Notes: a model not told the origin generated them from the sequence alone. A stretch of 40,145 nt of DNA from Pseudomonadota bacterium (GCA_030641485.1 DAOWHJ010000154.1:1-40145); one strand, 5' to 3'. Counted from the first letter of the stretch, positions 1 to 40,145 are shown. Numbers and translations: made by a program.

Positions 1-893
1 ATCTCCAGTGTGCTATCGACAGCGCCCGTGAACTTGGTCTGCTTGGGGAGAATATCATGGGTAGCGGCTTTAATTTCGACATCCATATCAGCAAGGGTGG
101 CGGTGCCTTTGTCTGTGGTGAATCGAGTGCCCTGATCGCCTCAATTGAAGGTGAGGTTGGCGAGCCTCGGGCCAAACATATCCATATGGCTGAAAATGGC
201 CTCTGGGGGAAACCGACGGTCTTAAATAACGTCGAAACCTGGGCCAATGTGCCGTTGATTATCAATCGCGGGGCCGCCTGGTATAAAGGGTTAGGTACTG
301 AAGGTAGCTCCGGTACCAAGATCTTCAGTCTGGTTGGAAAAGTCAAAAATACCGGTCTCGTCGAAGTGCCGATGGGGATCTCCTTACGTAAAATTATCTT
401 TGATATCGGTGGCGGGATTCCTAAAAACCGGGTCTTCAAAGCGGTTCAAACTGGTGGTCCTTCCGGTGGTTGTATTCCTGAAGCTCACCTTGATATGCCA
501 GTTGATTTTGATGCCTTGACCGAGATCGGATCAATGATGGGTTCCGGTGGCATGATTGTTATGGACGACCAGACCTGTATGGTCGATGTCGCCAAATATT
601 TTGTCGCTTTTCTGAAAGAAGAGTCTTGCGGCAAGTGTACGACCTGTCGTGAAGGTCTGCAACGTATGTACGAGATCCTTGACAAAATTACGGAGGGCCA
701 AGGAACTCTTGCCGATATTGACCTGCTTGAGGAGATGGCCCCGGTTATTCAGCAGGCCTCAATGTGTGGACTTGGTAAGACCGCACCCAACCCAGTTTTA
801 AGTACCTTACGCTATTTCCGTGATGAGTACTTGGCTCATATCAATGATAAAAAATGCCCGGCCGGAGTCTGTAAAGCTTTGACGACTTCGTAA
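1..893 (+). CDS. NuoF/HydB/HoxF-like NAD(P)H-binding flavoprotein subunit (5'-partial, C-terminal part)
   Basis: Frame is open from the window edge ([20 protein letters not shown]...). Contains [25 protein letters not shown] and the N3 cluster motif [12 protein letters not shown]...CGLG. Ends at [12 protein letters not shown] with no C-terminal 2x[4Fe-4S] domain. Confidence 0.9.
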
Positions 894-1003
894 ATCGTCC
901 AGCTACTGCGTTGTCACGAGCCTTCGTCGTTGCGGTGTGCTTTATGTACGCCTCACTCCTCATGTTCGTGGCGCCTTGTATCTGAATAATTTACTTTGTC
1001 GTT
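879..1003. repeat. Short palindromic intergenic repeat (REP/MITE-like), overlapping the nuoF-like stop codon
   Basis: Imperfect terminal inverted repeats gacgacttcgtaaa (881-894) / tttactttgtcgtt (990-1003) and internal stem gtcacgagc/gttcgtggc. Ends resemble those of the elements at ~32.6, 33.6 and 39.4 kb. Confidence 0.6.
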
Positions 1004-1040
1004 CCATTTAAGCTTAATTTAGTTGGAAAGGAATTATGCT

Positions 1041-1763
1041 ATGATTGAGATAACGATTAACGGAAAGAAAAGTGAAGTCGAACGGGGCACGACCATTCTC
1101 AACGCGGCCGCTGCCTTAAGTATAAAAATTCCAACCCTCTGTCACCATGAGTTGCTCGAACCCTATGGCGCCTGTCGTCTCTGCCTGGTTGAGGTTGTTG
1201 ATGGTGATTGGTCAACAGTGACAACCTCCTGTAACTATCCGATCACCAAACCTTTGGTCGTCGAAACCGAAAGTGAAGCGGCTGTGAAAGCCCGGCGTAT
1301 GGTCTTAGAGATGTTGATCGGCCGCTGTAACACCTCGCCAGAGCTTAATCGTTTGGCGGCTGAACACGGTCTTGAAGCCTCTCGCTTTGAACTCAATTAC
1401 GATGATTGTATTCTTTGTGGTCAGTGTGAGCGGGTTTGTCGCGAAGTGGTCGGCGCTAACGCTATCACCTTCGCTCAACGCGGAGTCGATCGCGTGGTCG
1501 TGCCGCCTTTTGCTGAAGAAGCGAATCAGTGCATCGGTTGCGGTGCCTGCGTCTATGTCTGCCCGACCGGTGCTATCCAGATTCAGGAAGATGGGGAACA
1601 GAAGATTATTGATCGCTGGTCCCGGGTTCTTGATCTTAAATACTGCACCTCCTGTGGGGTTGAAGTTGCCCCGGTTTTTCAGTGTGATTATTTTCAAAAA
1701 AAGGCCAATCTCCCGGAAGATTTCTTCGATCTCTGTCGCGATTGTCGAGTAGCGCAACGTTAG
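1041..1763 (+). CDS. NuoG-N-terminal/HoxU-like Fe-S subunit ([2Fe-2S] + 2x[4Fe-4S] + C-terminal CxxC..CxxC)
   Basis: PTLCHH..GACRLC..TSC, CILCGQCERVC, CIGCGACVYVCP, CTSCG..CRDC. ATG at 1041 is preceded by aaggaa, so it is preferred over TTG 1023. Confidence 0.88.
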   Translation: MIEITINGKKSEVERGTTILNAAAALSIKIPTLCHHELLEPYGACRLCLVEVVDGDWSTVTTSCNYPITKPLVVETESEAAVKARRMVLEMLIGRCNTSPELNRLAAEHGLEASRFELNYDDCILCGQCERVCREVVGANAITFAQRGVDRVVVPPFAEEANQCIGCGACVYVCPTGAIQIQEDGEQKIIDRWSRVLDLKYCTSCGVEVAPVFQCDYFQKKANLPEDFFDLCRDCRVAQR

Positions 1764-1810
1764 AAAGTTGAGCTAAACTCTGTTTTGCAAGAAAATTGAA
1801 TATTAACTCC

Positions 1811-1840
1811 AAAAATGGGCCGTGTAAACGGCCCATTTTC
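1811..1840. terminator. Bidirectional intrinsic terminator
   Basis: Perfect stem aaaatgggccgt-gtaa-acggcccatttt between convergent genes. Confidence 0.75.
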
Positions 1841-1920
1841 ACCCCGTCTCATTTGACAAAATGAAACAAATGTAGTGCCATTTGAATCTTTTTTGATATT
1901 TCTTTTTTGGTTATAGTCCT

Positions 1921-3081
1921 TCACTTGAGCAGGTTGATCTGCCCGGTTCGGATTGCATCAATGAACAATTTTCCGGTCAATTTTAGTTTTCCCCAGCCCC
2001 CTTTCTTGTTGGCCATAATGATGTCGTAAAGTTCTTCTCGAGTTTGCGGTGGTTTGGTTTCGGCATTCTTTCTTTGGAGAGAGAGGGCTTGGGTCGGGCA
2101 CGAGGGTACACATAGACCGCAGCCAATACAGCGGTTTAAGTCAATTACGGCGGGCCCATTTAGGGCTACGGTTGCGGCTCCGACCTGGCAGCGTTCTGCA
2201 CAAATGCCACAGCCGTTGCAGGCATCATTATCTATTACAGTGTAAAAATTTGTGGCCCAGAAATCCACAGGTTTCGGCAGGTTTTTGTGCATGGCGATCA
2301 TGCCGCAACAGCAACCGCAACAGGAACAGATGAACTCAGCCTTTTCCGTATTTGACGGCTGCAGAACCAAGCCCTGTTTTTGGTTTTGTTCAATGATCGA
2401 GATCGCCTCATCTCGGGTGATTTCTCGCCCCAGGCCTTGGCGCAGGACGCCTTGAGCCATGTCGCCAACAGCTAGGCAGGTCTCTTCTCGGTCAGTGATT
2501 TGACAGGGTTCTCCCGCTAAACTCTTTTTTTGGCGGCAGATACATGCGAATATGGCAAAAGGTGCTTCAGCTTTTTGCATTAAATCCGCGACTTCATCGA
2601 ATGTACTGACATTATGTTGCGGTTGGATGCTTTCGGCAATGGGAATAGTTCGCATCTGGGGTAGTTCTGTGCTTAAAAAGTCTACGCCAAATTTTTTAGT
2701 TGCAGTGTATTCGTTGAAGTCCTCAATAAACTCAGGAGTAAGTTTACCTAGTTGAAATTCAAACATTCCGACAACCAGAGGGGCATTACAAAAAAGTTTT
2801 TTACCCTCTTTGATTTTCAGTTCAATACCGCCTTTTTTTTCGATAGAATCAAGTAACTTCTCTAGTTGTTCTGGTGACTCAACTAGGTATCCGGCCCGAT
2901 TAAATATAGTTTCAAGTGATTCAAACCTAAAGCTCAGGCAGGTTGCGGCCTCCGCCTCTATCGGTGTGAAAATGTGCTTTAAAATCCTTATTTCAGCCCC
3001 TGATTTTGTTGCCGGGAAGCCTACGGCCTGGCTGTCTAAATGGCGTTGCAGTTTAATGTAAGCAAGTTCAGTTGTTGTCAC
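1921..3081 (-). CDS. Cys-rich 4Fe-4S dicluster-domain protein
   Basis: CICRQ..PC..TC, CSCCGCCCG, then CNGCGICAERC / CIGCGLCVPSCP ferredoxin motifs. GTG start with gaggt RBS. Confidence 0.85.
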   Translation of the reverse strand: MTTTELAYIKLQRHLDSQAVGFPATKSGAEIRILKHIFTPIEAEAATCLSFRFESLETIFNRAGYLVESPEQLEKLLDSIEKKGGIELKIKEGKKLFCNAPLVVGMFEFQLGKLTPEFIEDFNEYTATKKFGVDFLSTELPQMRTIPIAESIQPQHNVSTFDEVADLMQKAEAPFAIFACICRQKKSLAGEPCQITDREETCLAVGDMAQGVLRQGLGREITRDEAISIIEQNQKQGLVLQPSNTEKAEFICSCCGCCCGMIAMHKNLPKPVDFWATNFYTVIDNDACNGCGICAERCQVGAATVALNGPAVIDLNRCIGCGLCVPSCPTQALSLQRKNAETKPPQTREELYDIIMANKKGGWGKLKLTGKLFIDAIRTGQINLLK

Positions 3082-3212
3082 CTTGCACCTCTTTTTTTGA
3101 TGAATTTAGAGCGGAGCCAGTTTTTGTGAAAGAAGTGGAAGCCAATGGCCACAACTCCAAACTTAACTGATATGTGATTTTCTGAGCTGGGACCGCTGGT
3201 GTAGATTGTTGC

Positions 3213-4010
3213 TTAGCGATACTCTTTGCGAGCTGATAAGTAATTGAAAAAGGTTGGAAAAAAACGTCTGATTGTGGGAGCTAGGCCGCTGATGCCCTGG
3301 CCGATAATTACTTCATCCTGGTGTTGTTCAATTGCATTAATAATTTTATTACAACAGACATCTACGGCCATTCCATTTTCAGTTGCATGATCTCGGTGCT
3401 GCTGTGGTTTGCCCTCGGCATTGAGTGAGTTGATATCAATATCAGTCTTGATGAAACCTGGGCAGACGGTGAGGCAATGAATTCCTGATTGCTTGGTCTC
3501 CGCGCGCAGGCAGTCCATAAATCCGACAACCGCATATTTTGAACCAGAATATCCGCTGCGTAATTTCGAACCTATTTTGCCAGCAACGCTGCTGATGGTA
3601 ACGACAATTCCTGATTTACGTTCGACCATGCCGGGGAGTACCACTTTGGTTAGGGCGACAGTGCCCAGGTAATTGACCTCCATAAGGCGGCGAAATACTG
3701 AGAAATCTGTTTCTAAAAACAGTGATCGTTGGGAAATGCCGCCATTATTTATAAGAATATCTACGCTTTCGAATTTAGCCAAAAGAGCCGGGGCTTGAGC
3801 GAACAAAGCCTCAGGGTCAGCAAGGTCTAGAGCCGCGACCCAATGGCGACTCTTCCCTCCAGGTAATTCATCACGAATCTTTTCCAGAAGGTCTGCACGA
3901 CGGGATGATAGTATAATTTTTGCTCCACGAGCAGCCAACTGCTTGCTGAGTTCCAATCCGATGCCGGAGGAGGCGCCGGTTATCCAAATAATCTTATCGG
4001 TAAAGTTCAT
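3213..4010 (-). CDS. Short-chain dehydrogenase/reductase (SDR)
   Basis: TGASSGIG Rossmann motif, NNGG, catalytic YSGSK. Confidence 0.92.
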   Translation of the reverse strand: MNFTDKIIWITGASSGIGLELSKQLAARGAKIILSSRRADLLEKIRDELPGGKSRHWVAALDLADPEALFAQAPALLAKFESVDILINNGGISQRSLFLETDFSVFRRLMEVNYLGTVALTKVVLPGMVERKSGIVVTISSVAGKIGSKLRSGYSGSKYAVVGFMDCLRAETKQSGIHCLTVCPGFIKTDIDINSLNAEGKPQQHRDHATENGMAVDVCCNKIINAIEQHQDEVIIGQGISGLAPTIRRFFPTFFNYLSARKEYR

Positions 4011-4029
4011 ATTTTTTCTCAGCCAACTA

Positions 4030-4248
4030 CTACTGTTTTTTGACGACCGTTATACTATTAGTTTCAAATTTAACGATCATTCCGGCGTTGATTTTCCTGC
4101 GTTTACGGGTCTCAATTACTCCATTCACAGTGACTAATTCATCTTCAATGACAATTTTAGCATGGCCCCCGGTACCGCAGAGACCGCTGGCTTTGAGGAG
4201 TTTGTTGAGTTCAATGTATGCGTCAGATATTACAAAATCTTGATTCAT
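4030..4248 (-). CDS. S4-domain RNA-binding protein (YbcJ/YaaA-like)
   Basis: YIELNKLLKASGLCGTGGHAKIVI..VTVNGVIETRKRRKI is the typical YbcJ pattern. Confidence 0.88.
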   Translation of the reverse strand: MNQDFVISDAYIELNKLLKASGLCGTGGHAKIVIEDELVTVNGVIETRKRRKINAGMIVKFETNSITVVKKQ

Positions 4249-4262
4249 ATTTCCCTACCTTT

Positions 4263-4970
4263 TTAACGGTTCAAAAGTGAATTGAAATAAGCTGGAACCT
4301 CGGTTGTAAAGGTCATCGGTTTTTTGCTGTGGGGGTGGAATATGGTTATGGTTGCAGCATGAAGCGTAAGTCTTTTAATCCCTTTGGCTTTTTCCCCATA
4401 GACTTTGTCGCCGGCGACCGGACAGCCCTGGTCGGCAAAATGTACCCGGATCTGATTTTTCCGGCCGGTTAAAAGCTCGATTTCGAGCAGGCTGAACCTC
4501 GCTGATTCGCGGAGTATTTTATAGGCGGTTTGGGCGAGTTTGCCGCTCTTAGGATCATCAACCGAATACATTTTATGGGCCCGGTTTTCGGCCAGGTATG
4601 AAGAGATTATGCCCTCTTGTTTAGGTAACGTTCCATGAATTACAGCCAAGTACTTTTTCGTGAAGTTGTGCCACTCCTTCTGGAGAAAAAATTTGGCCGG
4701 CTCAGTTTTTGCAAAAACGATAACCCCTGAGGTGTCCCGGTCTAAGCGGTGGACAATAAATATGCGGTTGCGTGATTTCGGGTTCCCCTTGCGAACATAT
4801 TTAGTTAGAAGAAAATAGGCTGTATTCTCTTTGACCTTCTCGCTACTCACGGTTAAAAGGCCGTTTATTTTATCGACAACCAGAATGTCTTGATCTTCGT
4901 AGAGGATCGAAATCCCCCGAGGTTGAAATTTTTTCGCGGGGCTTTTAAAGTTTTTCTGCGCTTCATGCAT
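4263..4970 (-). CDS. RluA-family RNA pseudouridine synthase
   Basis: VHRLDRDTSG catalytic motif, GRKNQIRVH, GDKVYG, LHA. Start uncertain (ATG 4970 or 5033). Confidence 0.9.
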   Translation of the reverse strand: MHEAQKNFKSPAKKFQPRGISILYEDQDILVVDKINGLLTVSSEKVKENTAYFLLTKYVRKGNPKSRNRIFIVHRLDRDTSGVIVFAKTEPAKFFLQKEWHNFTKKYLAVIHGTLPKQEGIISSYLAENRAHKMYSVDDPKSGKLAQTAYKILRESARFSLLEIELLTGRKNQIRVHFADQGCPVAGDKVYGEKAKGIKRLTLHAATITIFHPHSKKPMTFTTEVPAYFNSLLNR

Positions 4971-5105
4971 TAAATCGTTACCTGTTTTGGTTGATGTCGT
5001 ATATTGGTTAATTTTAGTAATTGCGGGGGACATAACCTGATTTCTTTAAAGAAATCGGTATTGTGTACCCTGAATTTACGGGTTAGCAGAACCGTTACTG
5101 AAGCT

Positions 5106-6203
5106 TCAGCGCTTTTCCTGCATTTGTCTCATAAACACTCTTTTTCGACGCTGGTCAAGGTGCCCGATAAATATATTTAAATCATGAATCCTATGGATAT
5201 CAATGAGCCTGTTTTCAACCATATAGTTTAGATAGTCGGTTTTTGAGATCTTATTTTGCCAGTTGCCGCTTTGTCGAGCCAGGAATGATCCTCCGGAAAA
5301 GATGAAAATGGCAACTATACCAACCGCGACCGGTTTTAATCTGAACTTATTTCCAGGTAAGGCTAGAGCCAGGGTGCCTCTTTCTGGGCAGACATCAACA
5401 CATTTACCGCAGGCAAAACATTCATCGGAGATAACATTTACGGTTTGGCTGACATTTATGGATGATGGGCAGACTCTGTCACACTTTCCGCACGATACGC
5501 AAGTCTTTTCCTGGCGTCTTATCTTGAACGGGCTCCAGAAACTCAATAATCCCAGTAGGGCTCCATAGGGGCATAGATATCGGCACCAGAAGTTGCGGAT
5601 TGAAATCGAGAGAACAATAAGTGAGAGGATAATGATTGTTGCGGTTAGGGTGATGTCAGAAAAAAACAAGAGCATTTTAATGTCGGCAAGTTTATTGTAC
5701 GAGCTGAAGAGGAACTGCTTGATTACAAAGTGGCTCATTTTGAAAAAGATCGTATATATAAAGAAGATAAGCAGGCCATATTTGATCAGGCGCAGAGGGT
5801 AATCAATAAAGTGGTTTACGCGCAGGCCACGTTTGAAAAGCTGGAGATGTATTTTCACCAGAATTTCTGATAGAAAACCGATTGGGCAGACATAGCTGCA
5901 GAAACTTTTCTTGATTAGGAGGGAGAGAGCTAAAATAAACAGAAAAATCAGAAGTCCAGAAGGGTGAATATCATTAACAATCCCGGTTTGGAAAAAATAT
6001 TTCAGACTGATAAGCGCACTAATCGGCAAAAAACCTTCGACCCCAGGAGGTCGGTCAATGTCTGGAATAATCCCGGTTTCAAGTTGCGCCGTAAAACTGT
6101 AAAATTTATAGCCAATCACAATGATGGTGATAAGAAAAATTATCTGGCTAAAGTTTCTTGTGCAACAAAACTTGGCCGAAATAAGGTTGAATTTTTTGAT
6201 CAT
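5106..6203 (-). CDS. Membrane polyferredoxin (NapH/MauN/YccM-like 4Fe-4S binding protein)
   Basis: Several hydrophobic helices, FCSYVCPIG and WCRYLCPYG motifs, CVSCGKCDRVCP / CFACGKCVDVCP. Start uncertain (6203 ATG or 6239). Confidence 0.88.
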   Translation of the reverse strand: MIKKFNLISAKFCCTRNFSQIIFLITIIVIGYKFYSFTAQLETGIIPDIDRPPGVEGFLPISALISLKYFFQTGIVNDIHPSGLLIFLFILALSLLIKKSFCSYVCPIGFLSEILVKIHLQLFKRGLRVNHFIDYPLRLIKYGLLIFFIYTIFFKMSHFVIKQFLFSSYNKLADIKMLLFFSDITLTATIIILSLIVLSISIRNFWCRYLCPYGALLGLLSFWSPFKIRRQEKTCVSCGKCDRVCPSSINVSQTVNVISDECFACGKCVDVCPERGTLALALPGNKFRLKPVAVGIVAIFIFSGGSFLARQSGNWQNKISKTDYLNYMVENRLIDIHRIHDLNIFIGHLDQRRKRVFMRQMQEKR

Positions 6204-6293
6204 TATGGAAATTACCGATATGTTGTGGTAAGAAAACAACCTGTAAGATCACTGATCTTTCGTAGGTTTACATCTCTTGTGGTGGGTAAAAAT

Positions 6294-6791
6294 ATGCGTA
6301 ATAAACCTGTAGTTGTTGTTAGTCGATGTTTGGGCTTTGGTGTTTGTCGTTGGAATGGGGTGGCAATTGAAAGTCGTTTGGTTGCAGAACTCGAGGGTGA
6401 TGTTGACTTCTTGCCGGTTTGTCCTGAGTGTGAGGTTGGGCTCGGAGTGCCGCGTCAGCCGATTCGTTTGGTGCGTAAAAAATTAAGTTTGGCTTTGGTG
6501 CAACCGAGAACCGGGATCGATTTGACCCGTATAATGGTCAAATTTTCGGAAAAGTTTCTCCAATCTCTTGACCGGGTTGACGGTTTCATCTTGAAGCGTA
6601 AATCACCCTCCTGCGGCCTTGCGGGTATCCCAATCTATGAGAGCCCGGATTCAGAGTGTCCCCTGAATAGAAACGGCTCGGGATTCTTTGCCCAGGCCGC
6701 ACATGAACTCTTTCCTCATATCCCTAAGGAAGATGAGGGATGCTTGGATAGCGGTACATTTTTGGAGCAGATCTTTCACGGCACCTCTTAA
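6294..6791 (+). CDS. DUF523-family protein (2-thiouracil desulfurase-like [4Fe-4S] protein)
   Basis: SRCLG..CRWNG, PVCPECEVGLGVPR, LKRKSPSCG. True start is probably ATG 6294; the upstream extension to 5964 overlaps the opposite-strand gene. Confidence 0.85.
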   Translation: MRNKPVVVVSRCLGFGVCRWNGVAIESRLVAELEGDVDFLPVCPECEVGLGVPRQPIRLVRKKLSLALVQPRTGIDLTRIMVKFSEKFLQSLDRVDGFILKRKSPSCGLAGIPIYESPDSECPLNRNGSGFFAQAAHELFPHIPKEDEGCLDSGTFLEQIFHGTS

Positions 6792-7180
6792 GTGATCACC
6801 TCTTTTACTGTTTGGCTTAAAACGGCAAAGTGAAATGGTTTTGAGCAGTTAGCTTTGAATCCATAAGCGTTAAAATCAGCCATCACCGGGTCGTTTGAGT
6901 AGCCACTACAGACGATACCTTTTGCCATCGGGTCAATAGCTAGAAGTTCACTCATAGCCTCTTCCCCGCCCATGCCTCCGGGGATGGTGAGATCCATTAT
7001 CACGAGATCATAGGGTTTTCCCTGTTGGAGCGCGACTTGGTATTCGGCGAGCATGGAGGTGCCGTCAATTGTACCGTTGACTTCATAGCCCAAATCAGTC
7101 AAGAGCTCGATGCAGATCTCGCGTACAATCTCTTCATCATCCATCACCAGAATTCGTCCCGATTCGCTTGCAAGATCCAT
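6788..7180 (-). CDS. Stand-alone response-regulator receiver protein
   Basis: ILVMDDE, DLVIMDLTIPGGMGG, SGY, KPF. Its stop shares the TTAA at 6788-6791 with the convergent DUF523 gene. Confidence 0.88.
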   Translation of the reverse strand: MDLASESGRILVMDDEEIVREICIELLTDLGYEVNGTIDGTSMLAEYQVALQQGKPYDLVIMDLTIPGGMGGEEAMSELLAIDPMAKGIVCSGYSNDPVMADFNAYGFKANCSKPFHFAVLSQTVKEVIT

Positions 7181-7425
7181 TTCGGTTACTCCCCTTCACC
7201 TGTTCACATTTCTATGTCTTATACTTCATAACACACCTTTGTCTTAGACACAAAATCTCTTTTGCCATAATTGGCAGGGGCTTGTGTTTGACTGGATAAT
7301 GATATGGAGTGTCGCTGCCCCGGAAAGCTCATTCTGGAATTCGTGGATGTTTACGGGCGGGGTAGTGCATCCTGAAAAGCGTGGGTGTATTCCTGAGAAA
7401 ACACCGGCCATTTTACTGCGCCTTC

Positions 7426-7500
7426 AAGGGTTGTTTTGCCGGATTGTCGCGGCCCCAGAATAGCCGTAACCAGAAATTCAGCCATTAGTGTTCGCAACTC
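7426..7500 (-). pseudogene. Remnant N-terminus of an AAA_14/DUF4143-type ATPase
   Basis: Translates ELRTLMAEFLVTAILGPRQSGKTTL (Walker A in the context typical of this family); similarity stops immediately afterwards. Confidence 0.5.
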
Positions 7501-7510
7501 GTTTTTATCC

Positions 7511-7570
7511 TTGACAAAGGTGGCGTCGGAGGGTATCAGTGTGGGTGATTGTGGTTCATTGTGGACTGAA
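7511..7570 (+). promoter_or_regulatory. dcw promoter with MraZ-binding direct repeats
   Basis: TTGACA (7511-7516), 17 nt spacer, weak -10 TATCAG (7534-7539), then GTGG at 7541, 7551 and 7561 (10-bp period), directly upstream of mraZ. Confidence 0.7.
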
Positions 7571-7589
7571 AATGTCGATTTGGTGAAAA

Positions 7590-7997
7590 ATGGCGCAGAC
7601 ATTTATAGGTAGTTACGAGTATTCTCTCGATGCAAAGGGGAGATTTAAGGTTCCGGCAGCGTATCGGGAGATACTGTTGCAGGACTATGACTACAGCCTG
7701 GTTGTGGCCACGGCTGTGGACCCGGATGCAGAAACCTATCTTGATTGTTTTCCGTTTGCGGTATGGAGTTCTTACGAAAAAGATCTTTTGGTTATGTCCA
7801 AGCGGGAGAGGCGTAAGGCGGTTGCAAGTGCACGTGAGTGTGCTCTGGATAAACAGGGACGGCTTCTGTTGCCGCCCACGTTGCGTGAACAGGCCGGATT
7901 GGGCCAAGAGTGCAATGATGTTGTTGTTGTCGGAAGTTTAGACCGGTTGGAGATCTGGAGCCGGGAACGATGGCTCAGAGAGTGTGAAAAGGATTAA
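7590..7997 (+). CDS. mraZ: Division/cell-wall cluster transcriptional repressor MraZ
   Basis: Two LDxxGR motifs (LDAKGRFKVP, LDKQGRLLLP), LEIW, first gene of dcw cluster. Confidence 0.93.
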   Translation: MAQTFIGSYEYSLDAKGRFKVPAAYREILLQDYDYSLVVATAVDPDAETYLDCFPFAVWSSYEKDLLVMSKRERRKAVASARECALDKQGRLLLPPTLREQAGLGQECNDVVVVGSLDRLEIWSRERWLRECEKD

Positions 7998-8080
7998 TTG
8001 CTTTCTGAAACTCTGATTGTGGAATTGAGTGGACTTAGGAGAGGCTTTCCAAGTCTTTGCGGATGGAGTGCTGACACGAA

Positions 8081-9022
8081 ATGGGACATGTCCCGGTTCT
8101 TTTACAAGAGAGTATCGATCTTTTGCTTGATGCCGGAGGTAGTTTGGCAGGTGATAAGCTGATTGTTGATGCAACGTTTGGCGGCGGAGGCCATACGCGT
8201 AAATTGCTTGAGCTCAGTTCCGAGAGAACTGTGGTTGTTGCGATTGATCGTGATCCGGCGGCAGAGTTGAGGAGTCTATCGCTGAAGCAGGGGTTTGGTC
8301 CCCGTTTTAGGCTTTTAGCGGGTAATTTTGCTGAGCTTGATCTGCTTTTGGATGAGGCTGGGATTGGTCAGATTGATGGTTTGCTCCTTGACATAGGGCT
8401 TTCCAGTTTTCAACTGGATGAGGGTGGACGCGGTTTTAGTTTTCGGTCTGATGGGCCATTAGATATGCGTATGGATCCGACTACGGGTAGCCCGGCTTCT
8501 GCAATTATTCAAGAGGCAGATTGTGAGACCTTGGTGCGAATCTTTCGTGATTTCGGTGAGGAGCCCTACGCGTTAACCATTGCCCGTAAAATTATAGCAA
8601 CTAGGGAGCAGAGGCCGTTGTTGACAACGCGCTCGCTAGCTCAGTTAATTGCGGAGATGGTGCCCGAGTATAAGCGTTCTCGGCGACACCCTGCGACTTT
8701 GGTTTTTCAAGCGTTAAGGATTGTGGTTAACGATGAGCTTGGTGCTTTGGAACGGGTGTTGCGAATCGGTCTTGAGCGACTTAACCAGGGGGGACGGATG
8801 GTGGTTATCTCATACCATTCCCTTGAAGACCGTCTCGTGAAACGTTTTTTTCGGGACTCCGTAAAAGGCTGTATATGCCCGCCAAGGGTGCCAATTTGTG
8901 GCTGCGGCAGGGTTAGTCTAGTGAAAGTTTTGAACCGGTCTGGATTACGGCCGCAAAGTGCTGAGGTCGAGCGTAACCCTCGCAGTCGCAGTGCTTGTCT
9001 GCGGGCAATTGAGCGGTTGTAG
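8081..9022 (+). CDS. rsmH: 16S rRNA m4C1402 methyltransferase RsmH
   Basis: HVPVLL, DATFGGGGH, RGFSF..GPLDMRMD, FQALRIVVN, ISYHSLEDRLVK, NPRSRSA. Confidence 0.97.
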   Translation: MGHVPVLLQESIDLLLDAGGSLAGDKLIVDATFGGGGHTRKLLELSSERTVVVAIDRDPAAELRSLSLKQGFGPRFRLLAGNFAELDLLLDEAGIGQIDGLLLDIGLSSFQLDEGGRGFSFRSDGPLDMRMDPTTGSPASAIIQEADCETLVRIFRDFGEEPYALTIARKIIATREQRPLLTTRSLAQLIAEMVPEYKRSRRHPATLVFQALRIVVNDELGALERVLRIGLERLNQGGRMVVISYHSLEDRLVKRFFRDSVKGCICPPRVPICGCGRVSLVKVLNRSGLRPQSAEVERNPRSRSACLRAIERL

Positions 9023-9031
9023 GTTTCCCTG

Positions 9032-9319
9032 GTGGCCGCAAATAAACAACCGGCAACATCGCAGTGGGGTTTGTTGAATGGCTGTTTGCTGGTGGTTTTG
9101 GTTTTTATGGTTTTCTACTGCTCCTGGGTGAATAATAAGATTGTCACGCGGGGGTATCGACTGAATGAATTGCGAAAAAGTGAAAAACATTTAATTGAGG
9201 AGCAGGGTAAACTTGAAGCGGAATTGGCGACGTTGAAAAGGCCGCAAAATCTGGCTCGTCTTGCTCGCCAGTTGGGACTGAAAGAGCCTCGTTCAGGGCA
9301 TAAAATAGTGCTACCATGA
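9032..9319 (+). CDS. ftsL: Cell division protein FtsL
   Basis: Single TM helix followed by coiled coil, LGLKEP C-terminal motif, located between rsmH and ftsI. Confidence 0.8.
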   Translation: MAANKQPATSQWGLLNGCLLVVLVFMVFYCSWVNNKIVTRGYRLNELRKSEKHLIEEQGKLEAELATLKRPQNLARLARQLGLKEPRSGHKIVLP

Positions 9320-11349
9320 AGCGTACAAAGCGCGAATCAAAACAAGAACGACGCAGTTTGCAAAACCGAATCAGGTTGGTGGCAGGCCTCGTCGTTTTTT
9401 GTTTGTTGGCGGTGGTTGCTCGGTCCTGGTTTGTTCAGATTGTAAAACATGACTACTACTTGGCCCGCCAGCAGCAGCAGCGGAGCTCAAATCTTCTAGT
9501 GACCTGTGATAGGGGAGAGATTTTGGCCGCTGATGGCGGGGCTTTAGCCATTACGGTTAAGGGCGAGTCACTTTTTGCAGATCCGCGAAATATTGACGAT
9601 AAAGAACGAATTGCTCAAGCTCTGGCACCTATTATCGGGCAAAAAGTTGCAACTCTTAAGCGACGTTTGAGTGGTGATCGTGGTTTTGTCTGGCTTAAGC
9701 GCACGTTAACTCCATCCCAGATAAAAGCATTGAAACCGTGGTGTGAGCAGGAAGCAGGGTTAGCCTTTTTCAAGGAGAACCAGCGGGTTTATCCCAACCG
9801 GGAACTTGCGGGCCAGGTCTTAGGATTTACCAATATTGATTGTTGTGGTCAGGAAGGGCTTGAACGCCATTACGATAAATATTTGCAAGGGCGCACAGTC
9901 TGCCTTGAGTGCGAATATGATGCCAAGCGTAAGTTAGTAGATAGCCTGCAAAATCCAGAGCTCAATTGTTATAAGGGAAAAACTGTCTATTTGACGATTG
10001 ATCGGCATGTTCAATCCTGGACTGAAGAGGCTCTTGCCACCGCAGTCACCAAAAGTCAGGGGCGGAGCGGCGTGGCATTGGTTATGGATGCCGATGATGG
10101 TGCACTCCTGGCGATGGCCCACTATCCTCGTTTTAATCCCAACAGCAAACGCAAAAACAACCCCTCTTTGTGGAGGAACCGGGCGGCAGTTGATCTTTTA
10201 GAGCCCGGGTCAACCTTTAAGGTTTTCACTTTGGTGGCTGCTTTGGAGTCGGGCCTTTTCAAGATAGATGATCAGATCGATTGTGAAGAGGGTAAATATA
10301 AAGTTGGTCGTCGGACAATTCATGATACCCATGAATATGGTCTTTTACGTCTTGATGAGATATTGAAATTTTCCAGCAACATAGGTTGCTCAAAGATTGT
10401 TGAGCAGCTTGGAGCCGAGCGCTTTCACGCGGTATTGAAAAAGTTTGGTTTTGGCTCTCGAAGTGGCATTGACTATCCCCATGAGCCTTCCGGTCGTTTG
10501 CGTTCATGGCAGAAGTGGCGGGCAATAGATCTTTGTAATGTCGCTTTTGGCCAAGGGGTTTCTATGACCTCGGTGCAGCTTACTGCGGCCTATGCGGCCT
10601 TGGCTAACGGCGGTTACCGGGTGACCCCGCATCTTGTGGCAAAAATTGTCAATGGGGCGGGCTGGACAGTTTACGAACACCAGGAAGATGGCTTGCCGAA
10701 GCGTGCTTGTAGCGCTGAAGTTGCTCGGCAGGTGGATGCGGCTTTAGGGCTGGTGGTTGAGGATGATGGGACCGCACCGAAAGCTCGGATTACCGGTTTT
10801 CGGGTTGCCGGCAAAACCGGGACCGCGCAGAAGTTTGATTTTGAAGAAAAGAGCTACTCGCACAGTAACTATTGGGCCTCATTTGTTGGCTATGTTGACC
10901 CGCCAGCCGGCCAGTCGCGCAAGGTTGTCTATGTCATGGTTGACGAACCGAAGAGCTCGATTTATGGTGGCATGGTTGCCGCTCCAGCTTTTCGCAAGAT
11001 TAATCGCCGTTTGGTGAGTTATTTTAACTACGCTCGAAATTCCGCTGTCGCTAAACTTACGGTCTCCTTGTCCGCGGATGAGGATGGCTTGGTCGGACGG
11101 GCTGGAATTTCTGAAGGGGTAGTTGTTGTGGATAATGCTGATGTCGTCGATCTACAGTCGAGTCAGGCTGAGTTGCTGGTTCCAGATTTTACCGGCCAGA
11201 CAATTCGTGAAGCCTTAACCCTTATCGGTGATTATCGTAATCAGATTAAAATTTCGGGTCAGGGGCGTATCATTGCCCAAGAGCCGGTTCCGGGAAGTCG
11301 GCTTGAGCCGGGACTCAATTTTGTTTTCAAATTGAGTAGTGAGATATAA
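9316..11349 (+). CDS. ftsI: Peptidoglycan transpeptidase FtsI (PBP3) with C-terminal PASTA domain
   Basis: N-terminal TM, RGEI, RVYP, GLE, EPGSTFK (SxxK), SSN, KTGT; PASTA-like VPDFTGQTIREA..QEP. ATGA overlap with ftsL. Confidence 0.95.
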   Translation: MKRTKRESKQERRSLQNRIRLVAGLVVFCLLAVVARSWFVQIVKHDYYLARQQQQRSSNLLVTCDRGEILAADGGALAITVKGESLFADPRNIDDKERIAQALAPIIGQKVATLKRRLSGDRGFVWLKRTLTPSQIKALKPWCEQEAGLAFFKENQRVYPNRELAGQVLGFTNIDCCGQEGLERHYDKYLQGRTVCLECEYDAKRKLVDSLQNPELNCYKGKTVYLTIDRHVQSWTEEALATAVTKSQGRSGVALVMDADDGALLAMAHYPRFNPNSKRKNNPSLWRNRAAVDLLEPGSTFKVFTLVAALESGLFKIDDQIDCEEGKYKVGRRTIHDTHEYGLLRLDEILKFSSNIGCSKIVEQLGAERFHAVLKKFGFGSRSGIDYPHEPSGRLRSWQKWRAIDLCNVAFGQGVSMTSVQLTAAYAALANGGYRVTPHLVAKIVNGAGWTVYEHQEDGLPKRACSAEVARQVDAALGLVVEDDGTAPKARITGFRVAGKTGTAQKFDFEEKSYSHSNYWASFVGYVDPPAGQSRKVVYVMVDEPKSSIYGGMVAAPAFRKINRRLVSYFNYARNSAVAKLTVSLSADEDGLVGRAGISEGVVVVDNADVVDLQSSQAELLVPDFTGQTIREALTLIGDYRNQIKISGQGRIIAQEPVPGSRLEPGLNFVFKLSSEI

Positions 11350-11350
11350 G

Positions 11351-12829
11351 ATGAACGAGCTGAAAAATTATTTTTGGAAACTCAGAGAGCTGCCGGCTCT
11401 GCTCAAGACCCACCCGCTACCGGTTTGTCGTGAAGTTGATCTAGATCAGGAAATTACCGGGGTTGCGACTGATTCTCGGACTATTGTTGCTGGCGAACTT
11501 TTTGTGGCTTTGTCGGGTGAGAACTTTGATGGTCATGATTTTATTGAGACCGCAATCGCCAAAGGTGCTCTTGCTGTAGTTGTGGTTGGGGCTGTTGCCG
11601 GACTTGCGGATTTGGCCCAGCGCTACCCGCAAACCTTTTTTCTGCCGGTGCCAGACGCTCTGGCGGCGCTGGCCAATCTGGCTCGGGCACGATTGCAAAA
11701 GATTGATCCAATTGTGGTTGCGGTGACCGGGTCAAACGGTAAAACCACTACCAAGGAGATGTTGGCAGAAATTTTGGTGCCTCATTTTCGGGTTCATAAA
11801 ACGGCGGGAAACTTTAATAACCGTATCGGTTTGCCGCTAACAATTTTCGCCATGGCGGATGATTGTCAAGTGGTAGTTTTGGAAATGGGCATGAATGCAC
11901 CAGGTGAGATTGCCGCCTTGGCAGCGACAGCGCCACCTGATTATGTCATCATAACCAATATTGCTAAAGCCCACCTGCAGGGTTTAGGGTCTTTAGATGA
12001 GATTGCCAAAGCTAAATGCGAGGTGATCGGTGAGCTTAAACCGGGCGCTTCTGTGATCTATAGCAGTGACGATCCCTATTTGGCTCGGTTGGTGCCGGAC
12101 ACGGCCGCAAGTCGCCCGGAGGGTTTAGTCCCAAAATTAATCTCGGTCTCCTGGCATGGGGCTGCAGAAGCTAAAATCAAGGTCTCGGAGATCTGGTTGA
12201 CACCAGAAGGTTCAAGCTTTGTTTTTACCCAAGGGAGTGAAAAAGCAACGGTCAAATTGCCCTGTTGGGGTCGTCATAATGTAATGAATGCGGCGCTGGC
12301 GTTGGCTGTGGGAATTTGTTTGGTCGGGGTTGCCCCGGTTCCTGCGGCCAACGCTTTGATCAACTTCAAGATGCCATCTGGGCGCTTGGAAAAGTATGAA
12401 TTTGGCAGTGCTGGGGTTTTGCTGCATGATGCCTACAATGCCAACCCCGACTCAATGGCGGCGGCTTTAACGGTGGTGGCAGAGCGCCGGGGGAAAAGAT
12501 TTTTGGCGCTAGTACTAGGGGATATGAATGAGCTTGGAACTGAAAGCGCCGTTCTGCATCAGCAATTGGGAGAAAAAATTGCGGAACTTAGGCCTAACCT
12601 GCTGGTTCTGCTGGGTGACTATGTTGGTGGAATTGCCAATGCCGCTCAATCTGGGGGGTTGCCCTTTGAGCGCATTGCCCAATTTCAGGTTGGAGCTTTT
12701 GCTGCGGTCGTGACCCTGCTCAAGGAACGTTTGCCTGATGATGCCCTGATTTTGGTTAAAGGATCACGAGGGGTGGCATTGGAGAAGGTTGTAAACCCAT
12801 TAGTAACTCATTTCGAGGCACGAAAATAG
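11351..12829 (+). CDS. murF: UDP-MurNAc-tripeptide--D-Ala-D-Ala ligase MurF
   Basis: TDSR, GENFDGHDF, TGSNGKTTTKEM, GNFNNRIGLPLT, EMGMN, DAYNANPDSM, LGDMNELG, VKGSRG. ATG 11351 lies just after the ftsI stop. Confidence 0.95.
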   Translation: MNELKNYFWKLRELPALLKTHPLPVCREVDLDQEITGVATDSRTIVAGELFVALSGENFDGHDFIETAIAKGALAVVVVGAVAGLADLAQRYPQTFFLPVPDALAALANLARARLQKIDPIVVAVTGSNGKTTTKEMLAEILVPHFRVHKTAGNFNNRIGLPLTIFAMADDCQVVVLEMGMNAPGEIAALAATAPPDYVIITNIAKAHLQGLGSLDEIAKAKCEVIGELKPGASVIYSSDDPYLARLVPDTAASRPEGLVPKLISVSWHGAAEAKIKVSEIWLTPEGSSFVFTQGSEKATVKLPCWGRHNVMNAALALAVGICLVGVAPVPAANALINFKMPSGRLEKYEFGSAGVLLHDAYNANPDSMAAALTVVAERRGKRFLALVLGDMNELGTESAVLHQQLGEKIAELRPNLLVLLGDYVGGIANAAQSGGLPFERIAQFQVGAFAAVVTLLKERLPDDALILVKGSRGVALEKVVNPLVTHFEARK

Positions 12830-13906
12830 ATGCTTTACCATATCCTTTACCCGTTGCATGAATTTTGGTCCGGTTTTAATGTCTTCAGGTATATTACATT
12901 TCGGGCGATTTATGCCGCTTTAACCGCTCTTTTTTTGGCGTTTTATTTAGGCCCCAAAGTTATCAATTGGCTTAAGGCTTTACAGATTGGTCAGGTAGTG
13001 CGTGAGGATGGTCCCCAGAGCCATCTAGTGAAGACCGGAACGCCGACTATGGGTGGGGTTTTGATAATCTTCTCAGTTGTGGTTGCAACTTTGCTCTGGG
13101 CTGATTTGACTGAAATTTATGTCTGGTTGGTATTAGCCGTGGTTATTGGTTTTGGCGCAATTGGCTTTGTTGATGACTATCGCAAACTGATGAAAGGGAA
13201 TTCAACTGGTCTCTCGGCGCGACAGAAACTTGCGGCCCAATTCGGGATTGCAACTATCTTCGCGGTGGCGGTCTGCATGTTGCCGGGATATTCAACCACG
13301 TTGACCGTACCTTTCTTTAAACGAGTGCTACCCGATTTCGGGTTGTTCTATATCCCCTTTATGGCAATTGTTGTGGTTGGAAGCTCAAATGCAGTTAATC
13401 TGACCGATGGCCTAGATGGTTTGGCAACCGGTCCTTCACTGGTTGCCTTTGCGGTCTACATGGTTTTTACCTATGTCGCCGGTCATCGTGTTCTGGCCGA
13501 TTATCTGCAAGTTCAACATATCGTCGGGGTTGGTGAGGTTGCGGTTTTCTGTGGTGCTATGATTGGTGCAGCTTTGGGATTCCTCTGGTTTAATACCTAT
13601 CCCGCAGCGATTTTTATGGGTGATGTCGGTTCATTGGCATTGGGTGCAGGACTTGGAGCTGTTGCTGCGGTAACCAAACAAGAGCTCTTACTCTTTTTAG
13701 TTGGTGGAATTTTTGTTTTGGAAACTATGTCAGTTATCATTCAGGTGGCTTCGTTTAAACTGACCGGCAAGCGAGTATTTCGTATGGCTCCTTTGCACCA
13801 TCATTTTGAGTTGAAGGGTTGGGCCGAACCCAAGGTAATTGTCAGGTTCTGGATTATCGCATTAATCCTGGCCCTCTTTGCATTAAGTACACTTAAGTTG
13901 AGGTAG
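12830..13906 (+). CDS. mraY: Phospho-N-acetylmuramoyl-pentapeptide transferase
   Basis: [40 protein letters not shown]. Confidence 0.98.
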
Positions 13907-13909
13907 AAA

Positions 13910-15307
13910 ATGCAGGTTGCTAACCTGAATAAGAGAGCATTGGTTGTCGGGCTTGGTGTCAGTGGTATCGCTGCCGCCCGTCTGCTTTGTGCCCAGGGTT
14001 TTCAGGTGGCGGTCAGTGACCGGCGTTCAACGACAGAGTTAAAAGATGTTATCGGGGAGCTGAGACAACTTGGTATTAATGAAATTGAAACTTCAGGCCA
14101 TAGCGAAGCGCTCTTTCTCAATCAAAATCTAATTATTGTTAGCCCCGGAGTGCCATTATCATTGCCGATTTTCACAAAGGCACGTGCGTATGGCTGTGAA
14201 ATTATTGGCGAGGTTGAGCTTGCCGCCCGTAGTAGTAACCTGCCGATGCTCGCTTTGACCGGAACCAACGGTAAGACGACAACGGTGTCCCTGCTTGGAG
14301 AAGTTTTTCAAGCCGCCGGGGTTAAGGCCTTTGTTGGTGGCAACCTCGGCCGGCCTGCGGTCGAAATGGTAGAGTCAGGGAATGATATTGCAATTTTAGA
14401 ACTTAGCAGTTTTCAACTTGAGGGGGTTGCCAGTTTTCGTCCCCGGATAGCGGTTATCTTGAACCTGACTCCAGATCATCAGGATCGCTATAGCGACAGC
14501 GCCGCCTATCTTGCCGCAAAAGTCAGAATCAGTAAGACTCAAGAGGGTGTCGATTTTCTTGTCCTGAATTATGATGATCCCAAGCTTAGAGTTTTGGGTG
14601 CTGAGTTAATGGCACGACGGCAGGCGGGGGGGGATCTCCCGCAAGTACTATTTTTCAGTGTCGAAGAGAAGTTCGTTGAAAAGGGTGGAAGCTGGATTAA
14701 TGGCAGAATAGTAATTAAGACCAAAACCCTGTCCGGGCATAATCTGGATCTGGACTTTAGGGCGCCGACCGTAAAATTGCCGGGTGCGCATAATCGTTCC
14801 AATTACTTAGCTGCCCTCTTGACGGCTCTAATTTATGGTCTGGATGAAAAGAGCTCTATTGATACCTTAAGTTCATTTTTGGGAATTCCGCATCGGCTCG
14901 AATTTGTTGGGAGCAAAGCCGGGGTTGACTACTATAACGATTCCAAGGCTACTAACATTGATGCTGTGGTTAAAGCTGTCGGTAGTTTTGAAAAGCCAAT
15001 TCTGCTGCTACTTGGTGGTTATGATAAAGGGGCAGATTTCTCATTATTAGATAAACACCTTAAGAAAAATCTGCGGAGCTTAATTCCCTTTGGCCAGGCT
15101 GCAGCTGAAGTCGCAAAGCAGCTCTCCGGGTTTGATCAGGGTTTTCGGGCCCAGAACCTGGAAGCTGCGTTGCAACAGGCTGTCGCCACCGCCAAACCTG
15201 GTGACGTGGTCCTTCTGGCACCGGGCTGTGCCAGTTTTGATGAGTTTGCAAATTATGAAGAGCGCGGTGATCGCTTTCGCGAATTAGTACTAAGCTTCAG
15301 GGACTGA
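13910..15307 (+). CDS. murD: UDP-MurNAc-L-Ala--D-Glu ligase MurD
   Basis: GLGVSG, SPGV, TGTNGKTT, ELSSFQL, HRLE, NDSKATN, LAPGCASFDEF. Confidence 0.97.
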   Translation: MQVANLNKRALVVGLGVSGIAAARLLCAQGFQVAVSDRRSTTELKDVIGELRQLGINEIETSGHSEALFLNQNLIIVSPGVPLSLPIFTKARAYGCEIIGEVELAARSSNLPMLALTGTNGKTTTVSLLGEVFQAAGVKAFVGGNLGRPAVEMVESGNDIAILELSSFQLEGVASFRPRIAVILNLTPDHQDRYSDSAAYLAAKVRISKTQEGVDFLVLNYDDPKLRVLGAELMARRQAGGDLPQVLFFSVEEKFVEKGGSWINGRIVIKTKTLSGHNLDLDFRAPTVKLPGAHNRSNYLAALLTALIYGLDEKSSIDTLSSFLGIPHRLEFVGSKAGVDYYNDSKATNIDAVVKAVGSFEKPILLLLGGYDKGADFSLLDKHLKKNLRSLIPFGQAAAEVAKQLSGFDQGFRAQNLEAALQQAVATAKPGDVVLLAPGCASFDEFANYEERGDRFRELVLSFRD

Positions 15308-15322
15308 AGGTAGTTTGTCGAT

Positions 15323-16402
15323 ATGAAACGCGATGAAATAGTTCTTGTGACAGTGGTGGCAACGATGCTTTGCTTAGGGTTGCTGATGGTATTCAATGCC
15401 AGCAGTATCAAAGCCTTTAATGCGTATGGACAGAGTGGTCATTATCTTCTCCGGCAGTTGATCTTCGCAATTTTGGGTGGGGTTGCTCTTTTTCTTTGTG
15501 CCCGTTTTGATTATCACTGGTGGAGCAAATTGACCCTGCCGTTGGTGCTTCTTAGTATTGGTATATTGGTTCTGGTATTGTTGCCGGGCTTCGGGGTTAA
15601 TGTGAAAGGGGCAACCCGCTGGATTAAGACCCCACTTTTCAATCTTCAGGCTTCAGAGTTCTGTAAATTAAGTTTTGTCATCTATCTGAGTGCGTATTTG
15701 GCAAAGCGGGAAGGAAAATTAACTGACTTTAAGAGTGCATTCCTGCCGCCCTGGATCATCCTTGGTATCGTCGTAACGCTGTTAATGATGGAGCCCGATT
15801 TCGGTTCATCTCTGGTACTTGGAGCACTGACTTTTGTTCTGCTTTTTGTGGCTGGGGCCCGGATCAAACATTTAGCAATTATAGCACTGATCGGTGTAGG
15901 CGGGATTGTGGTGGCAGTTGCCGGAGCTCCCTACCGGATGGCACGGGTCATCTCATTTCTTAATCTTGATGGTAAGGGTGTATCGTACCAATTGAAACAG
16001 TCTTTGATTGCCTATGGTGCCGGGGGAGTGAGTGGCACTGGGGCTGGAAACAGTGTCCAAAAACTTCTTTACCTGCCGGAAGCGTATACCGATTTTATTG
16101 TTGCGGTTTGGGCTGAAGAGTTCGGCTTTATCGGGGTAGCACTGCTGGCTTTATTGATAGTTTTACTTTTTGGGGTCGGACTTAAAATTTCCCGTACAGC
16201 TCCTGACCGTTTTGGTAGCATCTTAGCTTTTGGCGTGACCCTGCTTTTAGTTTTACAGATGACAGTTAATTTCTGGGTTACTCTTGGTCTCTTGCCGACC
16301 AAGGGGTTGACCTTTCCTTTTTTAAGTTATGGTGGAAGTTCACTTTGTGTATCTTTAGCCGCAGTTGGAGTTTTGTTGAATGTCAGTCGTCAGACCCGTT
16401 AA
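15323..16402 (+). CDS. ftsW: SEDS peptidoglycan glycosyltransferase FtsW
   Basis: GATRWI, QASEFCK, EPDFGS, LPEAYTDF, EEFG, PTKGLTFPFLSYGGSS. Confidence 0.95.
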   Translation: MKRDEIVLVTVVATMLCLGLLMVFNASSIKAFNAYGQSGHYLLRQLIFAILGGVALFLCARFDYHWWSKLTLPLVLLSIGILVLVLLPGFGVNVKGATRWIKTPLFNLQASEFCKLSFVIYLSAYLAKREGKLTDFKSAFLPPWIILGIVVTLLMMEPDFGSSLVLGALTFVLLFVAGARIKHLAIIALIGVGGIVVAVAGAPYRMARVISFLNLDGKGVSYQLKQSLIAYGAGGVSGTGAGNSVQKLLYLPEAYTDFIVAVWAEEFGFIGVALLALLIVLLFGVGLKISRTAPDRFGSILAFGVTLLLVLQMTVNFWVTLGLLPTKGLTFPFLSYGGSSLCVSLAAVGVLLNVSRQTR

Positions 16403-17513
16403 AACAGTTCTTTTTGCCGGAGGTGGAACCGGCGGCCATCTCTTTCCCGGAATTGCTCTGGCAGAGGAGTTTCAGCGGCAGGATAAAGAGATAAAGATTG
16501 TCTTTGCTGGGACTCGGCGCGGCATTGAAGCACGACTGATTCCGGAACTTGGCTATCCCCTGGTTTTTTTAGAGGTGCATGGACTGGTTGGGGTTAAGGG
16601 TCTTAAACGGCTTAAGGCACTAGTGAATTTTCCTAAGGCGGTTATTCAAGCCCTGATATTACTGGTACGATATCGGCCGGTACTGGTCGTTGGACTGGGT
16701 GGCTATGCCAGCGCGCCAGTGCTGTTGGCAGCGATGGTGGCTGGTTTGCCGTGGGTGTTACAAGAACAGAATGCCTATCCGGGCTTGGTCAATCGTGTTT
16801 TAGCCCCCTTTGCCAAGGCGGTATTTACAGCCTTTGCCAAGGCGGGCGAGAGTCTGAAAAGTCGTGAGATTTACGATTTTGGTAATCCGCTGCGGCCGCA
16901 CCTGCAACTGCCGGGAACAACGGATGTGGAAACTCCGATACTAGAAGAGAGAGCAGCGAAGATTGCTAAACCGGAGTTTAATATCCTCATCGTTGGAGGT
17001 AGTCAAGGGGCTCGGGCACTCAACCAAACAGTGCCTGCGGCAATTTCTAACTTGGTGGGCCAGTATCCGGGTTTGCGGGTTGTCCACCAAAGTGGGAAGG
17101 GTGGGTTTGATGCTGTGACAAATGCCTACTCAGGGTTAAACTGTAAGATTGAAGTGAAGGTGTTTATAGATGATATAGGGGCCTGCTATCGCACTGCTGA
17201 CCTGGTCATCTGTCGGGCTGGAGCATTGACCCTGGCAGAATTGGCAGAACTTGGAAAAGCTGCGATTTTAGTTCCATTTCCCTATGCTGCTCATGATCAT
17301 CAGCTCTATAATGCCAAGGCTTTTGCCGAGCACGGTGCGGCTATCGTAGAGCTTGAAAGTGAGCTTACAGTCGCAGGTTTAAGTGAGAAAATTGAAGATT
17401 TAATTGAGAGACCGGACACCCTAAAGAAGATGGAACAGGCCGCTCTAACGTTGGCCCGACCACAAGCTCGGAAGCAAATTGTTGAACATTGTTTCAAACT
17501 AATAAGTGAATGA
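16380..17513 (+). CDS. murG: Lipid I N-acetylglucosaminyltransferase MurG
   Basis: GGGTGGHLFP, GGY, EQNA, GNP, GGSQGA, RAGALT..E, HQLYNA. Confidence 0.97.
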   Translation: MSVVRPVKTVLFAGGGTGGHLFPGIALAEEFQRQDKEIKIVFAGTRRGIEARLIPELGYPLVFLEVHGLVGVKGLKRLKALVNFPKAVIQALILLVRYRPVLVVGLGGYASAPVLLAAMVAGLPWVLQEQNAYPGLVNRVLAPFAKAVFTAFAKAGESLKSREIYDFGNPLRPHLQLPGTTDVETPILEERAAKIAKPEFNILIVGGSQGARALNQTVPAAISNLVGQYPGLRVVHQSGKGGFDAVTNAYSGLNCKIEVKVFIDDIGACYRTADLVICRAGALTLAELAELGKAAILVPFPYAAHDHQLYNAKAFAEHGAAIVELESELTVAGLSEKIEDLIERPDTLKKMEQAALTLARPQARKQIVEHCFKLISE

Positions 17514-17539
17514 TCAAATTTTTTAGGAGCAAATGAACA

Positions 17540-18916
17540 GTGAAAGGAATGCACCATAAAGTAAAACGGGTACACTTTGTCGGTATCGGTGGTAGCGGAA
17601 TGTGCGGCATTGCTGAAGTGTTGCTTAACTTGGGCTATCAGGTTCATGGTTCTGATCTTAACCGAAGCCCGGTAACCGAAAGGCTCGAAAAACTTGGAGC
17701 CCAGATTGCATATGGTCATGCCCGGGAAAACCTGGGTGATGTACAGGTACTGGTTCGTTCAACTGCGGTTAAAGATGATAATCCAGAGGTTGTAGAGGCC
17801 CGCATTAGAGCAATTCCGGTAATCCCCAGAGCTGAAATGTTGGCAGAGTTGATGCGCTTAAAATATGGCATTGCTGTTGGCGGCACCCATGGCAAAACGA
17901 CTACGACATCAATGATTGCAACAATGCTCAGTGGCACAGACCTCGACCCCACCGTAGTTATTGGCGGTCGACTTAACAGTATCAACAGCAACGCCTGTCT
18001 GGGTGAGGGTGAAATTCTACTTGCTGAAGCAGATGAGAGTGATGGTTCGTTTTTAGCCCTGTCACCAATTATTGCGGTTATTACTAACATCGATCGTGAA
18101 CACCTTGACCATTATCGGGGTGGAATAGAAGAGATCGAGGACAACTTTGTTGCCTTTGCGAATAAAGTACCCTTTTATGGTCTTGTGGTTCTCTGTCTGG
18201 ACGATCCTCGGGTGCAGGATATTATCCCGCGCATAGGCCGGCGCATTTCAACTTATGGTTTTAGTCCCCAGGCAGATGTACGCGCCCTTGATGTCTCAAT
18301 TGAGGGGATGCAGAGCCGATTTAGGGTTATTGTGAATCGGGAAGAGTTGGGTGAGTTCACCATTGATATGCCGGGTCGCCACTATGTTCTGAACTGTCTG
18401 GCGGCAATCGCCACCGGCTTTGAACTAGGTTTGGAGTTTGCTGATATTCGGAAGCATCTTTCTGGTTTCGCTGGGGTTCAGCGTCGTCTACAAATTGTAG
18501 GTGAGTACCGGGGGGCATTGGTGGTTGATGATTATGGCCATCATCCAACCGAGATTCAGGTTACCCTTGAAGCCTTGCGTCAAGCATGGCCTAAACGGCG
18601 TCTGGTCACACTTTTTCAGCCGCATAGATATACTCGGACAAAGTATCTGTTTAACGACTTTCAGGTTGTTTTCAATGAGGCTGACATTTTGCTCATCACC
18701 GATATCTATGCCGCCGGAGAGCGTCCAATTGATGGTATCACCGGAGCCAGCCTGGCCGAAGCGGTCCGTCAACATGGACACAAACAGGTCCACTACCTGG
18801 CGGATCATGAAGCCTTGCGGGAATTTATTATAGCAAATGCCGAATCATCAGATTTGATCCTGACTATGGGGGCTGGTGACATATATCGCTTAGGCCATGA
18901 ATTAGTTAAGATGTGA
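17540..18916 (+). CDS. murC: UDP-MurNAc--L-alanine ligase MurC
   Basis: HFVGIGGSGM, RAEML, GTHGKTTT, EADESD, DDYGHHPTE, FQPHRYTRT. Confidence 0.97.
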   Translation: MKGMHHKVKRVHFVGIGGSGMCGIAEVLLNLGYQVHGSDLNRSPVTERLEKLGAQIAYGHARENLGDVQVLVRSTAVKDDNPEVVEARIRAIPVIPRAEMLAELMRLKYGIAVGGTHGKTTTTSMIATMLSGTDLDPTVVIGGRLNSINSNACLGEGEILLAEADESDGSFLALSPIIAVITNIDREHLDHYRGGIEEIEDNFVAFANKVPFYGLVVLCLDDPRVQDIIPRIGRRISTYGFSPQADVRALDVSIEGMQSRFRVIVNREELGEFTIDMPGRHYVLNCLAAIATGFELGLEFADIRKHLSGFAGVQRRLQIVGEYRGALVVDDYGHHPTEIQVTLEALRQAWPKRRLVTLFQPHRYTRTKYLFNDFQVVFNEADILLITDIYAAGERPIDGITGASLAEAVRQHGHKQVHYLADHEALREFIIANAESSDLILTMGAGDIYRLGHELVKM

Positions 18917-19041
18917 CCCCATTTATGGGGGCGACAGCAAAGTTCGCCAATTTTCGCTGTGACTTAACTGCCAAGCCACAGTAAGGCGAATATTTACTAA
19001 AAAGATAACCCGTAACTTACGAATTTAATAGAGAGTCAATA

Positions 19042-19392
19042 ATGTTCCTAGAGTCATATTCTCAGAAAAGAGTAAGATCAGCAAGCAACTTCAAACTGTG
19101 GGTGGCTGTTACTCTCACTCTTTTGACTCTACTCATTATATCATGCTCGACCCCGGGAGGCCGGAGTGTCGAGGCGGTCTACGATGACGCGGTAATTGCG
19201 ACAAGGCTTAAAGGATGCCTGACAGAGATGATGGGGAGTAATGTGATCGGGATTGATGTTGATGTTTACCATGGGGAAGTCACCCTGCAGGGCCGGGTCC
19301 GGAGCCCAAATATGGAGAGCCGGGTAGTGGCCGTGACCGCTCATGTTCAAGGGGTGAGAAAAATAATTAACCTGCTTCATATAATACCTTAA
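19042..19392 (+). CDS. Single BON-domain lipoprotein
   Basis: Lipobox IISC after a hydrophobic stretch; DDAVIATRLK..IDVDVYHGEVTLQGRV..VQGVRKIINLL is a BON domain. Start uncertain. Confidence 0.85.
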   Translation: MFLESYSQKRVRSASNFKLWVAVTLTLLTLLIISCSTPGGRSVEAVYDDAVIATRLKGCLTEMMGSNVIGIDVDVYHGEVTLQGRVRSPNMESRVVAVTAHVQGVRKIINLLHIIP

Positions 19393-19456
19393 AGCTGATT
19401 ATAGCCTAATGGGATTTTAGCATGTTTGAAAAAAACATCACTGACAAGGTAATGAG

Positions 19457-20371
19457 TTGATTAGGACTGAACAAAAGCATGAGTTACGCCAGCGTTTATC
19501 AGAGTTTATGACTGAGGAGGAACCGCTGGCACCCAAAACGGCATTTAAGACCGGTGGTGCCGCCGCAATCTACCTGCAACCTGCAGATTTGACTGAGCTG
19601 CTGCTCGCTGTTAAAACTCTTGCCGAACTTAAGCTCGGTTTTCTGATTCTTGGTGGTGGCCGCAACTTGCTGATTGCCGATGATGGTATTAGAAACAAAG
19701 TTGTAATCAGTTTGAGCAGAGGTTTTATGGATTATGAGATTGTCGGCTCGGACAAGCACTCGGTGATGATTCGTGCCGAAGCCGGGGTTTCTTTGGCGGC
19801 TCTGGTTAATTTAAGTGGAGTTGGTGGTTATGGTGGCCTTGAGAATCTGGCTGGGATTCCCGGGAGTCTAGGCGGCGCCATAGCCATGAATGCTGGAGCC
19901 TTCGGGAGTACGATTTTTGACCACTTGGCGGCGCTATGGGTGCTGCATGACGGTGGTCTTTGTTGGCGTTCGCCTGCGTCCCTGAACCCAGGCTATCGAG
20001 ATGGCGGTTTAGGGGGGCAGGATATTGTCGTCGCAGCTTATCTTATCCTGCCCCGCAAACCGGTTCAAGAGATCGTTGCTAAAGTGAACGAAATTCGGAG
20101 CCAGCGGTGGCGACGTTTGCCGCAAGGTGCTCATGCTGGTTCGGTGTTTAAGAATCCTGATGGAAATTTTGCCGGCCGCCTGCTTGAATCCGCAGGTTGT
20201 AAAGGGCTGCGTTGTGGTGGAGCTAAGGTCGCTGTGGAGCATGCCAATGTGATTGTGGCAGAGGATACGGCAACAAGCCAAGATATAATTGACTTAATGG
20301 AGAGCATGCAAGCTTCAGTTAGGCAACATTGTGGTACAATTTTGCAGCCCGAAATTAGAGTCTTTTCTTGA
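19457..20371 (+). CDS. murB: UDP-N-acetylenolpyruvoylglucosamine reductase MurB
   Basis: LGGGRNLL, GIPGSLGGAIAMNAGA, AGSVFKNP, HANVIV, LQPE. Confidence 0.95.
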   Translation: MIRTEQKHELRQRLSEFMTEEEPLAPKTAFKTGGAAAIYLQPADLTELLLAVKTLAELKLGFLILGGGRNLLIADDGIRNKVVISLSRGFMDYEIVGSDKHSVMIRAEAGVSLAALVNLSGVGGYGGLENLAGIPGSLGGAIAMNAGAFGSTIFDHLAALWVLHDGGLCWRSPASLNPGYRDGGLGGQDIVVAAYLILPRKPVQEIVAKVNEIRSQRWRRLPQGAHAGSVFKNPDGNFAGRLLESAGCKGLRCGGAKVAVEHANVIVAEDTATSQDIIDLMESMQASVRQHCGTILQPEIRVFS

Positions 20372-20403
20372 TTTATGATTGAAACTGCAGGAGGGGAGCA
20401 GAA

Positions 20404-21333
20404 ATGAAATTTACGCCAGGAACCAAGGTTGGGGTACTCTATGGCGGACTCTCAGCTGAACGCGAAGTTTCCTTGAAAAGTGGTAAGGCTGTGGGGCTGG
20501 CCTTGCAAGAGCTTGGCTTCATGGTCACCCTGATTGACGTTGACCGTGAGATTTTTACCAGACTTAAAGAGGCAAAAGTAGAGGTCGTTTTTATTGCCTT
20601 ACATGGTGCCTATGGTGAAGACGGCACAATTCAAGGGGTTTTAGAGTATCTACAGATACCTTATACCGGCCCTGGGGTAATGGCTAGTAGCATTGCCATG
20701 AATAAGGTGATGACTAAGAGGGTTTTGCTTTCGTATGGCATTATGACTCCCGACTACACAGTGCCAAGTGGTGTTGAAATTGAGGTTGAGGTGCCACCAG
20801 GAGGTTACCCTCTTGTGGTCAAGCCGGTTGCAGAAGGTTCAAGCTTGGGGATGAGTATTGTAACAGATGCTGGAGATCTGGAACCGGCTTTAATTCAAGC
20901 ACGGGAATACGGTCAGCAGGTTATGATTGAGAGCTATATTCCGGGCCTAGAGTTGACTGCAGCAGTACTCCACGGTGCAGCGCTGCCCTTGATTGAAATT
21001 CGGGCTCGTGGTGGGGTCTATGACTATAGAGCAAAGTACACCAAAGGTTTTTCCGAGTACCTGGTGCCAGCGCAAATTGACGAATCTATCACCCGTAAAG
21101 TTCAGGAGTTGGCCCTTGCCAGTGCCCGGGTTTTGGGCTGTGATCGCGGTGCCGTGCGGGTCGATTTCCGTCTTGATATGGAAAATAACCCATTTGTGAT
21201 TGAGATTAACACGGTGCCAGGGATGACAGAAACCAGCCTGTTGCCTCAGGCGGCAGAGGTCGGTGGGATGGATTTTATAGCCCTGATAGATCATATTCTC
21301 CAAGGTGCTGGTCTTGATTTGGCCCCGCGCTAA
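20404..21333 (+). CDS. ddl: D-alanine--D-alanine ligase
   Basis: GGLSAEREVS, LHGAYGEDG, KP..EGSS, YDYRAKY (Tyr omega loop, D-Ala-D-Ala type), EINTVPGMT. Confidence 0.97.
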   Translation: MKFTPGTKVGVLYGGLSAEREVSLKSGKAVGLALQELGFMVTLIDVDREIFTRLKEAKVEVVFIALHGAYGEDGTIQGVLEYLQIPYTGPGVMASSIAMNKVMTKRVLLSYGIMTPDYTVPSGVEIEVEVPPGGYPLVVKPVAEGSSLGMSIVTDAGDLEPALIQAREYGQQVMIESYIPGLELTAAVLHGAALPLIEIRARGGVYDYRAKYTKGFSEYLVPAQIDESITRKVQELALASARVLGCDRGAVRVDFRLDMENNPFVIEINTVPGMTETSLLPQAAEVGGMDFIALIDHILQGAGLDLAPR

Positions 21334-22222
21334 AAAAAGGGGGAACCAACGGTTACGAGCAGGAAATAGTCGTAAGGCTATCCAGCAGGCTCGCAACACC
21401 GGCGTAAAAAGTGGTGGTATACGTAAGGTTGCTCTGTTAATTTCGCTGGTCTGTTTTTTAGCTCTGGGCGGCAGTGCCTTGTGGCTCTGGTTGCCGACGC
21501 TGGTAAGTAATGTAGATGGTTGGTTAAAAGAGAGCGGCAGCTTTTTAGTAAGAGAGATCGTAGTTGAAGGCATTCATAGGTGTCACAGGGATGATATAAT
21601 TCAAGCTCTGAACCTGGATTCGGAGCAGCTGATATTCACATTTTCTTTGGTTCAAGCTCAGGCTCGAGTAGAGGCGCTACCGTTCATTAAACTGGCAATG
21701 ATTCGCCGCCGGTTGCCAGACTTGCTGCAGGTTGAGGTCGTTGAGTGCAAACCTCGGGCTCTGCTATATTTGGAGGATCTGTATCTGGTTGATGAAGAGG
21801 GGGTTGTGATGGCACGTGCCCCGGCAGGAGAGGTCTTGGATTTCCCAGTGATCAGTGGTTTTAGCTTAAATGAATGGCAGCAACGGCCCCAAGTTTGGCG
21901 GAGATTGCTTAAGAAGGCCACGAACCTACTCTTGATTTGGGAAGAGAGAGGTAAAGAGTGGCCGGAAAAGGTTGCTCAGATAGTGTTGGATGAAGTTTGT
22001 GGAGTAACTCTGTTTACAACGGGCAGTAATTGGGAGTTGCAATTGGGGTCGGAGAACTATTGTGAACGCCTTGAACGTTGGCGACAGGTTCTCGTGTTGT
22101 TGGGTGAGCGTGCATCATCGGTGAAATATTTCGATTGTGCCGGGGAGAGCTCGGTTGTAGCCGGGTTACGGCAGTTCAAAATAGAGGCAGATAAAAAGGC
22201 AGGGGAATATGGCCAGAAGTGA
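21305..22222 (+). CDS. ftsQ: Cell division protein FtsQ/DivIB
   Basis: Basic N-tail, one TM helix, POTRA-like VREIVVEG..LPFIK..RRRLPD..VVE, LVDEEG; located between ddl and ftsA. Start uncertain. Confidence 0.85.
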   Translation: MLVLIWPRAKKRGNQRLRAGNSRKAIQQARNTGVKSGGIRKVALLISLVCFLALGGSALWLWLPTLVSNVDGWLKESGSFLVREIVVEGIHRCHRDDIIQALNLDSEQLIFTFSLVQAQARVEALPFIKLAMIRRRLPDLLQVEVVECKPRALLYLEDLYLVDEEGVVMARAPAGEVLDFPVISGFSLNEWQQRPQVWRRLLKKATNLLLIWEERGKEWPEKVAQIVLDEVCGVTLFTTGSNWELQLGSENYCERLERWRQVLVLLGERASSVKYFDCAGESSVVAGLRQFKIEADKKAGEYGQK

Positions 22223-23438
22223 ACAGATGGTGGTTGGTCTTGATTTAGGGACAACAAAAACTTGCGTCCTGGTAGGTGTTCAGGGGGAGACCGGGCTTGA
22301 AATTGTCGGTGTAGGAACTGCTCCTTCAATTGGTCTGCGCAAAGGTGTGGTTGTTAATTTGGACTCAACTGTAGAGTCCATTCGTCAGGCCGTGGCAGAG
22401 GCGGAAAAGATTTGTGGGCAGAAAATTAAGGTTGTGTATACGGCAATAGCAGGCAGTCATTTGCAAGGTATGAATAGTCACGGTATTATCGGGGTTAAGG
22501 ACCGGGAGGTTAGTAAGACTGATGTTGAGCAGGTTCTTGATGCAGCTCGGGCGGTAGCAATCCCAATGGATCGTGAAGTGATTGATACAATCCCTCAACA
22601 ATTTTTTCTTGATGATCAGGAAGGGGTGGTTGATCCTGTGGGGATGTCTGGGGTCAGGCTCGAAGTCGATGTGCATATCGTGACGGCGGCTGCAGCCTCA
22701 CTGCAAAATGTCTACCGCTGTTGTAATCGGGCCGGACTTGATGTGAAGGGGGTGGTATTGCAGCAGTTGGCTTCAAGCCGGGCTGTACTTACCGTCGAAG
22801 AGTGCGAACTTGGAGTGGTGTTGATCGATATTGGGGGGGGGACAACTGATATTGCAGTTTATGTTGGAGGGGCAATTTCCTACACTGCATGCCTGCCATT
22901 AGGTGGTAATCAGGTAACTAATGATATTGCACTTGGTTTACGGACCCCAATGGAAGCTGCCGAAAAAATTAAGCGACACTACGGATGTACAACTTCGAAG
23001 ATGATTGACTCAGAGGAGCCAATTGAAGTTCCAAGTGTCGGAGGGCGCCCGCCGCGCAAACTTCCACGCCAAATTCTAGGCGAGATTATAGAACCGCGGT
23101 TGCAGGAGATTTTTGAACTGGCAAATCGTGAGCTGCATAAGTCAGGGTTTTATGACCAGGTGGTTTCTGGAGTTGTTGTGACCGGCGGAACTGCTCTGTT
23201 GCCAGGGGCGGCAGAACTTGTGGAAAAAGTTTTTGAGCTTCAGGCCCGGGTCGGTTTTCCCGAGACTCAAGGTAGTGGTTTTGATGCAGTCAACAGCCCC
23301 ATCTACGCAACCTCAATAGGCTTGCTTAGATATGCTGCTGATGGACAGAATTCAAATCGAAACAGTAACGGGTTTAAGGGATTGGAAATGGGTGGAATTT
23401 TTGCTAAATTTACAGCTTTTATGAAGGATTTTTTTTAA
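22209..23438 (+). CDS. ftsA: Cell division protein FtsA
   Basis: GLDLGTTK, GLRKGVV, P.GMSGVRLE, IDIGGGTTD, AEKIK, TGG. Confidence 0.97.
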   Translation: MARSEQMVVGLDLGTTKTCVLVGVQGETGLEIVGVGTAPSIGLRKGVVVNLDSTVESIRQAVAEAEKICGQKIKVVYTAIAGSHLQGMNSHGIIGVKDREVSKTDVEQVLDAARAVAIPMDREVIDTIPQQFFLDDQEGVVDPVGMSGVRLEVDVHIVTAAAASLQNVYRCCNRAGLDVKGVVLQQLASSRAVLTVEECELGVVLIDIGGGTTDIAVYVGGAISYTACLPLGGNQVTNDIALGLRTPMEAAEKIKRHYGCTTSKMIDSEEPIEVPSVGGRPPRKLPRQILGEIIEPRLQEIFELANRELHKSGFYDQVVSGVVVTGGTALLPGAAELVEKVFELQARVGFPETQGSGFDAVNSPIYATSIGLLRYAADGQNSNRNSNGFKGLEMGGIFAKFTAFMKDFF

Positions 23439-23574
23439 TAAATTAGAACAACATGCAAATTTAGGGTAGCTAATCCCGATCTCTTTCGGAAGATCAGTTT
23501 AGGTCCTCAGTTTGCTGAAATATATTGTTAGAATTAAGGTTTGGGCAACTTTAAAGTATTAAAGGGAGAGAGCT

Positions 23575-24855
23575 ATGACATTTGAATTTGAAGAGAGCGT
23601 AAATCTAGCGGCACAAATTAAAGTGGTAGGGGTCGGTGGTGGCGGTGGTAATGCCGTAAACAACATGATTCTATCTGGCCTTGAGGGGGTTGATTTTATT
23701 GTCGCCAACACTGATGCGCAAGACCTGAAGGCCTCACAGGCTGCATCCAAGATACAATTAGGAAGCCGGGTGACCAAAGGTTTGGGGGCTGGAGCAAATC
23801 CCGATATCGGGTGTAGTGCTGCCTTGGAAGATGCTGATCACATTTCAGAATTGCTGGCTGGTGCGGATATGGTTTTTGTGACCGCAGGTATGGGCGGAGG
23901 AACCGGTACCGGTGGGGCACCTGTTGTGGCTCAGTTGGCTAAGGAGGCAGGTTCGCTGGTGATTGGAGTGGCCACCAAACCTTTTAATTTTGAAGGCAAG
24001 AAAAAGATGCGTATAGCCGAAGCGGGGTTGGCAAAGTTACGCGAAAATGTAGATGCCCTGATCACCATTCCGAACCAGAGGTTGTTGAATACAGTTTGTA
24101 AAAATACAACTGCTGCCGATGCATTTAAAACGGTTGACGATGTATTGTTGCAGGCGGTTCGCAGCATCTCTGACCTTATCAATGTCCATGGTCATATTAA
24201 TCTTGATTTCCAGGACATTAAAACGATCATGGATAATGCCGGAATGGCTCTTATGGGGACGGGTATTGCAAGTGGAGAGAACCGTGCCCTCGAAGCCGCA
24301 CAGTCGGCAATTGCATCACCCCTGTTAGAGGATCTAAGTATTCAGGGGGCCCGCGGTGTGATTATTAACTTTACCGCATCTTCCGAGTTGACCCTGCATG
24401 AGATGGATCAAGCCGCGACATTGATTCAGGAAGAGGCCCACGAAGATGTTGAGGTGATCACCGGGTTTGTTCTTGATGACTCTCTGGGTGAGGATCTTCG
24501 CATTACAGTTATTGCGACCGGTTTTGATTCAGTTCAGGCTTCTCAGCCAGCGATTGCTGGAGTTGGGGCTAAGGGGCCGGGGTTAGGTCTTGCCGGAAGG
24601 TACCCAATTGGTACAGCCGTACGACGTGACAATTATGATCGTCCAGCTTTTCAGGTTCAGAATGATGAGGCTGCCGGAATGGTTTCGTCCTACGAAGCGG
24701 TGGACGCCGATCGCATGGTTAGCAAAGATCTTCAATTTGAAGATATTCAGGAGATACCAACTCTTATGAAAAAGGTAGTTGGTTCAGAAAGTGAGTTTGA
24801 CAGCGGGATTGATGATATGGACATTCCAACCTTTATTAGGCGTCAAATCAGTTGA
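23575..24855 (+). CDS. ftsZ: Cell division GTPase FtsZ
   Basis: GVGGGGGNA, GGGTGTG tubulin signature, NLDFQD, C-terminal DIPTFIRR. Confidence 0.98.
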   Translation: MTFEFEESVNLAAQIKVVGVGGGGGNAVNNMILSGLEGVDFIVANTDAQDLKASQAASKIQLGSRVTKGLGAGANPDIGCSAALEDADHISELLAGADMVFVTAGMGGGTGTGGAPVVAQLAKEAGSLVIGVATKPFNFEGKKKMRIAEAGLAKLRENVDALITIPNQRLLNTVCKNTTAADAFKTVDDVLLQAVRSISDLINVHGHINLDFQDIKTIMDNAGMALMGTGIASGENRALEAAQSAIASPLLEDLSIQGARGVIINFTASSELTLHEMDQAATLIQEEAHEDVEVITGFVLDDSLGEDLRITVIATGFDSVQASQPAIAGVGAKGPGLGLAGRYPIGTAVRRDNYDRPAFQVQNDEAAGMVSSYEAVDADRMVSKDLQFEDIQEIPTLMKKVVGSESEFDSGIDDMDIPTFIRRQIS

Positions 24856-24949
24856 TGTTGTTATGTGGCCGCCCTCTTAAATAGCATTAAGTAACAGCGC
24901 TCAGTGTGAATTTGACTCTCTTTCAGTGTTGTCCGTTCTCCGTGCTATG

Positions 24950-25004
24950 AGCTCGTCTTTTATGGGTCCGAATATTAAATCTATAAAAGGCGAGCTTCTT
25001 TTCT
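24950..25004 (+). terminator. Possible terminator hairpin between ftsZ and umuD
   Basis: agctcgtcttttat (24950-24963) pairs with ataaaaggcgagct (24983-24996), followed by tcttttct; long loop. Confidence 0.4.
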
Positions 25005-25050
25005 GCTAACCCCAAGTGCTCGTCACAAGCTCCCTAGGTTTTTAATAACC

Positions 25051-25482
25051 CTAAAGTGCGTGAATGACACTTGTAACCACACCCCAGATTTCAAAATCCA
25101 TCTCCTCGATAATTTCAGTGGGACCGTATTCCGGGTTTTCAGGAAGCAGAAAAACTCTTTTCTTATCTACCCGAATCCTTTTTACAGTCAAGTCACCATC
25201 AATAATGGCGATCACGACTTTTTTGTCGCTCGCCTCCAGGGCACGATCCACAATCAGGAGATCACCTGATTGGATACCTGCACCGGTCATTGAATCACCT
25301 TTAACTTTAACGAAGAAAGTTGCAGCTGGATGACGAATGAGGTACTTGTTCAGGTCGAGGTGGTTCTCGATGTAGTCATCTGCAGGAGACGGGAAACCAG
25401 CTGAGACCGGAATCATAAAAAGCGGCCGATTATATTCACTCTCAATCTCAGGGCCTGAGATCGCCGTAACAGTTGTTGACAT
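25051..25482 (-). CDS. umuD: UmuD-like S24 peptidase (SOS mutagenesis accessory subunit)
   Basis: AGFPSPA cleavage region, DLN..LI.HP.ATF, GDSM (Ser), TVKR (Lys), WGVV; no DNA-binding domain. Confidence 0.9.
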   Translation of the reverse strand: MSTTVTAISGPEIESEYNRPLFMIPVSAGFPSPADDYIENHLDLNKYLIRHPAATFFVKVKGDSMTGAGIQSGDLLIVDRALEASDKKVVIAIIDGDLTVKRIRVDKKRVFLLPENPEYGPTEIIEEMDFEIWGVVTSVIHAL

Positions 25483-25512
25483 AATATTATCCAGTCAAGT
25501 CAATTGTTTTTG

Positions 25513-25550
25513 AAAAAAGAGGGCCATTTTCAAGTCTGAAAATGGCCCTC
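25513..25550 (-). terminator. Intrinsic terminator of the porin-cytochrome operon
   Basis: 14-bp perfect stem gagggccattttca/tgaaaatggccctc followed on the minus strand by a T6 tract, about 50 nt after the cytochrome stop. Confidence 0.85.
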
Positions 25551-25597
25551 TCTGCGAGCAACTATACCCGCGTTAGTTTTTGTTGTTACCAGTAGTG

Positions 25598-28500
25598 CTA
25601 TTTCATGAATGCACCCCAAAGATCGTAAAGGAGCTGGTTACCGCCACCAGCACCGGGCTCAACCGCAACATATTCACCAGGTTCATAGACTTTGACCAGT
25701 ACATAAGCACTCTGGTGGCCGACAATAACAGCATCATGGGCTCGGGTGTAGAATGTATCGTGCTCTCCCAGCTTCCAGATTTCCGGCTCGGCACCAGTGT
25801 AGGGCAGGCGAATAATCGCTGCCGGGACCGGCTCTGTCGCATGAGCGTCATCGGAGCTATGGCCTGAATTGAGTTCGTAACGCAATACGAAAGCCTTGGC
25901 GAACCCACGACCGCTAAGATAGACATCTTCCTGGCCGCCGACGGTGAAGCCAAGAGCTGCCAGTTTATGAATTTTAAGTTCTTGCGGGATGTAAAAATGA
26001 CTCTTATCCATCCATGGGCCATTAACTACCTGTCTGGCGTATTCTCTTTCCTGCTCTTCCAGGGTTAACAATGCCGGGTCAACTCCGAAAATAGAGTCAC
26101 CTTTAACCGTGCCCTCAGAGGTCAGTGAGAAAAGGGCTTCTGCGTGATGGAGGCTCAATTTGAGAATGTCTTTCTCGCGGGCACCAAGGATACGCATGCC
26201 GTTAGCTTCAATTACATCAATATAATCAACCTCACCGTCAACAATAAAGAGACCATCCGGATTAGCCGGAACCATACCGTGTGCAGGGTCGTAACGCATC
26301 GCCCGGTTTTCATCTCTAAACCAAGGCGGAGCCCAAGGAACAAATGAGATGATCCGGTCAGTAACCCGAAGGGCACCGGCACTGTTGGCGACACTGCCAT
26401 GACAGTCGTTACATGACTTGGACCCTAGAGCTTCCTCTTTGGGTTTGATTCCATGGCTGCCAGAGAAGTAGTGAGCTGCAATGAAAAGGACTGGGTTCGG
26501 GTTGGTGCCTCCCTGTGCAATAATTACCTTCTTAAGAGATTCCTGCATGGCCTTGACATCTTCATCCCACCAGATGTCTGGAAACATATCGCCGGTGTGG
26601 TCAAAGAGGACGTAGCCGCTATCCTTCAGGATAACGCGGCCGACGTAAGGGTTCTGGGCCCAAGTCGGATCGTTTGCCGGGATCATAGCCATCTCCATGG
26701 GAGAGACCATGCCGAGTTTGGTAGGTTTCTTGTACTCTTTTATTGTGGCGTTGAGCTCTTTGAGGTAGATAATCCGCGCCCCAGCATAAGGCATTTCACT
26801 CATGTCGGCATCTTCTTGCGGGTTAGTGTCGACCCAGGTCATAACCGTAATCGGATTGCCTGGGACGATTTGTGGATAACCATTGAGACCGTTAGCATAA
26901 TAGAGTGGTGGGATTACTTCATTATCGGTCAGCTCAGTATACTCGAGTGGAATACCCATCGACTTCATGCCTTCGTAGCTGGCCTGGAGGAAGTATTTCC
27001 AGAAGTCAAATTTAAAGTTGGTCGGCATCCCGTTAACTAACTGACCCGGGTCAGACTCACCGTCCATAAAGAAATAATCAACCATTTGCGACTGAATGTC
27101 CATCGATTCCTGACCTTTACCGTCAGCATCAATGTGGTTCGCTACCATATTGAAGTGGGGAATCCCATAACCCGGTGAACAGGAGTAGACCGGTGAAATC
27201 GCGTAGGCTGGTGATGGGAATGCCATAACCGAATTGTCACCGCCTGGGAGGATGTTGTACCCCATCAGGTTGTCAAAGTTAGCATAGTAACCTAGGGTGT
27301 CATCAAAACAGCGGAAATTCCAGGTTTTCCGTTTTGGCGCATGACAGGTTTGGCAGGCAATCTCAGACAAGTGGCGCCCGGTGTTCTCGCCAAAAACTTC
27401 TTCATGCCGGACGGACGGGTTGTTGCCGTGACCCTCGCCACCCATGTGGCAACCTTCACAACTCTTGACTCGCGGGTTGGCATCAAGGTCGTTACGTACC
27501 ATATGGGCGGTATCAACTCCTTTTAGGAAGTTATGTTTATCTTCAACTGTGCCATTTTCACGTAGATGACAACTTCCGCAACCCATCCATTTACCCGACA
27601 TATGGACATCGTATCCACGGTCTTCAGTGTCGTTAGTGAAATTGACGTAGTGGCCATTTTTTACATAGTCAGCTGAAAAACCAAGGTTGTATTTTCTTGA
27701 ACTGGTCCATTCGCTGTTGCCGTGATCTTTAGTCATAACATGGCATTCACCGCAGACTTTAACCCACTTCCAGCTTTCACGATCATCCTGGCCGCCAAAC
27801 ATCTCGGTCATCGGCAGGGCTCCATCTTCACCGATGTCACCAAGATTGTAGAAGACCTTAGGCGTCCAGGTGTCACCATCGCGATCAATCCGTAAATATG
27901 TAACCGGGGCTCCGTCATGGTTGAAATCAAGACCCATGAGTTCGCCTGAAGGCATGTAGTTAAAAAAACCGGGCAGGTAGTCATGCATGACCGGATTGAT
28001 TTCCCCCTCCGGAATTTTTCCTTCCTGGAGATCCTGAATTACTAATGCCAGGTCAAGCTGACCGGTCTCCGGACTGATATAGCGGTAGTCACCCTGCATA
28101 ATCAGACCCATGGCATACATGGTCGCACTTAGTTCGGTACCGTTTTTACCAACGTACGGAATCCCTTCACCTTCAATCAGGCCGGAACGGATATAGTCAC
28201 GGGTAGAAGCATGAAAGCTATCCCAGTTAGTGTAGAATTTGCCTGGCTCATAAGCTCTTAATGCATACGGAATCGGTAACATCATATCGTTTTCAAACTG
28301 GATTTTGTAAGCAAAGATGAAGTCGTTGAAGAAGAGACCCATCAACATATTCATATCGGCATCGGGCGGTAGAAGACCCTTATCCTTCATGTACTGTAAA
28401 AAACCTTGAAAAAGTTGACCGATGGCCGCCTGAGCTGCACCGAGGCGACCCATTTCGTCCATAACTCCATTCGGGTTAGCGCAGTACTCCTCACGCAGCA

Positions 28501-29623
28501 TACCGGTTTTTGCATCCCAGATTTTGGCGATGTTGGGGCCGTAGAGCGCGAAAGGAAGATTGATGCCGTTGGCTTCGATCTGCTTTAAGCCATCAACCCA
28601 CATCTGCATCATTTCACCAACAATCTCTTTCGGTAGTTGAGCTAAAGCCATCATCGGAGTTGGGCGACCCATACGTTGGAGGCCGTCACTATAGTAGAGA
28701 GTAGTGCTGTTCTTCAGGCCAATCTGGGTTGGCATCCCAAAAGAGATCTTCTGGACCTTGAAGTTTTCGTCACGTTCAGCAAACATTAGCATCCGGGGAC
28801 GGTAGGTCTTGACCTTCAGACCATCAGCAGCCCGGTAACCGTAGGGGCTTTCCGGGTCGATATGACACATCAAGCAGTCGGCTTCCACAGTTCCCGATTT
28901 TGACCAATCATGCTTTTTCGGTGCACCGAGGTTCTTCATGGTCTCTTCGATGGTTTCTGCACCGTAAATTGCCATGGTGATGTCGTTAACACTGTAGTTG
29001 TAGAAATCACGGTCGTAGCTGTGCTCTTCCACCAGGCTTGGATCACCGAACTGGGTAAGAGTTCCATCCTCACCGAAAATTCCCTCGACCGGACCGCCAC
29101 CAGGATGGCACGATTGGCAGCTCTCAATATGTTCAGCGGTGCCCATATCGAAGAAGTAGGGTTTATCTTCTGAGGTGAAGGGTTGACGGTAATCACCACG
29201 CTCTTTTTTTGCCGCCACCTGGCGGTAAGAGGGGGGTCACCACGCACCGAATTGCCCCGGACTTAAGAGATGTCCGTAGGCATTGGCAAGGTATTTGTAA
29301 AGCGGGTTATCATCCATGTTTTCACTGACCCAGGTATCACTGATTCCTTGGCCGTCAACATTAGCACCTTCACGAAAGTGGTAGGCTTTGGTGACTGCAT
29401 GGTAGTCATGGCATTTGCCACAAGTCTGTTTCGGGCTGTAGGGCGGGCCCGCCTTGTAGATCGAGCCGCCTTCAGCGGTGACAATTTCGCTATCATCAAG
29501 TTGATCAATAATCCGGTTGCCCTGACCGTCATACAGGGTTACCGGGGGATGGGCCGCCGCCGCGAGCATTGGTACCAATGCCAGCAGGAGTGCTCCAAAA
29601 ATCATGGGTAAAAACTTCTTCAT
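25598..29623 (-). CDS. Secreted octaheme c-type cytochrome, predicted selenoprotein (1341 aa, Sec at residue 129, encoded by UGA 29239-29237)
   Basis: ORFs 29237..29623 and 25598..29218 are in the same frame, joined by TGA plus 6 sense codons (..SPGQFGAW-U-PPSYRQ-VAAKK..). The signal peptide and GGAGG RBS occur only on the upstream piece. Eight CxxCH motifs: CGKCH, CQSCH, CLMCH, CGECH, CGSCH, CEGCH, CQTCH, CNDCH. SECIS-like hairpin after the UGA. Confidence 0.85.
29201..29239 (-). promoter_or_regulatory. Bacterial SECIS-like element with the recoded UGA
   Basis: mRNA reads UGA-CCCCCCUCUUA-CCGCC-AGGU-GGCGG-CAAAAAAAGAG: a 5-bp all-GC upper stem after an 11-nt spacer, a GU-containing apical loop, and a lower stem CUCUU/AAGAG. 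Confidence 0.8.
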
Positions 29624-29700
29624 TTAACTACCTCCAAAGGTTTTATTAGTAATACATGCAAATATATGGTTAAATATTTTAGGTTTTAAAGTGGATTAGT

Positions 29701-30603
29701 CTACTGCTTGCGCAGCACGATGCCCTTATGACACTTCATGCACTCACCGGTTTCATGGCAAACATTACAGCTCCGGAAGTTACGGTGGGCCGCTTCAGCA
29801 TGTCCGTTTTCACGCTGGTATGACATCCAGTCGCCGCGCTTGTGCGAGACCGGTTTCTGGTGTTTGTGGCAATCGGTGCAGTAGCCAGCAACATGACATG
29901 TAGCACAAACCCGGCGATCATGAGTGGCTTCAACCCCATGGCCTGAGGTCTTCCAGCCAAAGTTGTGGTCTTTTGGTTTCTCGGTCTGATGACATTTTTC
30001 GCAGAAAGCCTGGCGGTTGGAATGACAGCAGTAACAGGAGTCGGTAAGTTTGCTGGCAAAGCCATGCTTTGCATCCCAATCCTGGCTATGGTTTACCGGT
30101 GCTTTCTCAGCCCGGAGTTCTGTGTGGCAAGCCTCACAGTCGGTTGGGCCATCTTGGCTTTTGTGGCAGTTAAGGCAAAGGGCCATAGTTGGTCCTTTGT
30201 CGAAACCACGATCTTTATTAATGGCGTAGTGACATGATTCACAGTTGAGCTCAGTATGGGCTTCGTGGCTGAAAATCAGGTCGGCAAAGCCGATCGGTTT
30301 TGCCACACTCTTGATTTCGTAATCTTTGGCAGCGCTTTCGGGGGTATGGCAGAGTAGGCAGCCAGGTCCCGGTTCGTCAACATTGAAATCATGGCACTCT
30401 TGGCAAGTATCCATGGTTGCCGCTGTTCGGTTGCCGTCAGTATCAGTTTTGTGGCAGGTGTCACAACTGGCTTCCTGCTCGATGATATGGAAGCGGTGAC
30501 TAAACTTAAGACCCACTGATGATTTACAGGCTCCGAGAATCAGAGCTCCGAAAACTAAAGCCGCAAGTCCTATCCAGAGTAATCTTCTTTTTTGCTTGCA
30601 CAT
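29701..30603 (-). CDS. Dodecaheme c-type cytochrome lipoprotein
   Basis: Lipobox LGAC; 12 CxxCH motifs (CDTCH, CQECH, CLLCH, CESCH, CLNCH, CEACH, CYCCH, CEKCH, CATCH, CTDCH, CNVCH, CMKCH) in 300 aa. Confidence 0.92.
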   Translation of the reverse strand: MCKQKRRLLWIGLAALVFGALILGACKSSVGLKFSHRFHIIEQEASCDTCHKTDTDGNRTAATMDTCQECHDFNVDEPGPGCLLCHTPESAAKDYEIKSVAKPIGFADLIFSHEAHTELNCESCHYAINKDRGFDKGPTMALCLNCHKSQDGPTDCEACHTELRAEKAPVNHSQDWDAKHGFASKLTDSCYCCHSNRQAFCEKCHQTEKPKDHNFGWKTSGHGVEATHDRRVCATCHVAGYCTDCHKHQKPVSHKRGDWMSYQRENGHAEAAHRNFRSCNVCHETGECMKCHKGIVLRKQ

Positions 30604-30669
30604 AAAAATGTCCGTTTTTATAGTAAGGTTGTTTTGATTGCTTTAAAACTAAAAGCCGATTGATTTTCG

Positions 30670-32067
30670 TTAGAAATCAAGGTCTAGAGTTACTGTTAGT
30701 GAATTGATGTGATCAACCCCGAGCTCATCTTCATAGAAGTCATCCTGAGCGTATTCGTAAGCCAGTTCTACCCGTGAATAGGCACAAATTTTGTAGGCGA
30801 CTGCAGCCCGGTAGCTCGTTGACGCTTCGTTTTCAAGCAGGCTGTTAACATCTTCACTTTTATGGTAGTAGCCTAAAGAAATCTCTAATGTCTGAAAGAG
30901 TTCCTGCTCAAGGTCGGCAAACCAGGAGGTCGATTCGCCTTCGTAGAATTTATCACGCTTTTCCCACCAATGGCTGTATCCAGCACTAAAGTGCGAACCA
31001 TGGATACCGAAACCCTCATGGAGGTCAAATCCAGCAGTAATTCGGTGGAAGTCAGTATTGTAAATGTTTTCATCGTCACTGTGTGAGAGGTTGCGGTTGC
31101 AGTAACGGCCAAAAACGGTGAGTCCGTGAACGAAGGGGATGGGCTGACTTACGCGGACATCGAATTGTAGGTAGCTCTCTTCCTGCATCAGGTAGAGACG
31201 GTTCATTTCTGAGCTTAAAGCTTCATCAAGAGTATAGCTGAAGTCGAAAAGAAAATCGGCCTCGGAAGCGATGTCGTAACGTCGATAGATGGAAAAATCA
31301 AGGACCGTTCCGGTTGCCGCAATCGTGGTTTCAACCCCACCGTCAATAAATCGAGTATGGTCATTAATGAAGGCGACCCGGCTGCGTAATTTCCAAGAAT
31401 CTGAAGGCTGCCAGTAGAGGGCAGTTTCCCAAGAGGTCTCTTCAAAAATTACCGCATTTAGATCAATTGCAAGGCCAGGTAAAGGGCGAATTCGTAAGTT
31501 GGCACCACCAATTCCGCTCGGCCCAAGGTCATCGTAATGTTGGGTGATGAGCCCGCCGAAGGCCTCAATCTCAAGCCCTAAAAGTTGCGGTAGGTCGTAG
31601 CGGGCCCAGAGTCCGTCAAATTGGATGTTTTCAGCCCCATAAGCATACTGGCGACCGGCTCTTACTGTGAGTGCGTCAGTAAAGAGGCCACTCTTTTCTA
31701 GGTAAGCGTAATAACATTCAAAATCCTGCCGATGGCTGCCACGGCTATCGGTGTAATCCTGAAAAATCGAGCCCGAGCGAGTGCCATCAAGATCTTTGGC
31801 GTAGGTCACCATAGTCGAGAAGCTTAAGCCCTTGTCCTGCCAAATAACGTCAGCAGAGAGGGTCTCGAAAAAATCTTGGTCACTATTTTCATCTGTAACC
31901 ATATAGTCTGCCGGACTGTCTGACCACTGCAGTCTATACTCTGTGGTGCTGCGTAACGAAGCCTCCGCACCGCCTAATTCCAGAGCTGAAACGGGGGGTG
32001 TCAACAGGCAACATCCGATTATCAGTCCGGCTACAATCCTAAGTTGCCGCCATTGTAATCCAGCCAT
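30670..32067 (-). CDS. Outer-membrane beta-barrel (putative porin of a porin-cytochrome complex)
   Basis: Signal peptide ending PVSA; amphipathic Tyr/Phe-rich strands (AYLEK, VRAGRQY, FDGLWARY); C-terminal beta-signal SLTVTLDLDF; acidic; directly upstream of two multiheme cytochrome genes. Confidence 0.8.
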   Translation of the reverse strand: MAGLQWRQLRIVAGLIIGCCLLTPPVSALELGGAEASLRSTTEYRLQWSDSPADYMVTDENSDQDFFETLSADVIWQDKGLSFSTMVTYAKDLDGTRSGSIFQDYTDSRGSHRQDFECYYAYLEKSGLFTDALTVRAGRQYAYGAENIQFDGLWARYDLPQLLGLEIEAFGGLITQHYDDLGPSGIGGANLRIRPLPGLAIDLNAVIFEETSWETALYWQPSDSWKLRSRVAFINDHTRFIDGGVETTIAATGTVLDFSIYRRYDIASEADFLFDFSYTLDEALSSEMNRLYLMQEESYLQFDVRVSQPIPFVHGLTVFGRYCNRNLSHSDDENIYNTDFHRITAGFDLHEGFGIHGSHFSAGYSHWWEKRDKFYEGESTSWFADLEQELFQTLEISLGYYHKSEDVNSLLENEASTSYRAAVAYKICAYSRVELAYEYAQDDFYEDELGVDHINSLTVTLDLDF

Positions 32068-32166
32068 CTAAATAGTCCTTTTTGTTTTTGGTTTGCCAAG
32101 CACCAGTTTGGAGGTTGGCACTTGAATTCTCTTACGTTGACCACATTAGAGTTTGCTCATTGTCAT

Positions 32167-32205
32167 TTGACTCATTAACATACATTAACCCAGTGAATGA
32201 GTCAA
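32167..32205 (-). promoter_or_regulatory. Sigma70-type promoter of the porin-cytochrome operon, bracketed by a 10-bp inverted repeat
   Basis: Minus strand TTGACT (32205-32200), 17 nt, TATGTT (32182-32177); ttgactcatt (32167-32176) / aatgagtcaa (32196-32205). Confidence 0.55.
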
Positions 32206-32557
32206 GCAAAAAAATGCACAAACATAAATTTTACGGAGCTCCTATCGCGAACAAAATTATCTCCATGATACGAACCATAGGGCACCCTATAGAATGAGGT
32301 ATCATTTTATAAGGCTGTGTAATTGTTAATTCTTTATACAAAATACAAAGCATGATTAAGATTTAATTGCTAAATTGTTTGTAAGGTCTTCATGGTTGTC
32401 TGGTGGAGATTAAACTCGTTTAGCCGGAGGTCAATTATGTGCGTCTTTTGACCCAAATCGGTGGGTCGTTTAGTTTGTGTTGGTGGCTTGCTGTGGGCTC
32501 AAAAGGTATGTTTGGGAACCAATTGAAGGGGTTGCAAGTTTACTGAAAGTCTTAAGT

Positions 32558-32735
32558 TTGATGCCTTCGTAAAAAAAATTACCGGATGGCTAGGTAAAAA
32601 TTTCGATACACATGCTGTGGTGGTTTTTCAGGTGCGAGAGACTATACATGTAATATGTCGAGTGCATGAAAAACCACCACAGCTGGCACCCCAAAGGCAC
32701 TTCCCATGGGCGTAGATCGGACTTTTTTAGCCATC
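32558..32735. repeat. Palindromic intergenic repeat (REP/MITE-like), composite
   Basis: Ends gatggctaggtaaaaa / ttttttagccatc; perfect 17-bp internal IR gctgtggtggtttttca (32614-32630) / tgaaaaaccaccacagc (32667-32683); 29-nt module at 32686-32714 shared with 33611-33639. Confidence 0.75.
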
Positions 32736-32752
32736 AGGTTTGCGTAGGGCAC

Positions 32753-32788
32753 AAAAAAGGGCACCTGCGATATTTGCAGATGCCCTTT
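32753..32788 (-). terminator. Intrinsic terminator
   Basis: Minus strand aaagggcatctgcaa-ata-tcgcaggtgccc-tttttt, downstream of the 32833 gene. Confidence 0.75.
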
Positions 32789-32832
32789 GTCAAGTAAACA
32801 TACTTAAAATGTCAGTTGGCTTGATTTTGGTC

Positions 32833-33216
32833 TCAGTTTTGACCAACTGCCAAAGGAATTATGATTGCAGGAGCATCACTAACCTGTTTTTCAAGCTCAT
32901 GTTGGAGTTGTGGTGCCGCCTCAGCATTGTCGGCCAGCTTCTTTTTACGGAAGTGGTCAACAGAACAAAGCACAATTGAGAGAATCACAAATCCACCCCA
33001 CATTACAATCAGGGGGAAGACCAAGATGTTGAGGGCTGGAATAAAGGCTGCCGGAATCGCCATTATTCCAAAAAACTTACCCATCACCAGACAAACAGCT
33101 CCAATCTTGGTGAGTACCGAAATTTGTTGGATAAGCTCCAGGAAATCTGCTGCGTCTGTGTCTGCAGTGTGTTGACTGTAGTTACGGCTGTAAGTTCTAG
33201 CCTGGCTGGGACTCAT
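32833..33216 (-). CDS. Hypothetical membrane protein (about 2 TM helices)
   Basis: Hydrophobic core IGAVCLVMG..FVILSIVLC followed by RKKK; ATG 33216 with ggag RBS; own terminator. Confidence 0.6.
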   Translation of the reverse strand: MSPSQARTYSRNYSQHTADTDAADFLELIQQISVLTKIGAVCLVMGKFFGIMAIPAAFIPALNILVFPLIVMWGGFVILSIVLCSVDHFRKKKLADNAEAAPQLQHELEKQVSDAPAIIIPLAVGQN

Positions 33217-33375
33217 TCTCTTCTCCGTCACGCATGTGAATTATGGTGCTTAAGTGCGAACAGCTAATCGTCAAAAAAATATAAGCTATCTTCATAAAAC
33301 TAACCGATGGTGTGTTGATTGTCAAGTTTTTTTGCTCTGAACAAAAAAGATCCAATTTCGATCTTGTGAAATTTG

Positions 33376-33573
33376 TCAAGAACCAGGGAGTTTTTCTTCC
33401 TGTTTGAGCTCATTAGCTAGGTAGTATTCACTAGTTAAAGTACGCTCTACAATTTCATTGCCAAGCAGGCGTTCGAGGGCTTTAGTTGCCTCTTTGCATT
33501 TACCTCCTTCAAACCCAGCTAGATCAAGGTCAACCGTACCATCTGCACCAATTGTAATGTTGATTTTTTCCAT
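33376..33573 (-). CDS. DUF2997-family small protein
   Basis: I.ITIGADGTV..GFEGGKCKEATKALE..LG..TSEYY pattern; adjacent to DUF1257 and Ycf46-like genes. Confidence 0.8.
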   Translation of the reverse strand: MEKINITIGADGTVDLDLAGFEGGKCKEATKALERLLGNEIVERTLTSEYYLANELKQEEKLPGS

Positions 33574-33600
33574 TCTAATTTCACCCTCTAAATTTATTGT

Positions 33601-33670
33601 TGATGGATTCGCACCCCAAGGGCACTTCCTCTGGGCGTAAAAAGTACCGGACTTATTTACTTAGTCATCA
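33601..33670. repeat. Short copy of the palindromic repeat carrying the 29-nt module
   Basis: tgatggattc-[gcaccccaagggcacttcctctgggc]-gtaaaaagt...tttacttagtcatca; module is 26/29 identical to 32686-32714. Confidence 0.7.
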
Positions 33671-33679
33671 TTAGTTAGG

Positions 33680-34057
33680 TTAGGACTCCCGACTCAAAGT
33701 CATGCTTATAGTGCCCGCTTCATTTTCTTCGTTGGTTAGGAGGAAGCCCTGTTGAGCTAAAGTGTCCTTAACCACGTTGTAGGCATAGCGTTGATTTAAG
33801 GTGTCCATGAAAGTAGTTTGGTCAACGTCCTGAATCGAGTCCCAGTCAGCGACGACATCGTAGGTTTCTCCGTTAAAACGGAAACCGATGTCACAACCAC
33901 TTTTTGTCGGGATAATGAGGTCAGCTTTCTCTTTTTTCCAGAGCCAGCCCTTGGCTTTGAGTTTTCCCTCCTGATATTCTAGTTCCATGTCGCTGATCGC
34001 CTTTTTTAAAAAAACTTTGTCAGCAATTTTACTTTTAATCTTGGTGAAGTGTGACAT
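33680..34057 (-). CDS. DUF1257 (Ycf35-like) protein
   Basis: MSHFTKIK, DIGF, YDVVADW, LNQRYAY..V...QQGF signature. Confidence 0.88.
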   Translation of the reverse strand: MSHFTKIKSKIADKVFLKKAISDMELEYQEGKLKAKGWLWKKEKADLIIPTKSGCDIGFRFNGETYDVVADWDSIQDVDQTTFMDTLNQRYAYNVVKDTLAQQGFLLTNEENEAGTISMTLSRES

Positions 34058-34127
34058 GACATCTCTCCGAATTATTAATGTTAGTCAAACTGTGGGGTTA
34101 TACCTGATATGGAATCAGGCCAACCAG

Positions 34128-35618
34128 CTACGACTCGCTGTTTGCTTTTCGGGTTCTTTGCGCGGCCCAGGCTTTGAGCCCATCAATTTTTTCGCTCATT
34201 AAGCGTGAAATTGGGATGATTTCACTGACACTGGCAAGAACATCAGCTTCAGTAAATTCACGCTGATTGTCGTCAAATGCGTTAAACATTGCGTCATAGA
34301 TAATCTGCTCAATTTCAGCACCACTATAGTCGGTGGTCGCATCTGCAAGTTTTGTGAGGTCAAACTGGCGGATTACAGGGCGCACCTTTTCAAGCAGGAC
34401 CTTGAAAATTGCTTGGCGCTCTGAATTTGAGGGGAGATCGACAAAGAAAATTTCGTCAAATCGACCTTTACGCATCAACTCTGGAGGGAGTTGGGCAACG
34501 TCATTGCCGGTTGCAATAATAAAGACTGGTTTAGTTTTTTCCTGCATCCAAGTCAAAAAAGTTCCTAAAATACGAGCTGAAGTGCCACCATCACCGGCTG
34601 AGCCGGAACTGCCCGCAAAAGCTTTTTCAAGTTCATCGATCCAAAGAATGCAGGGGGAGATAGTTTCAGCCAGATTAATCGCCTGGCGTAGGTTCTGTTC
34701 AGATTCACCGAGGAGGCTGCCAAAGACCTTACCTAAGTCCATTCTTAGAAGAGGTAATTTCCAGAGCCCGGCAGTGGCCTTGGCAGCCAAGCTTTTACCA
34801 GTACCCTGGATGCCAATAATCAAAATCCCTTTCGGTGACGGAAGGCCGTAATCTTTGGCTTTGTGCGTGAAGACCTGGCTGCGTTTGCGCAGCCACCCTT
34901 TAAGATTTTCAAGTCCGCCAATGTCATTTAGGCTTTCCTGAACCGGAAAGAATTCTAGGATTTCACCTTTTCTGATGATGCCTCGCTTTTCCAGGAGAAT
35001 AATTTCAATTGCGCGCTCATCAATAGACCCATGGGTTATGATGATCTTGGAAAATAGATTCTTGATGTTAACCATCGACAGGCCCATGGTCGATTCGATA
35101 ATTTTCTCTTTTAGTTGAGGCGTGGGTGGTTTTCCTTGGGCCGCACTTACGACAATACTGTCAAGTTCTTTCTCGATCTCGGAGTAGCCCGGAAGTTCAA
35201 GTTCAAGTTGGCAAATGTCTTCGCGTAATTCAATGGGTAAGGTTGGGGTCGGGGTGGTCAGGACAATTGTTTTTTTTGTGAACTGAAGATCATGGTTGAG
35301 GTTCCTGAGGGATCTTAAAATGATACTTTCGCGAAAATGGAGATGAAAATCACGGAGAATAAAGAGAGCGTTACCTTTAAATTTCTTGATCTCCTGCAGA
35401 CAGGTGATAGGGTCAGCCCGGTCGCGATTTTTGATTCCGCCGAGGTCACCTTTGAGCGGGCTGAAACCATCACCCAAGTCCCAGACGATGATATTTTTGT
35501 CTTTGAAAAGTGGAGATTCACTCAGCATTGAGTGGAAGCGAGCCTCTTCATAAGTGATTATGTTTATCAGTGAATGGTTGCTGCGAATGGTTGTGTTAAG
35601 GCGCTCAAGAAAGTCCAT
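34128..35618 (-). CDS. Ycf46-family AAA+ ATPase
   Basis: Degenerate N-terminal P-loop domain (TYEEAR, LRDFH); DIGGLENLKGWL, Walker A GIQGTGKS, Walker B LWIDELEK, LMRKGRFDEIFFVDLP. ATG 35618 has a gagg RBS. Confidence 0.92.
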   Translation of the reverse strand: MDFLERLNTTIRSNHSLINIITYEEARFHSMLSESPLFKDKNIIVWDLGDGFSPLKGDLGGIKNRDRADPITCLQEIKKFKGNALFILRDFHLHFRESIILRSLRNLNHDLQFTKKTIVLTTPTPTLPIELREDICQLELELPGYSEIEKELDSIVVSAAQGKPPTPQLKEKIIESTMGLSMVNIKNLFSKIIITHGSIDERAIEIILLEKRGIIRKGEILEFFPVQESLNDIGGLENLKGWLRKRSQVFTHKAKDYGLPSPKGILIIGIQGTGKSLAAKATAGLWKLPLLRMDLGKVFGSLLGESEQNLRQAINLAETISPCILWIDELEKAFAGSSGSAGDGGTSARILGTFLTWMQEKTKPVFIIATGNDVAQLPPELMRKGRFDEIFFVDLPSNSERQAIFKVLLEKVRPVIRQFDLTKLADATTDYSGAEIEQIIYDAMFNAFDDNQREFTEADVLASVSEIIPISRLMSEKIDGLKAWAAQRTRKANSES

Positions 35619-35637
35619 ATCATCCTCTATCAATAAG

Positions 35638-35823
35638 CTATCCACATAAATTAAAAGACATTGCCTTGATTTGATCAGCTAAATTTTGGTTGCCAGTCAA
35701 ATTTAAGAGTAGTTCTTCATGGTTTTGTTCCAGGCCCCAGGCGCAGATCTCGCCGTCATCACTGATTCTGATATGGATTTTGGGACTAACATCAGAGGGC
35801 GTCTGCTCAGGATCTTTCTTCAT
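35638..35823 (-). CDS. Small hypothetical protein (61 aa) ending in LCG
   Basis: Start overlaps the Hsp70-like stop (ATGA coupling) and the ORF fills the gap to the AAA gene. Confidence 0.6.
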   Translation of the reverse strand: MKKDPEQTPSDVSPKIHIRISDDGEICAWGLEQNHEELLLNLTGNQNLADQIKAMSFNLCG

Positions 35824-37337
35824 TCCATACGCACCGATTTTTTACGTTTCCAGATAGTTTGATTGCGGCGTAAATCTTTTACCGTAATCAGGAGGTCACG
35901 GTTTAGACTTACATCAAAGGTGATTTCCAGGCGTTGTTCATTGTCCAGAGCCGGCGGATCTAAGGGGATGATCTCCGGTCGAGCCTGGTTGATGAATGAT
36001 TGTTGCTCATCGCCTAAATTCTCCTCCATCTGGATACGTCCGGCATCATCAATGACAATTTCTCGGTCGCTGCTACTTTCAGGGCGGTCCATCCGGATGA
36101 TGTCAAGTTCAACTTCAAGCTGACCAACAAAAAAGCCATTCGCAACAATACTCGTAATGCCATTTTGTGTCGGGTATGGTGTCCCTTTGGGGACAATTAT
36201 GTCATAGCGGTAGCCATCGCCCTTGGCGGTGCGACTCCGAATTGCATAGTTGGCTTTAATCGTGGCCTGACGCCCGCCCTTTTGCAGGTACTTTAAGGCC
36301 CCAATCGGGATAGCATCGTGGGTTCTGTGGCTTAAAAGTTTAGGTCCGAAAAAGTCTCTCATGATATCCTGGTAGTAAGGGGTTGGTAGACTCAAACCAC
36401 ACCCCAGTACATATGCGACGTTATCAAAGGTGACACCAAAACCTGAAGCCAGGTCAAAGAGGTCGCGCAGGAGCATCCGCAGCTCTTCGCCGTAACCCTT
36501 TTGATCGAGCAACTCATGGAGATCGTTGCGAGTTAAGGAGAGCTCAATGCCGTCGATCGTTTCACGGTAGTTAGGGTTGACGTTGAGTTTGCCCCTTATT
36601 TCCCGGGCTTTTTTCATGCTGAGCGGAAGTTTGTCGGCAAGAGAGTCGTGGATTACCTTGTCAATATCTACGCCACCGTAGTTTTTGTGCATACTGCAGA
36701 TGATCACACTTTGGAGCCTCGGCTCACGGTTGCTTTCGACAATCTTAATCAAGTAAAAATCGATAGTCGTGTAGCCGAACATGAGATAGACTAAATGCTG
36801 GTCAATTTGGCTGGCGAGATCGTATGCTAAGAGCGCGCAGACGGCTTCATCCACAATCTTGTAATTAATTAAACCGATCCTTAAGCAGAACTCCTCAATA
36901 GTAGAGGCAAAAATCTGGAAATTTAAGGGTTCAACAATGAAGACTATCATTGCCACCTGATCTTTACCGTAGAGCTCGTGGATACGGTCGATAATATTTA
37001 TCAAAAGATCGGCTGCCGCCTGAAAAGTGCTGATTTCCTGGTCCCCAATAATTCTGGGCAGGTACTGCTCCTTACCAATGTACTGTTTCATGTATCTGAA
37101 AGTTGCCGGAGAGCGGAATTTTTTGTGAGCAAAGACCTCTTGGCCGCAATAAATACGGTCCTCATAGCAGATCATCGCCGGGACCAAGTGGATCTTCTCC
37201 CGCCCTTTTGGGGTTTTGATTTCGACTGTAGTCGAAATGTCACCTAAATGAACGGATTCGATCACACCGCTTTTTTCATCCTGGCTGTAGATCTGCAGGT
37301 TGACGTTGTTGAAAAATATTGAGACAGTTTTGGCCAT
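35820..37337 (-). CDS. Hsp70/DnaK-like protein with degenerate ATPase motifs
   Basis: Hsp70 landmarks in order (VPAMI, FRYMKQYIG, IVDEAVCALLAY, GGVDID, LTRNDL..LL, AIPIGA, IVPKGTPYP, LEITFDV..LLITVKD), but the phosphate-binding loops are altered. Confidence 0.75.
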   Translation of the reverse strand: MAKTVSIFFNNVNLQIYSQDEKSGVIESVHLGDISTTVEIKTPKGREKIHLVPAMICYEDRIYCGQEVFAHKKFRSPATFRYMKQYIGKEQYLPRIIGDQEISTFQAAADLLINIIDRIHELYGKDQVAMIVFIVEPLNFQIFASTIEEFCLRIGLINYKIVDEAVCALLAYDLASQIDQHLVYLMFGYTTIDFYLIKIVESNREPRLQSVIICSMHKNYGGVDIDKVIHDSLADKLPLSMKKAREIRGKLNVNPNYRETIDGIELSLTRNDLHELLDQKGYGEELRMLLRDLFDLASGFGVTFDNVAYVLGCGLSLPTPYYQDIMRDFFGPKLLSHRTHDAIPIGALKYLQKGGRQATIKANYAIRSRTAKGDGYRYDIIVPKGTPYPTQNGITSIVANGFFVGQLEVELDIIRMDRPESSSDREIVIDDAGRIQMEENLGDEQQSFINQARPEIIPLDPPALDNEQRLEITFDVSLNRDLLITVKDLRRNQTIWKRKKSVRME

Positions 37338-37354
37338 TGATAGCTCTGGTTTTG

Positions 37355-39382
37355 TTAACCTTTAAGTTTCCGGACCTTTAAAATTCTTAACTCACGAGTT
37401 TGTGAGGCCTCATTGAAGACCAAAAGTTCACGGCTGTTGCGGGTTATTTGGCTGATACGTTTGAGCACCTTATCACGCAAGCTGGAAAAATGGGATTGCC
37501 CGCGAATAGAGTAAATAATCTGGTTTAGGATTGGTAAATTTTCAGTCTGGTCAAGTTCACCTTCGGTTTCAAGTAGTCGATCAAAAATTGCGGTGATTGC
37601 TTCTCTGAAAAAACCGCTGTAACGTCGGGTCCGATGTACTACTAGCGCAAAACAATCACTGCCGTCAACCTCGATTTCAGAGAGTAGGTGCATGGTTAAG
37701 AGTAGGGGGAAATCACGCGGGTCAGAGGTGCTCTGGCTGTTGCCTGGGCTCAGCATCAGTTTGACTAACTCGGTTGGTTGTTGCTGAAGAGATGTGAACA
37801 GTTCAGTCTGGCTTGGAGCGGTTGCCATAATCGCATGGGTTACCATTTTTTTTATGGTGAGGTTTGAAATTTCAGGATGTTGCTGAAAAAATTCAGCTAA
37901 AGCGGCCGACATTTTTTCCAGGTCCTGACCTTTGGTCAGGCGTTCCTTGATCGTTAGTTTGCGTTTTTCGTCGCGGTCTTTAAGTAGATCCAGAAGAGTG
38001 CCGATGTCGGAGCTTTTGAGCTGCGGAGAGATGAGATTTAAGAGACGGTATGAAAAACTCCAGTCAATGTCGTTGATAAGGGTTAAAATATGGTGACGAA
38101 TTTCATAGCGGTCTGCGTGGCGGCACATAAAGAGAGCGAGTTCACGGTAGTGCGGCTTTAAGACTGGGCTGGATGTTTTTTTCAGAATTTCAACCCATTT
38201 GTCACTGTCGCCCAGTGCGGCCAGGGCTTGAAGTATTTGAGGGTAGAGTTCAATTTTCTCCGACCATTGACTCAAAGAGTCTGCAATTGTCCGGTTCTCT
38301 CCCGGCCATTTGGGGCCCGCAAGGGCGTGAAAAACAGAGTGGAGTTCTTTCTCTTTGTCGGTTTTTGCCATTATGCGGTAGAGGGCTTGCAAGGCTTCTG
38401 GAGTGCGCATGTGACCCAAGGCAGCCAGGGCCTTTTGTCGTTCCTCAAGATTGCCCTGCAGGGCTCTTTTTTGCAGGAGTTCAATCGCTTCTGCTGTCTG
38501 ACACCAGGCTAAATCTTCTAGTGCGGCCGCTCTTTTTTTCCGGCGCCATGATTTTCCGGCCTGGAGTAGTTTTTGATAGCCGTTTGTATCTTGGAGGCGG
38601 GCCAAAGCCCCGGCGGCGGCGGGAATCTCATCAATAAGACTGATAAGGTTTGCTTTGCAGCCTGAAAGTTGGAGGCGACCAGCTGCCCGGGCCGCAGCTT
38701 CGGTTGTTGGTGAGCTGGTTGTCAGTAAGTTTGTTACAAATTCATCAATCTGGGTTTTAAGGTCAGGTTCTATCGGTAGTCCGATAAGGTCTAAAAGTTC
38801 CGGCCTTTTTTTGACCAGAGCAAAGTCATCTTTCAGGAGCAGATCATTGAAAAAGGTGTCTGGATACTGTTTTTTGAACTGGGTTAAAGCGGATAATCTG
38901 GTGTCAGGTTCAGGGATACTCAAGAGCAGATTCAAGGTGAGTTCTGGGGGGAATATTCTGATGGCAGTGGCGGTCGCAGCATCGACGGCCTGGTTACGGC
39001 TGAGTAGAGAGTGAAAGTAATTGAAAAAAGAGGCTTCTGGATGATTGCCAGAGAGTGGTTTTTTGAGCTTGTTAATCTCGCTGTGATTACCTTCCGGATC
39101 GTCGACCCCAATTTTTTCCAGAGCCAGGAGCAGGAAATGGCTACCCCCTAAAAACCAGGCCGCAGCCAGGATCAGGTGCAGGTTGATGTCACTAGCACCG
39201 TTAAGGCGGCCTGCCATCTTCAGGCATAAGGTCTGGGCTTGTTTATACTCTCGTGAAGAGCGGGCATAGTTTTGCAGTATTACTTGTGTTTGTTGCAGGA
39301 GATTGAGAACCCGCCAGCGCAGTTCCCAGTTCTCTGCCAACAGATCGTCAATTATATCGGGTGAGGGGACCAGCTCTCTCAT
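37355..39382 (-). CDS. HEAT/PBS-lyase-like repeat alpha-solenoid protein
   Basis: Leu/Ala-rich helical repeats (AAARAAGRL, AAGALARL, RAAALEDLA, RQKALAALGHM); first gene of the operon. Confidence 0.7.
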   Translation of the reverse strand: MRELVPSPDIIDDLLAENWELRWRVLNLLQQTQVILQNYARSSREYKQAQTLCLKMAGRLNGASDINLHLILAAAWFLGGSHFLLLALEKIGVDDPEGNHSEINKLKKPLSGNHPEASFFNYFHSLLSRNQAVDAATATAIRIFPPELTLNLLLSIPEPDTRLSALTQFKKQYPDTFFNDLLLKDDFALVKKRPELLDLIGLPIEPDLKTQIDEFVTNLLTTSSPTTEAAARAAGRLQLSGCKANLISLIDEIPAAAGALARLQDTNGYQKLLQAGKSWRRKKRAAALEDLAWCQTAEAIELLQKRALQGNLEERQKALAALGHMRTPEALQALYRIMAKTDKEKELHSVFHALAGPKWPGENRTIADSLSQWSEKIELYPQILQALAALGDSDKWVEILKKTSSPVLKPHYRELALFMCRHADRYEIRHHILTLINDIDWSFSYRLLNLISPQLKSSDIGTLLDLLKDRDEKRKLTIKERLTKGQDLEKMSAALAEFFQQHPEISNLTIKKMVTHAIMATAPSQTELFTSLQQQPTELVKLMLSPGNSQSTSDPRDFPLLLTMHLLSEIEVDGSDCFALVVHRTRRYSGFFREAITAIFDRLLETEGELDQTENLPILNQIIYSIRGQSHFSSLRDKVLKRISQITRNSRELLVFNEASQTRELRILKVRKLKG

Positions 39383-39408
39383 AAGGTAGTTTTGAAAAAT
39401 TGTAAAAA

Positions 39409-39491
39409 TGATGGCTAAGTAAAAAGTCCGAACAACGCAGTAGATCGAATTTTTTACTTAGCCATTCCGAGACTTTTTACTAGTGCATCAA
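39409..39491. repeat. Short copy of the palindromic repeat
   Basis: Perfect 15-bp IR atggctaagtaaaaa (39411-39425) / tttttacttagccat (39451-39465); gtagatcgaatttttt resembles gtagatcggactttttt at 32712; a second right end gactttttactagtgcatc follows. Confidence 0.7.
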
Positions 39492-39597
39492 ACATGTTTG
39501 GTAATTTAGATGTTTTTTTGTTATGGAGGTACCATACACCAAGATATTGTTCATAACAACTGTAAAATTACGTTTTCTTGTTGCCTGAGGGGGATTT

Positions 39598-39945
39598 ATG
39601 GATTTTGACAGAGATTATCTTAAGCGCTTTCTACACGATGACCTTGAGGCGATGGGGTTTGGTGATGAAGGTGCTGCCGAGATTGTTGCGGCTCTGTGTG
39701 AGGCTGTGAGTGAATATCTGCCCGCACTTCGAAGTGCGGTTAGTGCTAAGCAAATAGTAGAGGTCGGTTTTTTTGCGCATGCTTTAAAAGGGACTTTTAA
39801 TAATTTCAGTGCAGCCCCGTTTGCTATGTTAACCGAACTTTTTTTGTCGATTGAGACGGAAGGGAAAGGTGCCGGTGATCAGGACACTGTCAGTAAGCTG
39901 ATGGCGGAAGTTGAGATTAAAATGAAAGATTGGGTTGAGGAGTGA
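39598..39945 (+). CDS. Hpt (histidine phosphotransfer) domain protein
   Basis: AHALKGT H-box in a helical 115-aa protein; gagggg RBS. Confidence 0.8.
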   Translation: MDFDRDYLKRFLHDDLEAMGFGDEGAAEIVAALCEAVSEYLPALRSAVSAKQIVEVGFFAHALKGTFNNFSAAPFAMLTELFLSIETEGKGAGDQDTVSKLMAEVEIKMKDWVEE

Positions 39946-40000
39946 CTGGTCAAATGTGCTTTAAATTAGGCTATTTAGATACTTGAATGTTTTACTAGCC

Positions 40001-40052
40001 ATAACAAAAAAGTCCACTCCGTTAAATTCAGCGGGGTGGACTTTTTTGTTAT
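40001..40052. terminator. Intrinsic (probably bidirectional) terminator
   Basis: ataacaaaaaagtccactccg...cggggtggacttttttgttat stem with A/T tracts on both sides. Confidence 0.8.
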
Positions 40053-40145
40053 TTTCGGTCGGGCACTAAGTAAAACTACGGCGCTGTAGACGAATAGGTT
40101 TGAAAAGCAAAACCGGTCGCATTGCCGATATATACTGTGACCGTA

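What the first reader, a model, noticed from the sequence alone, without database searches (positions are those of the whole stretch)
25513..32205. Self-contained three-gene porin-cytochrome conduit ending in a seleno-octaheme
Seen in sequence: a candidate promoter, a beta-barrel with C-terminal Phe (465 aa), a 12-heme lipoprotein (300 aa), the 8-heme predicted Sec protein (1341 aa) and a strong terminator, all on one strand (20 hemes in total). Established: porin + periplasmic multiheme + lipoprotein multiheme is the layout of MtrCAB and Geobacter Pcc/Ext outer-membrane electron conduits. A Sec-containing multiheme cytochrome (ExtKL) is known from a porin-containing Geobacter ext cluster, but I cannot tell from here whether it is related. 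Inference: this may be an undescribed conduit in which one partner is a large catalytic selenoenzyme instead of a passive wire. It could couple trans-outer-membrane electron flow to sulfur/polysulfide, selenium-oxyanion or nitrogen-compound redox chemistry.
Basis: partly seen in the sequence, partly recalled or inferred. Interest (0 to 1): 0.88.

Follow-up and report, generated by a model that had tools for sequence, protein, structure and literature searches.

The report
Outer-membrane cytochrome conduit with new selenoenzyme
Three neighbouring genes encode an outer-membrane pore, a 12-haem protein predicted to thread it, and a very large 8-haem selenium-containing protein of a family not found in the databases and papers searched, a cassette kept together in many sulfur-cycling sediment bacteria.

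Summary
On the minus strand lie a 465-aa protein predicted as a 22-strand beta-barrel, a 300-aa lipoprotein with 12 invariant CxxCH motifs, and a 1341-aa protein with 8 CxxCH motifs and an in-frame UGA at codon 129. A strong terminator follows. The UGA is very probably selenocysteine. The aligned codon is TGA in 64 of 68 homologous loci, Cys in 2 and Leu in 2. A hairpin 11 nt downstream is fixed at synonymous sites and lost in the Cys forms. SelA and a UGA-containing SelD are in the genome; SelB and tRNA-Sec are in 4 of 4 relatives searched. The trio keeps its order in 42 of 53 loci with enough flanking DNA. In 301 genomes of the phylum, all 15 with the enzyme also have the barrel. A complex prediction places the 12-haem protein inside the barrel (0.68; best control 0.00). 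The large protein is not ExtKL/MccSep and matches no curated family or solved structure. Best reading: a porin-cytochrome conduit wired to a new selenoenzyme, probably on the cell surface and acting on sulfur compounds. Catalysis, substrate and location are inferred. New variant of a known kind; interest 0.7.

The parts
32177..32205 (-). Promoter-like site, TTGACT-17-TATGTT, upstream of the barrel gene
   Evidence: 9 of 12 consensus matches. 18 such sites were found in the region against 9.7 +/- 3.8 in shuffles, so this is weak.
30670..32067 (-). Outer-membrane beta-barrel protein, 465 aa, with a signal peptide and a C-terminal Phe
   Evidence: One search gives the ORF. (AlphaFold2) predicts 22 strands, pLDDT 80.1, pTM 0.72. 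(Foldseek) matches only outer-membrane barrels. No Pfam, NCBIfam or PDB-sequence family was found.
29701..30603 (-). Dodecahaem lipoprotein, 300 aa (lipobox LGAC, Cys26), predicted to thread the barrel
   Evidence: 12 CxxCH motifs and Cys26 are invariant in 25 of 25 sequences; complex score 0.68 against a best control of 0.00; the N-terminal half resembles c7-type, ActA and GSU1996 domains; MtrA is not significant (E 0.018).
25598..29623 (-). Octahaem selenoprotein, 1341 aa, with a signal peptide, Sec129 and 8 CxxCH motifs
   Evidence: Only an MtrC/MtrF domain II/IV-like stretch (residues 621-768, 39 bits) was found in Pfam. No PDB relative was found.
29237..29239 (-). UGA codon read as selenocysteine (residue 129), in the context GAW-U-PPSYRQ
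   Evidence: the aligned codon is TGA in 64 of 68 loci, TGC or TGT in 2 and CTG in 2.
29201..29231 (-). SECIS-like stem-loop. The apical hairpin CCGCC-AGGU-GGCGG (29212..29225) starts 11 nt after the UGA. The lower stem pairs CUCUU with AAGAG.
   Evidence: One search gives the fold (-15.2 kcal/mol; z only -1.14); codons +4 to +8 use one codon in 60-64 of 64 sequences, and the hairpin is lost in the Cys forms.
25513..25553 (-). Intrinsic terminator: a 17-bp hairpin plus a U-run
   Evidence: dG -27.2 kcal/mol, z -6.65, 0 of 200 shuffles as stable.

Best explanation
The three genes form one cassette for a redox machine that spans the outer membrane.

- The 465-aa protein is a 22-strand outer-membrane barrel.
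- The 300-aa dodecahaem lipoprotein is anchored by its N-terminal lipid in the inner leaflet of the outer membrane. Its N-terminal six-haem half (c7/ActA-like) reaches into the periplasm to collect electrons. Its C-terminal half runs through the barrel to the cell surface, as MtrA does in MtrB.
- The 1341-aa octahaem protein is a true selenoprotein of an unrecorded family and is the catalytic end of the chain.
- It most likely docks on the outer face. There Sec129, next to haems 1-3, attacks sulfur-sulfur (or other chalcogen) bonds of extracellular elemental sulfur or polysulfide, with electrons supplied through the haem wire.

Shown here:
- gene content and order;
- recoding of the UGA (comparative evidence);
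- conservation and co-occurrence of the trio;
- lack of homology to ExtKL/MccSep, MtrA, MtrB or any solved structure.

Predicted in silico:
- the barrel fold;
- the haem protein sitting inside the barrel, and its orientation.

Inferred only:
- that the three proteins form one complex;
- surface location of the enzyme;
- catalysis, substrate and the direction of electron flow.
For: Selenocysteine
- The UGA is in frame, with conserved coding sequence on both sides.
- The aligned codon is TGA in 64 of 68 loci, Cys in 2 and Leu in 2.
- The same TGA and hairpin occur in three far more distant trios, L099, L101 and L102.
- Five codons forming the hairpin are fixed to one synonymous codon in 60-64 of 64 unique sequences. 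Equally conserved Gly, Ala and Ser codons upstream use 3-4 codons.
- The Cys forms keep the residues RQLAA but use other codons and lose the stem.
- SelA (592 bits) and a SelD with an in-frame TGA are in the genome. SelB and tRNA-Sec are present in 4 of 4 relatives or trio-bearing genomes searched.

Barrel and wire
- AlphaFold2 predicts 22 strands, pLDDT 80. Foldseek hits are all outer-membrane barrels.
- The complex prediction gave a median of 0.68 (runs 0.59, 0.70, 0.68) against a best control of 0.00. Partner pLDDT was at least 71 and at least 58% of contacts were shared between runs. In the tool's calibration this mark was reached by 58 of 80 solved complexes and 2 of 110 mismatched pairs, and the counts hold only roughly with own alignments.
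- Contacts alternate along nearly all strands. Cytochrome residues 182-186 touch the periplasmic strand ends and residues 228-238 the extracellular ends.

Linkage of the three genes
- 42 of 53 loci with at least 2450 nt upstream carry barrel and 12-haem genes in the same order, with median gaps of 35.5 and 86.5 nt.
- Trio-linked enzymes fall in one 44-row clade with support 99.
- In 301 genomes of the phylum, 16 have the barrel, 15 have the enzyme, 15 have both, and none has the enzyme without the barrel.
- No other flanking gene is shared by more than 12 of 43 loci.

Surface location (indirect)
- Homologues carry C-terminal Lcl_C adhesin-type domains and MopE motifs.
- One carries a JDVT-CTERM sorting signal (31.7 bits, cut-off 27), and others carry adhesin-like tails.

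Sulfur link (indirect)
- The carriers are Desulfobulbia, Dissulfuribacterales, Thermodesulfatator, Desulfuromonadaceae and Tharpella-type genomes (record titles), from cold-seep samples.
- The only characterised haem selenoenzyme, MccSep, is a polysulfide reductase (PMC13510729, Results and Discussion read).
- In the window's own family, 0 of 20 genomes have DsrA or ExtKL over cut-off, while 16 of 20 have this barrel.
Against: - No expression, protein or activity data exist. No RNA run was listed, so co-transcription is unproven.
- The enzyme exists without the conduit in 11 of 53 loci. In 3 of 4 such genomes searched, no barrel homologue was found anywhere. The enzyme can therefore work with other partners, which fits a periplasmic enzyme at least as well.
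- The large protein has no lipobox.
- Its AlphaFold2 model is only moderate (pLDDT 67; the haem and Sec regions are below 50). The distance from Sec to any haem is therefore unknown.
- No conserved extra Cys exists to play the haem-ligand role seen in MccSep.
- ExtKL/MccSep coexists with this enzyme in 3 of 5 genomes. This argues against identical function.
- The SECIS fold alone is not better than shuffles (z -1.14).
- SelB and tRNA-Sec were not found in the window's own 62%-complete genome.
- The complex pass may partly reflect the model's memory of MtrAB-type structures.
Confidence: 0.58

Rival explanations
1. The selenoenzyme is periplasmic. It oxidises or reduces a soluble substrate there. 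The barrel plus 12-haem wire, with no surface partner (like PioAB or MtoAB), carries the electrons to or from an extracellular mineral, electrode or syntrophic partner.
For: - The enzyme has an ordinary signal peptide and no lipobox (sequence).
- It occurs alone in 11 of 53 loci, and in genomes where no barrel or 12-haem homologue was found.
- MccSep, the one known haem selenoenzyme, is periplasmic (PMC13510729, Results read).
- The N-terminal half of the 12-haem protein is predicted to lie in the periplasm, where it could dock the enzyme.
- The habitat is cold seep, where interspecies electron transfer is common (PMC10553843, passages).
Against: - Homologues carry adhesin-type Lcl_C domains, a JDVT-CTERM sorting signal and Pro/Ala/Thr-rich linkers. 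These are typical of surface proteins.
- The gene order barrel, threading cytochrome, third cytochrome matches Geobacter ombB-omaB-omcB, where the third is on the surface (recalled).
Confidence: 0.22
2. The large protein is not an enzyme. It is an extracellular electron-transfer terminal, an MtrC or OmcB analogue, for minerals or partner cells. Sec serves as a haem ligand or redox tuner.
For: - Its only Pfam match is the MtrC/MtrF domain II/IV (39 bits, cut-off 30).
- Two homologues have Leu in place of Sec and are fused to an extra 11-haem region. They make a 19-haem, wire-like protein.
- Some homologues carry surface-type C-terminal domains.
Against: - Only 8 haems sit in 1341 aa, with about 370 and 300-aa haem-free, well-folded inserts (pLDDT 80-94). 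This is unlike dense wires.
- Sec is costly and, in known cases, catalytic.
- The Sec context is the most conserved stretch of the protein, and Cys is the only common replacement.
Confidence: 0.12
3. The cassette is just a diverged copy of the Geobacter extHIJKL (ExtI porin plus ExtKL/MccSep) system and is therefore already characterised.
For: Both combine a barrel gene with a Sec-containing multihaem cytochrome. Both Sec residues are followed by Pro (G-U-P against W-U-P) (PMC13510729).
Against: - The ExtKL model NF040886 has no match at E <= 0.001 in the whole genome. It scores 445-585 bits on true ExtKL genes at other loci of genomes that also hold this enzyme.
- hhalign aligns 15 columns only.
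- The architectures differ: 8 against 5 haems, 1341 against about 450 aa, Sec at residue 129 against 325, and no conserved haem-ligand Cys.
- ExtI itself could not be compared, because no sequence was at hand.
Confidence: 0.03
4. The UGA is a real stop. Two separate proteins are made: a 128-aa monohaem protein and a 1206-aa heptahaem protein.
For: Gene callers split the gene everywhere. All 7 of 7 database homologues inspected start just after the UGA. SelB and tRNA-Sec are not on the recovered contigs.
Against: - The second ORF would lack a signal peptide although it needs periplasmic haem attachment.
- The frame and the TGA are conserved in 64 of 68 loci, with Cys codons in 2.
- The hairpin is under RNA-level selection.
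- The six codons between the UGA and the called start are as conserved as the rest.
Confidence: 0.02

Closest known systems
MtrCAB of Shewanella (a decahaem MtrA inside the 26-strand MtrB, with MtrC on the surface)
   Same: A multihaem chain is predicted to sit inside an outer-membrane barrel, with its N-terminus periplasmic and its C-terminus at the surface. A third cytochrome gene is adjacent. The large protein has an MtrC/MtrF domain II/IV-like stretch.
   Different: - There is no sequence homology. MtrA (6r2q_A) scores E 0.018 and 17 bits against the 12-haem profile. The barrel has no Pfam family and no PDB relative.
- The barrel has 22 strands and 465 aa.
- The threading cytochrome is a lipoprotein with 12 haems.
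- The third partner is a selenoprotein with sparse haems and no lipobox.
Geobacter porin-cytochrome clusters (OmbB-OmaB-OmcB, ExtABCD, ExtEFG, OetABI)
   Same: Same phylum-level hosts. Same gene order of barrel, then cytochromes. The barrel is of about 20 strands and a lipoprotein cytochrome is present (PMC10553843, passages; otherwise recalled).
   Different: No curated model of those proteins matched any of the three. In those systems the lipoprotein is the surface cytochrome and all partners are taken to be wires. None of them contains Sec, except in the ext cluster below.
ExtKL = MccSep, the periplasmic pentahaem Sec-dependent polysulfide reductase of G. sulfurreducens (PMC13510729)
   Same: It is a c-type multihaem selenoprotein with Sec followed by Pro. 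It has a similar taxonomic range (Desulfobacterota, sulfur reducers and disproportionators). Its gene lies in a cluster with a porin (ExtI).
   Different: It is an unrelated family. It has 5 haems and about 49 kDa, against 8 haems and about 150 kDa here. Its Sec sits in a C-terminal Ig-like domain with a His/Cys-ligated haem. Here Sec is N-terminal and no conserved free Cys exists. Both genes coexist in 3 of 5 genomes.
Catalytic octahaem enzymes (OTR, MccA, HAO/ONR, NrfA fold family)
   Same: Eight haems and a large catalytic-type polypeptide. There is a weak local match to the OTR model over residues 651-764.
   Different: The score is 32 bits against a cut-off of 375. There is no Foldseek or PDB-profile match. 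The protein is 2-3 times larger. No CxxCK or other special haem motif was seen. Sec is present.
ActA / QrcA / GSU1996-type c7-domain cytochromes
   Same: Residues 26-195 of the 12-haem lipoprotein match ActA (6btm_A, 1.6e-10), ActA-like chains and GSU1996 domains, and QrcA weakly. ActA and QrcA are membrane-anchored periplasmic electron-entry modules (recalled).
   Different: All scores are below the family cut-offs. The C-terminal six-haem half, predicted to lie inside the barrel, has no counterpart in them.

Membership tests
Bacterial selenoprotein (UGA recoded as Sec) | An in-frame UGA with conserved coding sequence on both sides, shared by homologues | tested here: met
   TGA in 64 of 68 loci, in the context GxW-U-PPSYRQLAAK; also in the distant trios L099, L101 and L102.
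Bacterial selenoprotein (UGA recoded as Sec) | A SECIS stem-loop just downstream of the UGA | tested here: met
   The hairpin CCGCC-AGKU-GGCGG starts 11 nt after the UGA. Synonymous sites are fixed in 60-64 of 64 sequences. The stem is lost in the Cys forms. The fold energy alone is not significant (z -1.14).
Bacterial selenoprotein (UGA recoded as Sec) | Homologues with Cys at the Sec position | tested here: met
   L067 has TGC and L068 has TGT (2 of 68 loci). Two others have Leu.
Bacterial selenoprotein (UGA recoded as Sec) | Sec machinery (SelA, SelB, SelD, tRNA-Sec) in the genome | tested here: inconclusive
   In the window's own genome (62% complete), SelA (592 bits) and a SelD with an in-frame TGA are present. 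SelB is not over its cut-off, and no convincing tRNA-Sec was found. Both are present in 4 of 4 genomes searched: two of the same genus, one of the same family and one other trio carrier.
Bacterial selenoprotein (UGA recoded as Sec) | Selenium shown in the protein | not testable with these tools
   This needs 75Se labelling or mass spectrometry.
ExtKL / MccSep (NCBIfam NF040886) | A match to the family model over its cut-off (250 bits) | tested here: not met
   No hit at E <= 0.01 in the protein scan. No hit at E <= 0.001 in the whole genome. The same model scores 445-585 bits on true members in 3 of 5 other genomes.
ExtKL / MccSep (NCBIfam NF040886) | Five conserved haem motifs, a C-terminal Ig-like stem bearing Sec, and a conserved haem-ligating Cys | tested here: not met
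   This protein has 8 motifs in 1341 aa with Sec at residue 129. No Cys outside the CxxCH motifs is conserved in 90% or more of 49 full-length sequences. hhalign aligns 15 columns only.
Porin-cytochrome conduit (MtrCAB / Pcc kind) | An outer-membrane barrel of about 20 or more strands encoded beside multihaem cytochromes | tested here: met
   22 predicted strands, pLDDT 80, adjacent to genes for 12-haem and 8-haem proteins.
Porin-cytochrome conduit (MtrCAB / Pcc kind) | A multihaem cytochrome lodged inside the barrel | tested here: met
   This is a prediction only. The score was 0.68 against a best control of 0.00, and the contacts face the lumen on nearly all strands. It is not a measurement.
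Porin-cytochrome conduit (MtrCAB / Pcc kind) | Sequence homology to MtrB/PioB barrels and to MtrA-type cytochromes | tested here: not met
   The barrel matches no Pfam or NCBIfam family at E <= 0.01 except DUF7841, which is below its cut-off. It has no PDB relative. MtrA scores E 0.018.
Porin-cytochrome conduit (MtrCAB / Pcc kind) | A surface-exposed terminal cytochrome, and electron transfer across the outer membrane | not testable with these tools
   There are only indirect hints from the C-terminal domains of homologues.
OTR / HAO / NrfA / MccA catalytic multihaem enzymes | A family model or fold match | tested here: not met
   TIGR04315 scores 32 bits against a cut-off of 375. Foldseek against the PDB gives no hit at E <= 0.001, the best being 4.8. 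The PDB profile search gives nothing. The model's quality limits the fold test.

The most novel reading that the evidence does not exclude
The large protein is a cell-surface selenoenzyme that reduces solid elemental sulfur or polysulfide (or another extracellular chalcogen) outside the cell. It is fed through the barrel by the 12-haem lipoprotein. It would be the missing terminal reductase of Tharpella-type and related Desulfobacterota, in which neither Dsr nor MccSep was found. Its chemistry would be new: Sec129 may itself be the distal ligand or partner of a catalytic haem, a His/Sec counterpart of the His/Cys haems of TsdA, SoxAX and MccSep.
Probability: 0.28. Interest if true: 0.9.

Novelty: new variant of a known kind. 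Interest (0 to 1): 0.7.

Why it matters
How bacteria respire or disproportionate insoluble elemental sulfur is still unsettled. The 2026 MccSep study shows a periplasmic Sec-haem polysulfide reductase. It states that the route by which extracellular sulfur species reach it is unknown (PMC13510729, Discussion).

A selenoenzyme wired through the outer membrane would offer a direct, testable answer: do the chemistry outside.

The cassette is near-universal in the window's own family (16 of 20 genomes). In that family no DsrA or ExtKL was found (0 of 20 each). It is also present in the named MAG Ca. Tharpella aukensis (L018). The authors of that clade's description found no known terminal reductase in it (PMC9213671, passages).

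The finding also adds a large selenoprotein family. It is absent from NCBIfam release 20 and Pfam, and it is not among the haem-related families in the passages of the 2026 selenoproteome review that I read. Gene callers split it systematically. It would also be the first porin-cytochrome conduit paired with a probable enzyme rather than a wire.

Tried and rejected
Rejected readings
- UGA as a true stop: rejected.
- Kinship with ExtKL/MccSep: rejected.
- Membership of the MtrA, MtrB or OTR families: rejected.

Tests that gave nothing
- PDB sequence and profile searches gave only chance hits.
- A fusion test asked whether the 19-haem homologue P0062 is the 12-haem protein fused to the enzyme. 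hhalign gave probability 45% over 62 columns, which is inconclusive.
- A search for further conserved neighbours found none. The best cluster is in 12 of 43 loci, and the others are clade-specific.
- Rfam at gathering thresholds gave 0 matches in the window.
- ARAGORN on the whole genome found 20 tRNAs and no tRNA-Sec.
- Sequencing runs: no RNA holder was listed. The holders are DNA contigs of cold-seep metagenomes from two studies, one of which may be the source.
- The protein atlas for the barrel returned only unnamed clusters.
- The whole-library search with residues 136-1335 found 17 representatives at E <= 1e-30, 24 at 1e-10 and 87 at 0.001, among 1.84 billion. The weak ones match only the haem-motif stretches.

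Literature
- Five searches found no paper describing this protein family or this trio.
- PMC13510729: Introduction, Results and Discussion were read.
- Passages only were read of PMC13188914, PMC13490349, PMC12545173, PMC9213671, PMC10553843, PMC13326102 and PMC12142623.
- Of PMC5877670, only the listing and the start of the abstract were seen.
- Haft and Tolstoy 2025 (PMC12013261) is not held and was not seen. It may list this family.
- Supplementary tables are closed. MccSep data S1 and S2, and S5-S7 of PMC10553843, may bear on novelty. PMC10553843 mentions an unnamed third conduit in Seep-SRB1g without Geobacter homologues.

Full report
WHAT IS THERE

The genes are on the minus strand. In order of transcription they are as follows.

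- A 465-aa protein (30670..32067). It has a signal-peptide-like N-terminus and ends in Phe.
- After a 66-nt gap, a 300-aa protein (29701..30603). It has a lipobox (LGAC) and 12 CxxCH motifs.
- After a 77-nt gap, a 128-aa ORF that ends at TGA (29237..29239). It continues in frame, six codons later, into a 1206-aa ORF.

Read through, the third gene gives 1341 aa with U129 and 8 CxxCH motifs. A 17-bp hairpin with a U-run follows the third gene (-27.2 kcal/mol, z -6.65). The upstream promoter-like site is weak: 9 of 12 consensus positions, with such sites only about twice as frequent as in shuffles. The next gene downstream is an unrelated UmuD-like peptidase. The next genes upstream are a small membrane protein, a DUF1257 protein and an AAA ATPase.

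THE UGA IS SELENOCYSTEINE

A scan of one genome per species returned 74 loci that encode relatives of the large protein. Of these, 68 cover the N-terminus. The codon aligned with U129 is TGA in 64, TGC or TGT in 2 and CTG in 2. The flanking residues GxW-U-PPSYRQLAAK are nearly invariant.

All 7 of 7 database homologues that I inspected start just after this position. Gene callers therefore split the gene everywhere.

Eleven nucleotides after the UGA lies the hairpin CCGCC-AGKU-GGCGG. In 64 unique sequences, the five codons that build it show these usages:

- TAC in 64 of 64;
- CGC in 60 of 64, the other four being CGT, which still pairs;
- CAG in 64 of 64;
- TTG in 50 of 50 Leu codons;
- GCG in 64 of 64.

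Equally conserved Gly, Ala and Ser residues upstream use 3-4 synonymous codons. The two Cys forms keep the residues RQLAA with other codons and have no stem. This is selection on the RNA, as expected for a bacterial SECIS. The fold energy alone is unremarkable (z -1.14).

The genome is 62% complete. It holds SelA (592 bits) and a SelD that itself has an in-frame TGA. SelB and tRNA-Sec were not found in it. Both are present in 4 of 4 better genomes searched: two of the same genus, one of the same family and one other trio carrier.

THE BARREL AND THE WIRE

AlphaFold2 with 25 homologues predicts the 465-aa protein as a 22-strand barrel (pLDDT 80.1, pTM 0.72). Foldseek finds only outer-membrane barrels: MOMP, OccK/OprD, FimD and AlgE, with TM 0.4-0.5. 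No Pfam, NCBIfam or PDB-sequence family matches. The atlas shows only unnamed clusters.

In the 300-aa protein, all 12 haem motifs and the lipobox Cys are invariant in 25 of 25 sequences. Its N-terminal half resembles c7-type domains: ActA of alternative complex III and GSU1996, at 1e-8 to 1e-11. MtrA is not significant, at E 0.018.

- The median score was 0.68 (runs 0.59, 0.70, 0.68) against a best control of 0.00.
- Partner pLDDT was at least 71, and at least 58% of contacts were shared between runs.
- In the tool's calibration this mark was reached by 58 of 80 solved complexes and 2 of 110 mismatched pairs. The counts hold only roughly with my own alignments.
- Contacts fall on alternating residues of nearly all strands, that is, on the lumen.

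I combined the contact pairs with the strand topology. I assumed that the barrel's termini are periplasmic, as in known outer-membrane proteins. Cytochrome residues 182-186 then sit at the periplasmic rim, 202-206 at mid-barrel and 228-238 at the outer rim. The later residues touch the extracellular loops. So the lipid-anchored six-haem N-terminal half would hang in the periplasm and the C-terminal end would reach the surface. This is an MtrA-like arrangement reached without sequence homology. It is a prediction plus my inference, and the pass may owe something to the model's memory of MtrAB.

THE LARGE PROTEIN IS A NEW FAMILY

- Pfam sees only an MtrC/MtrF domain II/IV-like stretch (residues 621-768, 39 bits).
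- NCBIfam sees only a 32-bit local match to the OTR model, whose cut-off is 375.
- Sequence and profile searches of the PDB find nothing.
- The AlphaFold2 model is moderate (pLDDT 67, pTM 0.68). It is confident in the haem-free inserts and poor around the haems and Sec. It has no Foldseek match at E <= 0.001.
- Among 1.84 billion representatives, only 17 score E <= 1e-30. Weaker hits cover only the haem-motif stretches.

- The ExtKL/MccSep model finds nothing in the window's genome.
- It finds true ExtKL genes, each with one TGA, at other loci in 3 of 5 genomes that carry this enzyme.
- A profile comparison aligns 15 columns around one CxxCH motif.
- The architectures differ: 8 against 5 haems, 1341 against about 450 aa, Sec129 near haems 1-3 against U325 in a C-terminal Ig-like domain.
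- No Cys outside the CxxCH motifs is conserved in 90% or more of 49 full-length sequences. MccSep, in contrast, needs a haem-ligating Cys (PMC13510729, Results).

THE THREE GENES BELONG TOGETHER

- Of 53 loci with at least 2450 nt upstream of the enzyme gene, 42 carry the barrel and 12-haem genes in the same order and orientation. The median gaps are 35.5 and 86.5 nt. The other 11 carry neither.
- On a FastTree of 56 enzymes, the trio-linked ones fall in one 44-row clade with support 99. That clade also holds one small conduit-less sub-clade, L029 and L044. L029's genome has a second copy with the trio, L047.
- Two further conduit-less clades are separate. One is Desulfobulbaceae, including the isolate-labelled L042. 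The other is a divergent clade with the Cys and Leu forms.
- In 3 of 4 genomes with conduit-less copies, no barrel homologue was found anywhere.
- In an even sample of 301 genomes of the phylum, 16 have the barrel and 15 have the enzyme. All 15 with the enzyme have the barrel. The sixteenth, G172, has a 15-haem variant of the enzyme. The carriers span 11-12 genera, and related genomes are not independent.
- The weak barrel hits led to a second, much more distant set of trios, L099, L101 and L102. Each has a barrel, a 12-haem lipoprotein and a Sec enzyme of about 1150 aa, with the same TGA and the same hairpin.
- No other flanking gene is shared by more than 12 of 43 loci. The trio is therefore the unit.

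WHERE AND WHAT

Location and substrate are inferred.

For a surface location:
- Several homologues end in Lcl_C adhesin-type domains or MopE motifs.
- One has a JDVT-CTERM sorting signal over its cut-off, and another has adhesin-like tails.
- Several have Pro/Ala/Thr-rich linkers.

For a periplasmic location:
- The signal peptide is ordinary.
- Conduit-less forms exist.

For sulfur chemistry:
- The carriers are Desulfobulbia, Dissulfuribacterales, Thermodesulfatator, Desulfuromonadaceae and Tharpella-type MAGs from vents, seeps and sulfidic caves (titles; cold seep).
- The only characterised haem selenoenzyme cleaves S-S bonds by Sec attack (PMC13510729).
- In the window's own family, 16 of 20 genomes have the barrel, while 0 of 20 have DsrA or ExtKL over cut-off.
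- For the Tharpella clade, one of whose MAGs (L018) carries the trio, no known terminal reductase was found by its describers. They proposed an HAO-type octahaem protein instead (PMC9213671, passages).

Against identical function with MccSep: the two coexist in 3 of 5 genomes.

COMPARISON AND NOVELTY

The cassette works like a porin-cytochrome conduit (MtrCAB, or Geobacter Pcc, Ext and Oet). None of its three proteins is a detectable member of those families.

Its third partner is of the kind 'multihaem selenoenzyme' that MccSep defined in 2026, but it belongs to an unrelated and far larger family.

Five literature searches found no description. The passages I read of the 2026 selenoproteome review name only ExtKL, the GSU2204 family and a Sec-containing OTR as haem-related families. 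One relevant paper (PMC12013261) and all supplements could not be seen.

I rate it a new variant of a known kind, with a new selenoprotein family inside it.

VERDICT

The structure and genomics are supported. Catalysis, substrate and location are open.
- Confidence in the best explanation as a whole is 0.58. This breaks down as selenoprotein about 0.95, barrel plus threaded cytochrome about 0.75, functional trio about 0.8, surface sulfur enzyme about 0.4.
- Interest is 0.7.

Noticed in passing
window 8081-24855 (+): There is a long run of plus-strand ORFs ending in 409-aa and 426-aa proteins. By their sequences these look like FtsA and FtsZ (my reading, not scanned). It appears to be an ordinary cell-division and cell-wall cluster just upstream of the cassette's terminator side.
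   Followed up: no
window 25051-25482 (-): This is a UmuD-type S24 peptidase (NF007621, 169 bits). It stands directly after the cassette's terminator with no UmuC-like gene next to it. The next gene is the putative ftsZ on the other strand.
   Followed up: partly
window 32833-35645 (-): A 132-aa membrane protein, a DUF1257 protein and a 505-aa AAA+ ATPase lie upstream of the barrel gene. The same set recurs upstream of the trio in 8-9 of 43 loci, all close relatives. Their function and any link to the cassette are unknown.
   Followed up: partly
window 32068-32832: A 765-nt stretch without an ORF of 80 aa or more lies upstream of the barrel gene. It has no Rfam match at gathering score.
   Followed up: partly
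L059:561-6293 and L071:8372-14104: These homologues have Leu (CTG) in place of Sec. They are fused to an extra N-terminal region with 11 haem motifs, giving 1910 aa and 19 CxxCH motifs. The extra region is not clearly related to the 12-haem lipoprotein (hhalign probability 45%).
   Followed up: partly
L100:218-5512 (-): In one genome the barrel and 12-haem genes are followed by a 341-aa ORF ending ...GKW-TGA and a 1414-aa ORF with 15 CxxCH motifs. This is a haem-richer variant with a different sequence after the TGA.
   Followed up: partly
L055:17452-19176: Downstream of a conduit-less homologue lie three small ORFs. Their N-termini look like prepilin-type or pseudopilin signals (read by eye). 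This may hint at type II secretion. It was not tested.
   Followed up: no
G114:C1:1461214-1463225: One trio-bearing single-contig genome has a second tRNA-Sec-like gene (56 bits) directly beside a second SelB-like gene (297 bits). These are in addition to the main pair elsewhere in the genome.
   Followed up: no
L029:5992-9804: A conduit-less paralogue is preceded by a 269-aa lipoprotein-like ORF and two ORFs of 467 and 501 aa that end in Phe and have no haem motifs. These may form a different outer-membrane partner set.
   Followed up: no
G000:C7:11897-12832: The genome's SelD has an in-frame TGA, so it is itself a selenoprotein.
   Followed up: no
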